From Pseudomonadota bacterium (GTDB taxonomy: Bacteria > Desulfobacterota > Desulfobulbia > Desulfobulbales > Desulfocapsaceae), in NCBI GenBank assembly GCA_018821785.1, contig JAHJLI010000039.1, positions 8,878 through 72,877 of the forward strand: DNA of 64,000 nt, in the 5' to 3' direction. This document shows positions 1-64,000 of this stretch, one piece after another. Below the pieces are notes generated by a model. That model saw only the letters and a list, made by a program, of their open reading frames with translations, searched no databases and was not told the origin of the DNA. The position numbers and the translations under genes are program-made. How positions within the stretch are numbered: position 1 is the stretch's first letter; each line of letters starts with the position of its first letter.

Positions 1-2
1 TG

Positions 3-905
3 CCGCTACGAAAGCTGATTTCAGCAGCCCAGAAAATCAAAATCGACGGCACCACACCGGTACGCATCCCCATCAGCGGGACCATAGAAACTAGAGAACT
101 CGGCCAGATCCTCGATCAGATGATAGATTCACTCAGAAATGCCGTCTATGAAAAAGAAAGTCTTCTTACCGCCCTTGGCGAACGGAACCAGGATCTCAAG
201 AATGCCAATCGTCAACTGGAAGAGGAAATCAAGGTCCGGAGAAATGCGGAGGCAATTATTACTTCAGCCCTGAAAGAAAAGGAGGTTCTTCTCCGGGAAG
301 TCCATCATCGGGTAAAAAACAATATGGCGGTGATTATCAGCTTGCTGGGCCTGCAATCGAATTATATCTCCGACGAGCGCGTACGCAATGCCCTGGAAGA
401 CAGCCGAAGCCGCATCAAATCCATGGCTCTGATCCACGAATCCCTGTACCGATCAGAGAGCATAGCGGAGATTTCCCTGAAAGTATACGCTGAAAATCTG
501 GTTCAGAGCCTCATGAAGACTCTCGACGGACTCTGCGGCGCAATCCTCACTTCTATTGAATCCGAAGAAATATTTTTGAGTATCGACCAGGCAGTTCCTT
601 TCGGCCTGGTGCTGAATGAATTAATTACCAACGCATTGAAATATGCTTTCCCTCATGGCCGAAAGGGTCTCATCACAATAAAAGCGCTTGTAAACCAACA
701 GCATGAAATTGTCCTCGAAGTATGCGATAATGGTATTGGATTGCCGCCAAGCCTGGATTATCGACATGCGGACACCTTTGGGATGAAAATCATTTCCCTT
801 CTCGTGGAAAACCAGCTTGAGGGAGGCTGGTCCATGAAAAACGACAACGGCGCCTGTTTCATCATTCATTGGCCACTTTTCTCCAAATCTACCAAAGGAA
901 TGTAA
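3..905 (+). CDS. Sensor histidine kinase, HAMP + HisKA_2 + HATPase (5'-partial, runs off window start)
   Basis: Frame is open from nt 3 (PLRKLISAAQKI...ELGQILDQM, HAMP-like). H-box LLREVHHRVKNN, N-box LVLNELITNALKYAF, G1 DNGIG. Confidence 0.9.
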   Translation, partial: PLRKLISAAQKIKIDGTTPVRIPISGTIETRELGQILDQMIDSLRNAVYEKESLLTALGERNQDLKNANRQLEEEIKVRRNAEAIITSALKEKEVLLREVHHRVKNNMAVIISLLGLQSNYISDERVRNALEDSRSRIKSMALIHESLYRSESIAEISLKVYAENLVQSLMKTLDGLCGAILTSIESEEIFLSIDQAVPFGLVLNELITNALKYAFPHGRKGLITIKALVNQQHEIVLEVCDNGIGLPPSLDYRHADTFGMKIISLLVENQLEGGWSMKNDNGACFIIHWPLFSKSTKGM

Positions 906-906
906 C

Positions 907-1515
907 ATGAAAAAATGGGAGATCATGATTGTTGAAGATGAGGTGTTAATTGCCGCCGAGCTCGCGCAACAGCTCAATTCTCTCGGTTACAACGTCCCGG
1001 TTTCCGTGACCTCAGGAGAGAAGGCATTGGAGAAATTAGCCGAAGTGACACCGGATTTAATCCTTATGGACATCCAACTGAAAGGCGAACTGGATGGGAT
1101 AGAAACCGCAATGCATATCCATGACCACCATAAAATTCCGGTTATCTTCTTAACCGCCTTTGCCGACGACACGTTCCTGCAGAAAGCCAAGACCAGTGAG
1201 CCATTTGGCTATCTCATCAAGCCAATCGACATCCGAGAACTTCACTCGACTATTGAAATGGCCCTCTTCAAGGCCGCAGCGGAAAGGGAAAAAGAGCAAC
1301 TTATCAGGGAACTCCAGGCTGCCCTCGCTGAAAACAAGATCCTTAAAGGATTTATTCCAATCTGTGCCAGTTGTAAAAAAATTCGTGATGATAAAGGTTA
1401 TTGGGAACAGATCGAAAAATATATTCAAGATCATTCCCGAGCGATCTTCAGCCACAGCATCTGTCCGGATTGTATTCAGAAGCTTTATCCGGATCTCAAA
1501 TGGCCAAAATCCTGA
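907..1515 (+). CDS. Response regulator: REC domain + C-terminal Cys/His-rich tail
   Basis: IMIVEDE...LILMDIQL...GYLIKP receiver motifs; tail IPICASCKKIRDDKGYW...SHSICPDC; starts 1 nt after the kinase stop. Confidence 0.9.
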   Translation: MKKWEIMIVEDEVLIAAELAQQLNSLGYNVPVSVTSGEKALEKLAEVTPDLILMDIQLKGELDGIETAMHIHDHHKIPVIFLTAFADDTFLQKAKTSEPFGYLIKPIDIRELHSTIEMALFKAAAEREKEQLIRELQAALAENKILKGFIPICASCKKIRDDKGYWEQIEKYIQDHSRAIFSHSICPDCIQKLYPDLKWPKS

Positions 1516-1583
1516 CAGGGGATTTTCATAAATATGATATTTTCAGCATTTCAATTGACTCCTCATTCTACCTTGGTGATGAT

Positions 1584-2138
1584 ATGAGAAATATCTTGGC
1601 AGTAATCATTTTTGTTTGTGCATTTCTCGTTGTTCCGAAACTCGCGGTATCTGAGCAGATATCACACACAATCCGCTGTGAAAGTGAGGAATTTTCACCA
1701 CGCAATTGTGCACTGCCGGTCGCCCCTCGCAATGCTGAGATTCAGGAAATCAGGAAGGTAAGACAACTTTCCAGCAAACCATGCATTGAAGGAAAATCGT
1801 GGATGGCAAACGAATCAGGCATTACCGTAAGAGATGGCTGTCGAGCTGAGTTTGCTGTTGTCTACCGGACCTCCGACCGTTCCGATCGTCGCGAAAGATG
1901 GCATAACAATTCGGATTCGCGCCACCAGCAAGAAAGATCAGATGATCGATATTCAAATCCTTCACCACGGCACGAAGCAGATCCGACCGAAATAGTTATC
2001 CGTTCGTTTGAAGATATTCTCAACAGGAGGCCTTCGCGAGAAGAAGTGCGATTCTATCGAAATCTCATGATAGATCGCGGCTGGACAGAACGGCAGATTC
2101 GCAATGAACTGCGCAATCGTGGCCGTTCACGCAGGTAA
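1584..2138 (+). CDS. Secreted DUF3011-like domain protein
   Basis: Signal peptide MRNILAVIIFVCAFLVV; CESEEFSPRNC...RQLSSKPCIEGKSW...RDGCRAEF matches the DUF3011 pattern as I recall it. Start moved from 1401 to the ATG at 1584. Confidence 0.65.
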   Translation: MRNILAVIIFVCAFLVVPKLAVSEQISHTIRCESEEFSPRNCALPVAPRNAEIQEIRKVRQLSSKPCIEGKSWMANESGITVRDGCRAEFAVVYRTSDRSDRRERWHNNSDSRHQQERSDDRYSNPSPRHEADPTEIVIRSFEDILNRRPSREEVRFYRNLMIDRGWTERQIRNELRNRGRSRR

Positions 2139-2462
2139 GGCTATTGAGCTGAAAAGCACAAGCCCAGCAACATATCACAGCAGACGACTGGTGGGATGAC
2201 TCCCCACATTTCTATTTTTTTTCCGTTAAGGTGTCCAGTCGCGCAAAAAGATCTGCCAGATAGTTTTCCATACTCATCAGAAGAAGTCTTGCACTGTAGT
2301 TCTCCGGGTTCTTCTCAAAGTTTTCCCGAGACTCAGCCAGTACGACTTGCGCCTTTTCTATCTGTTCCTTCAGGGAGTCAATTTGGCTCATAATTCATGG
2401 CAATTGAAAGTTTACTCAGTGCAGATACATGTCTTTCGCTTCAAATAGTCTTCCCCGTCAAT

Positions 2463-3047
2463 CTATTTGCGTTTCCCAAGCCCCATATGAGGGAACAATG
2501 AACGTTTGGTCAACGGCGGTGGATACGTCTGATTGACATACCGCATATCCTCGATGGTGTAAAACGCATTTGGATTGTATTTTTTGATAATCTCAATGAT
2601 TTTACCAAGATTTTTCCTTTTGGTGATGCTGAAGATAATTTTCACCGGCCCTGTTTCACCCCTTGCATCAACACTTGTCACACCATAACCTTCATTCCAG
2701 AGAACGTTGACGAGTTCGTTTGCTTCCTTTTGGGTAATGATCCTGATCAACAGGTTTCCAAGTGCAATTCTCTCCTCAAGAACTACACCGACATAATTGC
2801 CGGCGCCAAATCCGAGAGCAAAGGCAATATAGGTCTGCCATGAATGAAGGTTCTGGATTACTTGGGTCACCGCGATCAACCAGATAAGAGATTCGAAAAA
2901 ACCAAGCATTGCCGCAAAATGTTTCAACCCTTTGGAGATAAAAATAATCCGCAGGGTACCAATCGATACATCAAGAATACGGGCTAAAAAAACCAGCCCT
3001 GGAAGAATTATATACCCAAAGATCGTGCTATCACTAAGAAATGTCAT
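2463..3047 (-). CDS. UPF0316 / DUF5698-DUF2179 membrane protein
   Basis: FLARILDVSIGTLRIIFI...FALGFGAGNYVG...GYGVTSVDARG. ATG at 3047 overlaps the upstream stop at 3044-3046 (ATGA coupling). Confidence 0.8.
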   Translation of the reverse strand: MTFLSDSTIFGYIILPGLVFLARILDVSIGTLRIIFISKGLKHFAAMLGFFESLIWLIAVTQVIQNLHSWQTYIAFALGFGAGNYVGVVLEERIALGNLLIRIITQKEANELVNVLWNEGYGVTSVDARGETGPVKIIFSITKRKNLGKIIEIIKKYNPNAFYTIEDMRYVNQTYPPPLTKRSLFPHMGLGKRK

Positions 3048-4948
3048 CTCGAACACTCTGCATCCCCTTCCGGGCACCCGTTGCAAAAAGAATGAAACTT
3101 CGGAGTGGACCATGTATTCCCACTTTTATCCGAGATAAAATTATACGACACAAAACGGCAGACACCATCGTTGTCTTTGTCTTTAAAAAGCACTGCCGCA
3201 CTCATTTTTCGATACTCAATTTTTGAATCGGTGTATCGGTTGTATGCCCAATCACCGGCGATAGCCACTTTGTCGATTTCAGAGGCTGATATCTTCGCTT
3301 GCGCCAGGGCCTTTTTAAATTGTTCGTGCAACTGGGCAGCGTCAGTTCCGGAATACATTTCTCGCGGAAACTGCGATCCGGCAGCAATGCGCTCGTCTTT
3401 TTGGACAATAAGGGAGAACTCTCCAATTGATATCGGTTCACGAGAGCGAAGCTGTCCTTGAACACTCCATAATTCAAAACGGACAGAGTGTGTGCCTGGT
3501 GACAAACCTTTTGTTGTCCGAAACCATGCCTCAGCCTCGCTCTTAAAGCCATCATCAGGGGGCAGCGGATGAGGAGCAAACTGCCAGGTTGTCCAGGTTT
3601 CCCCTGCTTGCCCCTTGAGATTACCGTTGCTGAAGACATTAAATCGATCCACCTTTTCTTTGCCGTCGATAAACAACCTGAATTCGTAACCGAAATCCCG
3701 GTTTTCCTGCGGTTCTCCATCACTTCCATAAACCGGAGTGTTACCGAGCGAATGATGGAGATAGAGTCTGCCAAAGATGGGGTCGCTCAATTGAAATGAC
3801 TTTTCAGGGGCAATCTGATCCTGGCCATCTAAACTTATTGGTTGTTTTGACCAGATCATTCGCCCTGCGTTGGCCCGATGCACCTTGCTGGTTGGGGGAA
3901 CGTCAGTATATCTGGCTTTGATCCGTTGCGCTGCAGCATCATTGGCCTCGTTTTGTGTATTTTTCCCCGCCTGGGCAGCAACTCCCGCCTCGCCCTTGAG
4001 CCTGGCTACTGCATCTTGTCCGCTCTCTAGCCTTAATTGCACCTGCTGATAAGCAACGTGACCGGGTTCGAAGCTGCCTGTGTAATTTTTTTGGAATTGT
4101 TCAAATTTATCTTGAGCAAATTGCAGGTCGCTCTTTACTCCCTCCAGATAGCTCCCAGGTTGGGAAGAATTTGCAGCAGTCTCGAGACGATGCTCGAGTA
4201 TATTCAGGGCACCGGCAATGGCGACGAGGTCTGCACCCATTTGCGCAGGCAAATCTTCAACTGCGCCTGAATTGCTCTCGAGAGGGGCCGTCGCGTTTTT
4301 TTGCACAAAGCCTGCAGTCATCGCCTGCTCTGCTGTATCGATTCTTTTTTTGAGAGCGATAATATCAGGGTGATTGGGGTCGAAACTGCCTTTGTAGTAT
4401 TCAAAAATATTTTTATACTCCACTCTGGCCTTGGTGAGGGAACCTTCCGCCCTTTCACCTTTCTCGGCAGCCTGATTTGCAATGACCAGGGCCCTGTCTG
4501 CAGCATCTATCCGACGGCGAATGTTTGCGGAGAGATCATTCTGTTCTTTACCCTGCGCAACTGTGATGCCAGGTGGCGTTTTCTCTTCGGTTTGCAGCTT
4601 TTCTCCCGTCGAAACCGCCGATCCGCTTTGTGGCTTCTGGCTCTTGCCTGATGCCTGTTCTGTGATATTTGCGATGCGATTTTTTAATTTTACCAGAACA
4701 GGATGAGCCGGATCGAAACTTCCACCATAATAGCTGAAGATAGCATCATATTCCTTTTGCGCAGACTTCACTTTAGCCGGTGCTAGTTCCAACTTTCCCG
4801 TCTTTATTTGGTCTTCGGCCTTATCAAGTTCCTGGTTGGCAGCATTCACTTTACGCATGATATTGGCGTTCAGATCTTGTGAAAAAACTGCATTCAGGTT
4901 GAAGAACAAAAGGGTGAAAAACATTGCCAGTACTGAAATAGCTTTCAT
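3044..4948 (-). CDS. Secreted hypothetical protein with three N-terminal helical repeats
   Basis: 634 aa ORF with signal peptide; repeated motif YYGGSFDPAHP / YYKGSFDPNHP / NYTGSFEPGHV; RBS-like AGGAG upstream. Confidence 0.8.
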   Translation of the reverse strand: MKAISVLAMFFTLLFFNLNAVFSQDLNANIMRKVNAANQELDKAEDQIKTGKLELAPAKVKSAQKEYDAIFSYYGGSFDPAHPVLVKLKNRIANITEQASGKSQKPQSGSAVSTGEKLQTEEKTPPGITVAQGKEQNDLSANIRRRIDAADRALVIANQAAEKGERAEGSLTKARVEYKNIFEYYKGSFDPNHPDIIALKKRIDTAEQAMTAGFVQKNATAPLESNSGAVEDLPAQMGADLVAIAGALNILEHRLETAANSSQPGSYLEGVKSDLQFAQDKFEQFQKNYTGSFEPGHVAYQQVQLRLESGQDAVARLKGEAGVAAQAGKNTQNEANDAAAQRIKARYTDVPPTSKVHRANAGRMIWSKQPISLDGQDQIAPEKSFQLSDPIFGRLYLHHSLGNTPVYGSDGEPQENRDFGYEFRLFIDGKEKVDRFNVFSNGNLKGQAGETWTTWQFAPHPLPPDDGFKSEAEAWFRTTKGLSPGTHSVRFELWSVQGQLRSREPISIGEFSLIVQKDERIAAGSQFPREMYSGTDAAQLHEQFKKALAQAKISASEIDKVAIAGDWAYNRYTDSKIEYRKMSAAVLFKDKDNDGVCRFVSYNFISDKSGNTWSTPKFHSFCNGCPEGDAECSR

Positions 4949-5065
4949 TTGTTTTCTCCTTTCAGATGCAACGGGAAACTCATTCCTTTAACAATAAAGG
5001 TTATTTTTCCCGCCTGGTGAACAGACATGGTCGGAAATTTCAGTCAGTCATTTTTATATTATAGT

Positions 5066-5140
5066 TAACCCTAGTAAGCGGGATAAGTACCTTCACGAAA
5101 TTCGTTTATAATAAACAAGAAACGAAATTTTAAGGTACTA
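5066..5140 (-). repeat. ~75 bp two-hairpin dispersed element, copy 1
   Basis: Minus strand reads TAGTACCTTAAAATTTCGTTTCTTGTTTATTATAAACGAATTTCGTGAAGGTACTTATCCCGCTTACTAGGGTTA; aligns with 5618-5690 and 15648-15720. Confidence 0.85.
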
Positions 5141-5282
5141 AATTTGTCGAAACAACAAGATGAGTTTGAAATTTATCACCGGCATGGATCTTCCGAAATG
5201 CGTACCACAACTTCATTTTCCAACAACCCGGTTAAAAATGTCCTTGTTTTCCGCCACCGTTCAGACTGTTGACAGTATCAGC

Positions 5283-5570
5283 TCAAAGTGTCTCCCCCGT
5301 TTGGCCAGGATGTCTGATAATCACTGCTTCGAGACCCGGCCGTTGTATTTCAACCTTTTCCGGATTGAAACATTCAACCAGCCATGCCGCCTCGCCATCA
5401 TGAGTCGCGCACCCCGGATAGGCGAAAAATTTCTCGATTGATCGAACGTACTTTTGTCCATCTCTACAATGAACAATGACTTTCCAATTCTTTGCGCTGG
5501 GGTCCTTGGAAAGCATGAATAGATTGGAGTCATAGTCGTGTTCAAACGCAACATCTATAAGACGTTTCAT
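5283..5570 (-). CDS. Hypothetical protein (95 aa)
   Basis: ORF with RBS-like GAGGTG upstream; lies between repeat copies 1 and 2; no recognised motif. Confidence 0.5.
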   Translation of the reverse strand: MKRLIDVAFEHDYDSNLFMLSKDPSAKNWKVIVHCRDGQKYVRSIEKFFAYPGCATHDGEAAWLVECFNPEKVEIQRPGLEAVIIRHPGQTGETL

Positions 5571-5617
5571 CTTCTTTGCCCACCTCGCTGAAAACGGTCT
5601 ATCTCACTGTTTTTATC

Positions 5618-5690
5618 TAACCCCGACAAGCGGGATAAGTACCTTTACGAAATTCGTTGAAAAAACAAGAATAAAATTTCTAAGGTACTG
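5618..5690 (-). repeat. ~75 bp two-hairpin dispersed element, copy 2
   Basis: Minus strand reads CAGTACCTTAGAAATTTTATTCTTGTTTTTTCAACGAATTTCGTAAAGGTACTTATCCCGCTTGTCGGGGTTA. Confidence 0.85.
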
Positions 5691-6207
5691 AACAAAAGGA
5701 CAACCAAGCCCAGATACGTTAAAACCGGTATCTTGATAACAGAACGGAACTGAAGTCCCAACCAACAATTTTTTCCCTTTTTAGAGCGCTTCCGCGCAAG
5801 ATAACACTCATCGCATCTTTTAGCTTCAGTCAGGGGACTGACGAAGCCGCTTATCTACAGGCAATCTAGGACATTTGCACCAGTGTCACAACACTAGAAG
5901 CACAGGATACCACACTGAATTAACGTACCAAGTCGATTGATCCTGCCAAGTTAGTCTGTACTCTATTTTATTACTCACCTGTATGGAAAGCATATTACCC
6001 GGAATGCCGGTCTTACCGTTTTTCCTGTATGGACGTTTTCATCGCAATAGGCTTCAATCCCATAACGGAATTAGTTTGCCAAAGCCGTAAAGAAAAGATA
6101 GTCTTTTCATACTACAGGTGGCCGATTAACTCTGGGCACCAGAGTTTCCAAAATATGCCTACAAAGGCAACCTGCAACCTTGTAACCCTTCCATCAAAGG
6201 AGTAACC

Positions 6208-6756
6208 ATGCGCACGATTCTCATCCGTCTCACTTGCATACTCGCCTTGGTCTTGATGATGTCCTGCGACAAAAGTGGTTCTACAGTTTCAGAGTCAAAG
6301 ACCTTCACGCTGCTACCCTGGATGGAAAGCGACACCGGAAAAAGCGTAACTTTGTCCATTTCGGCTCCCTCCTCCTGGGTTATCGAAAAAGATGCAAATG
6401 ATATGGTCAGTTTTAGACCTCCCGATGTGCCAAAAAACGTGATACTTGGGGTATTTAATGTGAATCTATTTAGCTGTTCGGATTCTCAAAAGAGCGCAGA
6501 CTGCATTCAAAAATGGGCGGATCGTCACTTTCAGGGAGCAGCAGCCGGTGCGTTGCAGCGAGAGGAGGTTGGTGAAGGCCGCATCTGGATAACATCTAGC
6601 GCAGGCAAAGACGGCAAAGGAGTGTCAGCCCGATATTACGTATTTAATAACGGAAACCTGGCAGTGGTTAATTATTTGCTGGGGGGAGAAACACTGAAAA
6701 ATCTTGCAACCTTCAAAGAAGTCGGGGGAACTCTGGCTTTCGCAGGCAACAAGTAA
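6208..6756 (+). CDS. Hypothetical lipoprotein
   Basis: N-terminus MRTILIRLTCILALVLMMSC has a lipobox-like ending; AGGAG RBS. Confidence 0.7.
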   Translation: MRTILIRLTCILALVLMMSCDKSGSTVSESKTFTLLPWMESDTGKSVTLSISAPSSWVIEKDANDMVSFRPPDVPKNVILGVFNVNLFSCSDSQKSADCIQKWADRHFQGAAAGALQREEVGEGRIWITSSAGKDGKGVSARYYVFNNGNLAVVNYLLGGETLKNLATFKEVGGTLAFAGNK

Positions 6757-6861
6757 CCAATGGTATCGGGCCAATCCGGGCACACCATCCTGGCCGAGGA
6801 CTATGGCCTTTCAGGACCATACTCTTTCCAGTCCATTGTATTGATTTGTTCACCGCCCGCT

Positions 6862-7923
6862 TCAGATCTTCATTTGCTTCTTTACAGATTTGATGAAGCG
6901 TCCGAATGTTCTATCCTTCTTCCGTTTATCAACATACGACAGCTCATGGTACTCCGACTCATTCCTGAGCTTTATATAGCTTCTATAGCGATCATCAGTC
7001 AATGCGCCGCTTGTTACTGCGGCTCGAACCGCACAGCCGGGTTCCTGCATGTGACCACAATTCGGATAACGACAATTCTGGGAAAGCTGGCCGATGTCTT
7101 CGAAGCCCTGGTTGACCCCTTCGCTCGCTCCGAGAAGGCCCAGTTCTCGCATCCCAGGCGTATCAATCAACATGGAACCTTGATTAAGCACAATAAGCTG
7201 GCGGCGGGTAGTTGTATGAATGCCTTCTCCTGATCCACTCACGGCCTTTGTAGCAAAAGCGTCTTGCCCGATCAGACGGTTAAGGAGTGTTGTTTTGCCT
7301 ACCCCCGATGAACCGAGGAGACAATATGTTCTTCCCGCAACTAACACCTGCTGGAATTCGTCAAATCCTATGCCCGTGATATTGCTGAGGGCAAGGACTC
7401 TGGCTGTAGTGGTGCTCGACCTCATGGCAGCAAGCTTCTGTTCCAGTTCTTCGGGTGAGATCAAGTCCGTCTTGGTGAGAACAACAATCGGCTCAACACC
7501 CCCGTCTGCTGCCATCACCAAATACCGATCCATTCTCCGCACGTTGAAGTCAAAGTGGCACGACTGGACTATGAATGCGACGTCAATGTTGGCCGCAATC
7601 ATCTGTAGATCGATCTTTTCACCGGCCGATTTGCGGCGCAAAAAGGTCTTTCTCGGAAACACCTCATGAATAATTGCTTCAGTGTCGTTATTGTGATATT
7701 GCACTGTTACCCAATCTCCAACACAGGGCAGGTCAATCGAAGATTCTGCCTGGAAATAGAACTTCCCGGCGAGTTCAGCCGGGACTTCCCTGGTGAGATT
7801 TCTGATGAGGTATGAGCCGCGGTCAACTGCCGATATACGCGCAATATCCAGGCCCTCTTGACGCAAAGCACTGCCATGCAATTGAAACCATTGGTCGAAG
7901 CCCATATCATTTAATTTCATCAT
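6862..7923 (-). CDS. rsgA: Ribosome small subunit-dependent GTPase A (circularly permuted GTPase)
   Basis: LTKTD (G4), GSSGVGKT (G1), HTTT, DTPG (G3), C-terminal CRYPNCGHMQEPGC zinc finger. Confidence 0.92.
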   Translation of the reverse strand: MMKLNDMGFDQWFQLHGSALRQEGLDIARISAVDRGSYLIRNLTREVPAELAGKFYFQAESSIDLPCVGDWVTVQYHNNDTEAIIHEVFPRKTFLRRKSAGEKIDLQMIAANIDVAFIVQSCHFDFNVRRMDRYLVMAADGGVEPIVVLTKTDLISPEELEQKLAAMRSSTTTARVLALSNITGIGFDEFQQVLVAGRTYCLLGSSGVGKTTLLNRLIGQDAFATKAVSGSGEGIHTTTRRQLIVLNQGSMLIDTPGMRELGLLGASEGVNQGFEDIGQLSQNCRYPNCGHMQEPGCAVRAAVTSGALTDDRYRSYIKLRNESEYHELSYVDKRKKDRTFGRFIKSVKKQMKI

Positions 7924-7931
7924 ATATTGTC

Positions 7932-7990
7932 ACCCAACTCTGAACAGAGCGGCAGGCAGCTGTGATGGCCTGAGCGCATGCTCTTCTTCT
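7932..7990 (-). other. Weak attC-like remnant
   Basis: Minus strand ends GTTGGGT (R'-like) just upstream of rsgA; R'' side is degenerate (TAGAAG instead of YYYAAC). Confidence 0.3.
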
Positions 7991-8183
7991 ATTGATACTT
8001 TTTGAAATTGTATTTGATAGCAACTTTTGCTTTTTCTTCCGATGGAAGTGACACAAAATATTTTTTCCAGCCAGGACAAAAGTTAATGTGCCAACGCCAG
8101 AATCTTCCGGCAATTGACTTCGGCTGCTTGTCATATTTTGCTCGTAAACTGCAATTGCCACAATTATTCTCAGCCATTATCAT
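7989..8183 (-). CDS. Small Cys-containing hypothetical protein
   Basis: 64 aa; CGNC...RFWRWHINFCPGWKKY; GGAG RBS. Confidence 0.65.
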   Translation of the reverse strand: MIMAENNCGNCSLRAKYDKQPKSIAGRFWRWHINFCPGWKKYFVSLPSEEKAKVAIKYNFKKYQ

Positions 8184-8236
8184 ACTCCATTTTAAAAAAT
8201 AACCTATTAAGAGACTAAGGCATCAGAGCCCTTGCT

Positions 8237-8299
8237 GCCTAACATATATGTTTCGTTCACTCGCTGCTATCAATCGTCGCATGCAAAGGCCGGTTCGGC
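8237..8299 (-). other. attC-like site
   Basis: Minus strand GCCGAAC...GTTAGGC, 63 bp, with near-complementary R''/R' boxes; overlaps the DUF1835 3' end (PNRPLHAT read-through typical of cassettes). Confidence 0.55.
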
Positions 8300-9153
8300 A
8301 AAGCTGTAATCTTGAAGTCCTTGAGCAATACCGCACTTTCCCATTGAGGTAATCTTTCAGTGGGACCTTCGATCCACACCAGCGGAGGGACACGATCCGC
8401 CAGTCCGTTTATCTTGGCCCAAAGTGTCACATCTCCCCAGAATTGCGGTGGCGTATCAGCCGCAGCCACGGATGCGAAAATTTCCCCCGGTGTTTCGTTC
8501 CCGCCTCGAACTGCGGCCAAGGCAAGACGCTCAAGTCGGCCCAACCCGCTTGTCGGGTCAGGCTGTTCCTGAATCCATCGCCTTACGGCGGCGGAAATCC
8601 AGGGCAAGGGGGCCTCTATCATTGCCGACAATTCCACCAACATGGTTGAGGACTGAGTTGCGAATGCCTTGTCGACAAGAACCGCAAAGCCGAATTGCTC
8701 TTCGGTGACTGCAAGTCGGTTTTTATAGAGGGCTGCCAGTTGCTCCGGCAGCAGTTGTCCAAGACCATGAAACGGTACGATCCCGGGAAATGCATCAACG
8801 CAAAGAAGTTCCACATGCAAAATGCCCTTGTGAAGCAGGCAGGTGAGAATGTGGGCAAGCATGGACTGATCAAAAAGGCACGCGTCGAACCACAGGACGA
8901 TGCGCTCGTAGGTTGCGGTTTCCGCCAACTTCCGGTACTGGCTGCACAGTGTCTCCAGAATGAACTCCCTATCCAAACCTCCTGCAGTGGTTTCTTCTAA
9001 AAACAGTGCTCGCGCGCTGAGAGTGTCTTCATTCGGCCACCCAGGATCCCGGGGTCCATCGTATAGGATGTCGTGCCAGACGAATACTTCCCCGGGAAGT
9101 CCGGCTTTTGCCAGACTTCCTCCTGCGATGTCACCACTCGTGATATGAATCAA
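8257..9153 (-). CDS. DUF1835 domain protein
   Basis: MIHITSGDIAGGSL...WHDILYDGP...IVLWFDACLFDQSML. Confidence 0.75.
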   Translation of the reverse strand: MIHITSGDIAGGSLAKAGLPGEVFVWHDILYDGPRDPGWPNEDTLSARALFLEETTAGGLDREFILETLCSQYRKLAETATYERIVLWFDACLFDQSMLAHILTCLLHKGILHVELLCVDAFPGIVPFHGLGQLLPEQLAALYKNRLAVTEEQFGFAVLVDKAFATQSSTMLVELSAMIEAPLPWISAAVRRWIQEQPDPTSGLGRLERLALAAVRGGNETPGEIFASVAAADTPPQFWGDVTLWAKINGLADRVPPLVWIEGPTERLPQWESAVLLKDFKITALPNRPLHATIDSSE

Positions 9154-9608
9154 AAGACGTCAAAGTTCGAGGAATTGGATGCCCCATTATGAAGCCCCGA
9201 ATAAATTAATTGAGTTCTATCCCCGTCAATCCTCCAGATGTGATACACTCTGTCGATACGTTTTTTGTCAGAACCAAAGCCAATATAAAGGACCACATCA
9301 TACTCCTTTTCACTGGTAAAGAGGTTTGATGATTTATTGGCGGTATGGATTTCCCATGACTGCATTGGACCATACTTCGCAATTCTCGTTACCCAGGCTG
9401 CTGCATACTGCTCGGGGGAAATACGTTGTTTCAAGTCATTGTGGAAATTATCATAGGCTTCACGATACTTTCCAGTCGTGACCAGGGAAAAATGATTTTC
9501 CAACGCTATTTGCATTGATGCAATACTCTCCTGGGTGCTACCAATCATCTTGGTGATAAGCACTGCGGCGACAATCACCATGAGAATAGCACTGATGAGA
9601 ACTTTCAT
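9150..9608 (-). CDS. Hypothetical membrane-anchored/exported protein
   Basis: 152 aa with hydrophobic N-terminus; ATGA-coupled to the DUF1835 gene. Confidence 0.7.
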   Translation of the reverse strand: MKVLISAILMVIVAAVLITKMIGSTQESIASMQIALENHFSLVTTGKYREAYDNFHNDLKQRISPEQYAAAWVTRIAKYGPMQSWEIHTANKSSNLFTSEKEYDVVLYIGFGSDKKRIDRVYHIWRIDGDRTQLIYSGLHNGASNSSNFDVF

Positions 9609-9705
9609 TTTTCTTCTCGAATTTGATTGTTAATTGACTGTTGTATTCCCGCTAAACATAGAGGGTAAAATCAACAACCATGTAAGCATTGGCCGCCTGG
9701 AAATA

Positions 9706-10503
9706 TTATGGGACACAATACCATTTCAACTTATCGAAAACATTGAGCCATTGTTGATCAAACTCAACTTCAAGTGCGATTTTTACATTGGTTACAGGAT
9801 GAACAAAATCAAGTTTTTTAGCAAGCAACATTAAGCGGTTGAAACCAAAGTACTCTCGAAAAAATGGATTCTGCTTATTATCACCATAGTTGATATCACC
9901 AATAATTGGGTGGCGTAAATGAGCCAAATGTCGTCTAATTTGATGTCGACGGCCTGTGCTGGGTTCCAGCTTAATCAATGAGTAGCGAACAGTGTCAAAT
10001 TTACCCAATGGAATTGGCAGTGATGCGGTTAAGAGTGACTGGTAGGCAGTTTTGGCCTGTTGTGGCTCTTTATTTCGGCTGACATTTTGATCACCCAAGG
10101 TGTCGAGATTTTCTTTGAGTGGGTAGTCAATAGTCTCACTGCCTAATAAATGGCCACGAGTTAATGCGTAATATGTCTTCTTTATGGTTCTATCGGCAAA
10201 AGATTGCCCCATTAAGCGAGCGACTTCAACACTTAAAGCAAAGAGCAGAACCCCAGATGTTGGTCTGTCCAGTCTATGCACTGGGTATACGTATTGACCT
10301 ATTTGATCTCTAACAAGTTGTAAAGCGAAATATATTTCATCTTTATCCATATAGCTTCGGTGAACAAAGAGTCCCGCTGGTTTATTTACCGCGACTAAAT
10401 ATGCATCTTGATAGAGTATTTCCAGTATCGGCTTTGCCTCAATAGCCAGCCCTGACTCTCGAGCACAATCTCTTTGGCGCAAATCGAACCTCATTTGATT
10501 CAT
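9706..10503 (-). CDS. truC: tRNA pseudouridine(65) synthase TruC-like (RluA family); start uncertain
   Basis: VNKPAGLFVH, HRLDRPTSG (catalytic Asp), TGRRHQIRRHLAHLRHPIIGD, YGDNKQN; no S4 domain. Confidence 0.8.
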   Translation of the reverse strand: MNQMRFDLRQRDCARESGLAIEAKPILEILYQDAYLVAVNKPAGLFVHRSYMDKDEIYFALQLVRDQIGQYVYPVHRLDRPTSGVLLFALSVEVARLMGQSFADRTIKKTYYALTRGHLLGSETIDYPLKENLDTLGDQNVSRNKEPQQAKTAYQSLLTASLPIPLGKFDTVRYSLIKLEPSTGRRHQIRRHLAHLRHPIIGDINYGDNKQNPFFREYFGFNRLMLLAKKLDFVHPVTNVKIALEVEFDQQWLNVFDKLKWYCVP

Positions 10504-10616
10504 ATTGTTATTTTGGCTCTATTGTGCCCCCCTCTCGAAAACCATGCTTAACATATACACGACAACATAATCGCTTTTAAAAAATTCACTACCTCATCTT
10601 CTGCGACAGACACGCA

Positions 10617-13600
10617 ATGGAAAAAAACAACTACCAGAAAAGACAACGCCCTGTGCCCACCGCAACCCGGGTCCGCATCTGGGTCTATGGGAGTATTGCC
10701 GCAATTTTACTCCTGCTAGCGACGGCAATACTTGTCGTACCACGGTTCATCGATTTCACTTCGATCAAACAGAAACTCCAGGCAGTGGTCACCGAAAAGA
10801 CCGGCGGCCGGCTTCTATATCAAGAAATTGGCCTCACCTACATACCCAGGCTTGCCATTGAGCTGCGCCAGGTCACCATGGTCATCCCGGATCTGGCAGA
10901 AGGCAGAGTTGCGGCCCTGCGCATTTCACCGCAATTTCTCCCTCTGATGAGCGGCAATATTCGCCTTGCCCGACTCGAACTGGACACACCTCAGTTGAGA
11001 CTCGACCTTCTGGATCAAAAACCTCAAGAACCCCCAGCGCAACCTCTTGAATTTGAAGGGCCGGGCAAGAGCCTGGCCTTGGCCGTCGCACCGCTCGGCC
11101 AGGTGATTACCGGCCTGGAAATTCAGGTCAACAACGGCAAACTGGCGATTGCCCAGGGCAAACACAGTCTGGTTGACATTGAAGGCCTCAATCTCAGCGG
11201 CAGAGTGCAGATGGCGGGCGACAAGATGACCGCCAAAATCGATCGATTGACTCTGGAGGAACCGGCCCTGACCTTGGCCGGGGAGCTGACTTTGGCGCCA
11301 ACCACACCGGCTATCACGGTGAATATGACAGGCACCAACATTGATGTTGATGCGACCCGCAAAACCGCTCTGTCCCTGGCAGGCGACTCCACCCCCATCA
11401 AACAAATATTCGACTACCTGCGCGGCGGTAAAGTACCTCTGATCAACTTCACCTCTCATGGAGAAAACTTTTCGCAACTGGGCGATCTGAACAACATTCT
11501 GATCAAAGGACACTTGCAGGACGGCAAGGTCTCGGTCCCGGCCATCGACATCAACTTGACCGAGGTTGCCGGGGATGTGGTGATTACCAATGGCGTTCTT
11601 CAAGGTTCCGGATTGTCGGCTCACCTGGATTCATCTACCGGCCGGGACGGCACTCTTGCGATAGGGCTGACGAGAGAGCACAATCTGTTCAAGCTGGGGT
11701 TGAATTTGAGCGCCGACCTCAGCGAAACCCAAGCACTTCTCAAACGGGTGATACGTATTCCGACCTTCACTGCCGAACTGGAAAAAATCACCAACCTGCA
11801 AGGCACCGCCCACGGAAAACTCACCCTCGGCGACAGTCTGAGCAGCATCAACAGCACAGTCGAGATCGACGAACTGAGCCTGACCGCCGACTACCAGAGC
11901 TTACCTCTGCCGATCACCATCACAGAGGGACAGGTGGCCTTCAGCAAAAACCGGCTCAATCTCGGCAAGCTGGGCGGCTCAATAGGACGATCTCAGCTTG
12001 CCGATCTCTCCTGTCAGTTACTCTTTGACGAAGACCTTTCCCTCGACATCAGTTCAGGTCAATTCGAACTGGACATGGCAGAACTCTATCCCTGGCTGGC
12101 CTCCCGGGAAGGACTCCGTGAGAAGCTGCGCACGGCCAGGCAAGTGACCGGTCGAGTCGCATTGTCTACCTTGAACCTTAAAGGCAAGGTTGGCAGACCG
12201 TCCGAGTGGAAGTTCAACTCCACCGGAACGGTGCAAGACCTCGCAGTCGAGTCGGAATCCTTGCCGGACATCATCCATATCGCCAGCGGAGGGTTTAAAA
12301 TTGATACCCAGCAACTGACCTTCGAAAAACTCCAGGCCACCAACCAAGACGCAGCACTCGTCCTGTCCGGCAGACTCAGAGGCTTTCCTCAAAAGCTTGA
12401 ACGAATCGAACTCGGGCTGGATGGCTCCATGGGGCCGCAGTCGGTCGAATGGCTCTCCGCAAAACTCAAGGTGCCGACACCCTATACGATCCATGCGCCT
12501 CTCACTATCAGCAACGCACAGGTCTCCTGGCAGCCGGACGCCACCACTTCCTTCAAAGGTTTGGTACAGATAGAGAAAGGTCCTGGGATCACCGCTGATG
12601 TCGACTCTCGGCCGGACAAACTGCAGGTCAAACGACTGCATATCAAGGATCAGTACTCCGATGCCACCATGGTCTTTGACCTCAACATGGATCAACGCGA
12701 CCTCAGTTTTACCGGCACACTGCAGCACGAAACCCTGCAGGCCCTGTTCGTCGATGATCAATTCGCAAGTGGTAGAGTGGCGGGAGATTTTACCGTCACC
12801 ATCCCACAGACGGAACCAGCCGAGGTCACCACCACGGGACAGCTGACCGGCGAGAACCTGCATTTTGTCCTGTCACCGACCGACTCCGTGAATATCGCAC
12901 AGATCAACCTGCAAGCAGACGGTGCAAAAGTTACAATCGATATCAACAAACTCCAAAGCAAGAACCTTACATTGGATCCCGTTGAAGGCACAGTCTCGTT
13001 CGCTCGCGACGGGGCCGCTGTCAAGTTTGAAAGTGCCAAAGTATGCGACATCAATACACAGGGTATGTTTTCCTTTGCCGGGGATGAATTCTCCCTCGAT
13101 ATGACCCTGAAAGGGAAGGATCTCGACGTTGCTACCAGCTACACCTGCCTGACCGAGGGCCGAGTCAAGGCAACCGGCAGCCTCGATTTTTCGAGCAAAA
13201 TCACCACCAAGGGGAAAATGAACGAGCTAGTCAAGGGCCTGACGGGGCCTTTGCAGATCACGCTGAGTAACGGTGTGATCGAGCAAGACAAATTTTTTTC
13301 GAGAATCCTGGAAGTACTCAATTTCACCGAAATAGTCAAGGGACGACTGCCGGACCTCGGCGCCAACGGCCTCGCCTACACGACTATAACCCTGACAGGC
13401 AGGTTTCAGAACGGCAAGCTTCTCATCGATAAATTTTTCATGGATGGCGAGACCCTCGGCTTGGTAGGTACCGGTCAAATTCGCCTGGAAGATGAAACAC
13501 TCGATATTCAGCTGTTGGCTGCGCCATTTAAAACCGTCGACACTCTAGTAAAATACATTCCTGGGGTCAACTACCTCCTCGGCGACAGCCTGATCGCCAT

Positions 13601-13760
13601 TCCGGTCAGCATTACCGGAACCTTAGACGATCCCAATGTTACTGTTTTATCTCCTTCTGCGATCGGCTCAAGCCTCTACAACCTGGCCGAACGAACGATA
13701 ACGTCACCCCTCAAGCTGATCGAAAAAATCAACTTATGGGGGAAGGGGGATCAAGAATAA
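10617..13760 (+). CDS. AsmA-like / DUF3971 repeat beta-groove envelope protein
   Basis: 1047 aa; N-terminal TM anchor; beta-rich repeats; C-terminal GTGQIRLEDETLDI...PVSITGTLDDPNV typical of AsmA-like C-termini. Confidence 0.75.
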   Translation: MEKNNYQKRQRPVPTATRVRIWVYGSIAAILLLLATAILVVPRFIDFTSIKQKLQAVVTEKTGGRLLYQEIGLTYIPRLAIELRQVTMVIPDLAEGRVAALRISPQFLPLMSGNIRLARLELDTPQLRLDLLDQKPQEPPAQPLEFEGPGKSLALAVAPLGQVITGLEIQVNNGKLAIAQGKHSLVDIEGLNLSGRVQMAGDKMTAKIDRLTLEEPALTLAGELTLAPTTPAITVNMTGTNIDVDATRKTALSLAGDSTPIKQIFDYLRGGKVPLINFTSHGENFSQLGDLNNILIKGHLQDGKVSVPAIDINLTEVAGDVVITNGVLQGSGLSAHLDSSTGRDGTLAIGLTREHNLFKLGLNLSADLSETQALLKRVIRIPTFTAELEKITNLQGTAHGKLTLGDSLSSINSTVEIDELSLTADYQSLPLPITITEGQVAFSKNRLNLGKLGGSIGRSQLADLSCQLLFDEDLSLDISSGQFELDMAELYPWLASREGLREKLRTARQVTGRVALSTLNLKGKVGRPSEWKFNSTGTVQDLAVESESLPDIIHIASGGFKIDTQQLTFEKLQATNQDAALVLSGRLRGFPQKLERIELGLDGSMGPQSVEWLSAKLKVPTPYTIHAPLTISNAQVSWQPDATTSFKGLVQIEKGPGITADVDSRPDKLQVKRLHIKDQYSDATMVFDLNMDQRDLSFTGTLQHETLQALFVDDQFASGRVAGDFTVTIPQTEPAEVTTTGQLTGENLHFVLSPTDSVNIAQINLQADGAKVTIDINKLQSKNLTLDPVEGTVSFARDGAAVKFESAKVCDINTQGMFSFAGDEFSLDMTLKGKDLDVATSYTCLTEGRVKATGSLDFSSKITTKGKMNELVKGLTGPLQITLSNGVIEQDKFFSRILEVLNFTEIVKGRLPDLGANGLAYTTITLTGRFQNGKLLIDKFFMDGETLGLVGTGQIRLEDETLDIQLLAAPFKTVDTLVKYIPGVNYLLGDSLIAIPVSITGTLDDPNVTVLSPSAIGSSLYNLAERTITSPLKLIEKINLWGKGDQE

Positions 13761-13853
13761 TTTGGATGGGGTTAGTGAAATTGCCATAACAAACACAAGC
13801 CTGACTGAGATCTTCAGCAACTTGCTATTACTCTTGTTATGTTGCGTGTCAAC

Positions 13854-14035
13854 CTACCTTGCAGCAACGCTTTGTAACCAGTATCCTTGATCATCTCGTA
13901 TTTTGTGACATTTCGAACAGATAGGTAAAATTCCACACAAAACCTTATCTTCGCGCAAAGCCTCTTGCAGGCTATCAATCATTTTATTTTTTTCCGATTC
14001 TGCATGAATACGGCGTTGAATTTCCAGCATCATTT
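13854..14035 (-). pseudogene. Fragment of a signalling-protein C-terminal tail
   Basis: LQEALREDKVLCGILPICSKCHKIRDDQGYW resembles the tail of the 907-1515 regulator, but lacks the SHxxCPxC half and has no upstream domain. Confidence 0.65.
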
Positions 14036-14349
14036 CGTCTCTTGCGAGTATGGACACATCCCGATCATCGACAAAAATGAACGTGGCAAAGAACCGTTAC
14101 CAATGGCTCCTCATGAAGCAGAGCGCTATAAAATTCGCTCCTGTACAGAACGGGCAAATAGTCAGTTAAAAGAAGATTGCGGCGCCAACAATGTTATGGT
14201 CAAGGGCACGCAAAGGTATCTCTGCATCTGATGTTTGGAGTTATCACCTTGTTTTCAGACCAACTTCTACGACTATTTTATTAGGTTGTCAAAGATCAGA
14301 TAGGCTATCAATGAACAATTTCGAATACTGCTCATTTTGCAAAAGGCTC
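14034..14349 (+). mobile_element. IS remnant: DDE transposase C-terminal fragment with frameshift and probable right end
   Basis: GHIPIIDKNERGKEPLPMAPHEAERYKIRSCTERANSQLKED, then after a frameshift near 14212 KVSLHLMFGVITLFSDQLL (stop 14284); candidate terminal IR TTTTGCAAAAGGCTC at 14335-14349. IS family not established. Confidence 0.65.
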
Positions 14350-14594
14350 TATAATCATGCTCTTTAACCGGATTTATCTTTATTATCCCCGACTGGCTTA
14401 TCTGTCGGGACAAGAGCTGATCGTTTGGTAAAGTGGATTATTTTCCTCGGAATTTGACTTACAGATTTTGTTGGGATAAACTAGATGTACCAGTGGCAAT
14501 CTCCAACGAAAATTCCCCTTGCACTTTCCACAAACAAGTATTCCCGACCGAATTTAGAGGTGTAAATATAACAGGCACACCAAGGAGGTTTACA

Positions 14595-15650
14595 ATGATT
14601 CTTGAAAATCGTCTCATACTACAAGGATTGAAAAATGAACCATTGGTATTGCTCTCTTGTCATCTGTGGGGTCTTTTTATTTTTGTGATTCCAATATGTT
14701 GCCTGCTGCTATTGTTTTCCCCATCCGTTGAAGCCAAAAATATAAAAATCAGTATTCTTATGGCCAGCGATGTCCGTCAGCTGCCAGTGGCTGGGCTCAA
14801 GAATGCACTTGCCACCCATTCTACCGAAGAAGGCCACACCTTTAAATATGAAATTAAAAATGCTGCGGGGGATCGCAAGCAGCTTGCTACTATGGCTGCA
14901 GAGATTATTGCCGCCAAACCGGATGTGGCCATTGCCGGTGGTGGTATTGAGGCGGACGCCCTGCTCGTCGCTTCGGCAGGAACCAACATTCCGGTGGTTT
15001 TCCTCTCGGTTTCCTCCGCGGTTGAGAGGGGAATTGTTGCCAGTATGGTCAGCTCCGGCAATAATTTCACCGGAATTGATACCAACGACACCCAGCTCAC
15101 AGCCAAGCGCCTCTGGTTTATCAGAAAAATTCTCCCCGATGCCAAAAAAGTGCTTTGCTTCCATGTTCCTTCCATCGTCCCATCGAGGCAGGCACTTGCT
15201 GTCGCAAGGCTTAGCGCCAAAGAACTGGGCTTCGAGCTGCAGGTGGTTGAGGTCGAGTCGGATGCCGATATCAAACGCGCCGCAGGCGAACTGTCGAGGG
15301 CAACAACTGATGTGATTCTGCAACTCCCGGCGGCACCAACAGATAAAGCCCTGCGCCCGATAATTTTCCCCAAAGCCATGGCTGAGAAAATCCCGATCTT
15401 TGGCTATGGCGAGGCCAGCATAGACGGTGGAGCTTTTGCCTCCTACGCCGGCTCACGCTTTGCTAATGGTGAGCAGGCGGCTCGTTTGATTCACAAGATC
15501 CTCAAAGGTACAGCACCCAAAGAGATTCCTATCGAAAATCCAGAGAAACCTGAACTCATAATCAATAAAGATCTGGTGGCAAAACTCGGCATAAACCTCC
15601 CGTCCCGGGTATGGCGAATGGCTGATCAACTTGTTGATGTTCAATTTTAG
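14595..15650 (+). CDS. ABC_sub_bind-type periplasmic binding protein (no transporter partners adjacent)
   Basis: AGGAGG RBS before ATG 14595; motifs IAAKPDVAIA, NIPVVF, GNNFTG, EKIPIFG, KILKGTAPKEIPIENP...LIINKDLVAKLGINLP. Confidence 0.85.
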   Translation: MILENRLILQGLKNEPLVLLSCHLWGLFIFVIPICCLLLLFSPSVEAKNIKISILMASDVRQLPVAGLKNALATHSTEEGHTFKYEIKNAAGDRKQLATMAAEIIAAKPDVAIAGGGIEADALLVASAGTNIPVVFLSVSSAVERGIVASMVSSGNNFTGIDTNDTQLTAKRLWFIRKILPDAKKVLCFHVPSIVPSRQALAVARLSAKELGFELQVVEVESDADIKRAAGELSRATTDVILQLPAAPTDKALRPIIFPKAMAEKIPIFGYGEASIDGGAFASYAGSRFANGEQAARLIHKILKGTAPKEIPIENPEKPELIINKDLVAKLGINLPSRVWRMADQLVDVQF

Positions 15651-15720
15651 TACCTTAGAAATTCATTTCTTTTTTTAGAAAGAATTGCGTGATGGTATCT
15701 ATCCCGTTTATCGGGGTGAA
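15648..15720 (+). repeat. ~75 bp two-hairpin dispersed element, copy 3
   Basis: TAGTACCTTAGAAATTCATTTCTTTTTTTAGAAAGAATTGCGTGATGGTATCTATCCCGTTTATCGGGGTGAA; starts at the SBP stop codon and ends 15 nt before the kinase ATG. Confidence 0.8.
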
Positions 15721-15735
15721 ATATGAGAGGACACT

Positions 15736-18700
15736 ATGAAATGGTGGAATCGCTTGAGTGTCAGACTGACTGTTTTCATCCTCTTTCTGGCAATAATTCC
15801 CCTCGCCGGATTTGGCTTTACGACACTGAGGGATTTTCAACGTGTTCGTTTGCAGTCGGTTGCCCAGATCCACAAGGGCCTTGCCAACAATTCGGCCCAG
15901 TTGATTCAATCATCTCTTGCCGATATAGCACAAGTTATTAATCTGGTTGCCGAAAGCACTGAACTGGAGAGCGCAGATCCAGCCGACAAAGAATGGCTCC
16001 TGCAACTCCTGATAAAGTCGTTCCCTCATCTTAGCAGCCTCACTCTTGCTGAAATCGGTGGCCAGGAGCTGGTGAAGGTGGGCCGTGACACAGTCTATAA
16101 CCAAAAAGACCTCGGGAAACATAGTGATCACCCCGAATTTCTCAAAAAAGAAGATCACCACTCAGTAGTAGGGAAATTACATGCCGGCAGTAATAAACTT
16201 CTGCTGCTCGACTTGTATATACCCTTGTTAAGCCCGATGGACAGAAATGTTACCTCGGTTCTCGTCGCGGAAATCGACATGACAAAACTGTTGAATTTCA
16301 CCACCGGTCTGCATGTCGGAGAGACAGGATATGTATACGTTGTCAACGCCGAAGGGAAATACCTTGCTTATCCCGATCAGAGTGCAGTGTTGGCCGATGA
16401 AGACGCTCTTGAAAATCCACTGGTACAGGACTTTGTCGCCGGTCGCAAGACACTCGGCCCCAACCAGACATATTTCAACCGGTATCAAATAGAGGTGTTG
16501 AGTAACGCCAGAGTAGTGGCAGAACCAAAACTGCTGGTGGTGGTGGACCAACCCATTGAAGAAGCAATGGCGGTAGTCAATCTGATAACTAAAAGACAAA
16601 CCCTGGTACTCTTCAGTGTTCTTGTCTTCGCCCTTGTCATCTCCGTCTATTTTGCGGTCAAAATAGTTAAGCCATTGCGCTTGCTCGAATCAGGGGCAAA
16701 ACTGATTGGTGCGGGCAATCTCTCGCATAGAATTCCTGTTCACAGTTCGGATGAATTAGGAGCAGTCACCCAGTCCTTTAATGTCATGGTCGAGGACCTT
16801 CAGACGACACGCAGCACGTCCGACCAACAGAATTGGTTGAAACAGGGAATCACCGAACTTGATAGCCTCCTGCGGGGGGACAAGTCCCTGGAAGAACTGT
16901 GTACAGAAGTTGTTATTTTTATGGCCAACTATCTGCAACAACAAGCAGGGCTCATATACACCCTCGATACCAAGGGAAGATACAGGTATACAGCAGGCTA
17001 TGCCGTTCAACCTGGAACCGGGTCCTCGAGCACTTTCAAAATAGGTGAAGGACTCCCCGGTCAAGCTGCACGCGAAAAGAGAATCCTCTATCTAACAGAT
17101 ATTCCAGTTGAATATTTCTCAATCACCTCCGGTCTGGGTAACCTGCTGCCCAGGCACCTGTCAATAGTGCCATTTGTCCTTAACAACCAGGTTGAGGCGG
17201 TAATGGAACTTGGCACCCTCCATGGACTTACTGAACTGCAGAAATTATTTCTTGAGGAAACTGCCGGCGCCATCGCCATTATCCTCGCCTCCGCCCGGGC
17301 GCGGCGTGAACTGGGCGAGGCCCTCATGCAAACCAGACAACAGACCGAAGAATTGCACCGACAGCAGGAGGAACTGCAAGCCTCTAATGAAGAGATGGAA
17401 GAACAGACACAATTGCTCATGGCCTCTGAAAGTAAACTGAAAGAGCAGCAAGAGGAGCTGCAGGCAGCCAATGAAGAACTTGAGGAAAAAACTGAATACC
17501 TGGAGCGTAACAAAAAAAATATTGAAGAGAAAAATCAGGTTCTTGAGCAATTAGGTAAGGATTTGGAGAAGAAGGCCGAAGATCTTGCCATTGCCAGTAA
17601 ATACAAATCTGAATTCCTGGCGAACATGTCCCATGAACTGCGAACACCACTCAACAGCTTGCTGCTTCTCTCCCGGTTATTGGTCGATAATAAGGAAGGC
17701 AACCTCCTCGCCGAACAGGTTGAGTCAGCCGAAATCATCTATAACAGCGGCAACGACCTGCTTTCCCTGATCAATGAAATTCTTGATCTGGCAAAGATAG
17801 AGGCAGGGAAAATGGAGCTGAAACTGGCAGAGATACCTTTGGTCGAATTGCAAGATGGGCTTGCCAGAAATTTCAGAAAACTGGCAGACGAAAAGGGCCT
17901 TTCTTTCGAAGTAGCCACCCGAGAAGATTGCCCCGCCGCCATAACCAGCGACCGGCAGCGCATTGAGCAGGTATTAAAGAATTTCATCGCCAATGCCTTT
18001 AAATTTACCAATCAGGGTGGCGTAACAGTAGAGATTTGCCAACCCAAAGCAACAGTTGTCTTCTCCAGACCTGGTCTGACAAATGAAAACACCATTGCCA
18101 TAGATGTCCGCGACACCGGGATAGGCATTCCCGTAGACAAACAGAAGATCGTATTTGAAGCCTTTCAACAGCTGGAGGGCGGCACTGCCAGAAAATATGG
18201 CGGGACCGGGCTGGGGCTATCCATATCAAGAGAACTTGCCAATCTTCTTGGTGGTGAGATTCAGTTGCAGAGTGAAGAAAATATCGGTTCGACCTTCACC
18301 CTCTTTTTGCCGAAAGACGCGTCGACCATAAGCACTCCCAGGACCTCTCCCGCACCAGAGGGGACGAAAAGAGAAAGGGCTCCAGGAGTAACTGCTCTAT
18401 CTCAGCCATTTGCCGGTAAAGACGACCAGCAATCGATTAACACCGTTGCCGATGACCGAGAGACACTCGGTGCTAGCGACAAGACTGTTCTCATAATTGA
18501 GGATGATATACATTTTGCCACCACCCTTTTGCACTTCTGTAAGACCAAAGGTTTTAAGGTGCTGATTGCACTCAGCGGCGAAGAAGGCCTGAAATTTGCC
18601 GAAGAATATCAACCAAAAGCGATCATTCTCGATATCAATCTCCCTGGAATCGATGGTTGGGTGGTTCTCGAATCGCTCAAGGACAATCCTGCCACCCGTC

Positions 18701-19650
18701 ATATTCCAGTTCACTTCATGTCCGCCGATGACCCTGTTCCAGAGGCATTTTCTAAAGGTGCCATCGGCTATCTTACCAAACCGGTCAGCCAGGAAGACCT
18801 GGAACAAGCATTAGCCGTCCTTGAATCGATAATCGACAAGGATGTGAAAGATTTATTGCTCATCGAGGACAATGCTAATCAACGACAGGCTATTAGCAAA
18901 CTTGTCGGTGACCAAGACGTAGTTATCCAAGAGGTTTCTAGCGGGAAAGAGGCCATGGCAGCCCTCCGACAGAAGCATTTCGACTGTGTAATCATGGATC
19001 TGGGGCTGCCGGATATGTCAGGCTTCGAGTTGCTGAAGGCAATAGAGAAAGATCCGGGAGTAACACCTCCACCGATTATAGTCTACACCGGCAAAGAGTT
19101 GACGATCGATGAGGAATTAGAACTACGTAAATATTCAGAATCAATCATAATTAAAGGACTCCGCTCAGAGGAGAGGTTGCTTGATGAGACGTCTTTATTT
19201 CTGCATCGAATAGTTGAGAAAATGCCTGAAGAGAAAAGGCTGATGATTTCGTTGCTGCATGGTGGTGATCAAAATTTACGGGATAAAAATATCCTGATCG
19301 TCGATGACGATATGCGCAATGTCTTTGCCTTGTCGAAGGTATTACATGACAGAGGAATCAAGACCATTAAGGCGGAAAATGGCATCAAAGCACTGGAAAT
19401 ACTTAACCTGCGGCAAGATATCGATCTGGTTCTCATGGATATCATGATGCCGCAGATGGATGGCTACGAAACCATGAGAAGGATTCGTGCCCAGAGCAGA
19501 TTTGCACAACTGCCGATCATTGCCTTGACCGCCAAGGCCATGCAGCGTGATAAAGACGAATGTATTGCTGCCGGGGCCAGTGATTATCTGGCAAAACCGG
19601 TGGAAATCAATCGCCTGTTGTCTTTGATGCGCGTCTGGCTCTACAGATAG
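15736..19650 (+). CDS. Hybrid sensor kinase: Cache-like, HAMP, GAF, coiled coil, HisKA, HATPase, 3x REC
   Basis: Two TM segments; H-box FLANMSHELRTPLN; N-box KNFIANAFKFT; DTGIG; GGTGLGL; three receivers with Asp retained (ILDINLP, IMDLGLP, LMDIMMP). Confidence 0.93.
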   Translation: MKWWNRLSVRLTVFILFLAIIPLAGFGFTTLRDFQRVRLQSVAQIHKGLANNSAQLIQSSLADIAQVINLVAESTELESADPADKEWLLQLLIKSFPHLSSLTLAEIGGQELVKVGRDTVYNQKDLGKHSDHPEFLKKEDHHSVVGKLHAGSNKLLLLDLYIPLLSPMDRNVTSVLVAEIDMTKLLNFTTGLHVGETGYVYVVNAEGKYLAYPDQSAVLADEDALENPLVQDFVAGRKTLGPNQTYFNRYQIEVLSNARVVAEPKLLVVVDQPIEEAMAVVNLITKRQTLVLFSVLVFALVISVYFAVKIVKPLRLLESGAKLIGAGNLSHRIPVHSSDELGAVTQSFNVMVEDLQTTRSTSDQQNWLKQGITELDSLLRGDKSLEELCTEVVIFMANYLQQQAGLIYTLDTKGRYRYTAGYAVQPGTGSSSTFKIGEGLPGQAAREKRILYLTDIPVEYFSITSGLGNLLPRHLSIVPFVLNNQVEAVMELGTLHGLTELQKLFLEETAGAIAIILASARARRELGEALMQTRQQTEELHRQQEELQASNEEMEEQTQLLMASESKLKEQQEELQAANEELEEKTEYLERNKKNIEEKNQVLEQLGKDLEKKAEDLAIASKYKSEFLANMSHELRTPLNSLLLLSRLLVDNKEGNLLAEQVESAEIIYNSGNDLLSLINEILDLAKIEAGKMELKLAEIPLVELQDGLARNFRKLADEKGLSFEVATREDCPAAITSDRQRIEQVLKNFIANAFKFTNQGGVTVEICQPKATVVFSRPGLTNENTIAIDVRDTGIGIPVDKQKIVFEAFQQLEGGTARKYGGTGLGLSISRELANLLGGEIQLQSEENIGSTFTLFLPKDASTISTPRTSPAPEGTKRERAPGVTALSQPFAGKDDQQSINTVADDRETLGASDKTVLIIEDDIHFATTLLHFCKTKGFKVLIALSGEEGLKFAEEYQPKAIILDINLPGIDGWVVLESLKDNPATRHIPVHFMSADDPVPEAFSKGAIGYLTKPVSQEDLEQALAVLESIIDKDVKDLLLIEDNANQRQAISKLVGDQDVVIQEVSSGKEAMAALRQKHFDCVIMDLGLPDMSGFELLKAIEKDPGVTPPPIIVYTGKELTIDEELELRKYSESIIIKGLRSEERLLDETSLFLHRIVEKMPEEKRLMISLLHGGDQNLRDKNILIVDDDMRNVFALSKVLHDRGIKTIKAENGIKALEILNLRQDIDLVLMDIMMPQMDGYETMRRIRAQSRFAQLPIIALTAKAMQRDKDECIAAGASDYLAKPVEINRLLSLMRVWLYR

Positions 19651-19674
19651 ATTTTACCAGGGGAAAGAGAGTCA

Positions 19675-20499
19675 ATGAAACTGAGTGACATAGAAAACCT
19701 GGAAATTGACCTCCTGCTGGAAGCAATTTTTTTGCGATACGGCTACGACTTCAGAAGTTACGCCAGGGGCTCTATTCGTCGAAGGATTTTGCAATTCATG
19801 CAGATGACTGGAGTCGGCTCAGTTTCTGAAACGATCCCCAAAATCATTCATGATGAATCCTTTTTTCAACAAATGGCCAGGGAGTTCTCGATCACCGTGA
19901 CGGAAATGTTCAGGGATCCTCAAATGTTTTTGGCCCTCAGAAGAGAGATCGTCCCTCTCTTGAAAAGCTATCCGTATATCAAGGTCTGGCACGCCGGATG
20001 TGCCACCGGTGAGGAAGCATATTCTTTGGCGATCCTCATAGAGGAAGAAAAATTGGCGGAAAGAACCACTTTCTTTGCCACCGATTTTAATGACAATGCC
20101 CTGGAAAAGGCCAAAGAAGGTATTTTTAGTCTCGATTACGTGCAACAATACAGCCAAAACTACCAACAGGCGGGAGGCAAGATTTCATTATCCGACTATT
20201 ACCACGCCAACTACGGGGCAATGGCAATCAAGAGCGCTCTCAAAAAAAAGATCACCTTCGCCAATCACAATCTGGTAATAGACCAGGTCTTCACCGAGAC
20301 CCACCTCATTCTCTGTCGCAATGTGATGATTTATTTCAACAAAGAGCTACAAGAGAGAGTCGTTGGACTTTTCCATGAAAGCCTGGTTTACGGTGGTTTT
20401 TTATGTCTTGGGACAAAAGAAAGTCTGTTGTTTTCAAAGTATCAAAACAAGTTCAGGGAAATTGATACAAAGAACAAAATTTATCAGAAGATAGCCTGA
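19675..20499 (+). CDS. cheR: CheR-family protein-glutamate O-methyltransferase
   Basis: YGYDFRSY, SITVTEMFRDP, KVWHAGCATGEEAYSLAI, ATDFN, ILCRNVMIYF. Confidence 0.92.
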   Translation: MKLSDIENLEIDLLLEAIFLRYGYDFRSYARGSIRRRILQFMQMTGVGSVSETIPKIIHDESFFQQMAREFSITVTEMFRDPQMFLALRREIVPLLKSYPYIKVWHAGCATGEEAYSLAILIEEEKLAERTTFFATDFNDNALEKAKEGIFSLDYVQQYSQNYQQAGGKISLSDYYHANYGAMAIKSALKKKITFANHNLVIDQVFTETHLILCRNVMIYFNKELQERVVGLFHESLVYGGFLCLGTKESLLFSKYQNKFREIDTKNKIYQKIA

Positions 20500-21098
20500 T
20501 GGATAACCGCACTTACAAGGCAATAGCAATCGGCGGATCAGCGGGATCGATGGATGTGCTTTTACGACTTTTTGCATGTTTACCGAAGAAATTCAGCCTG
20601 CCGATAATTGTCGTTTGTCATCTCCACCCTTGCGATGAAGGTGGTCTTATAGAGGTTTTCACCCGTCATGCACCGCTTATCGTTAAAGAGGTTGCCGACA
20701 AAGAGCTGATACAAGCAGGCCATATTTATTTCCCCCCGGCCAATTATCATTTGCTGGTCGAGAGGGATAGAACATTTGCCCTGTCCATTGATGCCAAAGT
20801 AAATTATTCCCGTCCATCGATCGATGTCTTTTTTGAAAGTGCGGCAGCTGTCTGGGGTGATGAACTGATCGGCATAATTCTCACTGGTGCCAATAAAGAC
20901 GGGGCTGCGGGTATTCAGGTGATTAAAAAGCATGGTGGCCTGACAATTGCTCAAGATCCCAGGGAAGCAGCGTATCCGGCTATGGTGCAGGCGGCAATTG
21001 ATACTGGAGATGTTGATCAAATACTTTGCACCGAAGAAATCTGCAAGTTTCTGCAAATGCTTCCCGTCAGTTGCACCGGGCATGTAATTGAGGAATGA
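20499..21098 (+). CDS. cheB: CheB-type methylesterase (catalytic domain only, no REC)
   Basis: GGSAG (Ser), VCHL (His), SRPSIDVFF, LTGANKDG (Asp). Confidence 0.9.
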   Translation: MDNRTYKAIAIGGSAGSMDVLLRLFACLPKKFSLPIIVVCHLHPCDEGGLIEVFTRHAPLIVKEVADKELIQAGHIYFPPANYHLLVERDRTFALSIDAKVNYSRPSIDVFFESAAAVWGDELIGIILTGANKDGAAGIQVIKKHGGLTIAQDPREAAYPAMVQAAIDTGDVDQILCTEEICKFLQMLPVSCTGHVIEE

Positions 21099-23161
21099 CT
21101 CGTATGAACCGAAAACAGAAAATACTCATTGTCGACGACAAGCCGGCCAATCTGTTTAGCCTTGAAATGATTTTAAAAGAAACAGGTGCTGAAATCATAA
21201 AGGCAACCAACGGCAATGAAGCTCTTGTCGCTTCACTGAACCATGATTTTGCCATTGCTCTGCTTGATGTCGAGATGCCGAATATGGATGGCTATGAACT
21301 TGCCGAGCTCTTGCGCAGCGAGGAAAAAACTAAAGAGTTGCCGATTCTCTTTGTCTCTGCCGTCTATTCCAGCGACTACCATGTTTTCAAGGGTTATGAA
21401 GCCGGAGCCGTTGACTTTATGGTCAAACCCTACAACGCCGAGGTGTTGCTCAGCAAAGTCAGGGTCTTCCTTAAGCTGGATCTGCAGAAAAATCTTTTGA
21501 ATGAAGCGAATGCCGGACTTGCCACAACCAATGACACCCTGGAACTCCGGGTGCAGGAAAAAACCGCCGACCTCAACCGGATGCTGACTGAGCTTCGCAC
21601 AGAAATAGAGAGAAGACAACAGGCCGAAAAGGAAATTCTTAAAGCCAAAAAAGAATGGCAGGAGATCTTTGAAGCTATTGGGCATATGACCATGATCCTT
21701 GACAAGGATCATACCGTCATTGCTGCCAACAGGGCTACCGTGGAAAAAACAGGTCTGCCCCTTGAAAAAATCATCGGTCGGAAATGCCATACAATCTTCC
21801 ATAATACGCAGCAGCCATTGGCGGGTTGTCCGCTTTCGACCATGTTGCAGAAGGCCAGTTCCCAGGTGATCACCTCGGAAATTGAGGCTCTCGGAAAAAC
21901 ATTTATCGTTTCCTGTACTCCGGTATTTGATGAAAAAGGCGGATTGGAAAAGATCATCCACATCGCAACCGATATTACTGCCATTAAACACATGAAAAAG
22001 GAACTCATACAGGCCCATAAGATGGAGGCGATCGGGTCTCTCGCCGGCGGTATCGCCCATGACTTTAACAACATCCTCTCGGCAGTATTGGGGTTCACCG
22101 AGCTCTCACTGAGAAGGGTGGAGAAAGGTTCGGCGCTGGAAGAAGATTTGCATCAGATCTATACAGCAGGGATTCGGGCAAGAGATCTGGTGAAGCAGAT
22201 CCTCAATTTTGCCCGTAAAACCGATGAGAATCCAAAACCTGTTCGTATCGATCTTGTTGCCAAAGAGGTGGTCAAGTTCCTCCGTTCATCCATTGCCAGC
22301 TCCATTGAAATCACTGAAAATATTGCCAGCAGGTCTCATGTTTTGGCAAATCCCGTCAAAATACACCAGCTCTTCATGAACCTCTGCACCAATGCGGCAT
22401 TTGCCATGAACGACTCCGGCGTGTTGAAGGTATCGCTTGAGGATGTGCTCTTGACTGAAGCTGACCTGCCCTCCGACAAACCGATGCTCCCGGGCCCTTA
22501 CCAGCGCCTGGAGGTGTCGGACAACGGTTGCGGTATACCGCCGGACATCATCGACATCATTTTTCAGCCCTTTTTCACCACCAAAGGGCTCCATGAAGGC
22601 ACCGGCATGGGACTGGCGATGGTTCATACCATTGTCAAGGAATGCGTCGGCGACATCTCGGTTGCCAGTGAGGTGGGAAAAGGAACTGTCTTCACAATCC
22701 TTCTGCCGATTACGACAATGGAGGAAAAACAAGAGACGTTCAACAGCGGAGAAATCCTGCCGCAAGGCAATGAAAGGATCCTGTTGGTAGATGACGAGAT
22801 ACCAATCTGCAAGCTTGCTTCCCGGATACTCGAAGGCTATGGCTACAAGGTGACCACAGAGACCGACAGTGAAAAAGCCTTAGCCCTTTTCGCGGCGCAA
22901 CCGGATGCATTCGACTTGGTTGTGACGGATATGACCATGCCAAAAATATCAGGAAGTGAGCTGACGGAAAAGCTTCTGCAAATGCGACCTGGGCTGCCGA
23001 TTATCATTGCCACAGGGTATAGCAGAAAAATGTCGGACGCTGAGGCGCTCGAACTCGGAGCCAGATTATTTCTTGCAAAACCGTTCGAAAAAACATGCTT
23101 GGTCAGAGCGGTAAGAAAAGTTCTGGATGAAAACGGTTTGCTCAAGAACACTGAGGAATAA
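21095..23161 (+). CDS. Hybrid histidine kinase REC-PAS-HisKA-HATPase-REC
   Basis: IVDDKPANL/LLDVEMP; PAS with CH..F...C; GIAHDFNNILS; MNLCTNA; GTGMGL; C-terminal REC VVTDMTMP. Confidence 0.92.
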   Translation: MTRMNRKQKILIVDDKPANLFSLEMILKETGAEIIKATNGNEALVASLNHDFAIALLDVEMPNMDGYELAELLRSEEKTKELPILFVSAVYSSDYHVFKGYEAGAVDFMVKPYNAEVLLSKVRVFLKLDLQKNLLNEANAGLATTNDTLELRVQEKTADLNRMLTELRTEIERRQQAEKEILKAKKEWQEIFEAIGHMTMILDKDHTVIAANRATVEKTGLPLEKIIGRKCHTIFHNTQQPLAGCPLSTMLQKASSQVITSEIEALGKTFIVSCTPVFDEKGGLEKIIHIATDITAIKHMKKELIQAHKMEAIGSLAGGIAHDFNNILSAVLGFTELSLRRVEKGSALEEDLHQIYTAGIRARDLVKQILNFARKTDENPKPVRIDLVAKEVVKFLRSSIASSIEITENIASRSHVLANPVKIHQLFMNLCTNAAFAMNDSGVLKVSLEDVLLTEADLPSDKPMLPGPYQRLEVSDNGCGIPPDIIDIIFQPFFTTKGLHEGTGMGLAMVHTIVKECVGDISVASEVGKGTVFTILLPITTMEEKQETFNSGEILPQGNERILLVDDEIPICKLASRILEGYGYKVTTETDSEKALALFAAQPDAFDLVVTDMTMPKISGSELTEKLLQMRPGLPIIIATGYSRKMSDAEALELGARLFLAKPFEKTCLVRAVRKVLDENGLLKNTEE

Positions 23162-23200
23162 ATCCTCCAATCATCGTTATTTCTGAGACTCTCACACAAT

Positions 23201-26110
23201 ATGGCGCAAACACAATGTGTTGTAAAAGCGGGAATTACCTCCCTTCCCACGATCCTGAGGACGTTTATTGTCCTCCTCTGGTGCCTTGCCTCACCACCAG
23301 CAGCATATGCCGACCACCTGGCCGAGGGTCCAACACACCTCCAATCGGCAAGCGAGCTGGACTATCCACCATTTGCCATAGTCAAACCCGACGGCACCGC
23401 CGACGGTTTTTCCGTTGAACTGCTGCAGGCGGCAGTGGAAGCAGCTGGAAAAACAATTTCCTTCAAGATCGGTCCGTGGCACGAACTGAAAGAGGAACTG
23501 GCGACCGGCATACTCGATGTGTTGCCGCTGGTATCCTATTCCAAAGAACGCCATAAAATTTACGATTTTACTGCACCTTACCTGCGAATGAACGGAACAG
23601 TGTTTGTGCGCAAAAATACCACAGACATCAAGAGTATTGCCGACTTGAAGGGCAAAGAAGTGCTGGTTATGAAGGGGGACACCGCCCACGAATATGTGGT
23701 CCAGGAAAATCTGACCGATAAGATTTTCCCGACAGTTTCCTATGACGAGGCATTCCAACGGTTGGCACAAGGACAGCATGATGCGGTTGTCGTACAGCAA
23801 CTCGTAGGACTGCAGATGCTCAAAAAATTACATATCGACAATGTGGTGGCCGTTGCAAGCAAAGGTATTGGCACTCTGAAACCGGTTGCATTACGACTTG
23901 ACGGCTTCGAACAGAATTTCTGCTTTGCAGTGAAGGAAGGCAACCATGAGTTGCTCTCACAGCTCAATGAGGGTCTGGCGGTTCTTTACCTGAATGGCAC
24001 CTACGAGGCCCTTTACAAAAAGTGGTTCTGGCCGATTTTGCCACCACTTGAACACTCTTTGTGGCAAATTATTAAGGAATTATTGTTCATACTGGTTCCT
24101 CTTCTTCTCATCTTGTCGTTATTGGTGATGTGGTACCTGAAACGGCTAGTGTCCCAAAAGACCATGCATCTCGAAGAAGAAATCAAAAGGCGTAAACGCA
24201 TCGAAATTTCGCTGGAAGAAGCCAACGCCAATTATATTAAAGCCCAGGCAATCGGCAGGGTGGGAAATTGGACATATGACATTGCCACAAACACATTTTT
24301 GGGTTCCGCCGAAACCAGAAGGATCTTTGGTTTCGATAGCCATTCTTCATCCTTGAGTCTCGAGGCGGTGGAAGCCTGTATTCGCGAAAGAGACAGAGTT
24401 CATCAAGCCCTCATTGATCTCATTGAAAAAGGCACTTCTTACAATTTGGAATTTGAAATAATCACCCAGAATACTGCGCAGGTGCGGGCTGTTAAAGCAC
24501 GGGCGGAGCTCAGTTATAATTCCTTGGGAAAACCACAGGTGGTCAATGGTATACTCCAGGATATTACAGAGCAAAAACTAGTTGCCGAAGCATTGCAAGA
24601 GAGTGAGAGATTTCTTAGAGAAGTGGGCGCCATAGCCCGAATTGGCGGTTGGGAACATGACCTGATAGCCCGCACTGCCAGATGGACTGAAGAAACATTC
24701 AAAATTGTCGAGATGGAAGCGGGACCTGTGCCCGGCCCCGATGAGCATTTGAGCTATTATCCAGCGGAAGACAGGGCTATTCTTGAAAAAGAATATCGAC
24801 AAGCAATGAAAACCGGCAAAAAGTTTGATCTTGAACTTCAAGGTAATACAAGCAAAGGGAGATTGATTTGGGTTCGAGTCATTGGACACCCGGTATTCAA
24901 TGATGGAAAATGTGTCAAGATGCGAGGTACCTTTCAGGACATTACCGACAAAAAACGCATGCTGGAGAATATGCTGCAGTCCCAGAGACTGGAATCAATT
25001 GGTGTGCTTGCTGGAGGAATATCACATGATTTCAACAACATATTAAGCGCAATCCTGGGTTTCACTGAACTTGCCCTGGAGAATGAATCGGCAAATTCAC
25101 AACTGCGGGATGATCTGCAAGAAATTTACGCAGCAGGCCGCAGGGCCAAGGAACTGGTTCAACAAATTCTCACCTTCAGCCGTGAAAAGTATCAGACTCC
25201 TTGCCCGCTCAGCGTCCCGGTCATTGTCAACGACGCAGTGAGGCTTCTCCGGGCAACATTTCCAGCAACTATTTCTATGGTAATTGATGCTGAGGAAAAT
25301 GTGCGCCCTGTTCTGGCAGATCCTATACAACTTCAACAGGCCATAATGAATATCTGCACCAATGCCTGCCAGGCGATGGAAGGAAAAGGAGGGGCTTTGA
25401 CAATAAAGGTGCAAGAAACGGTGGCTTCGGAGAGCTTGCTCGAAGAACAACCGCATCTCAGCCCCGGCGCATATATTGCGTTGAAAATTCAGGATACCGG
25501 CATTGGTATCATGGCAGAGAGACTCGGTTTAATTTTTGACCCCTACTTCACCACCAAACATTTAGGGGATGGTACAGGACTTGGTCTGGCGGTGACCTAT
25601 GGGATTGTCCGGGAAATGAGAGGGGCTATAATTGTTGAGTCGGAACCGGGACAGGGGAGTATCTTTACCGTCTTCCTGCCGGTTGTCGATCAGGAACTGC
25701 GGGAAATCCCTTCCGCCGACCCGGAGACCCCCTGTCTACCTGGCGGAACCGAACGTATCCTGATTGTTGACGATGAGTTGCCAATTCTCAAACTTACCTC
25801 AAGGGTGTTGGAAGAACATGGCTATACGGTAACAACAGCGGAAAATGGCGTGGTGGCACTTGAGAAATTCAAAAACGACCCTCAGGCCTATGATCTGGTT
25901 ATCAGCGATGTCAGTATGCCAACACTCTCCGGAGACCAGCTGGCGAAGGCGATGCTGACTATCCGCCCTGATTTACCCATACTTCTTGCCAGCGGTTACA
26001 GTAAGACGGTCACGGAAGAAACAGCTTTGCAAGACGGAGTGAAGGGTTTGTTGCAGAAACCGGTTTCCGAGGAAAGTTTATTGCGAGCAGTGCGACAGGT
26101 TCTGCCATGA
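23201..26110 (+). CDS. Hybrid histidine kinase with N-terminal SBP_bac_3 sensor, 2x PAS, HisKA, HATPase, REC
   Basis: DYPPFAI...DGFSVELL (PBPb); TM; two IGxWxxD PAS starts; GISHDFNNILS; VISDVSMP. Confidence 0.92.
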   Translation: MAQTQCVVKAGITSLPTILRTFIVLLWCLASPPAAYADHLAEGPTHLQSASELDYPPFAIVKPDGTADGFSVELLQAAVEAAGKTISFKIGPWHELKEELATGILDVLPLVSYSKERHKIYDFTAPYLRMNGTVFVRKNTTDIKSIADLKGKEVLVMKGDTAHEYVVQENLTDKIFPTVSYDEAFQRLAQGQHDAVVVQQLVGLQMLKKLHIDNVVAVASKGIGTLKPVALRLDGFEQNFCFAVKEGNHELLSQLNEGLAVLYLNGTYEALYKKWFWPILPPLEHSLWQIIKELLFILVPLLLILSLLVMWYLKRLVSQKTMHLEEEIKRRKRIEISLEEANANYIKAQAIGRVGNWTYDIATNTFLGSAETRRIFGFDSHSSSLSLEAVEACIRERDRVHQALIDLIEKGTSYNLEFEIITQNTAQVRAVKARAELSYNSLGKPQVVNGILQDITEQKLVAEALQESERFLREVGAIARIGGWEHDLIARTARWTEETFKIVEMEAGPVPGPDEHLSYYPAEDRAILEKEYRQAMKTGKKFDLELQGNTSKGRLIWVRVIGHPVFNDGKCVKMRGTFQDITDKKRMLENMLQSQRLESIGVLAGGISHDFNNILSAILGFTELALENESANSQLRDDLQEIYAAGRRAKELVQQILTFSREKYQTPCPLSVPVIVNDAVRLLRATFPATISMVIDAEENVRPVLADPIQLQQAIMNICTNACQAMEGKGGALTIKVQETVASESLLEEQPHLSPGAYIALKIQDTGIGIMAERLGLIFDPYFTTKHLGDGTGLGLAVTYGIVREMRGAIIVESEPGQGSIFTVFLPVVDQELREIPSADPETPCLPGGTERILIVDDELPILKLTSRVLEEHGYTVTTAENGVVALEKFKNDPQAYDLVISDVSMPTLSGDQLAKAMLTIRPDLPILLASGYSKTVTEETALQDGVKGLLQKPVSEESLLRAVRQVLP

Positions 26111-26160
26111 CCTGACAGAAACAACTTGCACACAATCTCTCCCAATTTATAGAAAAAAAC

Positions 26161-27771
26161 ATGGAAACGAGAATACTGATTGTCGATGATGAAGATGTGG
26201 TGCAGACCTTGCTGAGCAGGTTCCTGCGTGAAGCAGGCTATGTCTGCCGCTGTGCCGGAGATGTAGCATCCGGAAAGAGATTACTGTCCTCTGAGAAATT
26301 CGACCTTCTTTTCTGCGACCTCAATATGCCTGGAGAGAACGGTCTGGAACTCCTCAAGCACGCCAAAGACCATTATCCCCAAATGGGTAGGATAGTAGTT
26401 ACCGGTCTTGAGTCCCAGGATATTGCCAGTGAGGTTTTAGAAATCGGGGTATACGGGTACATCATTAAACCCATAACGGCCAACGTTCTCCTGATCACAG
26501 CCGAAAATGCCTTGCGCCATTTGCGTTTTGACCTGCATCTCGACGCCTACAAAAATGATCTTGAACAGAAAATATTCCAGCGAACAGAGAAACTCGATGC
26601 GATAATGAACAGTCTCCATATCGGAGTGGTTATGCTATCTCTTGATATGGAGATTTTGGAGATGAACAAAAAGATGCGGGCATATTTTCCCGATGCTCCC
26701 TCTGGAAAAACCACACTGTGCTATCAGACATTCATGGGTGTACCAAGGGATGAAATATGTGAGGCTTGCCCAATGGTGGCAACCTTCAAGAGCGGTAACT
26801 CGGTTGAAGTGTTAAGAAAAATCAGGGTTACAAGTGCCCAGGCCGAAAGATGCTTCAGAATTGTGACGTCGCCCATTTTCGATCAAAACGGGGATATTTA
26901 TGCCGGCATCTCTCTTTATGAGGATATCACTGAGCGATTGGCGATGGAAAGTAATCTGCGCCAGGCCCAAAAACTCGAATCGGTCGGTCAATTAGCGGCG
27001 GGCATTGCCCATGAAATTAATAGCCCGATTCAATTCATTGGTGATAATTTACGATTCTTAAAGGACACTTTCGGAGATCTGACCAAGGTCATGGAAGTGT
27101 ACGAGGGAGTGTGGGAGCGCATGGGTGGAGGGGTTCCCGAAGAACTCCGGCAGCAGCTAGCAAACACCGTAGAAGAGGCAGATCTTGCCTATCTCAAGGA
27201 AGAAATCCCCAAAACCTTTGAACAAAGCTTCGATGGAGTTCAGCGGGTAGAAAAAATCGTGCGGGCAATGAAGGATTTCTCACACCCCGGTGGAGATGAA
27301 AAAACGTCGATTGATATTAACAAAACGATAGAGTCGACAGCGACAGTCTGCCGAAATGAATGGAAATACGTAGCCAAGATGTCTCTTGATCTTGATCCGG
27401 ATTTGCCGTTTCTCTCCTGTTTCGCCGGAGAAATAAGCCAAGTCTTGCTGAATATCATTGTCAATGGTGCCCATGCTATAAGCGATGTTACTTCCGGCGG
27501 CAGCAAAGGTTTAGGAGAAATTCGTATTGCGACGCATAAAACCCCTTCCGGTGTTCAAATTCGTGTCAGCGACACAGGCGGTGGTATTCCAGAAAAAGTT
27601 CGGGAGCGGATTTTCGATCCTTTTTTCACCACCAAAGAGCGAGGCAAAGGCACGGGACAAGGATTAGCCATAGCCCACAGGGTGGTGGTCGAAAAGCATA
27701 AAGGCACACTCTCCTTTGAAACAGAAATGGGTCGAGGTACAACATTTGTCATCGATCTTCCAAATCAATGA
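26161..27771 (+). CDS. REC-PAS-histidine kinase (NtrB-like)
   Basis: ILIVDDE/FCDLNMP; GIAHEINSPIQF; LLNIIVNGAHA; DTGGGI; GTGQGL. Confidence 0.92.
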   Translation: METRILIVDDEDVVQTLLSRFLREAGYVCRCAGDVASGKRLLSSEKFDLLFCDLNMPGENGLELLKHAKDHYPQMGRIVVTGLESQDIASEVLEIGVYGYIIKPITANVLLITAENALRHLRFDLHLDAYKNDLEQKIFQRTEKLDAIMNSLHIGVVMLSLDMEILEMNKKMRAYFPDAPSGKTTLCYQTFMGVPRDEICEACPMVATFKSGNSVEVLRKIRVTSAQAERCFRIVTSPIFDQNGDIYAGISLYEDITERLAMESNLRQAQKLESVGQLAAGIAHEINSPIQFIGDNLRFLKDTFGDLTKVMEVYEGVWERMGGGVPEELRQQLANTVEEADLAYLKEEIPKTFEQSFDGVQRVEKIVRAMKDFSHPGGDEKTSIDINKTIESTATVCRNEWKYVAKMSLDLDPDLPFLSCFAGEISQVLLNIIVNGAHAISDVTSGGSKGLGEIRIATHKTPSGVQIRVSDTGGGIPEKVRERIFDPFFTTKERGKGTGQGLAIAHRVVVEKHKGTLSFETEMGRGTTFVIDLPNQ

Positions 27772-28122
27772 AAGAAACCCCAGGGCTGGTCGTTCACATG
27801 TCCGAACAGGACCAAAATCCGTAGTCACACGACAAAAATCACTACTCTGCGCAAACCCATTACCAGTAATGGTAACAGCCGATTTGTGAACTTACTGCCC
27901 GCAAACGTAGGAAAAATATCTGTTCCTTTTTTTCTTTTAACTGCGAAAATACTATGTCAAGAAATTGAGCTGGAATTACTTGTAAGGGAAAAAGAAGATA
28001 GGTACTGATTTATGATGGAGGCATAGCTACTATCCAGTGTAAGAGATGTCTCTGGGAAAAATAAATCAACGGCACTATACGGTTTGGCTGAGATGCTTCC
28101 TCATTCTTTTCAGATCGTTGTA

Positions 28123-28590
28123 TTAGAAAATTCCAAAATCGATCCCAGCCGCCATGGTTTGGCCAAGCTCTTCCACCGCGTCGTCGTCCTGGGTATTGGG
28201 TGAACCGACAACCCTCAGGTGGGGCTGCACCTTTTTCCATTTGTAGCCGGCGGCAAGTCGTTCAATTTGGGCAATTGCCCCGCGGCCGTCATTGCCGGCA
28301 CAGACAAAAACCACATACGGCAGCCCAATTGTTTTCTCGTGTGCGACTTCATAGGTCCGATCAAAAAAATCCTTTATCATGCCCGCCATCGTTCCGAAAT
28401 ATTCAGGCGAACCAATGGCAATCCCATGACAATTCAGCAGATCCTCTATGGTTGCATCGGTGGCTTTTTTAAAGATTACCTCAATGTTCTGCTCTTTTGC
28501 AGCCCCTGCTGCAAATCGCGTTGCCATACGTTTCATGGTGCCACCCTGGGAATGATACACCACCAGGATACGTTTCTTTGGTGTTTCCAA
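28123..28590 (-). CDS. Flavodoxin-like (WrbA-type) protein
   Basis: VVYHSQGGTMKRMA, IGSPEYFGTMAGMIKDFFDR; probable TTG start at 28590 after AAGGAG. Confidence 0.8.
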   Translation of the reverse strand: METPKKRILVVYHSQGGTMKRMATRFAAGAAKEQNIEVIFKKATDATIEDLLNCHGIAIGSPEYFGTMAGMIKDFFDRTYEVAHEKTIGLPYVVFVCAGNDGRGAIAQIERLAAGYKWKKVQPHLRVVGSPNTQDDDAVEELGQTMAAGIDFGIF

Positions 28591-28701
28591 TAGCAGCTCC
28601 TTTAAGTTTGACGTTACTGCCGCATCATTATTTGCCGATTTACACTGAAAAATGCAGTACAATAGAGACTGCTCAGCGATTCCATAAACCTTCTTTCATT
28701 T

Positions 28702-29031
28702 ATGCTGGCAAATTTGTCTGCAATGTTTGAAGGATCACTCTTTCAACCAGTCGAAAGCATAGACAAGGATATGATTTTTCACATAGACGACCACACCGAA
28801 ATCGATACAGAAAGAGATCTTTGTTCAGAGGAAAAACACATCCTCCAGAAATTGCTTTGCTATAAAATCCTGGTAACGTCAATGGAGGAGTTTCATGAAA
28901 AAACACAAAAAGCATTGCGTGTCGGCTGGAATAATTCCGGCCCTGTACGTGAAAGCCCGGCCTTAGCGAAGGTGATTCAGCAGCTGGAGAGAGAAACTCA
29001 CCGTCGTCTCACAAACAGTACTCCTCCCTGA
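28702..29031 (+). CDS. Hypothetical protein
   Basis: 109 aa ORF, divergent from the flavodoxin gene; no motif recognised. Confidence 0.55.
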   Translation: MLANLSAMFEGSLFQPVESIDKDMIFHIDDHTEIDTERDLCSEEKHILQKLLCYKILVTSMEEFHEKTQKALRVGWNNSGPVRESPALAKVIQQLERETHRRLTNSTPP

Positions 29032-29297
29032 AACTCCTGACAGGCTTCGACTGAATAACACATCTCATAGATTGAGGCTTGATTCAAGTAATAAGTGCAG
29101 TACGTGTGCCAAGAAAAACAAAGAGGAGATATCTGCTGTTTAATTTGCTTAAGATTGATAAACTCTTTATTGTTTTCATTAAAATAATTGCGAAAGCTGC
29201 CTTGAAAAAGTAGGCTGTGAATTATGTCTCCAGATGACTCTTTGTTGGAAATGCTTTTATTTACTCACGAGGAAAGTAATTTTTTGTCACCTATCAC

Positions 29298-30338
29298 ATG
29301 CTGGGAACACAAATGAGTGTCGGATTGAGAGTTGCGTTGGTTGTTTTTATGATGGGGATGGGGTGTATATTTTCCGGTGATGTACAGGCTACAGAAAAGC
29401 ACATTTCCTCTAAAGTCGTTGCGAAAAAGAACGCGGCAAAACCTGCTGCAAACAGGTTAGCCACAGTGCATGTGAAGAAGGCAATGACCTGCAAAATTGC
29501 CAAACCAATTTCTTCGGAGCCTGTTCCGAACTTTGGCCAACTCACTGTTCAGTCAGGGGCAGCTTTAGTCATTGAACAACACACTGGTGGTGTTGCACTT
29601 TTCCAGAAAAATGCCAACCAGATTGTGCCCATTGCCTCTATTACCAAATTGATGACTGCGATGGTGGTGCTGGATAGCTCGCCAAACTTGGACGCACCGA
29701 TTACAATCACTGATGACGATGTCGATTATTTACGAGGAAGCCGTTCTCGTTTGCCTATCGGTGCTATCATTTCCCGCGAAACTGCCTTGCTTTTGGCACT
29801 GATGTCTTCGGAGAACAGAGCAGCTAATGCACTAGCGCGCCATTATCCGGGCGGGATGCAGGCTTTTTTGTCGGCGATGAATAGTAAGGCTAAGGAACTC
29901 GGCATGTTGGATACCAGGTTTGAAGATCCAACTGGCCTTACCAGCAACAATGTTTCAACCGCAATTGACCTGGCCAAGATGGTTACTGCAGCCCACAAGT
30001 ATCAACTCATTCGGAAGTTTACGACTACAACAGAAGCGAAGGTTGATGTTGAAGGTCAGAATATGGCATATCGCAATACCAATCCCCTGGTGAGGAGCCC
30101 GGCTTGGGATGTGGGGCTTTCCAAGACAGGCTATATTAGTGAAGCAGGTAAGTGTCTTGTAATGCAGGCGCGCCTTGCTGAAAAACCCGTAGTCATTGTT
30201 CTTCTTGATTCAGCAGGCACGTTGACTCGTGTTGGCGATGCAAACCGGATCAAACACTGGATGGATAGCATTTACGCATCACATAAGGTGTCCGTGCAAA
30301 CCGTTGCTACACATAAACGTGGCTACAACCGGAGCTGA
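29298..30338 (+). CDS. pbpG: D-alanyl-D-alanine endopeptidase (PBP7, peptidase S11); exact start uncertain
   Basis: ASITKLMTA (SxxK), SSEN (SxN), SKTGYISEAG (KTG). Confidence 0.88.
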   Translation: MLGTQMSVGLRVALVVFMMGMGCIFSGDVQATEKHISSKVVAKKNAAKPAANRLATVHVKKAMTCKIAKPISSEPVPNFGQLTVQSGAALVIEQHTGGVALFQKNANQIVPIASITKLMTAMVVLDSSPNLDAPITITDDDVDYLRGSRSRLPIGAIISRETALLLALMSSENRAANALARHYPGGMQAFLSAMNSKAKELGMLDTRFEDPTGLTSNNVSTAIDLAKMVTAAHKYQLIRKFTTTTEAKVDVEGQNMAYRNTNPLVRSPAWDVGLSKTGYISEAGKCLVMQARLAEKPVVIVLLDSAGTLTRVGDANRIKHWMDSIYASHKVSVQTVATHKRGYNRS

Positions 30339-30473
30339 GTGGAGTTCAAGCCACTTCTCACCAGAGATTGATAGCTCCTTCCGAAATGTAATTTTTTTCC
30401 CGTTCCTGCTCTGTCGCGACAATGATGAGACTGCGCTTCATCTCCATGACAGTCCTGATGATTCCCTGAACTC

Positions 30474-31271
30474 TTATTCACCACACCATACAGGAGTACG
30501 CTTTTCCATAAAAGCGGCAATCCCTTCTTTTGCATCTCGACTCATCATATTCTCGACCATCACTTGACTACAATATTCATAAGCGCTTCTAATATCTTTA
30601 TCGACCTGATCATAGAACGCCTTTTTGCCAATCTTAAGGGTGAGCGAAGATTTAGAAGCAATTCTTGCAGCCAAGTCATCAGTCACTTGTTCAAGTTGTT
30701 CTAGTGGTACGACTCGGTTAACCAGTCCAATTTCATAAGCACGTTGAGCCGAAATCATATCGCCGCACAGTAACATTTCCATTGCATGTTTTCTGGCTAC
30801 ATTACGAGATAACGCAACCATAGGGGTAGAGCAAAATAATCCGATGTTTACTCCCGGCGTAGAAAAACGTGCATTTTCTTCCGCTACAGCCAGATCACAA
30901 CTGGCAACCAGCTGACAGCCCGCAGCAGTTGCAATTCCGTGGACTTTGGCAATTACAGGTTTAGGCAAATGGGTAATTGCCAACATCAGTGTTGAACAAG
31001 TCCGGAACGTTTTTTCGTAAAATGTGCGATCTGAGTTGCTGCTCATTTCCTTAAGATCGTGGCCTGCGCAAAATCCTTTTCCGGAACCTCCTAAAATTAC
31101 GACATTAACCGAAGAATCAGTTGAAAGGACTTCAAATTCTCTGATCAACGCCTCCATACATTCAACGGATAAAGAATTGTATGCTTTGGGTCTATTGATT
31201 GTTATGTAACAGATCTTGTTTTTATCCTCTCTGATAATAAGGGAATTAGAAGTGGCTTGAGTGTCAGTCAT
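30474..31271 (-). CDS. Enoyl-CoA hydratase/isomerase family protein
   Basis: FCAGHDLKEM, AKVHGIATAAGCQLVASCD, TPGVNIGLFC, AKEGIAAFMEKR. Confidence 0.9.
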   Translation of the reverse strand: MTDTQATSNSLIIREDKNKICYITINRPKAYNSLSVECMEALIREFEVLSTDSSVNVVILGGSGKGFCAGHDLKEMSSNSDRTFYEKTFRTCSTLMLAITHLPKPVIAKVHGIATAAGCQLVASCDLAVAEENARFSTPGVNIGLFCSTPMVALSRNVARKHAMEMLLCGDMISAQRAYEIGLVNRVVPLEQLEQVTDDLAARIASKSSLTLKIGKKAFYDQVDKDIRSAYEYCSQVMVENMMSRDAKEGIAAFMEKRTPVWCGE

Positions 31272-31335
31272 GATATTAGCTCCTTTTGTTGAGGTTTTTA
31301 TAAACCAATACTTTTCGTTTTACATAAATACTGTT

Positions 31336-31971
31336 TCAAATATATGCTACTGCCCTTACTGGGGAACCATCTGCATCTTCAAATTTTATTGGAAAGCAAG
31401 AAAAGTTAAAGGCAGATCCAGGCAAATGCAAAAGTTTGGTCAAATTCTCAACAATAATTATCTCTTTATGAAGCAGAATTTTATGAACCGGATAATCGTC
31501 AGATTCTGAATCATCCGCTGAAATAGTATCTAGACCTAGCCCTTTTAGCTTAAATTTACTCAACCATCTTGCAGCCTCTGTAGAGAGAACAGGATAATCA
31601 GAAAAGTACTTATCATCACCCCAATACTTGCTCCATCCAGTATGGATGAGTAAAAAATCAGTTTTTTCTATTTCTTTCCAATGAGGTTCTAATGATGAAA
31701 TATCTATTGTTTTTGATGAATCATTTTCAAAATTCAACCTAAGTCCAGTTCCATAAAAATGTTCAATTGCCAACATGTCGAGCGTCTGAGCATTTTTGAT
31801 TAAATGGGCTGGCGCATCAATATGCGTTCCTGTGTGTGAATACATTGTGATTTTTTTCTCAAGAAATCCAATTTCATCTATTGAGCATCCGGTTATGAAT
31901 ATCGGTTGCTCTGTGCCAGGATAAACAGGCATATTGGATGAAACAGTATGGCTTAAATCAACAATTCTCAT
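31336..31971 (-). CDS. Cyclase / kynurenine formamidase-like metal hydrolase
   Basis: MRIVDLSH, HTGTHIDAPAH (HxGTHxDxPxH), IVENL, DGSPVRAVA; ATG 31971 lies just after an attC-like site. Confidence 0.88.
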   Translation of the reverse strand: MRIVDLSHTVSSNMPVYPGTEQPIFITGCSIDEIGFLEKKITMYSHTGTHIDAPAHLIKNAQTLDMLAIEHFYGTGLRLNFENDSSKTIDISSLEPHWKEIEKTDFLLIHTGWSKYWGDDKYFSDYPVLSTEAARWLSKFKLKGLGLDTISADDSESDDYPVHKILLHKEIIIVENLTKLLHLPGSAFNFSCFPIKFEDADGSPVRAVAYI

Positions 31972-31993
31972 ATTGATATCTCTTTGTTTGGTT

Positions 31994-32060
31994 AAATAGC
32001 GCTTGAATTCACCGGCGCAGCGCACCATTATCGCTCAGCGCCGGTGGAATGATGGTAGGC
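31994..32060 (-). other. attC-like site (degenerate cores)
   Basis: Minus strand GCCTACC-ATCATTCCACCGGCGCTGAGCGATAATGGTGCGCTGCGCCGGTGAATTCAAGC-GCTATTT; perfect 9 bp inner stem CACCGGCGC/GCGCCGGTG. Confidence 0.65.
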
Positions 32061-32103
32061 TGACCGAGCGAAATGAACAAAAGCAGGTACCATATCGGTT
32101 AGA

Positions 32104-32745
32104 CTACTCATTTAGATAGATTTCCACACGCTCTTTGCCTTTGCCGATATTGTCTCGTTTCAGTTTAATTGAGCCGATCTCTCCTGTGCGCCTCACATGT
32201 GTGCCGCCGCATGATACACGTGCCAGCCCTTCGATCTCCCAATATCGCCTTTCATTGGCCTCATCATCGAATCCTGTCAGGATTTCAAGATCTGATCTGA
32301 TGATCCTGTTTGCTTCCTCAGCAAATTTCGGCAAAAAAGAAGAGATGCTTTGAGGCCATGCAAAATCGATTCGAGCCTTGTTTTGAGCAATGTGAGCCCC
32401 GACCTTCTCAACCCCATCGAGTTCTTTGTAAAAGAGTTCTAAAACCAGTTCTGCTGCAAAATGTAGCCGCATCAGTCGATATCGTCTGGCCCAATCAATC
32501 TCGATACCGACATTCTGCCCAAGGCTCAAGCCATGTTCTGGAGGCAGGGTGTACACAATCTCAAGCCCATCCTTCCGGGCAGATACAACGGGGATGCCTT
32601 TGATAGTTCCGTAGTCGCTCTCTTGACCACCAGAGAGCGCGAAAAAAATTGTTGATTCAAGCGTGATGTCAGAGCCATTGACTGAGGAGACGACAGTTTC
32701 ATGGCGTGTGCAATACGGATCCAGCCAAAATGCCTTTTGGGTCAT
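32104..32745 (-). CDS. alaX: Free-standing alanyl-tRNA editing protein (AlaX family)
   Basis: LESTIFFALSGGQESDYG, RLMRLHFAAE, SCGGTHV, KGKERVEI. Confidence 0.85.
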   Translation of the reverse strand: MTQKAFWLDPYCTRHETVVSSVNGSDITLESTIFFALSGGQESDYGTIKGIPVVSARKDGLEIVYTLPPEHGLSLGQNVGIEIDWARRYRLMRLHFAAELVLELFYKELDGVEKVGAHIAQNKARIDFAWPQSISSFLPKFAEEANRIIRSDLEILTGFDDEANERRYWEIEGLARVSCGGTHVRRTGEIGSIKLKRDNIGKGKERVEIYLNE

Positions 32746-32769
32746 ACGTTGTCGCATAGAGCTCCTGAA

Positions 32770-32832
32770 GCCCAAGGGTCCCGTTGAGCGGTGCGCCGCT
32801 TCAGGCGCGTCCACTGCAACGTCTGGTTTATC
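32770..32832 (-). other. attC-like site (degenerate R')
   Basis: Minus strand GATAAAC-CAGACGTTGCAGTGGACGCGCCTGAAGCGGCGCACCGCTCAACGGGACC-CTTGGGC. Confidence 0.55.
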
Positions 32833-32911
32833 ACGTGCATTATCTTGTCGGAAAATGTTAAAAAATGATATCCCAATTTTTCCCGCCTAAGCAACAATCG
32901 TTTCAGAAGCG

Positions 32912-33895
32912 TTAAAGCACTTTCAACAACTCGATAATTTTTACTTTCACTTTCGCTCCGTATTTGCCATCGACGAGCAACTGATGTGAGGCCTGGAACA
33001 GTTTGAGGGTGCTTCTTGTCTTTGGCCCGAATTTCCCGTCGACAGTAAGAGGAACAGCTTGAGGAAAAGTCTTGTTCAAAGCCGTCTGCAACCATTTGAT
33101 CGCATAAATTGAGCTAAAACCGAGGGGCTCCCAGTCAAGAGATATTGCGACCACTCGTTTGTCAAAATCAGGAAAGTTCGCTTGACTAAAAACCGTTTTT
33201 TCACTGGTCTGAGGCAGTGTCAGATGAATTTCACTGATCTCTACATAGGTGCTATCCGTATCCTTTCCCGTAAGAGAATAAAGATAGTTCGAATCGATAC
33301 AGTCGAAACCCCAACACGAATTGATCTGCGACACATGAAGCCTAGTCAGCTGTCCGGTGACCCCACTGTCCCCCGCATCGGAATATTTGTAATAGCAGCA
33401 GGGAATACTGTTGCCGTTTGAAACAAACAGCGTTGTCCCCATATCAAAGGCGAAAACACCAGGCTCTAGACCGGTAGCAATATCTGGTCCGCCAGGGTTG
33501 CAAGGGTCTGGCATCGTTAATTGATTTTTATTGTAAGAATGGTAGACAACCGCCACGCCGTTTTGAATCATATAGATAGTCGTTCCATTTCCGCCGGAGG
33601 TGCTGAAATAGAGATTGTGCTCCCCATTGTACTTTCTATAGGCAATATCCCTGAGGAAAACATTATTGTTTTGGGTCGAGTAGAGACTCAGCGTCGTTTT
33701 CAGCGCAAGGTCGATAAGCAAAATATCATGATGGCGGCAAATATAGAGTTGGTTTCCCTGACCAACCGCCACACTCACTATGGTATGCAAATTGGATTGA
33801 AAGACAGGAAATTCCTTAAGATCGCAAATAAGTATGCAGATTCCTTCTTCCACTCTGTAAATTTTCCCGAGCTTAAGATACACAAAAGAAACCAT
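32912..33895 (-). CDS. Hypothetical protein with C-terminal peptidoglycan-binding (PG_binding_1-like) domain
   Basis: C-terminus IKWLQTALNK...VDGKFGPKTRSTLKLFQASHQLLVDGKYG; beta-rich N-terminal region; AGGAGG RBS. Confidence 0.75.
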   Translation of the reverse strand: MVSFVYLKLGKIYRVEEGICILICDLKEFPVFQSNLHTIVSVAVGQGNQLYICRHHDILLIDLALKTTLSLYSTQNNNVFLRDIAYRKYNGEHNLYFSTSGGNGTTIYMIQNGVAVVYHSYNKNQLTMPDPCNPGGPDIATGLEPGVFAFDMGTTLFVSNGNSIPCCYYKYSDAGDSGVTGQLTRLHVSQINSCWGFDCIDSNYLYSLTGKDTDSTYVEISEIHLTLPQTSEKTVFSQANFPDFDKRVVAISLDWEPLGFSSIYAIKWLQTALNKTFPQAVPLTVDGKFGPKTRSTLKLFQASHQLLVDGKYGAKVKVKIIELLKVL

Positions 33896-33955
33896 TTTCC
33901 CCTCCTAAGTTGAATCGATCGGCGGATTGACGATGAGATCATTCTCATCGCGTGA

Positions 33956-34012
33956 GCACAACGTGGCGGCTCTGGGGCGGCGAGGTACAAGCCGACCTTA
34001 AGAGCCTATTTT
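33956..34012 (-). other. attC-like remnant (R' intact, R'' lost)
   Basis: Minus strand ...GGCTCTTAAGGTCGGCTTGTACCTCGCCGCCCCAGAGCCGCCAC-GTTGTGC. Confidence 0.5.
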
Positions 34013-34024
34013 TTCTGCATTTTA

Positions 34025-34447
34025 TTACACTTTCCATGTGCCGATCGCCAAGAATATTGTTCCGGCACAACAAAACATGATGTCTGCCCAATACGAGACA
34101 GGTTCTGTCTCACGAAAATAGATACGGTTGCGCCCCCTCGAAGAAAAACCATTACAGATATCCACATGCGCAATGAGAAGAAATGGAATCGCCATAATGG
34201 TGGTGATAATGCCCAAAATATTTTTTCGGAAAAAGATTGCCAGAACACCATTTATTAAAAGCACCGCCAAAAGTGTCCCGATGATCAAAAGGGCATGACC
34301 TTTAAAGAATTCGCGTCGCCATAATGGGCCACGCATTGGAGGACGTTTCCAAACTGAGAAAGATTTTAAGTAATCACATTCTGTTTGATTATCATTTGTA
34401 CTTGACTCAATTTGCCTTAGTTTTTTTTCTCTCGATTTCTTTCCCAT
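34025..34447 (-). CDS. Hypothetical membrane protein
   Basis: MGKKSREKK start 7 nt after an attC-like site; about three hydrophobic segments. Confidence 0.65.
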   Translation of the reverse strand: MGKKSREKKLRQIESSTNDNQTECDYLKSFSVWKRPPMRGPLWRREFFKGHALLIIGTLLAVLLINGVLAIFFRKNILGIITTIMAIPFLLIAHVDICNGFSSRGRNRIYFRETEPVSYWADIMFCCAGTIFLAIGTWKV

Positions 34448-34453
34448 GATATT

Positions 34454-34500
34454 CTGCAACGGCAAATGCACCAGCTTGACTGGTGCATTTTATTGTTAGT
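34454..34500 (-). other. Short attC-like site
   Basis: Minus strand ACTAAC-AATAAAATGCACCAGTCAAGCTGGTGCATTTGCC-GTTGCAG; perfect stem AAATGCACCAG/CTGGTGCATTT. Confidence 0.5.
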
Positions 34501-34577
34501 AGCGATTTGACAATCGCCGAATGTCCACAATTCAAGCCTGACCCATCGACCCATCATTTTCTCTCTGGCCAGGTGGT

Positions 34578-34622
34578 TTGGTGGTGTGGTAGCCGGGGGA
34601 ATTTCTCCCCCGGCTACCCAAT
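34578..34622 (+). mobile_element. Group IIC intron 3'-end remnant (end of DV + DVI)
   Basis: TTGGTGGTGTGG...GCCGGGGGAATTTCTCCCCCGGCTACCCAAT; near-identical to 36335-36379. Confidence 0.7.
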
Positions 34623-34774
34623 TGGTCTTCCGGCCGTAAGGATTCTGCTTCACAACGCCTTCTTCACGTCGTAACCGCACTCGCGATCGACCGGGTCACA
34701 GAACGCACGACTATCGTCGACGCTTGGCTCACTCACAGGACATCGGTGGTCTCCATCAAAAGCACAGGAGGCAC

Positions 34775-35506
34775 CTACCAGGGCATGCGCTCGCCTTTGT
34801 GACGCAGCTGGCCATGTGGAAATTGCTCGCGGGTGATGGTCACCAGCTCGACGGCCGTGCTCGCGCCCTCGTCGACCTCCATCGGCGCAGCCTGGCTCCC
34901 GAGATCGGTTTTCACCCATCCGGGATGGGCAGCGGCGACCGCTATCCCTTTGCTCGCCAGCGTTTTTGATTGAATCAGTGTGAGCATGTCGAGCCCGGCC
35001 TTCGAGGTCGAGTATCCCACGGCCATGAAGCCCCCGATTTCCTCCCACATGCTCTCGGCGGCACCCATCGAACCGAGCATCGACGACTGGTTGATTACCC
35101 GAGCGTCGTCGCTGCGCGAGAGGAGGGGAACGAGGGCCTCGGTGATCGCGTAGGGTGCGATGAGGTTGACCTCGAGGGTGCGGCGAATCTTGTCAGCATT
35201 GGTCGGCTTTCCGTCCCACTCAAGGGCGATCCCGGCGTTATTCACGAGCACGTCCAGCTTGCCGAAAGTCGTCTCGAGATAGCTCACAAGGCTGGCGATG
35301 TGGTCGGGGTTGGTGACCTCGAGACGAACAGTGTGGGCGTCGCACCCTGCAGCCACGAGTTCCGCCACAGCCGCACCCCCCGCCTGCTCGTCCCTCGCCG
35401 TGATGACCACCGTGTATCCGAGAGCGCCCAGCTGCCGCCCGATCTCCTTGCCCAAGCCCTTGTTCGCTCCCGTGATGAGCACTACCTTGCCGTTCTTCGT
35501 TGCCAT
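34775..35506 (-). CDS. SDR family oxidoreductase (carbonyl reductase-like)
   Basis: TGANKGLG, LDVLVNNAG, YSTSK, HPGWVKTD; AGGAGG RBS; high GC. Confidence 0.9.
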   Translation of the reverse strand: MATKNGKVVLITGANKGLGKEIGRQLGALGYTVVITARDEQAGGAAVAELVAAGCDAHTVRLEVTNPDHIASLVSYLETTFGKLDVLVNNAGIALEWDGKPTNADKIRRTLEVNLIAPYAITEALVPLLSRSDDARVINQSSMLGSMGAAESMWEEIGGFMAVGYSTSKAGLDMLTLIQSKTLASKGIAVAAAHPGWVKTDLGSQAAPMEVDEGASTAVELVTITREQFPHGQLRHKGERMPW

Positions 35507-35609
35507 GCTTACGTCCTCCTTACTGCCGCCTGGTGTGTTCACCCTTTGAGCGCGAAGGCGCGGCTACCCCCACACGGGCAAGGGTGGAATCTGGGCTCAA
35601 CGCCAGTCC

Positions 35610-35680
35610 ACCCAACGACTCCGGTCACTGGTTGCCATGGAGCGAAGCGGAATGGCAATCCGGTGCACTGGTTTTTTAAA
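35610..35680 (-). other. attC-like site (R'' mutated)
   Basis: Minus strand TTTAAAA-AACCAGTGCACCGGATTGCCATTCCGCTTCGCTCCATGGCAACCAGTGACCGGAGTC-GTTGGGT. Confidence 0.65.
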
Positions 35681-35684
35681 CATC

Positions 35685-36149
35685 CTATCGTAAACGTAAC
35701 GAATAGAGGTAGTCCGCTCCGTTATCGGGCTTCTTAGACTGCCTTATCCATCCATACGATTCATATAGACTTATGGCCGCTGTCATATTCCTGTTTGTTG
35801 TCAATACAACCTCTTCATATCCACCCTCAATAGCTGTAAACAGCAAAGTTCTAATTAGCATATGTCCAACTCCCTGCCCCCGAAAACTTGACCTCACATA
35901 GAAGCCGGTCATTTCTGCGACAGAAGAGGGTCTCGGTCTCAGGATGATGGATCCTACAATCTGTTCCTCATCAAACGCGACGAATTCATGAAAAGGGATT
36001 TCTTTCTCTTGACCAAATTTGGCCAAAGCATGATCAATATTCTCAGGGTCTGGTTCTATGCCCAAGGCTCTCATAATTTCAAAGGCAAAAGCCGTCACCT
36101 CTTCATTATCTTCAGGCCTGGCTTTACGAATCTGTATATTGGATTTCAT
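35685..36149 (-). CDS. GNAT family acetyltransferase
   Basis: IRKARPED, FYVRSSFRGQGVGHMLI (motif A), NMTAAISLYESYGW. Confidence 0.88.
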   Translation of the reverse strand: MKSNIQIRKARPEDNEEVTAFAFEIMRALGIEPDPENIDHALAKFGQEKEIPFHEFVAFDEEQIVGSIILRPRPSSVAEMTGFYVRSSFRGQGVGHMLIRTLLFTAIEGGYEEVVLTTNRNMTAAISLYESYGWIRQSKKPDNGADYLYSLRLR

Positions 36150-36239
36150 AGGTTTTTAGCTTGTTAATCACAGATTCATTCGAAGCATTATTATGTTATA
36201 CAATTAAACTGTTACCTCATTGCTTTCGGTATTTTCTGC

Positions 36240-36379
36240 AGTTGTCGCCTTCTTGCTGTCAAAGAGCTGCGGATATACTTCATCCGGCTACGGTCCGATG
36301 TTCTATGGGAACCGCCAAGTGCGGACCCGCTTGCTTGGTGGTGTGGGGGCTGGGGGAGAAAAACCCCCGGCTACCCGAT
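36240..36379 (+). mobile_element. Group IIC intron 3'-end remnant (possible ORF tail + DV + DVI)
   Basis: DV GAACCGCCAAGTGCGGACCCGCTTGCTTGGTGGTGT (36309-36344): stem ACCGCCAAG/CTTGGTGGT, class-C CGC triad. DVI GGGGGCTGGGGGAGAAAAACCCCCGGCT-A-CCCGAT with bulged A and terminal AT. Confidence 0.85.
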
Positions 36380-36414
36380 TGTCTTTTGTCTAACTAAATG
36401 ATATCGAAAACCTT

Positions 36415-37383
36415 TTACTCAACAAGAATTAAATCAATACGGTTTTTGTTGCTGTCTGCTATTGAATGAATCGCTACCCGAATATGTTCGCCTTGCTTAA
36501 AACGAGTAGAAAAATCGCTCACCAGTGTAGACCTGGGAATTATTCCTTCTGTTCCTGTTTGCAGGGAAATAAAAACCCCCTCTTTTGGACTAATCTTTTT
36601 GACAATCCCTTTGGCAATCAGCGCATTCGTTGATGCAGTTATAATTGAACGCTTTGGAAAATGAGAGTCGGTCCCCTGCCTAGTCGAAATTACCGGCGCT
36701 GTTTTTGATGATAATGCTCGATCATCTTCTTTCTCTATGAGGCGATAAGTTTCTTTGTTATTGCTATGGTTAAATGCTTGGAACAGTCCTTTGGCAGCAT
36801 TTTGATAAGGTAAATATGCCTCTTGATGGGTCAACACAGTAAACCATATAATTCCATGACCTGTAACAATTAGCCAAAAAACTAATTGACAGGGAAGTTT
36901 TTGTATTTTGTGCCGAAAAAAAATCTGCGCAAGCAATGCGCCAGGCCAACCGCCTAATGTCTCCAAAAGGTGCAATCTTTTTTCAGGAGTTCGTTGTAGC
37001 CCTGCTTGAGCTGCGCGCTTATCTAAACTATATACCCAAATTGTCAGCAAACTCATGGCGGCATAAATTGAGAGGAGATGAAAAGGAAGAATTCGTTGAA
37101 AGACCAAGCACACATAAATTACAAAGAACAGGGAAAGACAAAGCCAGATGAAGGTAAAATATGACCATGCCAGGCCTTTGATTTTAGGGGAGGATGCGTA
37201 TAACCGTTTTTTCTCATCCACCTTGTCTTCATATGTCAACACGTCACCATTTTTTGGTCGACGTTGGTAATGAGGTAATGATTTGACATGGAAAAAAGCA
37301 TCCTTCGTCCCATTAGTTGGACAAATAAATCCGTATCCCTTGTCATCATCCCAACGTGTAAGGGTGCCTTGTTTTCGCTCCAT
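36415..37383 (-). CDS. Cold-shock domain + DUF1294 + C-terminal S1-like domain protein
   Basis: GTLTRWDDDKGYGFI...AFFHVKSL; YSLDKRAAQ...RTPEKRLHLLETLGGWPGALLAQIFFRHK; C-terminal GIVKKI...GVFISL..GTEGIIPRSTL...FKQGEHIRVAI...RIDL. Confidence 0.8.
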   Translation of the reverse strand: MERKQGTLTRWDDDKGYGFICPTNGTKDAFFHVKSLPHYQRRPKNGDVLTYEDKVDEKKRLYASSPKIKGLAWSYFTFIWLCLSLFFVIYVCLVFQRILPFHLLSIYAAMSLLTIWVYSLDKRAAQAGLQRTPEKRLHLLETLGGWPGALLAQIFFRHKIQKLPCQLVFWLIVTGHGIIWFTVLTHQEAYLPYQNAAKGLFQAFNHSNNKETYRLIEKEDDRALSSKTAPVISTRQGTDSHFPKRSIITASTNALIAKGIVKKISPKEGVFISLQTGTEGIIPRSTLVSDFSTRFKQGEHIRVAIHSIADSNKNRIDLILVE

Positions 37384-37416
37384 ACACTCCGTTCCTCGTT
37401 TGTCTTTTTACGGTAA

Positions 37417-37480
37417 AAGCAACGCGCTGCTCACCGGACCCGCGTCGTTTGCAGTGTCCGCGGGGAGCAGGAGGTTAAAT
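37417..37480 (-). other. attC-like site
   Basis: Minus strand ATTTAAC-CTCCTGCTCCCCGCGGACACTGCAAACGACGCGGGTCCGGTGAGCAGCGC-GTTGCTT; the TAA in R'' is the stop of the upstream frame. Confidence 0.7.
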
Positions 37481-38044
37481 TAGTTTTTTATTTTCAAATT
37501 CTGAATACGCATAGAATTTATGCACATGTTTGCTTGCTTCAAATAATCCATGGCTTATTAACAAATCTACTGCCCAGATTTTTGATTGTCTGTTAAACTA
37601 GTCAATTTCTTCCTGGGAGACATTTGAAACATCTTTGAAATTTGTCTTTTTGTCAATTTCATCAAAGAAAAGAGATCGAAATATTTCTTCTCTATTTCCG
37701 TTGCCGTCTATAATGGTTACCTGATGCTCTCGCCCTTTTGCAGATATCCGAGAAGAATGAACAGCAAAGTTTCTTGCTTTAGAAAGTAGCTTGACAAGTG
37801 GATCTCGAAGCATTTCCGATTTTTCTGGACTTTCACACCACATATTTTTGCCAAAAATCTTTTTTACGTCTCCATTAATGTTGTCAACTTATAGATTGAT
37901 ATACGCTTAAGGCTGCTCTGAAATACCAAATGGCCATTTGGTCATTTTTTGAAGTCGAGTGCTTTTTTATCTGATCACAAAAATAGCGGCAACGTAATAC
38001 TCGATCAAAGCTTTCTGGCAAAAGTTCAAATGAATGTCATGCAT
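37475..38044 (-). pseudogene. Disrupted hypothetical cassette gene; 5' boundary uncertain
   Basis: ORF 37843-37598 stops at TAG but continues in frame (FNRQSKIWAVDLL...KKLI) to a TAA inside the attC R''; further stops/frameshifts upstream. Confidence 0.6.
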
Positions 38045-38096
38045 ATGCTTTTCTCTTTTATGCAGTTATCAATCAGTGCATTTAACAAGTACTACG

Positions 38097-38135
38097 GGAT
38101 ACATTTTTAGAAGGGCTGGAAAAAGAAAAAGCCGG
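38097..38135. repeat. Direct repeat A flanking higBA
   Basis: GGATACATTTTTAGAAGGGCTGGAAAAAGAAAAAGCCGG; same as 38848-38887 except one T in the homopolymer. Confidence 0.92.
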
Positions 38136-38166
38136 GGTTTACCTAAAGGAAATTATATTTTTTATA

Positions 38167-38463
38167 TCAATGAAGAGCTTGGGCAAGAAAAGGTTTGATG
38201 TTTAGTTCGTGTTTGTGTTGCTCTACTTGCCAGAGATCATAGGCAACCTGGTGGCCCATCCAACTTTCCGGGCTTCCACCAAAGGCGATGGACAAACGAA
38301 ACGCCATTTCCGGTGAAATGCCGGAATTGCCGTTTACGATTTTCGACAGAGTTTTACGGCTGACGCCAAGAGCAAGCGCGGCTTTAGTGACAGACAGGCC
38401 CATGGGGTTAAGCCATAGCCCACTGAGAATTTCTCCTGGATGGGGAGGGTTGTGCATTCTCAT
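38167..38463 (-). CDS. higA: HigA antitoxin (XRE HTH)
   Basis: [11 protein letters not shown]...[36 protein letters not shown]...Q..YDLWQ. Confidence 0.92.
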
Positions 38464-38471
38464 AATCTCAC

Positions 38472-38750
38472 CTAATGATAATCTTCATAATCAACAACTT
38501 CAGCATCTCCGTTCTCAAACCGGAAAGTCACCCGCCAATTTGCCTGCACGGTTACAGACCAGGTCTTTTTTCTTCCGCCCTTCAATTCGTGGAGGGCAAG
38601 AGTCGGGATTTGCATATCTTCAACTGTTCTGGCTTGATTAAGTTGGGCCAGGATAAGCCGCAACCGCTCGGCATGTTTTGCTTGGATTCCCGCCATGCTC
38701 CCGGTAAGGAAGAATTTTTTCAATCCTTTATGCGTAAAACTCCTTATCAT
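38472..38750 (-). CDS. higB: HigB toxin (RelE/ParE fold)
   Basis: [14 protein letters not shown]...[38 protein letters not shown]; toxin-first order. Confidence 0.92.
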
Positions 38751-38755
38751 GAACT

Positions 38756-38800
38756 ATTGTAACCAATATGTTCTCACTATGCAACCATGTTGGTTACAAT
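38756..38800 (-). promoter_or_regulatory. Probable HigA operator pair
   Basis: 11 bp inverted repeat ATTGTAACCAA...TTGGTTACAAT containing the near-palindrome TGCAACCA-TGT-TGGTTACA, immediately upstream of higB. Confidence 0.65.
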
Positions 38801-38847
38801 TTTTTGCTGGATTTGGTAGAGAAGGACGAGACAGCGTGCAGAGTACA

Positions 38848-38887
38848 GGATACATTTTTTAGAAGGGCTGGAAAAAGAAAAAGCCGG
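38848..38887. repeat. Direct repeat B flanking higBA
   Basis: GGATACATTTTTTAGAAGGGCTGGAAAAAGAAAAAGCCGG; overlaps the tRNA-Pro terminator tail. Confidence 0.92.
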
Positions 38888-38913
38888 ACAGCTTGTAACT
38901 GTCCGGCTTCTTT
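38871..38913 (-). terminator. Intrinsic terminator after tRNA-Pro
   Basis: 11 bp stem AAGCCGGACAG/CTGTCCGGCTT followed by a T-tract on the minus strand. Confidence 0.8.
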
Positions 38914-38919
38914 GAATAG

Positions 38920-38997
38920 TGGTCGGGGCGGAGTGATTCGAACACTCGACCTCCTGCTCCCAAGGCAGGCGCGCTAACCAGGCTGCGCTACGCCCCG
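38920..38997 (-). tRNA. tRNA-Pro (TGG)
   Basis: CGGGGCGTAGCGCAGCCTGGTTAGCGCG-CCTGC-CTTGGGA-GCAGG...GTTCGAATC...CGCCCCG-ACCA. Confidence 0.97.
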
Positions 38998-39005
38998 ACT
39001 ATATT

Positions 39006-39036
39006 GAAAAAGGCTCGATTTTGGGAAATCGAGCCT
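39006..39036 (-). terminator. Hairpin + T-tract between the two tRNAs
   Basis: 11 bp stem AGGCTCGATTT/AAATCGAGCCT followed by TTTTT on the minus strand. Confidence 0.55.
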
Positions 39037-39044
39037 CTGAATTC

Positions 39045-39120
<76 letters not shown>

Positions 39121-39193
39121 TTAGAAGTATATTTAATGTGTTTCAGGCTATCACTCCGACGCTGTTTTTTCTGCCGAAACAGCGTAGGCGGGC

Positions 39194-39222
39194 ACTATAT
39201 ACCGCAGGGATACAGGTGTCAA
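39194..39222 (-). promoter_or_regulatory. Sigma70 promoter of the tRNA operon
   Basis: Minus strand TTGACA-17 nt-TATAGT followed by a GC-rich discriminator GCCCGCC. Confidence 0.8.
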
Positions 39223-39369
39223 CAGATTTTTCGGCAGCCTCATCTTTCTTTTCCGGCACTTCTCTCAGCCTTCAGGCACGAACATTCGCTGCAAGACTTC
39301 AGCTGAATCTAACATTTTTGCCCACGCCGTTCCTGTTGTCTTTCCCTAAGAGGCAACAGGAACAGCAAC

Positions 39370-40227
39370 CTATTGTGCCGCCTTTTCCTGCAAACCTTTC
39401 ATCATCTGTTCCATCTGCTGCATCATCTCTTCCTTTTCTTCCCGGGACATCTGCTTTTTCCCGCCTGGAACTGTTTTAGGAGCCATAACCTGTGTATTTT
39501 TAGTGCTCTCCGGATCTTTCAACATGGCGATCGCCTGCGTGGCCATGTTTTTGGCAATCTCATCCGACTGGCTGTTGACTTCAGCGGTTATCCCTTGGGG
39601 GTGTTGAAAGAATGTATCGTCGACCTTGGCCTTGTCAACCGACTCAGCCACCATTGTTAAATTCATGCCCATTATGTTCATTTCAGTTTTCAGGGTTACG
39701 TCGGTATCGTGAATGAGGTACGTAGCAGAACCGTCCATTATTTCCACTTTATCACAGCTGTAACCCAGGATCTCCAGGGCATTCGGCTGCATTGCTCCTC
39801 CCATTCCTTCGGTATAGGCGGCACCCATCTTCTTGGCGCCTTCTCTCACCCTTTCCTGCTCCGCCCGGGACAGCTTGTTGTACTCTTCTATCATATATTT
39901 TTGCGGATTAACTGCCTTAAAACCTTCCTGTTTCTGCAGATCATATGAATATATATAATCAGGGTTCTTTATGGTAATGGTGGAATTGGTCATCTTCATG
40001 CCCATCATATTCGACACCGTTTCTCTATATGTCGCCCTTTCCTTGCCATTCTCCCGGACATAAAGAGTCTCCTTGCCCTCCTCCATTCCCTTGATTACAT
40101 AATGAATTGTGGCATCTTTAAAGGGCAGTTGTTTTTCCCACAGAAGTTCGTTGCCTGCAAAGACCTTCACAGGCAGCAAAAGGAATACAACAACCAGCAA
40201 CGACAAAAAAAATCCTTTCATTTTCAC
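39370..40227 (-). CDS. Exported hypothetical protein (DUF4412-like)
   Basis: Signal peptide ending VKVFA; EILGYSCDKVEI and VDDTFFQHPQG resemble the DUF4412-like family. Confidence 0.6.
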   Translation of the reverse strand: MKMKGFFLSLLVVVFLLLPVKVFAGNELLWEKQLPFKDATIHYVIKGMEEGKETLYVRENGKERATYRETVSNMMGMKMTNSTITIKNPDYIYSYDLQKQEGFKAVNPQKYMIEEYNKLSRAEQERVREGAKKMGAAYTEGMGGAMQPNALEILGYSCDKVEIMDGSATYLIHDTDVTLKTEMNIMGMNLTMVAESVDKAKVDDTFFQHPQGITAEVNSQSDEIAKNMATQAIAMLKDPESTKNTQVMAPKTVPGGKKQMSREEKEEMMQQMEQMMKGLQEKAAQ

Positions 40228-40318
40228 CCCAATATTCTGGTGTTACCCACTGGCCTGACCACTTTCCAGTCGATCCTCCAGATAGACAGGAATAAGGTTA
40301 TCGTCTGGCAGCACCCGC

Positions 40319-41071
40319 TTATTTTCGGTTGATGACAAAATTCCCCCAGCTCTGACAAACCGGCATGACTTCGAGGCAATTGATATTGACATGGGCCGGA
40401 CGACTGGCGGTCCAGTAAATGATCTCGGCAATATCCACCGGCGTCAGGGGCTCCGTACCTTCATAAACCTTGGCAGCCTTGTCTTTATCACCGCCGAACC
40501 GAACAATGGAAAACTCACTTTCGGCGAGCCCCGGCTCAATATTGGTGACCCTGATTCCCGTCCCGTGCAGATCGGCCCGTAGATTTCTAGAGAACTGCTG
40601 GACAAAGGCCTTGGTCCCCCCGTAGGCATTGCCACCCGGATACGGCCACGACGCGGCAATAGAGCCTATGTTGATGATATGCCCACACCTCCTGGCAACC
40701 ATGCCGGGAAGAAGCAGTCGGGTCATATACAGCATGCCCTTGATGTTGGTATCGACCATGGTTTCCCACTCGTCAAGATCGGTTTCATGCGCTGGCCCAA
40801 GGCCAAGAGCAAGGCCGGCGTTGTTCAGGAGAATGTCGACATTTCGAAACTCCTCCGGTAACCTCTCGACCATCTCCTGGACCTGTTTTTTATCTCGGAC
40901 ATCAAAAACGGCGGTATGGACAGCCGCAGGACCGAGTTTTTCCTGCAACTCTAAAAGACGGTCGCTCCGTCTTCCGGTGAGGATCAGTTTCCAGCCATTA
41001 TGGCTGAACAGTTCGGCGCTCGCCCTGCCAAATCCCGAGGTTGCACCGGTTATGAGAATTGTCTTAGCCAT
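40319..41071 (-). CDS. SDR, YdfG-like NADP-dependent 3-hydroxy acid dehydrogenase
   Basis: TGATSGFG, LLNNAGLALG, YPGGNAYGGTK, RVTNIEPGLAESEFS, PAHVNINCLEVMP. Confidence 0.88.
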   Translation of the reverse strand: MAKTILITGATSGFGRASAELFSHNGWKLILTGRRSDRLLELQEKLGPAAVHTAVFDVRDKKQVQEMVERLPEEFRNVDILLNNAGLALGLGPAHETDLDEWETMVDTNIKGMLYMTRLLLPGMVARRCGHIINIGSIAASWPYPGGNAYGGTKAFVQQFSRNLRADLHGTGIRVTNIEPGLAESEFSIVRFGGDKDKAAKVYEGTEPLTPVDIAEIIYWTASRPAHVNINCLEVMPVCQSWGNFVINRK

Positions 41072-41243
41072 TTCATCCTCTCATCGTGTCAGTTGGTGTG
41101 TTGTATTATCCCTATATGCTAATACTCACTCCGGGAAATGAGGCCCAATCCCCAAAGAGCGCTACTAGTCTTACCTCAATCCCAGGAAAATCTCAATTCA
41201 ATCCCGGCTCTGGAAAAAGAAGAGGCCTGCTTTCTTTGCCAGA

Positions 41244-42185
41244 TCAGCCGGCAACAGCAAAGCGGGCGATGGACGAGAGCATCTCGGTAAAGCGGGGATT
41301 GGCCCGCTCCAGGGGGACGGGTCCCCGCTCTGCCCCAAGGGCATGGATCGGGTTTTGCAAAACCACACAGGCATGATCGACGTGATCGGTCACCGGAATG
41401 ATAAAGGGAACAAACCGGTTGTCGGGGGTCCGCCGCTGTAGTTCGCGCAATTTCTCAAGACTGATGACCTTGTCGGATTCGCTCCAGGCGGCAAAAATTC
41501 GTCTGGCCGAGTTGGAGGCACAGTCAAACTGCTGCGACAACTGATTGATTTTCATAATAAGACAGGACAACTCCGCGGCGCTGTTGAGACTGACCCGGTC
41601 GTAGCGATAAGGATTGTTGCCGACCAAGGGCCAGTTTCTGTCAAGCCTGCCGACCAGCGGCAGGCGTAACAGCCATTCCTTTAACCAGCCGGGAATACCA
41701 CACGGGCCTGACGGTAATCCAAGAGCCGCCGAGAAAAGGTAAAGGTCACCGGTAATCCTAGTGTCGGTACCAGCCAGGAAGTAGCCGAGAGCTCCGCCCG
41801 TCGACAAACCACCGATGGAAACCCTTTCCGCGCCCCTGGTCGCGCAATCGATGGCAAAGCGAACGTTTTCAAGCCACTGGGTGTGCGCCACCCCGGCCAT
41901 ACCCTGCGGGGATTTCAACCCATGGCATTGTAAAAGAGGAATGTAGACATCGTACCCCAGTGAACTATAAAAAAAATCGCCGATGGCACTCATGAAATAC
42001 GGGGAGTCGGTCAAACCATGGACCAAGACAATAGCCCGTTCGGTACCGGAGGCCTGCAGCATTTTCCGGGGGTGACAGCCATCACGGACGGTTTCGGTGG
42101 AAAATGGCGGGAATGCCTGATAATATTCCGGCCATAGCCACTGACTGTGATTTTCCCGGGACCAGGCAGATTTCTGCATGTTCAT
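41244..42185 (-). CDS. Alpha/beta hydrolase (esterase/lipase)
   Basis: VHGLTDSP, intact nucleophile elbow GGLSTGG, SESDKVI, VDHACV. Confidence 0.85.
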   Translation of the reverse strand: MNMQKSAWSRENHSQWLWPEYYQAFPPFSTETVRDGCHPRKMLQASGTERAIVLVHGLTDSPYFMSAIGDFFYSSLGYDVYIPLLQCHGLKSPQGMAGVAHTQWLENVRFAIDCATRGAERVSIGGLSTGGALGYFLAGTDTRITGDLYLFSAALGLPSGPCGIPGWLKEWLLRLPLVGRLDRNWPLVGNNPYRYDRVSLNSAAELSCLIMKINQLSQQFDCASNSARRIFAAWSESDKVISLEKLRELQRRTPDNRFVPFIIPVTDHVDHACVVLQNPIHALGAERGPVPLERANPRFTEMLSSIARFAVAG

Positions 42186-42215
42186 ATCCCCTTCTCCCGA
42201 ACTGTCTCAACCATT

Positions 42216-44381
42216 TTACAATCCATCGATAAAAGCGGCGATTTTTGCAAACACTTTACCGGCCCCCTCGCCATTGACAAGAATATGCCGATCATCACTG
42301 AGCAGGCAAAATTCCTTAGAGGCCGAACCAATAGCGGCAAACAGCTGCTGCGAGCCTTTAGGATCGACCACCGGGTTTTTCTCCGCCTGAAGGATGAGGG
42401 CCGGTTTTTTTATGGTGTCGTATCTCTCTTCAATAGATTCGAGGAACTCACCGACCTCCATTATCCCGGAAACAGGGTTTCGTGTATAGCTGCTCTTATG
42501 GGATTCTCCTGGGAGGTCGAGGAAATCAACATTTTTTTCCTCCCGCTTCATCTTGTTGAGGAGCCGATTCCAAACATCCGTCGCCGGTATAATCCTGCTT
42601 GAATAATTCTTAAGAGCAAGAGGCGGGCTTATGGCGAAGACACCGGCCAGGGTATCACTCTCAACCCGCCCTGCCAGATCAAGGACCAGATTACCACCAA
42701 AAGCTATGCCCCCAAGAACGACCCGCTGGCAGATGGTGCTCATCAGTACATAGCCGTTTTCAACAGCTTCCACCCACTCTCGGTATTTCCTGGTAGCAAG
42801 ATCCTCCGCCGAGGTGCCATGGCCTGGCAACCGTGGGGCAAACACCCATACCCCGCGCCGCCTAAGATATCCGGCGAGGTCCCGCACTTGTTCAGGGGAG
42901 GAAAAATAGCTATGTACCAGAACCACCCCGAGTTTGCGGCGCCATGCAGGTAGGAGAAACGATTGCCCGACGTCCTTCGGTCCGGCAGCAAGATTTGGGT
43001 TAAATGCCCGGCCCTCAGCATACCTGAGCTTTTCGCACTTCAGGAGGTAGCGAATCAAAGCAATCTTAATAAGCGGCGATGGCAGCCAGGCCAACCGCCG
43101 CAGCAACGCAGAGAGCTTTTGCAGGGGCTCGACCTCATTGGCCATAACCTCCACCGGATTGTCTATCCGGCCCCTCTGGACACTCAACGGTCCGGACAGC
43201 TTGCAACGATCACACACCAGATTCTCACCGAGTTTTTTGACAACACCCTTTTCCTCGGCCAACTTGAAAAAATTCGCATATTTGCGAAAACGATCATCGG
43301 TCAGCAGATGGGCCTGATTCTCATAGAGAGACCGGTGCAGAAAAAAGATGTCCTTGCCATCTTCCTTGCCGGTAACCAGGGAGGCGGCATAAAAGATGCG
43401 GCGCTTTAACTCACTCTCCTTTATCTGCTTAAATGGGTACATCCGCAAAAAGGCAGCCATGAGATGCTCATGGTTGATCGTGGTCATGGCGTAAATGTCG
43501 TGCATATATTGCTGCATGATCCGGTAGGCTGTGCTGCGCATCTTGCCTTTCAGTTCGGGGGAAACCGAATAGCCTTTTATACCCTGGCGCCCCATGTCCT
43601 CCTGCAGCCACTCTTGCTGGAGATGTTCAGTCATTTTGATGGGCTTGCCGAAGCGGATGTCGAGATCGACACCGGAGAGCAGCATGGTGCCTTCAGTCAT
43701 TATCTCCTCCACCATCCTCTCCGACATGTCCTTGACCAGCTTGCCCACGATATTCAGGGCAATATTCTCGGCTGTGCGAATTGGGTAATAGGTGAGATTG
43801 ACCGGCACGATGGTCGTCGGCAGCGTTACGATCTCGTCAAGCGATGCAATACCGAGGGCTTCGAGCATCTGCCGCAGCCTCCCAGGATCCGTACGCGCAC
43901 TTTGCAGAAGATGGGTGCGATACAACTCAGCCCTGAGCGCCAGGGCAGCGGCTCCGGTGTGGGGCTCGTGCATTCCATTGGGAGCGGCAACCATATACCG
44001 GCCGCCCTCCATGATTTTTTTGGTTTTGACCATGCTGCCCTCTGGAAAAATGATCCAGTCGGCTGCACCTGTAAGCAGATTCTTGACAATCAGTTCATCG
44101 CGTTTCGGATCGTCGGTGGAGATGACCCCCACCATATCAAAAAATTTTTCCAGACCGCCTTTAAAGAGCGATGCCGCGGCCAGAGAAAAAACCGGTTTAT
44201 GGGTCAGCTTATAGATATAATAGGGCAGCAGGAGGGTTTCGATCCTGGTGAAATGGTTCATCACGAAGATAATCGGGCCGGTCGGAAGATTCTCCTGGCC
44301 GTGGATGAAGATATTGGCTTTAGAAAGGCTGGAAAAAACCTTGATCGCCAGGCCGGTTGTAAGGTATGCGGATCTAATCAT
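42216..44381 (-). CDS. PlsC-like acyltransferase fused to a C-terminal alpha/beta hydrolase-fold domain
   Basis: NHFTRIET, IIFPEG, IVPVNLTY; C-terminal PRLPGHGTS...GGIAFGG...HILV. Confidence 0.85.
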   Translation of the reverse strand: MIRSAYLTTGLAIKVFSSLSKANIFIHGQENLPTGPIIFVMNHFTRIETLLLPYYIYKLTHKPVFSLAAASLFKGGLEKFFDMVGVISTDDPKRDELIVKNLLTGAADWIIFPEGSMVKTKKIMEGGRYMVAAPNGMHEPHTGAAALALRAELYRTHLLQSARTDPGRLRQMLEALGIASLDEIVTLPTTIVPVNLTYYPIRTAENIALNIVGKLVKDMSERMVEEIMTEGTMLLSGVDLDIRFGKPIKMTEHLQQEWLQEDMGRQGIKGYSVSPELKGKMRSTAYRIMQQYMHDIYAMTTINHEHLMAAFLRMYPFKQIKESELKRRIFYAASLVTGKEDGKDIFFLHRSLYENQAHLLTDDRFRKYANFFKLAEEKGVVKKLGENLVCDRCKLSGPLSVQRGRIDNPVEVMANEVEPLQKLSALLRRLAWLPSPLIKIALIRYLLKCEKLRYAEGRAFNPNLAAGPKDVGQSFLLPAWRRKLGVVLVHSYFSSPEQVRDLAGYLRRRGVWVFAPRLPGHGTSAEDLATRKYREWVEAVENGYVLMSTICQRVVLGGIAFGGNLVLDLAGRVESDTLAGVFAISPPLALKNYSSRIIPATDVWNRLLNKMKREEKNVDFLDLPGESHKSSYTRNPVSGIMEVGEFLESIEERYDTIKKPALILQAEKNPVVDPKGSQQLFAAIGSASKEFCLLSDDRHILVNGEGAGKVFAKIAAFIDGL

Positions 44382-44499
44382 AAAAACTCCCGATAAGCGG
44401 TGCTGCCGTTCCGGAAAACCACATGAAATTTCAGTATATTATATTGTAGAAGGATTTGCCTGCAGGGTCAAGAAGAGATCCGAACGATCGGATCTTACA

Positions 44500-44528
44500 T
44501 TGCATTTTCAAGGCTTGTCCCCTATAAT
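44500..44528 (+). promoter_or_regulatory. Sigma70 promoter of the cyclodeaminase-arginase operon
   Basis: TTGCAT (44500-44505), 17 nt spacer, TATAAT (44523-44528). Confidence 0.7.
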
Positions 44529-44534
44529 GACAGA

Positions 44535-44548
44535 GATTGTATACAATC
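44535..44548. promoter_or_regulatory. Perfect 14 bp palindrome, probable GntR-family operator
   Basis: GATTGTATACAATC at the expected +1 position of the promoter above. Confidence 0.65.
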
Positions 44549-44603
44549 ACCCGGTACGCACTCTTCGGGGTGACAAAAAATATCTCCTACCAAGAGGTCA
44601 ATC

Positions 44604-45701
44604 ATGAAACTGAATTTCATCTATACCCCACCGGATTTCAGCGGGACCCGCCTGCAAAACAGTCCGGCCGCAACCCTTAATGCCGCACCCGCCGACGGAA
44701 TCGCTCCGGACAACTACCATGCAACATCGAACCATCCGGAATATATAAAAATTGATGAGAAAACCTGGGTCCTCGCCCCGGAAAGCCGCATGGACGCAGT
44801 CTTCGTCGTGAAAGACGGCGCCATTGATGTCGTTGAGGCCAGACGCCTGAAAAAAGGCGATATGGTCGTCACCGGCAGAACAGAAAACGGCGAAGAAGGC
44901 ATCCTCGTCCACGAAAGAGGCTTTGAGCAGGTTTCCACCAACGCCGACAAGTTTTCCTTTCGTTCCAGGGGTACCCGGGAGACACCCTTTTCCTACTCCT
45001 ATGACGCCCTTTACGAAATTCTGAAACATGACCGTGACAATGGCCATATCGTCTGGGTCCTCGGCCCCGCTGTGGCCTTCGACAAGGACTCCCGAGCGGC
45101 CATGCAGGGCCTGATCGAAAACGGCTTCTGCCAAGCCCTGATGGCCGGCAACGCCCTGGCCACCCACGATATCGAAGCAGCAATCTACAATACCGGACTG
45201 GGTCAGAACATCTACACCCAGACCCTCCAGCCGATGGGCCATTACAACCATCTCGACATCCTCAACTCAGTACGCAGCGCAGGTTCCATAGCAAGGGCGA
45301 TCGAGACACTCGGTATCGACAACGGCATCATGTATGCCTGTGAGAAAAACAACATTCCCTATGTCCTGGCCGGTTCCATTCGCGACGATGGCCCACTGCC
45401 TGAGACCGTCGGCAATGTCTATAACTCGCAGGATCTCATGCGCGTCCATGCCCGGAGGGCGACAACCGTCATCACCATGGCGACGCAACTGCACTCCATT
45501 GCCTTTGGCAATATGACCCCCGGCTACAAGGTACTGGAAGACGGCTCTGTTCGTCCGGTCTATTTTTATGTGGTGGATATGTCGGAATTCAGCGCCGACA
45601 AGCTGGCCAACCGCGGTTCGGCCCAGGCCCAGGCCATCCTGACCAATGTCCAGGACTTCATTGTCAACCTGTGGAACCACCTGAAAAAAGAGCAACCATG
45701 A
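44604..45701 (+). CDS. LOR/SDH-like protein, probable AgrE/ArgZ-C-terminal-type ornithine cyclodeaminase
   Basis: AP.DGIAPDNYHATSNHP, VLGPAV, LMAGNALATHDIE, VLAGSIRDDGPLP, ATQLHSIAFGNMTP, KLANRGS, TNVQDFI. Confidence 0.75.
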   Translation: MKLNFIYTPPDFSGTRLQNSPAATLNAAPADGIAPDNYHATSNHPEYIKIDEKTWVLAPESRMDAVFVVKDGAIDVVEARRLKKGDMVVTGRTENGEEGILVHERGFEQVSTNADKFSFRSRGTRETPFSYSYDALYEILKHDRDNGHIVWVLGPAVAFDKDSRAAMQGLIENGFCQALMAGNALATHDIEAAIYNTGLGQNIYTQTLQPMGHYNHLDILNSVRSAGSIARAIETLGIDNGIMYACEKNNIPYVLAGSIRDDGPLPETVGNVYNSQDLMRVHARRATTVITMATQLHSIAFGNMTPGYKVLEDGSVRPVYFYVVDMSEFSADKLANRGSAQAQAILTNVQDFIVNLWNHLKKEQP

Positions 45702-46588
45702 AAAAGACCATCCGTATCATCGGAGTGCCCATGGACCTCGGACAAAATCACCGCGGGGTGGACATGGGGCCGAGCGCAGTGCGCTACGCCAACCTGGCCG
45801 GCAGCCTGCGGGATCTCGGCCACACTACCATCGACAGCGGCGATATCTCTATACCCGGCCATTACGTCCTCGCCAACACCAGTCTGCAGGAACGGCTGCC
45901 GCATATCTGCAAGGCCTGCGAAAGTGCCTATGAACTCGGCAGAAAAGCCTTTGCCGCGGGAGAAATCCCGATTTTTCTCGGCGGCGATCATTCGGCCTCC
46001 ATCGGCACCGTGGGCGGCGTCACCGACGGGACGGAGATCGGTCTTATCTGGATAGATGCACACGGCGATTTCAACACCCATGAAACTTCCTACACCCAGA
46101 ACGTCCACGGTATGGCCCTGGCGGTACTGCTGGGCCTTGGCCCAAAAGAGCTGGTCGATGTCGGCAGACCGGGGCCAAAGGTGAAATCCGAGAATGTCGT
46201 GCTCCTTGGCGTACGTGATCTCGATGCAAAGGAAAAAGAACTGATCCGCGCATCCGGATGCACCGCCTTCACCATGCGCGATGTCGACGAGGTGGGCATT
46301 CGCGCCCTCCTCACCCGCATCCTTAAAGGCTTTAAGCACCTCGACAAGATCCATGTCAGTCTTGATCTCGATGTCATGGACCCGCTCGACGCCCCTGGCG
46401 TCGGCACCCCATCGCAAGGCGGCCTGACCTACCGGGAGGGTCAGCTGATCATGGAAATTCTCGCCGAGACCGACAAAATTCATTCAGTCGATATCATGGA
46501 AATCAATCCCATCCTCGACATCCAGAACCGCACCGCCCAAATGGCCGTCAATCTTGTCGCCTCCCTTTTCGGCAAGAAGATTCTTTAA
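45698..46588 (+). CDS. rocF: Arginase
   Basis: [35 protein letters not shown]; all Mn ligands present; ATGA-coupled to the upstream gene. Confidence 0.93.
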
Positions 46589-46606
46589 GGTAAACGGCCG
46601 GAATAC

Positions 46607-46644
46607 GGTCCGGGATGTGTCGCATCCCGGACCAGGCTGTTTTT
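46607..46644 (+). terminator. Probable terminator after arginase
   Basis: 11 bp stem GGTCCGGGATG/CATCCCGGACC, T-run 6 nt downstream. Confidence 0.5.
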
Positions 46645-46904
46645 AAAAAACAAGGCCGGTGCACTGTCGGCAACTCTACAAGAAAGAATAAAAAACGGTC
46701 TGGGTATTTCCCAACTGGGCCCCCTCAATCAATATTTTTTCATTTCCGATTCAGAGAATGTTATCGGTTGTTGCCTTATTGCGCCCTACGTATTAAATAC
46801 AGCAGGATATTATAAAATCCATACTACCTTATGCAACAGTCAGGCAGTATGCAATCTAGGCCCAGGTTCGGGCCGTAATGTAAACCTTTTCTTTGGAGGA
46901 GAAT

Positions 46905-47978
46905 ATGAAACGTTTTGGGAAGATCGCCTTTACTTTGGCGGCCTGTATGCTTGTAGCATCCCCGGCATTGGCCGCCGAAAAAGTCCGCTGGAAACTAGCT
47001 ATGACCTGGGCAAGCACTCTTACCCCACTGGCATCACCGGCTCCGAAAATGGCAAAACTCGTCAGTGAAATGACCGGCGGGAATTTCGAGATCAAAGTGG
47101 ACGGCGCCGAAAAGCATAAAGCCGGCCTGGAAATTCTCGATATGGTCAAAGGCGGCCAGTACGAAATGGGACACACTGCTTCCTATTACTGGAAAGGCAA
47201 AGACATCACCACCGTCTTCTTTACCTCCGTTCCCTTCGGAATGACCTCCGATGAGCAGAACGCCTGGCTGTACTACGGCGATGGCATGAAACTGCAGCAA
47301 AAGGTCTACAGCAAGTTTAACGTCCTCTCCTACCCCGGCGGCAACACCGGCGTCCAGATGGGCGGATGGTTCAGAAAAGAGATCAAGACCGTCGACGACC
47401 TGAAAGGTCTGAAAATGCGAATTCCCGGCCTGGCCGGTGAAGTATTCGCCAAGCTTGGCGTCAATGTCACCAACATCGCCCCGGGCGAACTCTATACCTC
47501 CCTTGATCGCGGCACCATTGACGCCCTTGAGTGGGTAGGCCCCGGTATGGACATTAAAATGGGCTTCCACAAGATAGCACCATTTTACTACGCCGGCTGG
47601 CATGAGCCTGCCTCAGACATGCAGTTCCTAATCAATAAAGACGAATATGCCAAATTGTCGCTGGAGTACAAGGTGATTCTGGATACCGCAATGAAGGCTG
47701 TAAGTGCGGACATGCTCGCCGAAAATTATGATGCCAGCGCTATGGCTTGGGCTCAGATGAAAACAGAATTCCCCAATATCAAGGTTATGATCTTCCCGAA
47801 AGAAGTCCTCAAGGCTATGAACAAGGCCAACGATGAGGTGATGGCAGCATATTCCGCTCAGAACGCCGAATTCAAAGAAGTGTATGATTCGCAGCAGGCA
47901 TATATTAAAAAGGCCCGCCAGTGGAGCAGAATGTCGACCCAGTACTATCTTGAGACAACCCAGATGGTTGAGGAATAA
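46905..47978 (+). CDS. dctP: TRAP transporter substrate-binding protein (alpha-keto acid/monocarboxylate type)
   Basis: WKLAMTW, HTASYYWKGK, GNTGVQMGGWFRKEI, LKGLKMRIPG, GTIDALEW. Confidence 0.9.
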   Translation: MKRFGKIAFTLAACMLVASPALAAEKVRWKLAMTWASTLTPLASPAPKMAKLVSEMTGGNFEIKVDGAEKHKAGLEILDMVKGGQYEMGHTASYYWKGKDITTVFFTSVPFGMTSDEQNAWLYYGDGMKLQQKVYSKFNVLSYPGGNTGVQMGGWFRKEIKTVDDLKGLKMRIPGLAGEVFAKLGVNVTNIAPGELYTSLDRGTIDALEWVGPGMDIKMGFHKIAPFYYAGWHEPASDMQFLINKDEYAKLSLEYKVILDTAMKAVSADMLAENYDASAMAWAQMKTEFPNIKVMIFPKEVLKAMNKANDEVMAAYSAQNAEFKEVYDSQQAYIKKARQWSRMSTQYYLETTQMVEE

Positions 47979-48019
47979 TTCCTCCGGGTTTTGATGCGGC
48001 TTACTCACTGCCGATCTCG

Positions 48020-48059
48020 CCGTCCATTCGCCGTAAAAGGCGGATGGACGGTTTTTTTT
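48020..48059 (+). terminator. Intrinsic terminator/attenuator after dctP
   Basis: CCGTCCATTCGCC-GTAAAA-GGCGGATGGACGG followed by T8. Confidence 0.8.
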
Positions 48060-48206
48060 ATTTACAACAATTCTCCGACGTGCCATGTTGGAGCGGATGT
48101 CTGTTTCCTGGTGTTTTCAATGGATTGTTTTGGATTTTCGTTTATCAGGTTTGGGGTATGGAAAATTCGGAGTGTGGTATTACTGAACTGAAGCGGGGAC
48201 GTCGAG

Positions 48207-48758
48207 ATGCTGATCAAGATTGAAAATTTTTATCATCGATTGAATAGATTCTGGGGAAAATTGCTTTCAATTGTTTTTTTGCTGATGGCAGCCAATGTAT
48301 TTTTTGATGTCATCATGCGCTATTTTTTCCACAACAGCGCGGTGGCAATGCAGGAGTTGGAATGGCATCTTTTCTCAATTGTCATCCTCTTTGGGGTTTC
48401 CGTCTCCCTTCTTGATGAAGCCCACGTCCGGGTCGATTTTCTTTATGATCGCTTTTCCTTACGAACAAAAGCAATCATCAATATTATCGGTACCATTTTC
48501 TTTCTGCTGCCCCTTGCCCTCTTGATTTTCTATGGTTCCTTCCACTTTGTCATGGACTCCTACCAGATCCAGGAAATTTCCGAAAACCCCGGCGGCCTGC
48601 CCTATCGTTATCTGATCAAGGGCATGATTCCCTTGTCGTTTCTCTTCCTGATCTTTACTGCCTTCGGGTATGTCGTGCAGAACATCAATATTATCAGAAG
48701 TTCAAGGTCTGGTAAACCCCGCCTGCAGCTGCACAGCACCATGGAGGAAAGCAAATGA
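48207..48758 (+). CDS. dctQ: TRAP small permease
   Basis: Four TM segments; QELEWHLF, HVRVDFLYD. Confidence 0.9.
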   Translation: MLIKIENFYHRLNRFWGKLLSIVFLLMAANVFFDVIMRYFFHNSAVAMQELEWHLFSIVILFGVSVSLLDEAHVRVDFLYDRFSLRTKAIINIIGTIFFLLPLALLIFYGSFHFVMDSYQIQEISENPGGLPYRYLIKGMIPLSFLFLIFTAFGYVVQNINIIRSSRSGKPRLQLHSTMEESK

Positions 48759-50089
48759 TCGGTATCATAATGTTCATTTCCGCCCTGGCGCTCCTTGCCA
48801 TCGGCTATCCGGTCGCTTTTACCTTTGGCTCAGTTTCCATCTTCTTCGGTATCCTGGCGGCTATTGTCGAGATTGCACCTGATGTCAGTATGGCCGCCGT
48901 TTCCAAAGAATTCCTGCAAATGTTTTCGATGATGCCCTTCCGGGTCTACTCGATCATGAACAACACCATCCTCATGGCCATTCCCCTCTTTATTTTTATG
49001 GGGATTGTCCTGCAAAGATCGCAACTCGCAGAGAAACTGTTGGAGGCGATGGGCACTTTGTTTGGAAGAGTCAGGGGTGGAATTGCCGTCAGTACGGTGC
49101 TGGTAGGGGCTATGCTGGCCGCCTCTACAGGGGTGGTCGGTGCCTCGGTGGTGGCCATGGGAGTCATCTCCCTGCCGGTCATGCTGAAGTACGGCTATTC
49201 CAAGAAACTGGCGACGGGAACCATCTGCGCCGCCGGAACCCTAGGCCAGATTATCCCGCCCTCCGTGGTCCTGATCGTCCTCGGTGACATCTTCCAGCTA
49301 CCTGTTGGCGACCTCTTCCAGGCCGCATTGTGGCCAGGCCTGATGCTGGTCGCCTTTTATGTCGTCTATATTCTCATTTTTGCAGTAATCAACAAGAATG
49401 CCGCGCCGGCCATGCCGGCCCTTGAAGGCTCCACACTTGGCAATATCGGCCGGGCCCTTCTCGCCATCCTGCCGCCGATGACGCTTATCGTCATGGTTCT
49501 GGGCTCGATCTTCGCAGGTATTGCCACCCCCACCGAATCGGCTGCAGTGGGCTGCATCGGGGCCATGATCCTGGCTGCCATGTACCGGAAACTGAGCTGG
49601 CAGGTTGTTGAAGAGTCGGGACTTGAAACGGTAAAGGTTACCGCCATGGTCTTTGCTATCCTCATCGGCGCCACCGCTTTTTCCATGGTCTTTCTTTACA
49701 GCGGCGCCGATTCCCTCGTCGAAGAAGCCTTGGTCAATCTGCCCGGCCAGAAGTGGACCTTCCTGTTCCTGTCGATGGTGACAATTTTTATTCTTGGCTT
49801 TTTTATCGACTTTTTCGAGATCTGCTACATCGTCGTCCCGGTCCTGCTGCCCATCGTCCATGTTCTCGGGCTTGATCCGCTGTTTTTTGCCATCATGATC
49901 GCCATGAACCTGCAGACTTCTTTTTTGACGCCTCCTTTCGGCTTCTCTCTTTTTTATTTGAAAGGGGTCTGCCCGCCGGAGGTACGTACCACCGACATCT
50001 ACAAGGGGGTCATGCCCTTTATTGTCCTCCAGGTTATTGTTCTGTTATCTGTGGCTATCTATCCGGAATTTTACGGCATGGCAAAATAA
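48755..50089 (+). CDS. dctM: TRAP large permease
   Basis: LMAIPLFIFMG, AAGTLGQIIPPS, TPTESAAVG, SFLTPPFG. Confidence 0.93.
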   Translation: MIGIIMFISALALLAIGYPVAFTFGSVSIFFGILAAIVEIAPDVSMAAVSKEFLQMFSMMPFRVYSIMNNTILMAIPLFIFMGIVLQRSQLAEKLLEAMGTLFGRVRGGIAVSTVLVGAMLAASTGVVGASVVAMGVISLPVMLKYGYSKKLATGTICAAGTLGQIIPPSVVLIVLGDIFQLPVGDLFQAALWPGLMLVAFYVVYILIFAVINKNAAPAMPALEGSTLGNIGRALLAILPPMTLIVMVLGSIFAGIATPTESAAVGCIGAMILAAMYRKLSWQVVEESGLETVKVTAMVFAILIGATAFSMVFLYSGADSLVEEALVNLPGQKWTFLFLSMVTIFILGFFIDFFEICYIVVPVLLPIVHVLGLDPLFFAIMIAMNLQTSFLTPPFGFSLFYLKGVCPPEVRTTDIYKGVMPFIVLQVIVLLSVAIYPEFYGMAK

Positions 50090-50145
50090 AAATTGTAGCA
50101 AGGAGCCGCACCAACCGACTCCTCACATAGCATTTTCGACTCACC

Positions 50146-50847
50146 TCACCGGTTGCGGAAATATTCCTGGACATATCTGATGTGGGTATACATAGCGTCA
50201 TACGCTGCCTGGGGATTCCGCCGTTCTATTGCGGCAAAAATTGCCTGATGATGGTGCAACACATCCTCGAGCGCCGCTCGATCCATATACATATGGGTGA
50301 GATTTTTCTTGATTCCGACGAAGAGGAAATCATAGAAATTCCGCATAAGGTGGATAAGAACCGGATTTTTTGTCGAAAATGTCACAGCCATATGAAAGGC
50401 GGTATCAGGAGTGGTACCGATTTTATCGGTCTCGGCCAGGTCTTCAGTCATCTCCTCCAGGCTTTTGCGAATCGCCCGTATATCCGCATCCGTCGCCCTC
50501 TGAGCCGCCAGCATGGCAGCGTTGCATTCCAACCCCAGTCGCACCTCTAGCAGATCGTCAAGCGTTGCCTCATCAGTTGCCATTACTGCCGCCAGCGGAT
50601 TACCTTGCCTGTTTTCCGGGGAACTGACGAAGGTGCCTTGCCCCTGTCGATGTTCAAGAAGCCCCAGAGTCACCAGTTTATTGATAGCATTGCGAACTGA
50701 GGTCCTGCTCACAGCCATGGAGACTGCCAGTTCCCGCTCCGGGAGAATCTGCTGCCCAGGCTTGAACTCTCCCTTGTAAATCAATTCCCGAATTTGTTCA
50801 AATATCTGGTCTGAAATGCGTTTTGGTTTTATTGGTTTGAGGTTCAT
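50146..50847 (-). CDS. FadR/GntR family regulator (LldR/PdhR-like)
   Basis: ILPERELA..MAVSRTSVRNAI...LLEHRQGQGTFV; FCD domain LEVRLGLE...N.VL...HHHQAIFAAI. Confidence 0.9.
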   Translation of the reverse strand: MNLKPIKPKRISDQIFEQIRELIYKGEFKPGQQILPERELAVSMAVSRTSVRNAINKLVTLGLLEHRQGQGTFVSSPENRQGNPLAAVMATDEATLDDLLEVRLGLECNAAMLAAQRATDADIRAIRKSLEEMTEDLAETDKIGTTPDTAFHMAVTFSTKNPVLIHLMRNFYDFLFVGIKKNLTHMYMDRAALEDVLHHHQAIFAAIERRNPQAAYDAMYTHIRYVQEYFRNR

Positions 50848-50971
50848 CAGTTTTTATTAGATTCTTCCTTTGTTGATTATTAGTGACACCAAAATCCCCA
50901 CCAAGTCTTGCTGATCTTTACAAAAAAAACCTTTCTCATCCCGACGACCAATGCAACAGTACACCGGTCCA

Positions 50972-50989
50972 TATTGGTATGACCTTTGC
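50972..50989. promoter_or_regulatory. FadR-type box and/or sigma54-like site
   Basis: TATTGGTATGACCTTTGC: fits TGGT-N3-ACC (FadR-like) and also GG-N10-GC spacing on the plus strand; ambiguous. Confidence 0.4.
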
Positions 50990-51180
50990 CATGCACGACG
51001 AGGGAAAAGCGTACGTAAAAGAAAACCAATACATACTCCAGGCCGCATCCACACAATCTAGCAAAGATAGATTTTGCCATCAATCATTTTTTCCTTTTCT
51101 TGACAATGGGCAGCAAATTGGTAATACCAATACCCAGACAGGCAACAGGAAAAACTCAAATTCTTCAAAGGAAAAACACA

Positions 51181-51381
51181 ATGCGTGGAAGACTTGTTAA
51201 TAGCAATAATCTCTGCACCAACCCAGACAACCACAAGCTGCACATCTGCGAGCTGACCAAGGCCGGAAAAGCCGAAGAAATTATTGATCTGCAAAAGATC
51301 CCGCAATTCATTTGCGGTAATTGTGGACAAAAGGCCAACACCCCCGGCGCCCTGTGCGCTCCCGGTCCTTTTCAAGAATAG
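51181..51381 (+). CDS. Small Cys/His-rich hypothetical protein
   Basis: 66 aa; HKLHICEL...FICGNCGQKAN...LCAPGP; AAGGA RBS. Confidence 0.65.
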   Translation: MRGRLVNSNNLCTNPDNHKLHICELTKAGKAEEIIDLQKIPQFICGNCGQKANTPGALCAPGPFQE

Positions 51382-51456
51382 CCTTCTTCTTTCAAACGAC
51401 CAATGCATCTATTTTGGTGCATGTAGCAAATATTCATCAAAATAACCGGGCAGTCT

Positions 51457-53070
51457 CTAGCGGTTAATATCTGCCAGCAGATTCATTGGCCCCGGTTCGA
51501 AGATTTTCCGGTTCATTAGCCTCGGAGGACCATCGATTAGAGGAATGAAATCCATCTGCGCCAAGATATCTTTCTCCAAATCAATACCCGGCGCTATCTC
51601 AACCAACTCCATACCCTTAACGGTGAGGATGAAGACGCAACGTTCGGTGATGTAGAGAATTCTCTGCCCACTTTTTTGCGAATAATCACCGCTGAAGGTG
51701 ACATGCTCTACCTTTCCAGCGACAAACTTCCGCGACCGTCCCTCCTGCTCAATGGTCAGACGTCCTTCGCCTATCGTCGCTTTCAGCCCGCCGGCGGTAA
51801 AGGTGCCAAGAAAAGCCACTGTCTTGGCATTCTGACTGATATTGATAAAGCCGCCCGCTCCGGTCAGTTTTGCGCCGAATTTACTGACGTTGACATTTCC
51901 TCTGGCATCAACCTGAGCCATCCCGAGAAATGCGATATCAAGCCCACCGCCATCATAGAAATCAAACTGATAAGGTTGGTCAATGATCGCCTGAGCGTTG
52001 GCGGCAGCACCAAAATTAAGCCCTCCCGACGGTATTCCACCGATTATTCCCGGCTCGGCAGTCAACACCAGGCGGTCGAGCATTTCTTCCTCGTTGACGA
52101 CGCTGCTTACTCCTTCCGGCATGCCAATACCGAGGTTGACAATATCCATCGGTCTTAGCTCAGCTGCCGCCCGCCGGGCAATTATCTTGCGCGGCCCCAT
52201 GGCCATCGGCGGGATAGATTGTACCGGAACCTTCACCTCCCCGGAAAATGCAGGATTATATTGGTCGCCAAAGGTCTGCCAGTGGTTCTCCGGCTTGGCG
52301 ACAACAACGCAGTCAACAAAGATGCCCGGAATTTTCACTTGCCGGGAGTTAAGAGACCCGCGCTCGGCAGCCCGCTCAACCTGAACAATGACTGTGCCGC
52401 CGGAATTCCTGGCCGCTATGGCGATGGCCAGCATTTCCAGGGTGACAGCCTCTCTTTCCATGGTAATATTGCCGTCCTGATCGCCGGTTGTTCCTCTGAT
52501 AATGGCCACGTTGACCGGCATGGTCTTGTAAGCTAGGTACTCTTTTCCGTCAAACTCGATGAGTTCGACGATGTCTTCCACCGTCGCTTCATTAATCTTC
52601 CCTCCGCCATTTCGCGGATCGACAAAGGTACCCAAACCGACATGGGTGATAGTTCTGGGCTTATGGGCACCGATATCCCTGAACATATGGGAAATCACCC
52701 CCTGCGGGATGTTGTAGGCGACGATCTTATTCTCCACCGCCAACTTCTGTAACTTGGGGACCAAGCCCCAATGTCCGCCGATAACTCTCGCTACCATTCC
52801 TTCATGACCCAAATGGTTTAGCCCTCTTTCTCCCCCATCCCCCTGACCGGCAGCATACAGGAGCGTAAGGTCCCGCGGCATTCCAGTCTCAACAAAGCGT
52901 TTTTCCAGAGCGATGGTGACTTCTTCGGCAAAGCCAATGCCAACAAATCCACCCGTAGCAATTGTGTCGCCACTTTTGATCCTGGCAACTGCCTCCTCAA
53001 CACTCATAATTTTGTTTTTTTTCCCACCAGCTGAAGATCCATTGCCGGAAAATGTCATAATATCACCCAA
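51457..53070 (-). CDS. Acyl-CoA:acetate CoA-transferase (propionate CoA-transferase/YdiF family); start 53070 or 53058
   Basis: [31 protein letters not shown] (catalytic Glu), YITERCVF. Confidence 0.9.
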
Positions 53071-53140
53071 TTCGTTATCGTGTTTTTGCCGATGCGCTCC
53101 ATTTCAACAAGGAGCAAAAAATGTTTTCTTGCAGCTATTT

Positions 53141-53158
53141 ATGCAAACCGCATGCCTG
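53141..53158 (-). promoter_or_regulatory. Sigma54 (-24/-12) promoter for the CoA-transferase
   Basis: Minus strand CAGGCATG-CGGT-TTGCAT versus consensus TGGCACG-N4-TTGCW; about 70 nt before the start. Confidence 0.65.
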
Positions 53159-53533
53159 TGTAGCAGACTCCCACTACCGATGCTTCGGATCCTTACTTGC
53201 CCACGCCTTAAAAAAATCAGTTTTTCAGATTCCCCGCAGGATGGCTATACCTTTTTTTTGGGGGGTTAGACAGTATCATCAGCAAGAGTACAACCTCCCA
53301 TCCCTTCGCTTGAGGAAATGTATGTGTAGCAGAATTGCGCCACCATGTGCTGTTTTCCCAAACGGATACAAGGATGATCATCACCTGATGATACGTGTTT
53401 GTTTTAAGCCTTTGCTTTTTACAAAATTTTTATCTATCATGTGAGGTCGCTCTGAGTCTCAATGACTTTTTCATTTATATCGGTACACAACAGAGGCCGA
53501 CAATCAATCAGACTTACTTTAGGCAGGACCACC

Positions 53534-55138
53534 ATGGCTCATTACGTTGAACTTTACGACACCACCCTGCGCGACGGAACGCAGGCGGAGAATTTCAATC
53601 TCTCCGTTGAAGACAAAATTCGCATTACCATGGCCCTTGATGAGCTGGGCATAGATTTTATAGAAGGGGGTTGGCCTGGTTCAAATCCGGTTTCCGTCGA
53701 CTATTTCGAACGGATGCAGTCCTTCAAGCTGAAACACGCCAAACTCACCGCCTTTGGCTCAACCCGTCACTTCAAAAACAGCCCGGCCAAAGACCCCAAT
53801 CTCATGGCGCTGTTACACGCCAAGACCCCGGCGCTGACCATTTTCGGCAAAAGCTGGGATATTCATGTGCGTGACGCCCTGCATATCGAACTGGAAGACA
53901 ACCTGCAGATTATTGAGGATACTCTCGCTTTCCTGCGGCAGCATGTCGACTTTCTTTTCTATGATGCCGAACACTTTTTTGACGGTTTCAAAAATAACGA
54001 GGAATATGCTCTCAGAACTCTGGAAAGTGCCGTAAGTGGCGGGGCCGAGACAATCATCCTCTGCGACACCAATGGCGGCACCTTGCCCCACGAAATCCCC
54101 CCGATAATCGCCAGGGTCATGACTCATCTTGCGGAAAAAGACAAAACCGTCCATCTCGGCATTCATGCTCACAACGACTCGGAAACTGCCGTTGCCAACT
54201 CCCTGATTGCCGTCTCCCTGTCAAAGGTTCGGCAGGTACAGGGAACGATGAACGGCTTTGGCGAGCGCTGCGGCAATGCCAACCTCACCTCGATCATTCC
54301 GGCACTGGTGTTCAAGATGGGTGTTGAATGCGAGGTACGCAAAAATATCGACCAGCTTTACACCACCTCGCGCCTCGTCAATGAACTGGCTAATCTGCCG
54401 CATAGCCGATATCAACCCTACGTTGGGGCATCAGCTTTCGCCCACAAAGGGGGCATCCACGTCAGCGCGGTAAAACAGAACCCGCTCACCTATGAACATA
54501 TCGCCCCGGACAAGGTCGGCAATATTCGCCGCATCCTCATCTCCGACCAGTCAGGAAAGGCCAATATTTTGCACAAAGCAAAACAATGGGGTCTGCCGCT
54601 GTCGGCGGAGGACCCTGTTCTGGCGTCGATCATCAGCGAGTTGAAAGATCTGGAAAACCAGGGGTACCAATACGAAGGCGCTGAAGCGAGTTTTGAGCTG
54701 CTCATGCGCCGCGCCATGGGTTTGCAGAGAAACTACTTCAGGTTCGAGAGCTTCCTGGTGATGAACCATAAATATCTGATGGACAAACCTCCACTCACCG
54801 AAGCGACAATCCGCATGTTTGTCGGCGGCAGCGAAGTCCATACCGCCGCCATGGGAGACGGTCCGGTAAACGCCCTTGACTGCGCCATCCGCAAGGCTCT
54901 AACCCGTTTCTATCCAAGCCTTGAAGAAATGGAACTGACCGACTACAAGGTCCGGGTGCTCTCCGGCGAACACGGCACCGAGGCAAGAGTCCGGGTTCTT
55001 GTGGAAAGCCGGGACAGGCAGAATACCTGGGGCACCGTCGGAGTCTCGGTAAATATCATTGAAGCCAGCTGGCAGGCCCTGGTCGACAGCATCAACTACA
55101 AACTCATGCAGGAGGACAATAAAAAACTTGAAGGATAG
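53534..55138 (+). CDS. cimA: Citramalate synthase
   Basis: YDTTLRDGTQAE, IEGGWPGSNP, FYDAEHFFDG, HAHNDS, AFAHKGGIHVSAV, GDGPVNALD. Confidence 0.92.
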   Translation: MAHYVELYDTTLRDGTQAENFNLSVEDKIRITMALDELGIDFIEGGWPGSNPVSVDYFERMQSFKLKHAKLTAFGSTRHFKNSPAKDPNLMALLHAKTPALTIFGKSWDIHVRDALHIELEDNLQIIEDTLAFLRQHVDFLFYDAEHFFDGFKNNEEYALRTLESAVSGGAETIILCDTNGGTLPHEIPPIIARVMTHLAEKDKTVHLGIHAHNDSETAVANSLIAVSLSKVRQVQGTMNGFGERCGNANLTSIIPALVFKMGVECEVRKNIDQLYTTSRLVNELANLPHSRYQPYVGASAFAHKGGIHVSAVKQNPLTYEHIAPDKVGNIRRILISDQSGKANILHKAKQWGLPLSAEDPVLASIISELKDLENQGYQYEGAEASFELLMRRAMGLQRNYFRFESFLVMNHKYLMDKPPLTEATIRMFVGGSEVHTAAMGDGPVNALDCAIRKALTRFYPSLEEMELTDYKVRVLSGEHGTEARVRVLVESRDRQNTWGTVGVSVNIIEASWQALVDSINYKLMQEDNKKLEG

Positions 55139-55303
55139 CTTCGTTGCAGATGATTCCCTGAAAAACTGATATATTAATGTGTCAATATATACTCCTAGCC
55201 CTAGATTCCAGCCAAACATTATGGTATCTTGCCTGCAGTATGTCGCGCAGTAAACTTTGTTTTTTATGATACAATCCGAAAAAACCTTCCCAAGGAGAAC
55301 CAG

Positions 55304-56281
55304 ATGAAAACCCCAGTACGTGTTGCCATTACCGGCGCTGCCGGACAGATCAGTTATTCCCTTATTTTTCGTGTTGCAGCCGGCGATATGTTGGGAATGG
55401 ACCAACCGGTCATTCTTCAGCTCCTGGAAATCCCTCCGGCGATGAAAGCCCTGGAAGGAGTGGTTATGGAACTCAACGACTGTGCCTTTCCGCTGGTTGC
55501 CGGAATCGTCGCCACCGATGACCCGAACATCGCCTTCAAGGATGTCGATTTTGCCCTTCTCGTCGGCTCCAGACCCCGTGGTCCCGGCATGGAACGTTCT
55601 GATCTTCTCAAAGCCAACGGCGCCATCTTTACTGTGCAGGGCAAAGCGCTGAACGATCATGCCAGCCGCAATGTAAAAGTCCTGGTAGTCGGCAACCCAG
55701 CCAATACCAATGCCCTCATCGCCATGAAAAATGCCCCGGACCTCAGTCCCCGCAATTTCACCTCGATGATGCGTCTCGACCATAATCGGGCTATGTCGCA
55801 AATCGCCGGAAAAACTGGCAGTCATTCTTCCAAAGTCGAAAAAATTGTCGTGTGGGGCAACCATTCCGCCACCCAGTTCCCCGACATCAGTTATGCCACC
55901 GTCGACGGCGTTCCGGTAAAAGACAAGGTCGACAACGAGTGGTATGTGCAATATTTCATCCCCACCGTGCAGCAGCGCGGCGCAGCGATCATCAAGGCCC
56001 GTGGTGCCTCCAGCGCCGCCTCCGCCGCTTCTTCAGCAATCGACCATATACGTGACTGGGCCCTTGGCTCGAATGGCCGCTGGGTCAGCATGGGAGTATG
56101 CAGTGCCGGTAACAGCTACGGGATCAACCAAGACCTGATGTACGCCCTGCCCATTACCTGTGAAAACGGTGAGTGGAAAGAGGTCACTGGTTTGCCGGTA
56201 AGCGACTTTGCCCGCCAGATGATGACTGCAACCGAGCAGGAACTCCTTTCCGAAAAAGAGGCGATTGCCGATCTACTGTAA
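55304..56281 (+). CDS. mdh: Malate dehydrogenase (type 2)
   Basis: [51 protein letters not shown]. Confidence 0.95.
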
Positions 56282-56301
56282 TCCCTCTCTGACTTTTCAG
56301 C

Positions 56302-56337
56302 ATGCAGTGAGTGCTGCTTTCTCAGCACTCACTGCAT
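56302..56337. terminator. Convergent hairpin between mdh and aor
   Basis: Perfect 15 bp stem ATGCAGTGAGTGCTG/CAGCACTCACTGCAT. Confidence 0.65.
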
Positions 56338-56354
56338 TTGTTCTTCCCTCTGCC

Positions 56355-58112
56355 TTACTTCGGCGTATCCACTTCTTTTACAAGAGCCATAATCCGGCGG
56401 CCGTATTCGTCCTTCAATTTGTCAAGGTAAGTGCCGTCAATCGTTCCTTTCCAGGTTTTGACCTGATAGAAACGCTTCGGAATAGAAAAATTTTCTGGGT
56501 TAAATCCGGTTTCGGTCCGCACCTTCCAGCGTAATCGACGAATATTTTCCGATGCGGCCGGGATTGACCCGGCAAGGTCGGCAAAGCCGACGATCGCCAA
56601 ACACTCTGCCAACTGTTTCTCAGTATACACAGATCTGGCAAAAAGACAGCCGACCATGGAGGTCAGAAAGGCCCGGCCCGGTTCATCATCTATGAGAAAA
56701 TCGACTGCTTTATTAATATCCTGATCACTGTTTTTCTGGTCATAGCTGTACGCCCCGGTATCAAGATGCGAGTGCCTGAAACCAAGGGTCTGGGCAGCAA
56801 AAAATAATTCGCCGGTGGCATAGCCGGCCATCTCCTGACCAAGAACACAGGCAAATTCAGAGCCCCCGTAAACGTCCGCCGCCCGCAGGGTGCCTTGCCC
56901 TAAAAGCCGATAAAAATCGGTGCTGCCGCAACCGAGGTAATCGGCCGCCTGTTGATAGCCCTTAGCCTCGCCGAAACAGAGAGGCACAAGGGTCTCTTTT
57001 ACGGTAATGAGCCCCCTTTCCGTCGCCTCCGTCGCCCAGGCGAGAGCTACGCCAGCCGACATTGCATCGAGCCCTGCCTTTTCCATGACCTCAAGAATCC
57101 GCAGAACATCGAAGGTATTGGTTATGCCTAGCATGGTTCCGGCCGCAAAAATCGGTTCATAGTCATAGGCTACTTGATGGTAGTGATAACGATTATCCAG
57201 GCCAATTTTTTCCCGGATAAAACCGATATGGATGCAGCCGACCGGACAGCCGGAACAGGCCCCGTTGCGAAGGAGAGTGTCATCGGCAAAAATGCCCCCG
57301 GTAATTGATGCGATAGCCGGGTCAGAAGTCTGCTGCAGGTTTTTCCAGGGAAGGGAAGAGATCTCATTGAGGCTCTCAAGATTTGCAGCTGTACCCAAAT
57401 TGTGATACTTGCGCATCATCTCAGTCGAAGTAACCTTGCTATAGATCTCCTGATATAGGGATCTGTAGGCCTTGTCTTCCGGAACTTTAAAATCGCAATC
57501 GCCATGGATGACGATGCCCTTGATATTTTTCATCCCCATTGCCGCACCGCCACCCATCCTGCCGAAATGGCGATAGGTATCAACATTGATAGCGGCCATA
57601 GCCAGCCCACCCTCGCCCGCAGGGCCGATCCGCATGATCGAGCGATGGCCGCTGCCTTCTTTGAACATTCTCCGGATGAGTTTCCCTGCGCTTTCGGCGT
57701 CCATCCCGCGAAGAAAAGTTGCCTCCTTCATTTCCAGATGGTTGGCCCCTATGCAAAGACAGGATAGCTGTTTCGCTCGTCCGGTGATAACCAGGGCATC
57801 AAGATCGGCGAACCGCAGGGCCAGTGCCGCTCGTCCTCCGGCGTGGCTTTCGGTGTATTCGTTATGGTAGTTCGACTTGAAGGAACAAACCATCTTGCTC
57901 ATGAGCGGAAAGTATCCGGTCAAGGGGCCAATGGCAAAGATCAGCGGCTGAACCGCATCGCTTGCGGGCAAGGTGGGCTGACCATATTTTGCATAGAGCA
58001 TGGCAGCAAGCCCGCTGCCGCCTGCTACCTCATTGCGGCCACCGAGAAGAACAATTTTGCCCCGGCCGACTGTAACATCAAAGAGCAGCACTCGAAACTC
58101 CTGTCGTATCAT
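56355..58112 (-). CDS. aor: Aldehyde:ferredoxin oxidoreductase family (W/Mo)
   Basis: ESHAGGR, IGPAGE, GRMGGGAAMGMKNIKGI, CSGCPVGC, GLDAMSAG. Confidence 0.9.
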   Translation of the reverse strand: MIRQEFRVLLFDVTVGRGKIVLLGGRNEVAGGSGLAAMLYAKYGQPTLPASDAVQPLIFAIGPLTGYFPLMSKMVCSFKSNYHNEYTESHAGGRAALALRFADLDALVITGRAKQLSCLCIGANHLEMKEATFLRGMDAESAGKLIRRMFKEGSGHRSIMRIGPAGEGGLAMAAINVDTYRHFGRMGGGAAMGMKNIKGIVIHGDCDFKVPEDKAYRSLYQEIYSKVTSTEMMRKYHNLGTAANLESLNEISSLPWKNLQQTSDPAIASITGGIFADDTLLRNGACSGCPVGCIHIGFIREKIGLDNRYHYHQVAYDYEPIFAAGTMLGITNTFDVLRILEVMEKAGLDAMSAGVALAWATEATERGLITVKETLVPLCFGEAKGYQQAADYLGCGSTDFYRLLGQGTLRAADVYGGSEFACVLGQEMAGYATGELFFAAQTLGFRHSHLDTGAYSYDQKNSDQDINKAVDFLIDDEPGRAFLTSMVGCLFARSVYTEKQLAECLAIVGFADLAGSIPAASENIRRLRWKVRTETGFNPENFSIPKRFYQVKTWKGTIDGTYLDKLKDEYGRRIMALVKEVDTPK

Positions 58113-58531
58113 GGCAACACCTCGGCGACTCCATTCACTTCAACCATTTCAAGGCAATTCTGCGGGCAAAATTCGACACATTGGCCACAATGAATACATA
58201 CGTAAACATTTCCTACCCGATCCCGGCAAATGGCATCCACCGGACAGGCCGCGATACAGTTGCCGCACTGAATACAGACATTTGCTTTAACGATGACCCC
58301 GCCACCTCGTCGATTGGTAAAGGCTCCGGTGGGACAGACCGCAGTACAGGGTGCGGGATCGCAGGCCAGACACCTGTTGGCGATAAAACCGGTGGAAAGG
58401 CCACCCGAGGAGTGAATGCGAATCCCCGAGGTTTGCCATGAGATCCTTTTATGGACCAGTCTGGCGCAGGCCAGAGCGCATGATTGACAACCGATACACT
58501 GGTCCATGCGGGGAGTTGTGAGTTGTTTCAT
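58109..58531 (-). CDS. 4Fe-4S dicluster ferredoxin (AOR partner)
   Basis: Four Cys clusters, including CIGCQSCALAC, CIQCGNCIAACP and CIHCGQCVEFCP; coupled to aor. Confidence 0.9.
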   Translation of the reverse strand: MKQLTTPRMDQCIGCQSCALACARLVHKRISWQTSGIRIHSSGGLSTGFIANRCLACDPAPCTAVCPTGAFTNRRGGGVIVKANVCIQCGNCIAACPVDAICRDRVGNVYVCIHCGQCVEFCPQNCLEMVEVNGVAEVLP

Positions 58532-58780
58532 AGGTATTTCTCTTTTACCTTAAGTTGACAGCAATTATGGAAATTTCATTCCATTATACACAAAAGCGGT
58601 TCAAAGAAGAACTGTTCACGGATGGAAGCGGTTTTCCTCTGTTCAATAGTCCATAACTCATTTACTGCACCAGCAGGCTTAGAAAAAAGAATTCTTCCTT
58701 TTTTATTGGGCTTGGGCTAGGTTTCCAAGAGAGTTATGGTCTTTGTCTGAAACCTCAGCAGATCGCGCAAATCCAACCAC

Positions 58781-59680
58781 ATGATTGACAACATCAAACG
58801 GAAATTACAGCTTTTCTTCCCAGGGGAACTCTTTTCTTCAAAAACCATTGAGGAAGATCTGGCAAACGGGGTTCTTCTCACCGGCAAAGAATCAATCCTG
58901 CCGTATCTGCAAACCGCTTTACTCGATGAAAAGGTGCTCGAAGTACAACTGGACGGCATGCCGATGGTCTACTTCTCCAGGCTCAAGGATGGCATACCTG
59001 TCCCTTTAGAAACTGACGTGGATGTTGATACCAATTCAACCCAATATGAATCCGAAGAGGGCGAATATCTAGCTGCCATGAGCAATATTGTGACCCTGCC
59101 GCTTGAGCCGGGCCTCGGCAACTTGCATCTTCGCTATTCCAGTCGTATTGTCTTAAGAATGTTCACCAGCACCTTTGCAGTCGAAATGGCTACGACCTTC
59201 GAGGATCTGGCAAAGGTTCACGATATTCCCGTCCTGTGCCTTGCCTTCCCCGAACTGGCCAGAATAGTCTACAATGCCAGGGAGTTCCGAGCCAAGGTGC
59301 CGGAGAGCTTAGACTTCGTATCATCAATAGAAATTGACGACGAAGGGTCGGAAATGGATACCCGGCCGGTAAATATCAGTATCCGTGGACTCTCCTTTTC
59401 CGTCAAAAAAAAGGAGCAGAAGCTATTCAAGGTAAATACCGTGTATTCGCTCAAACTGTTCGTGGAAGATGAGCTGTTGATAAGGATAAAGGGCACCGTT
59501 AGGTATTTCGCCAGAATACGCAAAAGGTCAGGAATAGAATACCTCTGCGGCATTGAATTCGATTTTCAAACCAAGATCCAGTCGGCTGTTATCGAATCGA
59601 TCGTAGCATTGGTCCAACGGGCTCACCTGAAAGAATTGGCAGAAAAATCGGATGCCACAGGCATAAACCTGATAGCCTAA
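58781..59680 (+). CDS. PilZ domain-containing protein
   Basis: C-terminal REFR...NISIRG...LCGIEF. Confidence 0.7.
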   Translation: MIDNIKRKLQLFFPGELFSSKTIEEDLANGVLLTGKESILPYLQTALLDEKVLEVQLDGMPMVYFSRLKDGIPVPLETDVDVDTNSTQYESEEGEYLAAMSNIVTLPLEPGLGNLHLRYSSRIVLRMFTSTFAVEMATTFEDLAKVHDIPVLCLAFPELARIVYNAREFRAKVPESLDFVSSIEIDDEGSEMDTRPVNISIRGLSFSVKKKEQKLFKVNTVYSLKLFVEDELLIRIKGTVRYFARIRKRSGIEYLCGIEFDFQTKIQSAVIESIVALVQRAHLKELAEKSDATGINLIA

Positions 59681-59687
59681 GCCCGAT

Positions 59688-59969
59688 ATGGAGTTTTTCA
59701 TTATACAAGGCGGATACCTCCCCTTACGTTGGAGACAGATGGTAAGATTCACCGTTCATACCCTAGGCGAACATCTCATCGACAATATGATTGTCACCGG
59801 CCCCTGCCGGGATATCATCATGACTATGGCTGAGATGTTTCTTGCCACCTATAACGGCCCGTCGAACGGCGATCTCGACTACGCTTTCGCCGAATATATT
59901 ATTGGAGTTTCAATGGGCCACGGCAAGATCCTCGACTGGCAGCCGTCTCCACCAGGAGAAATCCATTAA
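59688..59969 (+). CDS. Hypothetical protein; start may be 59739
   Basis: ORF downstream of the PilZ gene; no motif recognised. Confidence 0.5.
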   Translation: MEFFIIQGGYLPLRWRQMVRFTVHTLGEHLIDNMIVTGPCRDIIMTMAEMFLATYNGPSNGDLDYAFAEYIIGVSMGHGKILDWQPSPPGEIH

Positions 59970-59996
59970 CTACGCCAAACGGGATAAGTGTCCTTC

Positions 59997-61538
59997 TTAC
60001 CGGGGGGCTGACCACAGACGGGGTGTCGATTCAGTCGGAGAGGGTAAAGCGCAGGCCAGCCCGGCCATCATCCGTGGAATAAGGGCGACCTTGTCCTCGT
60101 CATCAACAGAAAACAGATCGACTATTGCACCGTTGTACATTACGCCGATACGATCTGCCAGGGCAAGGGCTTCGGCAAGATCGCCGGTAACCAGGAGAAT
60201 ACCGGCCTCTTCCCGCGCCTCAAGCAGCAGCTTCCAGACATCCTCGGTGGCGGCGATATCCAGCCCCTGGGTAGGCTGCTCGGCGACGATCAGCCGCGGC
60301 TTACGATAAAACTCCCGAGCCAACACCATTTTCTGCAGATTGCCTCCGGACAACTGCCAGGCAAAAGCATCCGGATCCAGCGGTCGAATGTCAAAGTCCT
60401 TCATCAACCGCGCAGCCTTGATTCCTGCCTGTCGTCGCATAAGCCAGGGGCCACGGACGAAGCCGCCACGGGTGGTAAGAAGAAAATTATCGACGAGTGT
60501 CAGCCCTTGACAGGTTGCCAGCCCTTGCCGGTCTTCCGGGATATAGGCCAGGGCCCTGTCCCATCCGGCCGTACGAAAAAACCTTGCCCATTCCAGTCCA
60601 AGAATGCGTAGACTATTATCGGTTGGCCGGCGCAGCCCGCTCACGATCTCAACCAGCTGTTTCTGGCCATTGCCGGCAACCCCAACCAGGCCGAGGATCT
60701 CACCCTGGCGCAGCTCAAAGTTCACGCCCCTCAGGCCATAATCGGAAAGATCATTGATCTTGAGCACAATCTGCCGCGGTTCGAGAGGCACGCGGTCGAC
60801 CTGCAGGAGAACCTCTCGCCCAACCATACATTCAGCAAGTTCGGCTATAGAAGAGACATCCGCCGCAGCCATCCCGGCGACAATCTCGCCCCTTCTGAGG
60901 ATCGCAATGGTATCGGCTATGGCCATGACTTCTTCGAGTTTGTGGCTGATAAAGACGATCCCCTTACCCTTGCCTACCATCAGCTTCATGGTGGCAAAGA
61001 GATTGTCCGCCTCGGCGGGAGTCAATACTGCAGTGGGTTCATCGAAGATGAGAATAGTGCTTTTGCGATGCAGGAGCTTGAGAATTTCCACCTGCTGTTT
61101 TTCACCCATCGATAGATCGCATATCCTCGCTGCCGGATTAACCTTCATGCCATATTGTTCAGCAAGAGCAGTCACCTCCCGGTGCATTTTTTTCCAGTTC
61201 AGCCACACCCCGCGGCCTTGGCCGAGGAAGATGTTTTCAGCAACAGTCATGGCATCGACCAGCTTGAAATGCTGATAAACCATGCCGATTCCAGCCGTTA
61301 TCGCCTTTTCCGTTGAGGTGAACTGAACCTTTTCTTCGCGCAGAAAAATAGCCCCGCTGTCCGGCTGAAGCTGACCGGCGAGTATCGCCATAAGGGTCGA
61401 TTTTCCAGCGCCGTTTTCACCGAGTAGAGCGAGGATCTTGCCTTCTTCCAGAGTCAGGGAGACATTGCGGTTGGCTTGCACCTTGCCAAAACTCTTGGAG
61501 ATGCCTTCCAGACGAATGAGCGGGAGTGCTCCCTTCAT
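59997..61538 (-). CDS. CUT2-type nucleoside ABC transporter ATP-binding protein
   Basis: GENGAGKS, LSMGEKQQ, FDEPT; second NBD LSGGNLQK. Confidence 0.92.
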   Translation of the reverse strand: MKGALPLIRLEGISKSFGKVQANRNVSLTLEEGKILALLGENGAGKSTLMAILAGQLQPDSGAIFLREEKVQFTSTEKAITAGIGMVYQHFKLVDAMTVAENIFLGQGRGVWLNWKKMHREVTALAEQYGMKVNPAARICDLSMGEKQQVEILKLLHRKSTILIFDEPTAVLTPAEADNLFATMKLMVGKGKGIVFISHKLEEVMAIADTIAILRRGEIVAGMAAADVSSIAELAECMVGREVLLQVDRVPLEPRQIVLKINDLSDYGLRGVNFELRQGEILGLVGVAGNGQKQLVEIVSGLRRPTDNSLRILGLEWARFFRTAGWDRALAYIPEDRQGLATCQGLTLVDNFLLTTRGGFVRGPWLMRRQAGIKAARLMKDFDIRPLDPDAFAWQLSGGNLQKMVLAREFYRKPRLIVAEQPTQGLDIAATEDVWKLLLEAREEAGILLVTGDLAEALALADRIGVMYNGAIVDLFSVDDEDKVALIPRMMAGLACALPSPTESTPRLWSAPR

Positions 61539-61540
61539 GT

Positions 61541-62029
61541 TCAGGGCCGCTCCTTGCCGGCCAGCGGCGTGACAAATTGCGACTCAGTATCCCAGGGAAA
61601 AAGAATCCAGGTGTCCTGACTCACCTCGGTGATAAAGGTGTCAACCAGGGGCCGCCCCGCTGGTTTGGCATAGACCGTGGCAAAATGTGCCTTGGGAACG
61701 ATCTCCCTGACAATCTTGGCGGTGCGGCCGGTATCAACGAGGTCGTCTATGAGCAGCCAGCCTTCGCCGTTGCCGTCCACTTTTTTCAGTATATCGGCTT
61801 CGCCCTTTTTATCCTTCCAGTCGTAGCTTGAGATGCAGATGGTATCGACCAGATGGATATCCAGCTCTCTCGCGATGATGGCCGCCGGCACCAGGCCACC
61901 GCGGGTGATGGCAATGATTCCTTTAAAAAAGTCCATACTGAGAAGACGCCAGGCGAGGGCCTTGGAGTCACGGTGCAACTGATCCCAGGAGATAGGGTAG
62001 GTTTTTCGGTAGGTGGCATTTGCAGACAT
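61541..62029 (-). CDS. gpt: Xanthine/guanine phosphoribosyltransferase
   Basis: [37 protein letters not shown]. Confidence 0.93.
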
Positions 62030-62094
62030 AGGGTTTCCTTCAAAATAGTATTTATTGGTCGGATTCGCGACATTGTGCCCTGCAGCTTATACTC

Positions 62095-63015
62095 TTATTC
62101 GGCCGGTGCGATATTTATCCCAAGGGACGCCGGTGCATCGCTCGTTCTTTTCCGCCATGACGAAAGGACCAGGACAATGACGGTCAAGGCGTAAGGCAGC
62201 ATCAGCAGAATCGACGAAGACAGCTGGGTGCCCGAGGCCTGCATGCGCAACTGCAGCGCCATAATCCCCCCGAACAGGTAAGCGCCGAAGACTGCCCTGC
62301 CCGGTCGCCAAAAAGCGAAAATTACCAGGGCCACGGCAATCCATCCACGCCCTCCGGTAAGGTTGGTGGTCCACAGATGGGTATAGGCAAGGGACAGATA
62401 TGCCCCACCAAGGCCCATGAAAAAACCGCCGCCGACTATCCCGAGCCACCGGTAGGCCAGGACATTCAATCCTGCAGCAGTGGCTGCAGCCGGATATTCC
62501 CCCGCCGCCCTGAGACCAAGACCAAAACGGGTCCGGGCGAAAAACAACCACATTGCCGGTGGAATGAGGTAACTCACATATACCAGAACATCATGTTGAA
62601 AGAATATAGGTCCAATACCCGGAATATCAGATAGCAGAGGGACGGCAACAGGTGCAAAACCTGGCGCCGCCATGCCGATAAATGCGGTACCCAGATAATT
62701 GGCCAGACCGGTCCCGAGAATGGTCAGGGCCAAACCGGAAACAACCTGATTGCCCTGAAACCACAGACAAACCACGCCGTGAATGGCCGCGGCGAGACCG
62801 CCAATCAGGCCGGCCGCGAAAAAACCTAAAACAGGATTGCCGGTCTGTCGTGCAACAACGAATCCGGCCAGTGCTCCGAGAATCATCACCCCTTCCACAC
62901 CGAGATTGAGGACGCCGGATTTTTCAGTGAAGATCTCGCCCAGGGTGGCAAAAAGAATGGGAGTTCCCGACTGAACAGCTGCAGCCAAAAGAGCGATAAT
63001 GATCTGGCTGGTCAT
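62095..63015 (-). CDS. Nucleoside ABC transporter permease
   Basis: LGEIFTEKSGVLNLGVEG, GRGWIAVALVIF, MLPYALT. Confidence 0.92.
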   Translation of the reverse strand: MTSQIIIALLAAAVQSGTPILFATLGEIFTEKSGVLNLGVEGVMILGALAGFVVARQTGNPVLGFFAAGLIGGLAAAIHGVVCLWFQGNQVVSGLALTILGTGLANYLGTAFIGMAAPGFAPVAVPLLSDIPGIGPIFFQHDVLVYVSYLIPPAMWLFFARTRFGLGLRAAGEYPAAATAAGLNVLAYRWLGIVGGGFFMGLGGAYLSLAYTHLWTTNLTGGRGWIAVALVIFAFWRPGRAVFGAYLFGGIMALQLRMQASGTQLSSSILLMLPYALTVIVLVLSSWRKRTSDAPASLGINIAPAE

Positions 63016-64000
63016 TTTCCCACCCCCCAGGCAATTCGGTAGTGAGTGAACAGACCACCTGCAAGAACAGTCAGGAGAATCAAACCCTCGATGATCCCGC
63101 CAAAGGCCGCAGGCACCTGCAGATCGAGCTGCAGACTCTCGACGCCGACCCGTAAACCTGCCAGAAGGATGGCAGCGATGCCAATACTGAGGGGATGGAG
63201 GCGGGCAAGCCAGGCAACCACGATTGCGGTGTAGCCGTAACCGACCATAATGCTCGGTTGCAAACGATTCACCGTCGCCGACGCCTCAAGAAAACCAGCC
63301 CAACCGGCCAGGGCGCCGCTCATGACCATAACCAGGATCACCAGACGATCATAGGGAAGACCGGCATAGAGAGCCGCCCGAACATTATCGCCACTGGCCT
63401 TGATTTCAAAACCTATGCGGGTGAAACGAAAGAAGAGCCAAATCAGCAGACCAAGGATAACACAATGCGCCAGACCCCAGTTAATGGAGGTACCACCGAT
63501 CTTGCCGACAATTGCTTGCTCTGAAAACATCGGGGTCATCGGAAAGCCGAAACTGGTCGGATCTTTCCAAACTCCGTATACCAGGTAATCGAGGAAAAGG
63601 ATGGCAATATAGTTCATCATCAGGGTGACGATGATTTCATTGGTTTTCAAGTGCTGCCGAAGAAGCGCCGGTATCAAACCCCACAGGCCGCCGCAGGTCA
63701 TCGCCATGCCGATCATTGCCGGCAACAGCAGATATTTCGGCCACCCTGGAAAAGACAGGGCGATCCAGGTGGCACCGATCGCTCCAAGGGCAAATTGGCC
63801 TTCAGCGCCGATATTCCAGATTTTTAAACGAAAGGCCACTGCCACGCCGAGCGAACAAAGAAAAATCGGGATGGCCTTCAGCACACTGTCTTCCAAGGCC
63901 CAGCGAGAACCGAAGGCCCCCTGTAAAAGGACGCTGATTCCCCTGACCGGCGAGGTTCCTCCGAGTGACAGGAGAATGGCGCTGAGCAGAAGGGAAAGAC
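63012..64000 (-). CDS. Nucleoside ABC transporter permease (5'-partial, runs off window end)
   Basis: WNIGAEGQF, NEIIVTLMMNY, GYGYTAIVVAWLA; frame open to the window edge. Confidence 0.9.
   Translation of the reverse strand, partial: LSLLLSAILLSLGGTSPVRGISVLLQGAFGSRWALEDSVLKAIPIFLCSLGVAVAFRLKIWNIGAEGQFALGAIGATWIALSFPGWPKYLLLPAMIGMAMTCGGLWGLIPALLRQHLKTNEIIVTLMMNYIAILFLDYLVYGVWKDPTSFGFPMTPMFSEQAIVGKIGGTSINWGLAHCVILGLLIWLFFRFTRIGFEIKASGDNVRAALYAGLPYDRLVILVMVMSGALAGWAGFLEASATVNRLQPSIMVGYGYTAIVVAWLARLHPLSIGIAAILLAGLRVGVESLQLDLQVPAAFGGIIEGLILLTVLAGGLFTHYRIAWGVGK

Follow-up and report, generated by a model that had tools for sequence, protein, structure and literature searches.

Here we describe a family of short, non-coding repeats in the sulfate-reducing Desulfobulbales that is, with high probability, a non-autonomous mobile element. 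Its three copies in the stretch of DNA analysed (64 kb, hereafter the window) are accordingly read as insertions, not as dedicated regulators of the genes that follow them. The element fits best among the REP/BIME- or MITE-like repeats, as a new non-autonomous member; we found no paper containing its sequence, and it is apparently undescribed. The copies and their neighbours in the window are as follows.

3044–4948, minus strand: 634-aa ORF, downstream of copy 1; without Pfam match
5065–5141, minus strand: copy 1; subfamily T1; 85.8 bits (covariance model)
5283–5570, minus strand: 95-aa ORF, bracketed by copies 2 and 1; without Pfam match
5617–5691, minus strand: copy 2; subfamily T1; short 3′ hairpin CCCG-CTTGT-CGGGG, 3′ TTAG; 83 bits (covariance model)
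14433–15650, plus strand: ABC-type substrate-binding-protein gene, upstream of copy 3; Pfam ABC_sub_bind PF04392, E 3.6e-51
15647–15720, plus strand: copy 3; subfamily T1, short 3′ hairpin; 76.8 bits (covariance model); nhmmer E 8e-15; fold −21.5 kcal/mol, z −3.6
15648–15650, plus strand: TAG stop codon of the binding-protein gene, made of the TA of the 5′ TTA and the first G of the element
15736–19650, plus strand: hybrid sensor kinase gene, downstream of copy 3; Pfam dCache, HAMP, GAF, HisKA, HATPase and three receiver matches

The sequence-only reading had placed three two-hairpin copies of ~75 bp here, and alignment, nhmmer, the covariance model and a repeat finder all agree with it. The covariance model scores the copies at 77–86 bits, nhmmer gives E values of 1.6e-16, 4e-16 and 8e-15, and the repeat finder recovered them independently as D5, I1 and I2. 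No further copy was found in the window by nhmmer (next best match, E ≥ 0.69). The aligned copies have a mean column identity of 79% and, as read and aligned, share the pattern TTAGTACCTTA...A[AT]GGTA[CT][CT]TATCCCG-loop-[CT][GA]GGG. Each forms a long AT-rich hairpin followed by a short CCCG/CGGG hairpin (−17.8 to −21.5 kcal/mol, z −2.3 to −3.6), and the reverse strand folds about equally well. The distances to the next start codons are 117, 47 and 15 nt, close to the ~120, 48 and 15 nt first given.

Copy 1 lies between the stop of the 95-aa ORF (5283) and the start of the 634-aa ORF (4948), the product of which has an N-terminal hydrophobic stretch that by eye resembles a signal peptide. Its 3′ hairpin is weakened (CCCGCTTACTAGGG) and its 3′ end reads TTAA. 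Copy 2 occupies a divergent intergenic region, with the 95-aa ORF starting 47 nt after it, and has TCA in place of TTA as its 5′ trinucleotide. Copy 3 fills the gap between the binding-protein gene (14433–15650) and the kinase gene (15736–19650), as had been noticed from the sequence. It starts with TTAG at 15647–15650; hairpin 1 spans ~15649–15699, hairpin 2 (ATCCCG-TTTAT-CGGGGT) occupies 15701–15717, and the 3′ TTA has degenerated to TGA (15717–15719). The ribosome-binding site of the kinase gene, GAGAGGA at 15725–15731, is outside the copy.

A pattern derived from the window copies, when scanned against genomes, matched at least 112 stretches, of which 111 were true among the matches listed. 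The covariance model finds at least 145 copies in 798 kb of scan-derived loci plus the window. Because the loci were picked with a pattern taken from the window copies, conservation at the pattern positions is partly forced, and the model alignment is fitted to structure. The hosts are Desulfobulbales (Desulforhopalus, Desulfopila, Desulfocapsa and Desulfocapsaceae/Desulfobulbaceae genome bins) together with some related bins; the earlier term ‘lineage-specific’ understates this distribution, as the family is spread order-wide.

The element is ~75–95 bp long and non-coding, with some mosaic relatives of up to ~170 bp. Its unit is TTA-[hairpin 1: GTACCTT...AAGGTAC closing a variable AT-rich inner stem]-TTA-[hairpin 2: short GC stem, CCCG...CGGG(G)]-TTA(G). 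Hairpin 1 (~50 nt, AT-rich) and hairpin 2 (15–35 nt, GC-rich) are unrelated to each other and abut the unit ends. The edges are sharp, TTA-GTACC on the 5′ side and CGGGG-TTA(G) on the 3′ side. Among the matches listed, random sequence gives way at the 5′ edge to TTA at 114, 113 and 119 of 119 copies; at the 3′ edge, CGGGG is followed by T, T, A and G at 108, 95, 99 and 96 of 119, and then by random sequence. The TTAG foot is present in 129 of the 145 copies among the matches listed.

Different genomes carry different subfamilies. Copies of subfamily T3, for example, come from two assemblies only and are 0.90–0.92 identical within a genome, the median between genomes being 0.56 (among the matches listed). 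Adjacent copies run head-to-tail at the scan loci (L numbers) L036, L053, L067, L071 and L015, and pairs from different subfamilies have one TTA in common at L015, L028, L046, L062 and L071; tandem and nested copies both occur. Copies are otherwise scattered singly along chromosomes, with orientation mixed over short distances. Assembly of the window organism from the source metagenome gave contigs that break at the copies, where depth is 150–350 compared with 4–9 in the flanks.

Comparison of filled and empty sites shows that copies inserted precisely at TTA(G). The difference between L102 (filled) and L057 (empty) is exactly 82 nt, located at CT-TTAG-gaatg, and L098 and L070 present a filled and an empty site at TTAT. 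The third pair sets the window against its ortholog L113 (binding protein 66% identical, kinase N-terminus the same): L113 has ...caatTTTAActccgggagaaacacccATG where the window has ...caatTTTAG[element]...ATG. The L113 sequence reads ...caaTTTTAA, then 19 nt, then the kinase ATG, and the element is absent; copy 3 is therefore an insertion at the binding-protein stop codon. Coarser empty sites are seen in L028/L062 versus L024 and in L089 versus L001. Empty sites retain a single TTA(N), without hairpin 2. In both informative pairs (2/2), the base after the 3′ TTA equals the empty-site base, T in L098/L070 and A in window/L113, which fits TTA duplication better than an element-borne TTAG. All three filled/empty pairs are compatible with TTA duplication, and an element-borne TTA beside a TTA target explains them equally well.

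Across the family, copies have accumulated between genes in either orientation, have been amplified in a genome-specific manner and have frequently landed on the terminal TTA of another copy. The suggestion of a REP/MITE-like non-autonomous element is thus borne out by the filled and empty sites, tandem copies, genome-specific subfamilies, sharp boundaries and, among the matches listed, more than 140 copies from ~37 Desulfobulbales-like genome assemblies. On this reading, copy 3 landed on the binding-protein stop codon, so that the kinase gene now follows after a spacer of 85 nt in place of one of ~19 nt. The copy is expected to be co-transcribed, as two stable hairpins; should it influence mRNA stability or translational coupling, this would be a side effect of the REP kind.

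Both hairpins show strong covariation. In the model alignment, 94.8% of pairing cells are paired; shuffles give 85.1%, and sliding the partners gives no more than 58%. Of the 25 base pairs, 20 vary on both sides (271 cells), and perfect 10/10 inner-stem pairing drops from 58% to 11% when arms are swapped between copies. Covariation had been listed as a test of a regulatory RNA role; it is indeed there, yet what it supports is conservation of a hairpin and not an RNA regulator. With two boundary pairs set aside, G-U and A-C occur about equally often (45 versus 53), and no transcribed strand is therefore favoured.

Mobilization presumably occurs in trans, and the mover may be a hairpin-recognizing single-strand enzyme (HUH/Y1, RAYT- or IS200/IS605-like). 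We tentatively favour an enzyme of this HUH/Y1 type, while holding it to be somewhat short of probable, with a classical DDE transposase next, because terminal inverted repeats are missing from the moving unit and conservation, with compensatory changes, extends to both hairpins and to the hairpin-1 loop. Two RAYT-like Y1 genes are present (L006:5228-5893 and L017:6445-6990), scoring 71 and 58 bits on NF047646, which has a cut-off of 80. Both lie 4–5 kb from copies, and the flanks of these two inspected genes hold neither a copy nor a shared repeat. No IS200-like TnpA was found in the loci or the window, no transposase beside copies and no recurrent transposase family nearby in the fetched loci, and the 832 kb of these loci contain no parent IS whose ends match. 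Other observations speak against the single-strand model. The two hairpins differ from one another and reach right to the ends of the unit, where IS608-type guide sequences would not fit. The replication-strand bias seen in the small sample among the matches listed is weak (71:48 by local GC skew, p ~0.04) and is reversed in the single complete chromosome, OY781976 (7:13).

The alternative that survives best, possible though on balance unlikely, is a MITE of the classical kind, for which a DDE transposase would do the moving and duplicate 3 bp of target, TTA, in the manner of IS5/IS1031 or PIF/Harbinger. Hairpin 1 would then consist of two 20–27-bp inverted transposase-binding arms, and hairpin 2 would be a passenger or accessory end. 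The TTA at both unit ends, which also flanks hairpin 1 alone, agrees with this, as do the match to the empty-site base in both informative pairs, the inconsistent replication-strand bias and the random orientation to genes. However, the unit that moves is hairpin 1 plus hairpin 2, empty sites being without hairpin 2; hairpin 1 was never found in the fetched loci without a GC hairpin after it; and inverted arms are confined to hairpin 1, the right terminus (reverse complement CCCCGATAAACGGG) not being an inverted copy of the left (GTACCTTAGAAAT). The two halves of a duplication should also decay alike, yet TTA is kept at 95–100% on the 5′ side and 80–91% on the 3′ side (among the matches listed), and the loci show neither a transposase nor an IS with these ends.

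Copy 3 exemplifies a placement that recurs in the family. Among the matches listed, 22 of 145 copies provide, through the TAG of their 5′ TTAG, the stop codon for a co-oriented upstream ORF, and the mirror arrangement occurs in 5, a ratio of 4.4 against an expected ~0.8; gene ends suited to the mirror arrangement are at least as common. This skew raises an explanation that would add to the preferred one and that we rate as unlikely: the selfish repeat has been partly put to use, and sense copies directly behind stop codons would act in a REP/BIME-like manner, either by shielding the preceding mRNA from 3′ exonucleases or by freeing the next cistron from translational coupling. In its favour, the window copy shows exactly this arrangement inside an operon, and insertions are retained at orthologous sites between genomes with flanks 85–96% identical. 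Against it, no bias was found 1–60 nt from gene ends (19 versus 25, among the matches listed), and a strand-specific insertion step could also yield the skew.

The stop-codon preference also enters a broader and similarly doubtful proposal, in which the family is an undescribed, order-wide class of ‘TTA-punctuated’ two-hairpin elements whose modules a host-encoded enzyme, single-strand (HUH/Y1-type) or otherwise new, would cut and join at TTA(G). The strong preference for sense copies on stop codons would then reflect either that the non-template strand is the one inserted into or that the element has been recruited as an RNA element between cistrons or at 3′ ends. The modules of this class comprise a long AT-rich hairpin, alternative GC hairpins and nested CCCCTCAAGGGGG hairpins.

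The observation that copies stand in sense orientation upstream of a gene holds for all three window copies, and does not extend to the family: among the matches listed, the downstream gene is co-oriented for 49 copies and opposite for 43, and the sense:antisense count between co-directional genes is 31:27. Three of three sense copies in the window would therefore be expected by chance in ~15% of cases. The recurrent neighbours belong to generic, unrelated housekeeping families such as kinases, ABC ATPases and dehydrogenases. No promoter- or terminator-like sites were found in or after the copies. A sigma-54 promoter was considered and rejected: the GG of AAGGTAC is fixed, but across the family positions +12/+13 are G and then a base that varies freely (T, G, C or A after CCCG), and copy 3 has GT where the −12 GC is needed, twelve bases from the −24 GG. 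As the sequence-only reading had said, no curated Rfam covariance model matches the element. Rfam at gathering scores returned only two tRNAs in the window, and at E ≤ 10 nothing on copies 1 and 2; a copy in another locus and other subfamilies gave sub-threshold microRNA-precursor chance matches (E 0.015–0.27). The element occurs in metatranscriptome contigs (undirected), and may have a secondary role at the RNA level.

A role for the element as the site of a site-specific recombinase (integron attC-like, Xer/dif-like, or an IS110-type target/donor core) is highly improbable. The short TTA(G) core at both ends and at inter-copy junctions would suit one, and copies 1 and 2, in the same orientation, bracket the small ORF in the manner of a cassette. 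By eye, however, there are no attC R''/R' cores (RYYYAAC...GTTRRRY) and no RYYYAAC at the 5′ end; copies are dispersed singly, in mixed orientation within short distances and not in arrays next to an integrase, and no recombinase recurs near them. A recombination site in the integron attC sense is not supported. Least probable of all is a cis-regulatory RNA (an attenuator or riboswitch-like leader) controlling the gene downstream of each copy: the three sense copies 15–117 nt upstream of start codons, the covarying two-hairpin structure and the metatranscriptome contigs speak for it, but orientation, the yardstick that the sequence-only reading itself had set, is random family-wide, the genes next to the copies share no function, the orthologous binding-protein/kinase operon lacks the element and works with a 19-nt spacer, tandem and nested copies occur, neither strand is favoured by the G-U/A-C balance, and there is no U-tract terminator, promoter-like site, Rfam match or visible RBS-sequestering helix.

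Among known systems, Rfam-type leaders and attenuators resemble the element in their covarying two-hairpin fold and in the 5′ leader-like positions of the window copies; the element differs from them in having no curated match, gene association or terminator/anti-terminator logic, in its random orientation and in its absence from orthologous operons. TIR-type bacterial MITEs include Correia/NEMIS, Nezha, RUP and ERIC, as well as TTA/TAA-duplicating elements of the IS5 or PIF/Harbinger type. Like the element, they measure less than 200 bp, are rich in AT and form foldbacks; they also have a short target that looks duplicated (TTA here), differ in presence between relatives, and lie in intergenic sites co-transcribed with flanking genes. 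By contrast, the right terminus of the element is a GC hairpin unrelated to the left.

The palindrome-associated transposable elements (PATEs) of IS200/IS605 follow a TAM/TEM logic, with a tetranucleotide beside the insertion and a similar motif at the other end (PMC10055086). They share with the element the absence of terminal inverted repeats and of an ORF, the end hairpins, insertion next to a specific tetranucleotide and, presumably, movement in trans. The end hairpins of the element, however, are unlike each other and lie 0–1 nt from the ends, without room for guide sequences; it shows no clear lagging-strand bias, no tnpA/tnpB with matching ends is present in the loci, and the two informative empty sites fit TTA duplication better than duplication-free insertion.

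REPs are palindromes of 20–40 nt with a 5′ GT[AG]G foot (PMC3733652, PMC6006769). Their hairpins are GC-rich, whereas hairpin 1 of the element is ~50 nt and AT-rich; REPINs and BIMEs form inverted doublets or alternate in orientation, whereas here two unlike hairpins stand in direct order and multiples run head-to-tail; and TTA at both ends with clean filled and empty sites is a feature of the element. The REPtron arrangement is not seen here, the two RAYT-like genes being without flanking copies. Like the REP/BIME and REPIN–RAYT repeats of E. coli, Pseudomonas and Stenotrophomonas, the element is short, non-coding, palindromic, intergenic and high in copy number, and has a conserved tetranucleotide foot directly against a hairpin (TTAG here, GT[AG]G in REPs). 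It also shares with REP/BIME the mosaics and clusters of hairpin modules, the genome-specific subfamilies, co-transcription with neighbours and, presumably, movement in trans, and RAYT-like genes are present in at least two of its host genomes.

The two-hairpin element of about 75 bp is mobile. The sequence-only reading had listed a REP/MITE-like non-autonomous element among its options, and filled and empty sites, genome-specific subfamilies and head-to-tail pairs now bear this out. All three copies that it had claimed for the window were found by reading both regions and by alignment, and a covariance model places them as follows.

Element copies in the window
5065-5141, minus strand: copy 1, between the 95-aa and 634-aa ORFs
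5617-5691, minus strand: copy 2, in the divergent region that precedes the 95-aa ORF
15647-15720, plus strand: copy 3, between the binding-protein and hybrid kinase genes

These copies score E = 1.6e-16, 4e-16 and 8e-15 in a profile search of the whole window, the rest of which has no score below E = 0.69 and no fourth copy; a repeat finder independently picks up the same three. They have in common TTAGTACCTTA, an AT-rich stretch, A[AT]GGTA[CT][CT]TATCCCG, a 5-8-nt loop and [CT][GA]GGG. The proposed two-hairpin fold is adopted by each copy (-17.8 to -21.5 kcal/mol, z -2.3 to -3.6), with a fold of the opposite strand that is about equally good. Distances to the next start codons, read as about 120, 48 and 15 nt, measure 117, 47 and 15 nt. 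Rfam gave no match for the window copies, either at gathering thresholds or at E<=10; a copy in another locus gave only sub-threshold microRNA-hairpin noise. The window derives from a biofilm metagenome, and its genes resemble those of Desulforhopalus (two of them at 83% and 58% amino-acid identity).

One genome per species was scanned with a pattern derived from the window copies (GTACCTTA-N30-46-GGTAYYTATCCCG), which returned at least 112 stretches; one of these, at locus L056, lies in a gene and matches by chance. Among the matches listed, true stretches come from about 37 assemblies, a lower bound. As deposited, the host labels are Desulforhopalus, Desulfopila, Desulfocapsa, Desulfocapsaceae, Desulfobulbaceae, Desulfobulbales or loosely labelled Desulfobacterota bins, and two hosts are cultured isolates, Desulfopila sp. 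IMCC35006 (locus L044) and Desulforhopalus sp. IMCC35007 (L068). With the covariance model, 145 copies are counted in these loci (798 kb) plus the window; parts of the element are preset by the pattern that selected the loci, and both the copy counts and the range of taxa are minimum values. The element was not found in viral contigs, phage records or plasmid records. It is abundant in metatranscriptome assemblies, in which undirected contigs carry copies of one subfamily (T3) with many different flanks; these copies are therefore transcribed somewhere or reflect DNA carry-over.

The boundaries of the element are sharp. On the 5' side, random sequence gives way to TTA (at 114, 113 and 119 of 119) directly before GTACC; on the 3' side, the final CGGGG is followed by T, T, A and G (at 108, 95, 99 and 96 of 119), beyond which the sequence is again random. 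A third TTA lies between the long AT-rich hairpin 1 and the short GC hairpin 2. The unit is thus TTA-[GTACCTT...AAGGTAC]-TTA-[TCCCG...CGGGG]-TTA(G), with ends TTAGTACCTTA... (5') and GGTACTTATCCCG...CGGGGTTAG (3'). Subfamilies are distinguished by the inner stem of hairpin 1 and by hairpin 2.

Subfamily features
T1, hairpin-1 inner stem: GAAATTCATTTC/GAATGAATTTC (the type of the window copies)
T2, hairpin-1 inner stem: CAGATTATTTTCTTG/CAAGAAAATAATCTG
T3, hairpin-1 inner stem: GAAATAATTTTCTGC/GCAGAAAATTATTTC
Hairpin 2 variants: CCCG-5 nt-CGGGG; CCCGG-16 nt-CCGGGG; CCCGC...GCGGGA; CCCGA...TCGGGG

In relatives within the same loci the outer stem covaries (GTGCC/GGCAC), and in some the hairpin-1 loop contains nested small CCCCTCAAGGGGG hairpins, or other GC hairpins take the place of hairpin 2. 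Hairpins of the form (C/T)ACCCCTCAAGGGGG(C/T)AC, then TGAAAAGAG, occur in both positions, giving elements of up to about 170 nt; RNA contigs also show the nested insert, as loose ends where hairpin 1 loops.

Elements with nested or replacing small hairpins
Locus L026, 2782-2917
Locus L042, 5140-5260
Locus L013, 177-300
Locus L044, 4098-4260

Hairpin 1 without a GC hairpin after it was not seen in the fetched loci. The element family is a mosaic of hairpin modules. At L005:2100-2350 (minus strand) there is a tandem array of at least six units of 46 nt, each comprising the hairpin-1 3' arm, hairpin 2 and 12 nt of flank (GAAGGTACTTATCCCGCAAGTCTGTTGGGCGGGATTAAAGCCATAT); this array is a minisatellite built from one element module.

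Base pairing is conserved across the family. All ten inner-stem positions are paired in 58% of 114 distinct copies, and in 11% after arms are swapped between copies. In the model-fitted alignment, which is biased to structure by construction, 94.8% of cells are paired (85.1% when shuffled, at most 58% with partners slid), and two-sided changes occur at 20 of 25 pairs (271 cells). G-U and A-C mismatches are balanced (45 versus 53, two boundary pairs left out), and thus do not point to either strand as the one that folds. As the subfamilies misalign, MAFFT with RNAalifold retrieved no more than the outer 8 bp; the arm-swap test and a hand-structured covariance model were used instead.

Direct evidence for movement comes from comparing the same site with and without the element. 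Locus L102 (filled) and locus L057 (empty) have flanks of identical length and differ by exactly 82 nt; the empty site reads ...gaatCT-TTAG-gaatgaagcg, and in L102 the element lies between two TTAGs. The second pair is L070 (empty), GA-TTA-TTCAATATC, and L098 (filled), GA-TTA-[G...G]-TTA-TTCAATATC. The third involves window copy 3: the metagenome contig L113 encodes a binding protein 66% identical to that of the window, then the same kinase (MKWWHRLSFRLTVF... versus MKWWNRLSVRLTVF...), and its gene junction (...caatTTTAActccgggagaaacacccATG) lacks the element, whereas the window reads ...caatTTTAG[TACC...CGGGGTGAA]atatgagaggacactATG. Coarser empty sites were seen for L028/L062 versus L024 and for L089 versus L001, the latter two loci being too diverged for an exact junction; L061/L007 versus L073 proved to be a rearrangement and not a clean pair. 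Insertions are common to genomes with 85-96% identical flanks (L007/L073, L077/L110, L028/L062 and L014/L047), and turnover is therefore slower than strain divergence and faster than genus divergence. Among the matches listed, T3 occurs in two assemblies only, at 0.90-0.92 identity (between-genome median, 0.56). Pairs of different subfamilies stand head-to-tail with one common TTA in L015, L028, L046, L062 and L071, as expected if insertion into the terminal TTA(G) of another copy is tolerated.

Contigs of the window organism from the source metagenome stop at the copies (window 4962-6000 and 15245-15836; sequencing run X1), where depth is 150-350 versus 4-9 in the flanks and dozens of different flanks are found. 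With contigs breaking at every copy, the element in practice fragments short-read assemblies of these bacteria. No empty alleles were seen in the three runs of the source study.

Other repeats were encountered alongside the element. An unrelated GC-rich palindromic repeat (...GCATTCCCCGCCGAATGTCCCGCCAATCAGTATGGCGGGCGGACTTGCGGCGGGGAGC...) lies at L084:1557-1640, about 80 nt upstream of a T3 copy; its depth in metatranscriptome contigs reaches about 1200 versus 7 in the flanks, exceeding that of the element. One contig from run X7 joins L084 position 1558 to 1832, with 131 other letters replacing the 273 nt that hold both repeats. The window itself contains two copies of another, 56-nt GC-rich palindrome (GGTAGCCGGGGGAATTTCTCCCCCGGCTACC; 34569-34624 and 36326-36381, 1.7 kb between them) and a perfect 32-nt direct repeat (38104-38135 and 38856-38887) that adjoins two tRNA genes.

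tRNA genes beside the direct repeat
38923-38997, minus strand: tRNA gene
39048-39120, minus strand: tRNA gene

All three precise filled/empty pairs are compatible with a 3-bp TTA duplication, the element then running from GTACC to CGGGG, and both informative pairs have the same base behind the right TTA as behind the empty-site TTA (T in one, A in the other). An element that brings a left TTA with it and integrates immediately 5' of a TTA would explain the same pairs equally well. Conservation is far stronger for the left TTA than for the right, contrary to what a symmetric duplication would predict. Terminal inverted repeats are lacking in the moving unit, whose inverted arms lie within hairpin 1 only. 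The copies are skewed towards stop codons: in 22 of 145, copy 3 among them, an upstream ORF in the same orientation (at least 100 codons) terminates at the TAG within the 5' TTAG. The mirror arrangement, a convergent ORF ending in TAA opposite the 3' TTA, occurs in 5 cases, and suitable gene ends for it are at least as common (expected ratio about 0.8). At 1-60 nt from gene ends the skew is absent (19 versus 25).

In the search for a mobilising enzyme, an IS200 TnpA query had no match in the loci or the window. An E. coli query for a REP-associated Y1 transposase (RAYT) found two Y1 genes, both matching Pfam Y1_Tnp; their closest NCBIfam model, REP-associated tyrosine transposase, scores 71 (L006) and 58 bits (L017), below its cut-off of 80.

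RAYT-like Y1 genes in fetched loci
L006:5228-5893, plus strand: Pfam Y1_Tnp; NCBIfam model below cut-off
L017:6445-6990, minus strand: Pfam Y1_Tnp; NCBIfam model below cut-off

Both genes lie 4-5 kb from copies, with no copy or shared repeat in their flanks. They come from two genomes that carry the element, and two such genes in about 0.9 Mb of sampled DNA exceed what a single-copy gene would be expected to yield by chance (rough estimate, about 0.2). ORF clustering of the fetched loci revealed no multicopy IS-like gene near copies. A weak replication-strand bias by local GC skew (71:48) is inconsistent with the complete chromosome OY781976 (7:13, ori/ter placed from the skew of its loci). 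We commit only to movement of the element in trans at TTA(G), and give a single-strand enzyme that recognises hairpins a modest preference over a DDE transposase.

A regulatory element, always in sense orientation upstream of a gene, had been another reading of the window copies. It did not survive the wider family, in which the downstream gene is co-oriented in 49 cases versus opposite in 43, and copies between co-directional genes are sense in 31 and antisense in 27; with long ORFs approximating genes, 108 of 122 copies are intergenic. At family frequencies, three of three sense-upstream copies would arise by chance in about 15% of cases. Recurring neighbour families are generic (sensor kinases, sigma-54 activators, ABC ATPases and dehydrogenases), and the element is not a gene-specific regulator. 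A sigma-54 promoter, considered for AAGGTAC-N-CCCGC with -24/-12-like spacing in copies 1 and 2, was rejected, the -12 GC not being conserved family-wide. No sigma-70-like promoter or terminator-like site was found in or beside the window copies, and the CTTGTTG upstream of all three is not conserved in the family, whose flanks are random.

Copy 3 appears to have gone into the end of the binding-protein gene, at its stop codon, which is still TAG because the first base of the element is G. The insertion would have lengthened the spacer to the kinase gene from about 19 to 85 nt, leaving the kinase ribosome-binding site (GAGAGGA, 15725-15731) outside the element. In a co-transcript, copy 3 should form two hairpins without a U-tract, and any effect on message stability or cistron coupling would, by analogy, resemble known REP/BIME effects. 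Downstream of the hybrid kinase gene lie a gene for a CheR-type methyltransferase (19675-20499) and more ORFs in the same orientation, and the region 15736-21098 suggests a chemotaxis-like signalling operon with an ABC-type binding protein at its head. The 634-aa protein (3044-4948, minus strand) has an N-terminal hydrophobic stretch, signal-peptide-like by eye, and repeated 'Y..GSFDP.HP' motifs. Pfam gave no match for this protein, the 95-aa protein (5283-5570, minus strand) or the 182-aa protein (6208-6756, plus strand), and exact-sequence look-ups of the first two returned no record.

The hairpins before the 634-aa gene, the 95-aa gene and the hybrid kinase gene should be annotated as repeat insertions and not as leaders or riboswitch candidates, which guards against false regulatory annotation. 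Relatives of cable bacteria belong to the Desulfobulbales, as do sulfate reducers that are abundant in sediments. A model of this family, which is not in Rfam, would help annotation and binning, and the element is a possible strain marker. For mobile DNA, the interest lies in a unit without terminal inverted repeats that has clean empty sites and a stop-codon skew; since two cultured hosts carry it, the question of the moving enzyme is testable.

REP and BIME-REPIN sequences are moved by single-copy RAYTs. They offer the closest behavioural analogy to the element, which differs in its TTAG foot, its long AT-rich first hairpin, its direct instead of inverted multiples and the absence, in the two RAYT-like cases, of a REPtron (a RAYT flanked by its own repeats). 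REP and BIME-REPIN palindromes are repeated between genes and carry the tetranucleotide GT[AG]G as their foot (PMC3733652, PMC6006769); the TTAG foot of the element is one base apart from the GTAG form. Neither this REP survey (PMC3733652) nor the HUH phylogenomics (PMC6006769) mentions Desulf* or a TTAG foot, and our literature search found neither the element sequence nor a link of Desulfobulbales to MITEs or RAYTs. IS200/IS605 PATEs share the lack of terminal inverted repeats and a target-adjacent insertion logic (PMC10055086), but the element does not show their end-hairpin similarity or guide-sequence spacing, nor a consistent strand bias. TIR-type MITEs are alike in size, TTA ends and empty sites, but have the terminal inverted repeats that the element lacks, and an integron attC site is ruled out by its cores, as judged by eye.

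Follow-up and report, generated by a model that had tools for sequence, protein, structure and literature searches.

A probable methyl-accepting histidine kinase with a binding-protein input, encoded in a seven-gene operon of a sulfate-reducer-type bacterium

Introduction

Reversible glutamate methylation is the textbook mechanism of bacterial sensory adaptation, and it is understood almost solely for chemoreceptors. The locus of interest, from a sulfate-reducer-type bacterium, raises the question of what the enzymes of this chemistry do when they are encoded beside a histidine kinase. A single operon carries genes for (i) a periplasmic solute-binding protein (SBP), (ii) a large hybrid histidine kinase (HK1), (iii) a CheR-type methyltransferase, and (iv) a CheB methylesterase. 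An earlier note on the window (the whole 64,000-nucleotide stretch analysed) had proposed that the binding protein delivers ligand to the Cache domain of the kinase, and that methylation tunes the kinase itself.

Results

A seven-gene operon contains a conserved five-gene unit

Gene calls and junction sequences confirm the four genes and their tight or translational coupling: the gap between SBP and HK1 is 85 nt, the HK1 stop lies 24 nt from the cheR start, and the overlaps of the cheR stop with the cheB start and of the cheB stop with the HK2 start read TGATG and ATGA, respectively. The unit does not end at position 21098, as had been supposed; three further hybrid kinases (HK2, HK3 and HK4) continue to 27771, making a seven-gene operon at positions 14595–27771 (gene calls and Pfam):

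14595..15650, + strand: SBP, orphan periplasmic solute-binding protein, 351 aa (PF04392 ABC_sub_bind, E 3.6e-51)
15736..19650, + strand: HK1, RsbK/CfcA-type hybrid histidine kinase, 1304 aa (Pfam, translation, orthologues in 16 loci)
19675..20499, + strand: CheR-type SAM-dependent glutamate methyltransferase of the kinase-linked subfamily, 274 aa (Pfam CheR 3.2e-40, plus CheR_N)
20499..21098, + strand: receiver-less CheB methylesterase, 199 aa (CheB_methylest 8.1e-52, full length)
21095..23161, + strand: HK2, REC-PAS-HisKA-HATPase-REC kinase (Pfam; start overlaps cheB stop)
23201..26110, + strand: HK3, kinase with fused periplasmic SBP_bac_3, PAS, HK and REC (Pfam)
26161..27771, + strand: HK4, REC-HisKA-HATPase kinase, final operon gene (Pfam)

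The genes flanking the operon are unrelated to its members (Pfam). Promoter and terminator scans of positions 13600–28400 gave counts near the shuffled expectation, and were not used. The ATG of SBP at 14595 is preceded by an AAGGAGG Shine-Dalgarno sequence; a longer, GTG-initiated reading frame (from 14433) was rejected because ATG 14595 has this strong ribosome-binding site and also yields an orthologue-like protein length (338–354 aa). The N-terminus of SBP is a hydrophobic, signal-peptide-like segment ending ..SVEA–K.

The gene-neighbourhood survey suggested in the earlier note found the four genes conserved together with HK2 in 16 other genomes or loci. They occur in two orders (SBP-HK1-CheR-CheB-HK2 and CheR-CheB-SBP-HK1-HK2), with CheR adjoining HK1 in every orthologue locus except one (L017). 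HK2 is the conserved fifth member: it follows cheB or HK1 in 14 orthologous loci, and the remaining two of the 16 stop short at a contig end. HK3, which is not conserved in other loci, and HK4 are variable accessory members. Named sources of the five-gene unit include Desulfobacula, Desulfobacterium, Desulforhopalus, Desulfobacter, Desulfuromonadaceae and Methylococcales, and among them are the cultured strains Desulforhopalus sp. IMCC35007 and Desulfobacter curvatus DSM 3379. In NCBIfam, all five core proteins have nothing better than sub-threshold matches.

The methyltransferase belongs to a kinase-linked clade

The operon CheB consists of the esterase domain only, with no REC domain (Pfam), and its residues align with the Ser/His/Asp catalytic triad positions of the genome's other CheBs (GGSAG, CH, KDG). 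CheR and CheB could be an ordinary adaptation pair for some of the genome's chemoreceptors, located among kinase genes by chance, with the kinase itself unmethylated. Their catalytic domains are intact and of the chemotaxis type, and the genome encodes 13 MCPs and several CheA/CheW genes. Within the window there is, as the earlier note observed, no MCP, CheA or CheW (zero MCPsignal or CheW-domain matches; PF00015, PF01584; Pfam); the closest CheW/CheA genes, at 80.8–85.5 kb of the contig, lie ~8 kb past the window end and ~51 kb from cheB, in a cluster without its own CheR or CheB on that contig.

Several observations argue against such a pairing. Firstly, the chemosensory clusters on contigs C269 and C204 each include a receiver-containing CheB, with a full CheR on C269 and a weak CheR-like match only on C204, while a partial CheR lies beside CheW at the edge of contig C151. 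Secondly, the operon CheR scores 139 bits against PF01739, compared with mostly ~185–218 bits for MCP-linked CheRs of related genomes, and it falls inside a separate clade of kinase-linked CheRs (support 100/100, stem length 1.34). This clade is sister to the CheRs of CheB-CheR fusion proteins and separate from 20 MCP-linked CheRs, and all its members adjoin GAF-kinases. Thirdly, the five-gene unit persists through the change of gene order and across families without any MCP, and the Glu-Glu motif described below decays where CheR and CheB are absent. Finally, the P. putida homologues have been reported without a chemotaxis role (PMC4951495). On this balance, we regard service to the chemoreceptors as very unlikely.

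The HK1 signalling helix carries two candidate methylation sites

HK1 has the domain order TM1, dCache, TM2, HAMP, GAF, coiled coil (~105 aa), HisKA, HATPase and three REC domains:

15766–15828, + strand: TM1
15829..16602, + strand: periplasmic dCache sensor domain, aa 32–289 (AlphaFold2 model, Foldseek)
16603–16659, + strand: TM2
16660..17286, + strand: HAMP (aa 309–356) and GAF (aa 383–517) (Pfam HAMP 1.6e-13, GAF_2 1.6e-11)
17290..17607, + strand: signalling helix, coiled coil, aa 519–624, running from GAF to His633 (sequence)
17362..17403, + strand: candidate methylation site 1, QQEELQASNEEMEE, aa 543–556 (motif comparison)
17446..17487, + strand: candidate methylation site 2, QQEELQAANEELEE, aa 571–584 (motif comparison)
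17605..18318, + strand: HisKA (H-box SHELRTP, His633) and HATPase_c core (Pfam 1.6e-18, 9.1e-27)
18472..19626, + strand: three receivers, ~aa 913–1030, 1038–1155 and 1186–1297 (Response_reg, three stretches, E 5.2e-67), each with a candidate acceptor Asp by eye

The signalling helix is the most conserved segment of HK1 (77–84% identity in most close orthologues). Between GAF and DHp it contains two conserved QQEELQA[AS]NEE[LM]EE sites. The classical MCP methylation consensus is Glu-Glu-X-X-Ala-Ser/Thr, which the EELQAS of site 1 fits. The EEL-x3-NEELEE core of site 2 is present in all CheR-linked HK1 orthologues; site 1 is variable in some of them (KELQAF in L005 and L008, absent in L013). In L017, the sole HK1 orthologue with neither a CheR nor a CheB gene inside 10 kb, the leading Glu-Glu pair is mutated at both sites, and site 2 is degraded to KHEALEQSNIELEE. 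This loss-of-CheR control is a single case, and the L017 genome encodes a kinase-type CheR/CheB pair that could act in trans; that pair adjoins another GAF-kinase, whose sites are intact. A GAF-kinase fragment in L024 has two motifs, and no CheR or CheB within 6 kb.

When the Asn is preceded by small residues, the pattern EE[LF]xxxNEE[LMIVF] is confined in the present genome to HK1 and three CheB-CheR fusions; one further match, EELEELNEEL on contig C243, is without CheR/CheB linkage. Single polar or charged matches (EELQRQNEEL, EELKRHNEEL and similar) in unrelated proteins without CheR/CheB were set aside as chance coiled-coil matches. A search of 301 genomes from the phylum with the back-translated motif gives matches in 117, while the reversed-pattern control gives almost none. 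The 60 motif loci that were fetched include 22 CheB-CheR fusions and 11 GAF-kinases, nine of the latter with adjacent CheR and/or CheB. The conserved Glu-Glu sites, the dedicated CheR clade and the decay of the L017 sites lend good, though indirect, comparative backing to the earlier proposal that methylation would tune HK1 itself.

The enzymes might instead modify HK2, HK3, HK4, SBP or a receiver domain. HK2 matches HK1 in its conservation within the unit, and the HK2 start and the cheB stop overlap, while a paralogue of HK4 (53% identical) adjoins a CheB-CheR fusion gene on contig C149. However, HK2, HK3 and HK4 contain no NEEL-type heptads, and their few [EQ][EQ]xx[ASTG][ASTG] matches all lie outside coiled coils. 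It is only in HK1-type GAF-kinases that the motif co-varies with the presence of CheR/CheB, and methylation of RsbK, itself a GAF-kinase, falls on the S-helix (PMC4574943). We give a substrate other than the HK1 helix very little credence.

The binding protein is probably a co-receptor

The PF04392 family comprises binding proteins of transporters. Its members with solved structures bind aromatic amino acids, to our knowledge the only known ligands of the family. Relatives of SBP in the PDB are 3LKV, 3LFT and 6HNI; against the TrpX equivalog, SBP scores 124 bits, far under the cut-off of 390. SBP could therefore be a transport component, merely co-transcribed with HK1 and serving either the transporter on contig C170 or an undetected ABC transporter, while the dCache domain senses a small ligand of its own. 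C170 carries the single PF04392-linked permease/ATPase pair detected in the genome, and the assembly is only 94% complete.

The sensor domain itself fits direct sensing. Although its dCache-like Pfam match (35.5 bits) is below the 45-bit cut-off, the periplasmic region models as a dCache fold: the AlphaFold2 model (pLDDT 85.3, pTM 0.81) finds its best Foldseek matches in ligand-binding dCache domains from chemoreceptors and kinases (E 1.8e-11 to ~1e-8). No CHASE3 sensor was matched in HK1 by Pfam. dCache domains generally bind ligands directly and the Foldseek matches are ligand-bound domains, so the HK1 domain might bind a ligand of its own.

Against a transport role, a binding protein just 26% identical to SBP is already encoded next to the C170 transporter, and tblastn with the C170 permease as query found no second copy in the genome. 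The absence of a nearby permease, remarked on earlier, holds for PF02653-type permeases across the whole window, and none lies within ~10 kb (less at contig ends) in any of 23 SBP-related loci. Among the fetched loci, all SBP relatives of at least 38% identity with downstream DNA on the contig are directly upstream of a membrane sensor protein, whose sensor domain is detectably HK1-like in 18 of 21. The same arrangement recurs where CheR/CheB are missing and outside the phylum (Anaerolineales L019, Bacillota L022). Of three other PF04392 paralogues in the genome, one lies beside a GGDEF protein, one beside a kinase, and one is naturally fused to a kinase (C101). A transport role thus appears unlikely, and the constant adjacency without a nearby permease supports the link between SBP and HK1 that the earlier note had drawn.

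Delivery of ligand to the Cache domain is a different matter, and finds no support. In LuxP/LuxQ, TorT/TorS and ChvE/VirA, the liganded binding protein docks on the sensor and retains its ligand; the LuxQ periplasmic domain, a tandem-PAS (dCache-like) fold, binds LuxP and not the ligand. By analogy, SBP most likely docks on the HK1 sensor as a co-receptor rather than handing ligand over. The contact with the dCache domain that we propose is based on synteny. Rate covariation between SBP and dCache was dropped as interaction evidence, because every part of the operon co-varies with phylogeny. We know of no published account of the recurrent pairing of a PF04392 binding protein with a dCache sensor.

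The operon is a variant of a known module

Rather than representing a new class of system, the operon fits the established 'methylatable kinase' module of the RsbK/RsbM and CfcA type and varies its input: what is new is the combination of a PF04392 binding protein with a dCache sensor. The earlier description of kinase-cheR-cheB clusters as poorly characterised is an understatement, because RsbM is known to methylate RsbK (PMC4574943) and the gene order has already been named cfcABCDE in P. putida (PMC4951495). In B. cereus, purified RsbM methylates RsbK in vitro with 14C-SAM, on the S-helix, and represses signalling; RsbK has the architecture CHASE3-HAMP-GAF-S-helix-HK-REC, and 127 RsbK-like kinases have been reported from 10 phyla (PMC4574943). 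Compared by published description, HK1 is like RsbK in being a HAMP-GAF-S-helix-HisKA-HATPase-REC hybrid kinase encoded with a CheR-type methyltransferase. It differs in that (i) RsbK has CHASE3 and no binding protein, while HK1 has dCache and a PF04392 SBP, (ii) RsbM works as an orphan methyltransferase, lacking an esterase partner, while the operon has a receiver-less CheB, and (iii) RsbK has a single receiver and its signal goes to RsbY, a REC-PP2C protein, while HK1 has three receivers and a REC-PAS kinase partner. Neither a REC-PP2C regulator (RsbY) nor a sigma-B partner switch was found in the operon or the scanned flanking genes (Pfam).

The order of hybrid kinase, CheR, CheB and second hybrid kinase (here HK1-CheR-CheB-HK2) is shared with P. 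putida cfcABCDE, in which cfcB and cfcC are the CheR/CheB pair (PMC4951495), and with the bmsA cluster of P. brassicacearum (PMC8175716). CfcA is likewise a GAF-containing multisensor hybrid kinase (PMC4951495, PMC8175716, PMC6849547), and the Pseudomonas CheR/CheB act outside chemotaxis; this likeness is one of gene order and domains. Unlike HK1, CfcA has a CHASE3 sensor, no binding-protein gene, and a known output, the orphan REC-GGDEF/EAL regulator CfcR; no regulator of this type was found among the genes Pfam-scanned around the operon. We know of no demonstration of CfcA methylation.

Three further comparisons can be made. LuxP/LuxQ, TorT/TorS and ChvE/VirA also have a transporter-less periplasmic binding protein encoded beside a membrane sensor kinase; they are not known to have CheR/CheB adaptation, SBP is of the PF04392 family rather than of the LuxP, TorT or ChvE type, and the likeness here rests on gene adjacency. 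Chemoreceptors (MCP with CheR/CheB; Tar with maltose-binding protein) share with the operon a HAMP domain, Glu-Glu sites of the EEXXA(S/T) type on a coiled coil, both enzymes and, in some cases, input through a binding protein. The operon has no MCP signalling domain, CheA, CheW or CheB receiver, so there is no CheA-driven feedback, and its helix, a parallel S-helix, leads into a HisKA kinase rather than forming an antiparallel four-helix bundle. Finally, CheB-CheR fusions (CheB_methylest-CheR-coiled coil-PAS, with or without kinase) have NEEL-type heptads right after a CheR domain that belongs to the sister clade of the kinase-linked CheRs. In the fusions, the enzymes and presumed substrate helix lie in one polypeptide, with no dCache or binding-protein input, and there are 2–7 tandem heptads compared with two spaced sites in HK1.

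Discussion

Proposed mechanism

Taken as a comparative, sequence-level argument, these observations make it fairly probable that the operon encodes a methyl-accepting RsbK/CfcA-type histidine kinase core with a binding-protein input and a multikinase relay, in which SBP is most likely the co-receptor of HK1. Such a system would work in four steps. Firstly, exported SBP would capture a periplasmic solute and, in its liganded form, dock on the HK1 dCache domain in the manner of LuxP on LuxQ. Secondly, as the domain order suggests, the signal would pass via TM2, HAMP and GAF into the long parallel coiled coil (S-helix), which would set autophosphorylation of His633. Thirdly, going by the comparative evidence and the RsbK/RsbM precedent, CheR would methylate the Glu pairs at the two helix sites and CheB would strip the methyl groups, so that the set-point of HK1 is tuned much as in chemoreceptor adaptation, without MCP, CheA or CheW. 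Being receiver-less, CheB is probably constitutively active, and its presence means that the modification should be reversible. Fourthly, phosphate would leave HK1 by its three receivers and/or to the N-terminal receiver of HK2, the likely phospho-acceptor, and enter a relay of HK2, HK3 and HK4 with a final output encoded outside the operon. The path downstream of HK1 is guesswork, because the operon contains no Hpt domain or output regulator.

A bolder version is possible, and we hold it with more doubt than confidence: that the operon unites a classical two-component kinase with everything that a chemoreceptor-style sensor needs, namely SBP as input, a dCache-HAMP-GAF transmitter, and a portable NEEL-heptad helix written by a kinase-specific CheR clade and erased by the receiver-less CheB. 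It would show true phosphorelay adaptation without MCP, CheA or CheW, and the same helix would be the self-substrate of the CheB-CheR fusions, which are widespread.

Significance

RsbK/RsbM is the precedent for a CheR-like enzyme methylating a histidine kinase; adaptation could not be studied there, because the system has no esterase and no known ligand. The variant described here has both enzymes and an input protein from PF04392, a family in which the solved structures have aromatic amino acids as ligands, and cultured strains carrying it exist, which makes it a workable system in which to ask if a two-component kinase can adapt when a stimulus persists. If the bolder version is true, a phosphorelay would adapt in the true sensory sense, remembering earlier ligand levels, with no MCP, CheA or CheW, and a single methyl-accepting element would be common to two large, uncharacterised classes of protein, the kinases and the CheB-CheR fusions. 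The pairing of PF04392 proteins with dCache sensors further suggests that many binding proteins annotated in genomes as 'orphan transporter' components are receptors.

The operon and its genomic setting

The earlier note described a four-gene unit: an ABC_sub_bind-type binding protein (SBP), a hybrid kinase (HK1), CheR and CheB. An ORF listing combined with Pfam searches recovered all four genes, positions included, on the forward strand. The unit does not, however, end with cheB as had been proposed; three further kinase genes (HK2, HK3 and HK4) continue unbroken on the same strand.

Genes of the operon (window coordinates, strand, description)
14595–15650, +, SBP: 351 aa; PF04392 (ABC_sub_bind), E 3.6e-51
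15736–19650, +, HK1: 1304 aa; TM1, periplasmic region of ~258 aa, TM2, HAMP, GAF, 105-aa coiled coil, HisKA (His633), HATPase_c, three receivers
19675–20499, +, CheR: assigned by Pfam
20499–21098, +, CheB: 199 aa; methylesterase domain alone
21095–23161, +, HK2: REC-PAS-HK-REC
23201–26110, +, HK3: periplasmic SBP_bac_3 domain, PAS, HK, REC
26161–27771, +, HK4: REC-HK

The ATG of the SBP gene (14595) is preceded by a ribosome-binding site (AAGGAGG), and the encoded protein begins with a hydrophobic, signal-peptide-like segment that ends between the A and K of SVEA-K. Spacing between the genes is tight. The stop codon of cheR overlaps the start of cheB (TGATG), and that of cheB overlaps the start of HK2 (ATGA). 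When CheB is aligned with the other CheB domains of the genome, it has residues that match their Ser/His/Asp triad positions. In HK3, an amino-acid-type binding protein domain (SBP_bac_3) is fused to PAS-HK-REC, so that the operon has a further input of binding-protein type, in this case covalently joined to its kinase. The genes on either side of the operon, which encode a pseudouridine synthase, an AsmA/YhdP-like protein, a flavodoxin-like protein and a D-Ala-D-Ala carboxypeptidase, have no relation to it.

The window covers positions 8878–72877 of contig C72. The assembly (5.47 Mb, 94% complete) has its nearest relatives among the Desulfobacterales. In agreement with the earlier note, no MCP, CheA or CheW is encoded within the window; the 13 MCPs and several CheA/CheW genes all lie elsewhere in the genome. 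Receiver-containing CheB is found in each of the chemosensory clusters on contigs C269 and C204, the former of which encodes a full CheR as well; at the edge of contig C151, CheW is adjoined by a partial CheR. On the window's own contig (C72), a cluster encoding CheW, CheA (1151 aa), CheW and a CheY-like protein occupies C72:80333–85553 on the reverse strand, ~8 kb past the window end and ~51 kb from cheB, and is truncated where the contig ends (85867). No CheR, CheB or MCP to accompany this cluster was found on contig C72; it may continue in the partial CheR and CheW that open contig C151.

Conservation of the gene set

SBP homologues (43–74% identity) are common across Desulfobacterales-type genomes and metagenomes. 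Twenty-three genomic loci were taken, with flanks of up to 10 kb, and annotated. In 16 of the 23, an HK1 orthologue of the same domain order comes after the SBP gene, with CheR adjoining (and CheB too, where the contig permits). HK2 is present in 14 of these 16 loci, the contig ending first in the remaining two. In the annotated related loci, HK3 and HK4 are not part of the conserved unit. Two gene orders occur: SBP-HK1-CheR-CheB-HK2 and, in four loci (L014, L015, L016 and L020), CheR-CheB-SBP-HK1-HK2. Retention of the same members through a change in gene order argues for functional linkage.

Among the named sources of the orthologous loci are Desulfobacula, Desulfobacterium, Desulforhopalus, Desulfobacter curvatus and one MAG each from Desulfuromonadaceae and Methylococcales; the cultured strains that carry the unit are Desulforhopalus sp. 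IMCC35007 and Desulfobacter curvatus DSM 3379. In the genus of the window, an HK1 orthologue was found in just two of the 20 species genomes searched (own genome counted), a patchy distribution. Since orthologues with sensor domains 48–61% identical occur in other families, the unit has been either horizontally transferred or often lost.

Two loci have unusual arrangements. In a Candidatus Desulfobacula maris contig (L001, 17–14925), the kinase-CheR(-CheB) module is present twice in tandem; four kinase/receiver genes and one small unassigned ORF lie between the copies, and SBP is ahead of the second. In L020 (8383–15603) the module is apparently fragmented: the dCache-HAMP-GAF region continues in frame from the C-terminus of SBP, with the kinase and receiver regions split off into short ORFs of their own. 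Either the copy is decaying, or the arrangement is an artefact of assembly or of a frameshift.

The binding protein and its partner

The Pfam dCache_1 match in HK1 is sub-threshold (35.5 versus 45 bits). An AlphaFold2 model of the sensor domain, built from 17 orthologous sensor domains, is confident (pLDDT 85.3, pTM 0.81). The PDB structures that match it best, at E 1.8e-11 or weaker, are without exception dCache ligand-binding domains, which come from chemoreceptors and kinases.

The reported absence of a permease near SBP was borne out: the window contains no PF02653-type permease, nor does any of the 23 loci. Among the genome's PF04392 paralogues, only the copy on contig C170 is accompanied by a permease and an ATPase; this copy, the binding protein that belongs to the C170 permease, is 26% identical to SBP. 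A tblastn search with the C170 permease revealed no second copy in the genome. Three other PF04392 paralogues are linked to signalling genes: one precedes a GGDEF diguanylate cyclase (C14:16888–19183), one precedes a hybrid kinase (C102:21405–25050) and one is fused to a kinase (C101:33212–36205). The ligands in the three solved PF04392 structures are L-Trp, L-Tyr or L-Phe, and SBP scores far under the TrpX equivalog threshold.

Where CheR/CheB are missing from a locus, relatives of SBP keep their place immediately ahead of a membrane protein whose sensor domain resembles that of HK1, and the same adjacency extends to other phyla, in L019 (Anaerolineales) and L022 (Bacillota). Its persistence indicates that the stable partnership is that of SBP with a dCache sensor, which suggests that SBP acts as a co-receptor, in the manner of LuxP with LuxQ. 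On these genomic grounds, SBP is very probably a co-receptor of HK1. The earlier note had SBP handing ligand to the HK1 Cache domain; docking of SBP on the sensor appears the more likely of the two.

Candidate methylation sites on the HK1 helix

Between the GAF domain and the H-box, the signalling helix of HK1 contains two candidate methylation sites.

Candidate methylation sites (HK1 residues)
aa 543–556, site 1: QQEELQASNEEMEE
aa 571–584, site 2: QQEELQAANEELEE

The two are near-identical and spaced by four heptads, with Leu at d, Asn/Gln/Thr at a and Glu pairs at b/c. The leading Glu pairs are E545/E546 in site 1 and E573/E574 in site 2. The classical chemoreceptor methylation consensus is Glu-Glu-X-X-Ala-Ser/Thr, which EELQAS of site 1 fits. 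Site 1 is altered in some CheR-linked HK1 orthologues (L005, L008 and L013), while the site 2 core, EEL-x3-NEELEE, is present in all of them.

The window's genome also encodes three large single-polypeptide CheB-CheR fusions.

CheB-CheR fusions (contig coordinates, strand, length)
C308:27959–32353, +, 1464 aa
C149:20440–23550, +, 1036 aa
C132:16830–19658, -, 942 aa

In each, a tandem array of NEEL-type heptads (e.g., NEELETSNEELKSSNEEMQSVNEELQSTNEEL) directly follows CheR and leads into PAS-like regions; a kinase and a receiver are additionally present in one. The heptad array may be the fusion enzymes' own substrate helix. Among 7669 six-frame ORFs of the genome, a stricter motif (small residues before Asn) occurs only in HK1 and two of the fusions, the third having close variants. 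A looser DNA pattern gave one extra match, EELEELNEEL on contig C243, unlinked to CheR/CheB. Next to the C149 fusion gene, and divergent from it, is a REC-HK paralogue of HK4 (C149:18311–20278, -; 53% identical), a hint that REC-kinases of this type repeatedly accompany methylation modules.

A phylum survey of 301 sampled genomes, using a back-translated DNA pattern for EEL-x3-NEE[L/M], gave matches in 117, while a reversed-pattern control gave almost none. Sixty of the matching loci were retrieved. CheB-CheR fusions account for 22, with 2–7 tandem heptads each. GAF-kinases with the motif have CheR and/or CheB adjoining in nine of 11 cases; one exception is truncated by a contig end, and the other (L024) is genuine. 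Single matches with polar or charged residues before Asn lie in unrelated proteins. One locus (L055; G051:C29, ORF 1559–8218, -) encodes a 2219-aa protein with three motifs (EELRIANEEL, EELRISNEEL and EELQVINEEL); similarity probes found no kinase, CheR or CheB in the protein or nearby.

Kinase-linked CheRs and a natural loss of CheR/CheB

CheR matches PF01739 with 139 bits, versus mostly ~185–218 bits for MCP-linked CheRs of related genomes. A maximum likelihood tree was built from 87 CheR sequences, each marked with its gene context; in it, all kinase-linked CheRs form a single clade (support 100/100) on a long stem. Its sister group consists of the CheR domains of CheB-CheR fusions (100/99), and the 20 MCP-linked CheRs are placed apart from both. 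The two CheR clades that go with NEEL-type helices are therefore relatives, separate from the CheRs of chemotaxis.

A natural control is provided by a Desulfamplus MAG (L017), in which an HK1 orthologue is retained with its binding protein and HK2, and no CheR or CheB is encoded within 10 kb on either side. The helix of this orthologue has QQAELQSVNEELEE and KHEALEQSNIELEE at the two sites, in both of which the leading Glu-Glu pair is thus disrupted. Elsewhere in the same genome, a kinase-type CheR (49% identical) and a CheB adjoin a different GAF-kinase, whose sites are both intact (QQEELQATNEELEA and QQEELRVTNEELES). This pattern, a single case, is as would be expected if Glu pairs persist only as substrates of an adjacent CheR/CheB.

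The association of the sites with CheR/CheB, the CheR clade and the L017 case all favour the part of the earlier interpretation in which methylation tunes HK1. Judged from these sequence comparisons, HK1 is very probably the methylation target.

Relation to known systems

Methylation of a kinase has been shown biochemically before, and the gene order already bears a name. In B. cereus, the hybrid kinase RsbK (WP_002197482.1; domain order CHASE3-HAMP-GAF-S-helix-HK-REC) is methylated in vitro by RsbM, an enzyme of CheR type, as observed with labelled SAM; S-helix methylation keeps the kinase off, and 127 RsbK-like kinases were reported from 10 phyla (PMC4574943; also PMC12848376). In the P. putida cfcABCDE cluster, the CHASE3/GAF hybrid kinase CfcA (PP_3761), which activates the diguanylate cyclase CfcR, is followed by a CheR/CheB pair for which a chemotaxis role has been excluded (PMC4951495, PMC6849547). 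The order in P. brassicacearum is likewise kinase-CheR-CheB-kinase (PMC8175716).

The operon shares this kinase-CheR-CheB-kinase order with the cfc system, but its kinase is of dCache-HAMP-GAF type rather than CHASE3/GAF; where RsbK has a CHASE3 sensor, the input here is a dCache domain plus a PF04392 binding protein. Compared by published descriptions, the system is of the known RsbK/CfcA kind, and what is new is its input: a PF04392 binding protein and a dCache domain, together with both CheR and CheB.

Follow-up and report, generated by a model that had tools for sequence, protein, structure and literature searches.

The locus raises the question of what a run of unrelated genes, about 7 kb long, encoded entirely on the minus strand and varying in GC content from 34 to 63%, represents. 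In the window, that is, the whole 64,000-nucleotide stretch of DNA analysed here, this run extends from about 31.3 to 38.0 kb and very probably is an integron gene-cassette cluster without a neighbouring integron integrase (CALIN). Such clusters of attC sites lacking an integron integrase were reportedly defined by Cury et al. in 2016 with IntegronFinder. Each unit of the array would originally have comprised a gene lacking its own promoter with an attC site behind it, and an integron integrase would have inserted and excised these units, the folded bottom strand recombining at the G|TT point. The genome is Desulfobulbales-like, and the array occupies a hypervariable site in it, immediately after tRNA-Pro.

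Genes of the array and its surroundings

The initial annotation listed eight co-oriented genes, and minus-strand ORFs are found at the coordinates it claimed, with Pfam families assigned. From the first cassette to the last gene of the run, they are:

37478-37843, minus strand: pseudogene cassette (six-frame translation; an 81-aa ORF at 37598-37843 stops at an in-frame TAG, 37598-37600)
36415-37383, minus strand: CSD, DUF1294 and S1-like membrane protein gene, cassette (Pfam)
35685-36149, minus strand: GNAT acetyltransferase cassette gene (Pfam)
34775-35506, minus strand: short-chain dehydrogenase (SDR) cassette gene (Pfam adh_short; 63% GC)
34025-34447, minus strand: predicted membrane protein cassette gene, 140 aa (ORF)
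32912-33895, minus strand: PG_binding_1 protein gene with a C-terminal peptidoglycan-binding domain (Pfam)
32104-32745, minus strand: AlaX-like (tRNA_SAD) cassette gene (Pfam)
31336-31971, minus strand: putative cyclase (kynurenine-formamidase-like) gene (Pfam Cyclase; 34% GC)

The pseudogene frame runs past the TAG to a TAA within the R'' box ATTTAAC of the site that follows; Pfam gives no family for the read-through product or for the 140-aa protein. The abrupt GC shifts described in the same annotation are real: GC is ~0.34 in the cyclase gene, 0.49 in AlaX, 0.63 in SDR and 0.40-0.44 in GNAT and CSD, against a window background of 0.45-0.55.

Two features lie on the upstream side of the array:

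38101-38900, minus strand: higB-higA module (Pfam HigB-like_toxin and HTH_3), between the array and tRNA-Pro
38920-38997, minus strand: tRNA-Pro(TGG) (ARAGORN)

The higBA module has no attC-model match and is bracketed by a ~45-bp direct repeat (D9), a copy of the end portion of the tRNA-Pro terminator. The region ahead of the first cassette contains higBA, tRNA-Pro, tRNA-Asn and core genes shared with relatives, and the layout of a complete integron (intI together with attI and Pc preceding the cassettes) is absent at the locus. The earlier statement that no intI is visible in the window stands: the best tblastn match of IntI1 to the whole 64-kb window has E=3.9, Pfam detects no integrase domain in the array ORFs, and no integron integrase lies within 4 kb.

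In relatives with an anchor protein 80-84% identical, homology ends 2-10 nt past tRNA-Pro (blastn break at window positions 38910-38918), and beyond this point the three lineages compared (L081; L082-L085; L086-L088) each carry a different cargo. This cargo consists of defence genes, an ISL3 transposase or other genes; it is non-integron and has no attC-model matches, so the locus is not an integron platform as such. The array accounts for the mosaic GC and gene content beside tRNA-Pro, and its genes are flagged as horizontally acquired cargo rather than core metabolism.

attC-derived sites in the gaps

attC-derived sites occupy gaps of the array. The following candidates were recognised, in the same order as the genes:

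37417-37480, minus strand: attC-like site S1, ATTTAAC ... GTTGCTT, 64 nt, both cores intact, after the pseudogene and before the CSD cassette
36154-36201, minus strand: degenerate short attC remnant S2, GTATAAC ... GCTAAAA, 48 nt, immediately upstream of the GNAT start codon
35610-35681, minus strand: attC site S3, GTTTAAA ... GTTGGGT, 72 nt, R'' AAC>AAA
34454-34501, minus strand: short attC-like site S4, TACTAAC ... GTTGCAG, 48 nt, perfect 11-bp stem, both cores intact
33956-34016, minus strand: possible dead attC, unconfirmed, an imperfect 39-nt palindrome then GTTGTGC (DNA fold), with R'' not recognisable and no match to the attC models
32814-32863, minus strand: possible attC remnant, unconfirmed, TTTTAAC ... 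GTTGCAG, 50 nt, cores present, stem decayed, 3.4 bits with R2
31994-32104, minus strand: attC site S5

These sites were evaluated with three attC covariance models, built from 13 (R1) and 22 (R2) class 1 integron sites and from 15 environmental attCs, none of them homologous to the window's own sites (R3); both strands of the 64 kb were searched with filters off. On attCs outside its 13-site training set, R1 gives 19-82 bits (40-82 bits for those of aadA1, qacL, HAD and cmlA1, and 19.3 bits for the divergent estX site), and no match above 12 bits was obtained in ~210 kb of non-array DNA. The top window matches of R1 (19.8 and 9.4 bits) and of R2 (23.9 and 12.5 bits) fall on S5, over 31994-32065, and on S3, whereas R3 matches S5, S3, S4 and S1 with 22.7, 17.4, 10.0 and 9.8 bits, the last two over their full length. 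All these matches are in array gaps and on the coding strand. Four of the six R3 matches with E<=10 fall in this compartment, which makes up ~1.3% of the search space; a binomial estimate puts the chance of such concentration at ~1e-6. The palindromes that had been noticed in the gaps therefore exceed chance, the window's best attC-model matches being located there with all three models.

The S5 match at 31994-32065 (E 7.7e-4 with R2, up to ~1e-3) and S3 at 35610-35681 (E 0.038 with R3, 0.98 with R2) are 3.5 kb apart, so at least two covariance-model attCs lie within the 4 kb used to delimit CALINs, with the proviso that custom-built models were used rather than that of IntegronFinder and that the E-values are rough and calculated for the 64-kb window. 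At genome-wide scale, only 31994-32065 would stay near significance. By score, 34454-34501 and 37417-37480 (~10 bits) are in the noise range and count only via position, strand and full-length alignment.

Architecture offers a second view of the same gaps. In a scan of the window for architecture alone (NNNNAAC, spacer, single hairpin, spacer, GTTNNNN), 34454-34501 ranked first and 37417-37480 second, S4 being the sole match of the strict scan in 64 kb. As to the features that define attC (AAC/GTT cores, an imperfect palindrome, 50-150 nt), the cores are present in these two sites, of which 34454-34501 is 48 nt long and bulge-free, while the best-scoring site, 31994-32065, has neither canonical triplet beside its L box. 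Strict RYYYAAC...GTTRRRY pairs are absent, and three array gaps lack a convincing attC site. The cyclase gene is not followed by an attC, its 64-nt downstream gap having no hairpin in the DNA fold. Start codons lie close behind several R' boxes, as had been claimed, with ATG 6 nt (34447), 6 nt (36149), 22 nt (31971) and 33 nt (37383) after R'.

Cassette boundaries and recurrence of units

At least three genes, AlaX, GNAT and CSD-DUF1294, have cassette-type boundaries at R'. The first two are found elsewhere in genuine attC arrays, accompanied by the same attC, and their gene-attC units recur in different contexts. Homology between contexts breaks off at R' in all three, an indirect sign that an integron integrase may have recombined them at G|TT.

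In the AlaX unit, the R'' box of S5 is a canonical GTCTAAC that overlaps the stop codon and is followed by a ~45-nt insertion, beyond which come L'' TCCACCGG, L' GCCGGTGA and a dead R', GCTATTT. In L182 (88% nucleotide identity), the corresponding attC is compact and canonical, shows the landmarks of S5 and ends GGTTAGC. L105 shares 91% DNA identity with the window over 32761-32003, the stretch leading up to R', and its AlaX site also lacks GTT; in L106, homology stops in the loop, so that the 3' half of the site is missing there. The unit is found in the contexts of L105, L106, L182, L108/L109 and L111. Across the AlaX metagenome loci (334 kb), all 24 R2 matches are on the gene strand, and L109 carries 6 attCs in 5.2 kb, with AlaX flanked by GTTAAGC and GTTAGCC.

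The metagenome arrays L185 and L186, as well as contig L187, contain the GNAT homologues (73-75% identity, tblastn). The counterpart of S3 after these genes reads TTTAAC in L185 and L186 and TTTGAC in L187, and homology stops at R'; the attC is thus kept with the gene in 4 contexts. Paired cells make up 81% in S3, whereas slid controls reach 18-37%. S2 has no model match of its own and is, by eye, collinear with the 48-nt sites that precede the GNAT homologues in L185 and L186, the L186 counterpart scoring 12.5 bits with R2. L186 contains three further attC matches as well as a site (4949-4996) of the same design as S4, which has an ATG 6 nt downstream.

For CSD-DUF1294, the closest homologue, L188 (85% identical), has DNA in common with the window only between the G|TT point and the stop codon, homology beginning at 37422, the first T past the G of the S1 R' box. 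More distant homologues of this gene, at 67% identity, are ordinary chromosomal genes, which counts against the cassette reading.

Group II intron stubs

Two further elements are antisense to the array:

36300-36380, plus strand: 5'-truncated group II intron stub A, domains V-VI (Rfam RF00029, 41.7 bits against a gathering threshold of 40; E 2.7e-6), 34 nt beyond the CSD stop codon
34569-34622, plus strand: group II intron stub B, comprising domain VI and the 3' half of domain V (it matches stub A at 75% identity as direct repeat D1; no separate Rfam match), between the SDR gene and S4

Over 81 nt, stub A matches at 81% identity the 3' end of an IIC-attC intron, the one carried by the pWLK-NDM class 1 integron (L098); over 60 nt, its identity to the intron ends of array L185 is 87%. 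It ends GAU, and the terminus of stub B is CCCAAU (RAY-type). The structural hallmarks of a group IIC-attC intron, a catalytic domain V and a domain VI with a bulged A and a RAY terminus, are present. Only the last 54-81 nt of the introns survive, and a tblastn search with the L098 LtrA protein detected no reverse-transcriptase remnant in the window. Two introns that appear to be of the group IIC-attC type, a class assignment drawn from 81 nt only, thus seem to have inserted antisense between a gene and its attC, leaving 5'-truncated 3' stubs. The antisense orientation and gene-intron-attC order, published for IIC-attC introns (PMC3001079, PMC7923331), fit the stubs, the 5' junction having been lost by truncation. 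Introns of this class insert into the attC bottom strand at TTGT/T within R''. The 3' exons of the stubs, TGTCT and TGGTC, start with T but misfit the canonical T+RRRY remainder of R'', whereas the control junction in L098, TTGT/intron/TAGGC, fits exactly.

A proposal mentioned in PMC7923331 holds that IIC-attC introns join attC sites to resident genes. The CSD-DUF1294 unit, which is followed by stub A in place of an attC of its own, has homologues at 67% identity in ordinary chromosomal contexts; together with the start of homology at G|TT, these features fit that proposal and would allow the unit to be read as a snapshot of cassette birth, a reading that we consider very unlikely.

Erosion of the array and alternative explanations

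An accompanying annotation held that every site is damaged, which is wrong given that 34454-34501 and 37417-37480 retain AAC and GTT; with both cores kept, these two sites could in principle still be used as substrates by an integrase acting in trans. Elsewhere, invariant triplets have been lost (AAC>AAA at 35675; GTT>GCT at ~31999 and ~36159), one cassette is a pseudogene, one site carries the 45-nt insertion, and the intron stubs are devoid of reverse transcriptase. From the lost triplets, the insertion, the pseudogene and the lack of intI/attI upstream of the first cassette, we infer that shuffling of the array has ceased. The recurrence of GTT>GCT in two R' boxes and the bulge-free 48-nt sites could, though improbably, reflect sites kept for another role, for example at transcript ends, rather than random decay.

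The array might instead be owned by, or served in trans by, a functional integrase encoded elsewhere, with the intact-site cassettes still being mobilised. Two sites do keep AAC and GTT along with good stems, and the AlaX module is present in three different contexts among close relatives at 88-91% nucleotide identity, which suggests fairly recent movement. However, attC recognition requires extrahelical bases, and the perfect stem of S4 has none; the invariant triplets are gone from several sites, with the AlaX site compromised in L105 and L106 as well, and the region upstream of the first cassette holds tRNA genes and conserved core genes rather than intI or attI. We regard this alternative as unlikely. 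An ordinary tRNA-adjacent genomic island built by unrelated horizontal transfers, with terminators or gene-linked hairpins merely resembling attC, would agree with the general hot spot past tRNA-Pro in relatives, the absence of strict core pairs, the gaps without a site and the 45-bp repeat around higBA, which is not an integron feature, but it is highly improbable because the attC-model matches are confined to coding-strand gaps, homologous genes in arrays with several attCs are followed by the same hairpins and lose homology at R', the intron stubs match a class 1 integron intron, and no T-runs follow the hairpins. The orphaned cassette array proposed in the initial annotation is supported, with at least two attC covariance-model matches and synteny that is not conserved among relatives, the lack of an integrase being established for the 64-kb window only.

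Comparison with known systems

CALINs and truncated attC-associated introns have already been described, and the present array is an added example rather than a new principle. Its attC family (L'' CACCGG, L' CCGGTG, as short as 48 nt) is one that this Desulfobulbales-like lineage shares with environmental arrays and that models trained on clinical integrons alone under-score, and the array illustrates array erosion through invariant-triplet point mutations, insertions, intron scars and pseudogenes.

Like other CALINs, a term also used in PMC7923331, the array combines co-oriented promoterless genes, attC sites <4 kb apart, no intI nearby and heterogeneous genes and GC, and a toxin-antitoxin module adjoins it. 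Unlike them, it immediately follows a tRNA gene, several of its invariant triplets are mutated, one site is split by an insertion and three gaps have no recognisable site, so that IntegronFinder may report only one or two sites. With the arrays of sedentary chromosomal integrons, for which the metagenome contigs L109 and L186 stand here, it shares the attC family (48-90 nt), cassette genes (AlaX 79%, GNAT 74%) and the single-strand orientation of its gene-attC units; in those arrays, most AAC/GTT cores are intact and model scores are higher, whereas the window's array is degraded and without a platform. The stubs resemble group IIC-attC introns of the S.ma.I2 lineage (PMC3001079) in being antisense to the cassettes, between gene and attC, with a domain V-VI region 81-87% identical to integron-borne copies, and differ from them in having no reverse-transcriptase remnant and 3' exons without the canonical TRRRY remainder of R''. 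They are also like the truncated introns of the Halorhodospira halochloris CALIN (PMC7923331), being 5'-truncated with the 3' end left, as in H.ha.F1/F2 and UHB.F1.

Gene content of the array

The region at about 31.3-38.0 kb of the window, adjoining a tRNA-Pro gene, contains eight minus-strand open reading frames, all co-oriented, with mutually unrelated Pfam assignments. These encode a putative cyclase, an AlaX-like tRNA_SAD protein, a PG_binding_1 protein, a small membrane protein without an assigned family, a short-chain dehydrogenase/reductase (SDR), a GNAT protein, a CSD+DUF1294+S1 protein and an orphan of 81 aa, the reading frame of which continues beyond an in-frame TAG as far as a TAA within ATTTAAC. 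The GC content ranges from 0.34 in the cyclase gene up to 0.63 in the SDR gene, against a background of 0.45-0.55. The array is bounded on the right by higA/higB, tRNA-Pro(TGG) and tRNA-Asn, and on the left by genes for an enoyl-CoA hydratase and a D-Ala-D-Ala carboxypeptidase and by a flavodoxin-like gene. A tblastn search with IntI1 detected no integron integrase within the 64-kb window. Thus, the unrelated co-oriented genes, the abrupt GC shifts and the lack of intI in the window, all proposed in the initial annotation, are borne out. Exact look-ups of three window proteins yielded no match. The features discussed below are as follows.

31994-32104, minus strand: attC-like site S5, downstream of the AlaX gene
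34454-34501, minus strand: attC-like site S4, 48 nt
34569-34622, plus strand: group II intron 3' end, stub B
35610-35681, minus strand: attC-like site S3
36300-36380, plus strand: group II intron 3' end, stub A
37417-37480, minus strand: attC-like site S1

attC-like sites in the gaps between the genes

A strict scan for RYYYAAC ... GTTRRRY gives 0 matches in the array region; on real class 1 integrons, the same scan recovers only about half of the bona fide attCs, missing those of blaVIM-2, arr-3 and dfrA5, so that its null result in the array is uninformative. The first relaxed energy scan had a 50-nt minimum and was therefore blind to the 48-nt site S4. The E-values quoted here are rough, and all three covariance models are home-made: R1 from 13 attCs delimited in class 1 integrons on plasmids, R2 from 22 sites, and R3 from 15 environmental sites, none homologous to the window's own sites. 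On attCs outside its training set, R1 scores 19-82 bits (19.3 bits for the divergent estX site), and in about 210 kb outside arrays its scores never exceed 12 bits. All 22 attC model matches with E<=0.05 across 104 kb of plasmid loci lie on the cassette strand.

The window was searched with these models on both strands with filters off. R1 finds only two matches in the whole window, 31994-32060 (19.8 bits, E 0.015) and 35610-35681 (9.4 bits), and R2 finds the same two sites at 23.9 bits (E 7.7e-4) and 12.5 bits; both are on the coding strand, within gaps between array genes, and the remaining array gaps contain no meaningful match with either model. R3 recovers S5 (22.7 bits, E 9.5e-4) and S3 (17.4 bits, E 0.038) and additionally matches S4 (10.0 bits) and S1 (9.8 bits), all four being full-length minus-strand matches within gaps. 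Thus, the presence of attC-like sites in the gaps, as originally noticed, holds up, with at least two covariance-model matches under both R2 and R3. Four of the six R3 matches fall within about 1.3% of the search space, for which a binomial estimate gives a chance of about 1e-6. The two off-array matches (11.7 and 10.8 bits) both skip the interior; the former, at 5918-5956 on the minus strand (GACTAAC...GTTAATT), may be noise. A second cassette-like cluster suggested at 6.9-9.6 kb (6862-9608) has no match with R1, R2 or R3 at E<=10.

A sequence-independent architecture scan (AAC, spacer, single hairpin, spacer, GTT) ranks S4 first and S1 second in the window, in the same score range as true attCs; control DNA yields about 4 comparable matches per 100 kb. 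Three array gaps contain only unconfirmed, possible attC remnants. The 48-nt S4, which lacks bulged bases, has counterparts with the same length and a 5-6-nt loop in two arrays bearing GNAT homologues, L186 (4949-4996) and L185 (about 4945-4995). attCs described in the literature are generally about 57 nt and longer, and these sites fall below that length.

The same cassettes in other genomes

Cassette relatives were compared for the AlaX, GNAT and CSD-DUF1294 genes. AlaX homologues in metagenome contigs are flanked by attC matches, 24 of 24 on the gene strand (R2, 334 kb). One such contig, L109, has six attC sites in 5.2 kb and an AlaX with 79% aa identity to the window gene, bordered by GTTAAGC upstream and GCCAAAC...GTTAGCC downstream. 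At the locus L182 (88% nt identity), a compact canonical site directly follows the AlaX stop codon, TCGAAC-CCAG-TCCACCGG-loop-GCCGGTGA-...-GGTTAGC. S5 shares these landmarks (TAGTCTAAC, located at the stop codon, then TCCACCGG and GCCGGTGA) and differs from the L182 site by an insertion of about 45 nt after R'' and by GCTATTT replacing GTT.

In the close relative L105, the DNA corresponding to window 32761-32003 is 91% identical, starting 16 nt upstream of the ATG and reaching R'. The AlaX unit has a livF fragment on one side there and, on the other, a homologue (truC) of window gene 9706-10503, so single cassettes do occur outside arrays in this lineage. L106 represents a third context of the AlaX module. 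L105, too, lacks the GTT of the AlaX site, and L106 lacks the entire 3' half, so that part of the decay predates the split of these genomes. Across L105 1-3657 (87-91% nt identity), the AlaX cassette and the gene for a truC-like pseudouridine synthase converge; the window homologue of the latter is 22 kb from AlaX. A HipA-like gene with an HTH gene upstream also lies next to the cassette.

GNAT homologues with 73-75% identity (tblastn) reside in the co-oriented small-gene arrays L185 and L186, the latter with further attC matches at 25.7, 20.4 and 12.5 bits. The same 72-nt site is present 3' of the GNAT gene in all four contexts: GTTTAAA...GTTGGGT in the window, ATTTAAC...GTTGGCC in L185, GTTTAAC...ATTCTCA in L186 and GTTTGAC...GTTGCTC in L187. 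Sequence similarity among these loci stops at R'. The hairpin is paired in 81% of cells vs 18-37% in slid controls (4 sequences), with 1 compensatory pair, four sequences being too few to show covariation. The CSD-DUF1294 locus L188 (85% identical) has DNA in common with the window between 37422 and the stop codon, 37422 being the T directly behind the G in the R' box GTTGCTT of site 37480-37417; homologues at 67% identity occupy ordinary chromosomal neighbourhoods.

The tRNA-Pro locus in relatives

A 283-aa protein is encoded to the right of the tRNAs; assemblies of the Desulforhopalus/Desulfobulbaceae type contain relatives of it with 80-84% identity. Three lineages were compared at this locus (L081; L082-L085; L086-L088), and in all of them the order of arginase, acyltransferase-hydrolase, esterase, SDR, 283-aa protein, tRNA-Asn and tRNA-Pro is conserved. 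Nucleotide homology with the window ends at 38910-38918, just beyond tRNA-Pro. Past this point, every relative has its own terminator and then unrelated genes: defence-like ones (helicase/MZB/UvrD/NERD), small hypothetical ones, those of a two-component system, or an ISL3 transposase gene. Protein-level comparison of this cargo with the window reveals no synteny left of tRNA-Pro. The break and the differing cargo place the array in a hypervariable spot, and conserved synteny of its genes, which would speak against an integron array, is not seen in the three lineages. At the same spot, L081 12183-20852 encodes DEAD-helicase, MZB (DUF1998), UvrD-like and NERD proteins and looks like a defence island.

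The best matches of the enoyl-CoA hydratase (30474-31271), at no more than 71% identity, come from Dadabacteria, Chlorobium and Gammaproteobacteria MAGs and, being from mixed phyla, gave no relatives. Judging from these matches, this gene adjoining the array was probably also acquired, in which case the variable region may reach further left than 31336. Flanking higB-higA, and nothing else, are two direct copies of a sequence of about 45 bp (38101-38145 and 38856-38900). The repeated sequence begins within the terminator stem of tRNA-Pro, in its 3' half, and continues across the T-tract; between the copies there is neither an attC model match nor a recombinase.

Probable erosion of the array and group II intron remnants

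Taken together, these observations are consistent with an integron-derived cassette array, now in decay, the platform of which was lost or never present here. Decay is indicated by AAC>AAA and two GTT>GCT changes, along with an insertion, a pseudogene and 5'-truncated introns; S4 and S1 still look structurally competent.

The introns are represented by stubs A and B, the latter a second, shorter copy, both antisense to the array and each located between a gene and the attC-like site downstream. Rfam RF00029 matches 36310-36379 (+) at 41.7 bits (gathering score 40) on a 2-kb slice; an Rfam run over 14 kb missed the intron because of its filters. A tblastn search of the window with the intron reverse transcriptase found no remnant of this gene for either stub, and the 3' exons (TGTCT, TGGTC) do not match the canonical R'' remainder. 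The segment 37384-37457 (families D4/D5), considered as a third copy of the intron repeat, was rejected, its two halves being in reverse order.

Stub A matches intron ends in L185 at 87% identity, and in that array a stub is similarly placed, 18 nt after a cassette gene. Two stretches of L185 (2530-2700 and 7830-8000), each at least 170 nt long, are identical and consist of a gene 3' end and an antisense intron end, one of them joined to a fragmented RT/maturase; in this related array they represent either a duplication or an assembly repeat. In the control plasmid pWLK-NDM, a full IIC-attC intron is inserted antisense in a class 1 integron with the junctions TTGT/intron/TAGGC, an orientation and junctions that agree with the literature (PMC3001079, PMC7923331), and stub A is 81% identical to the last 81 nt of that intron.
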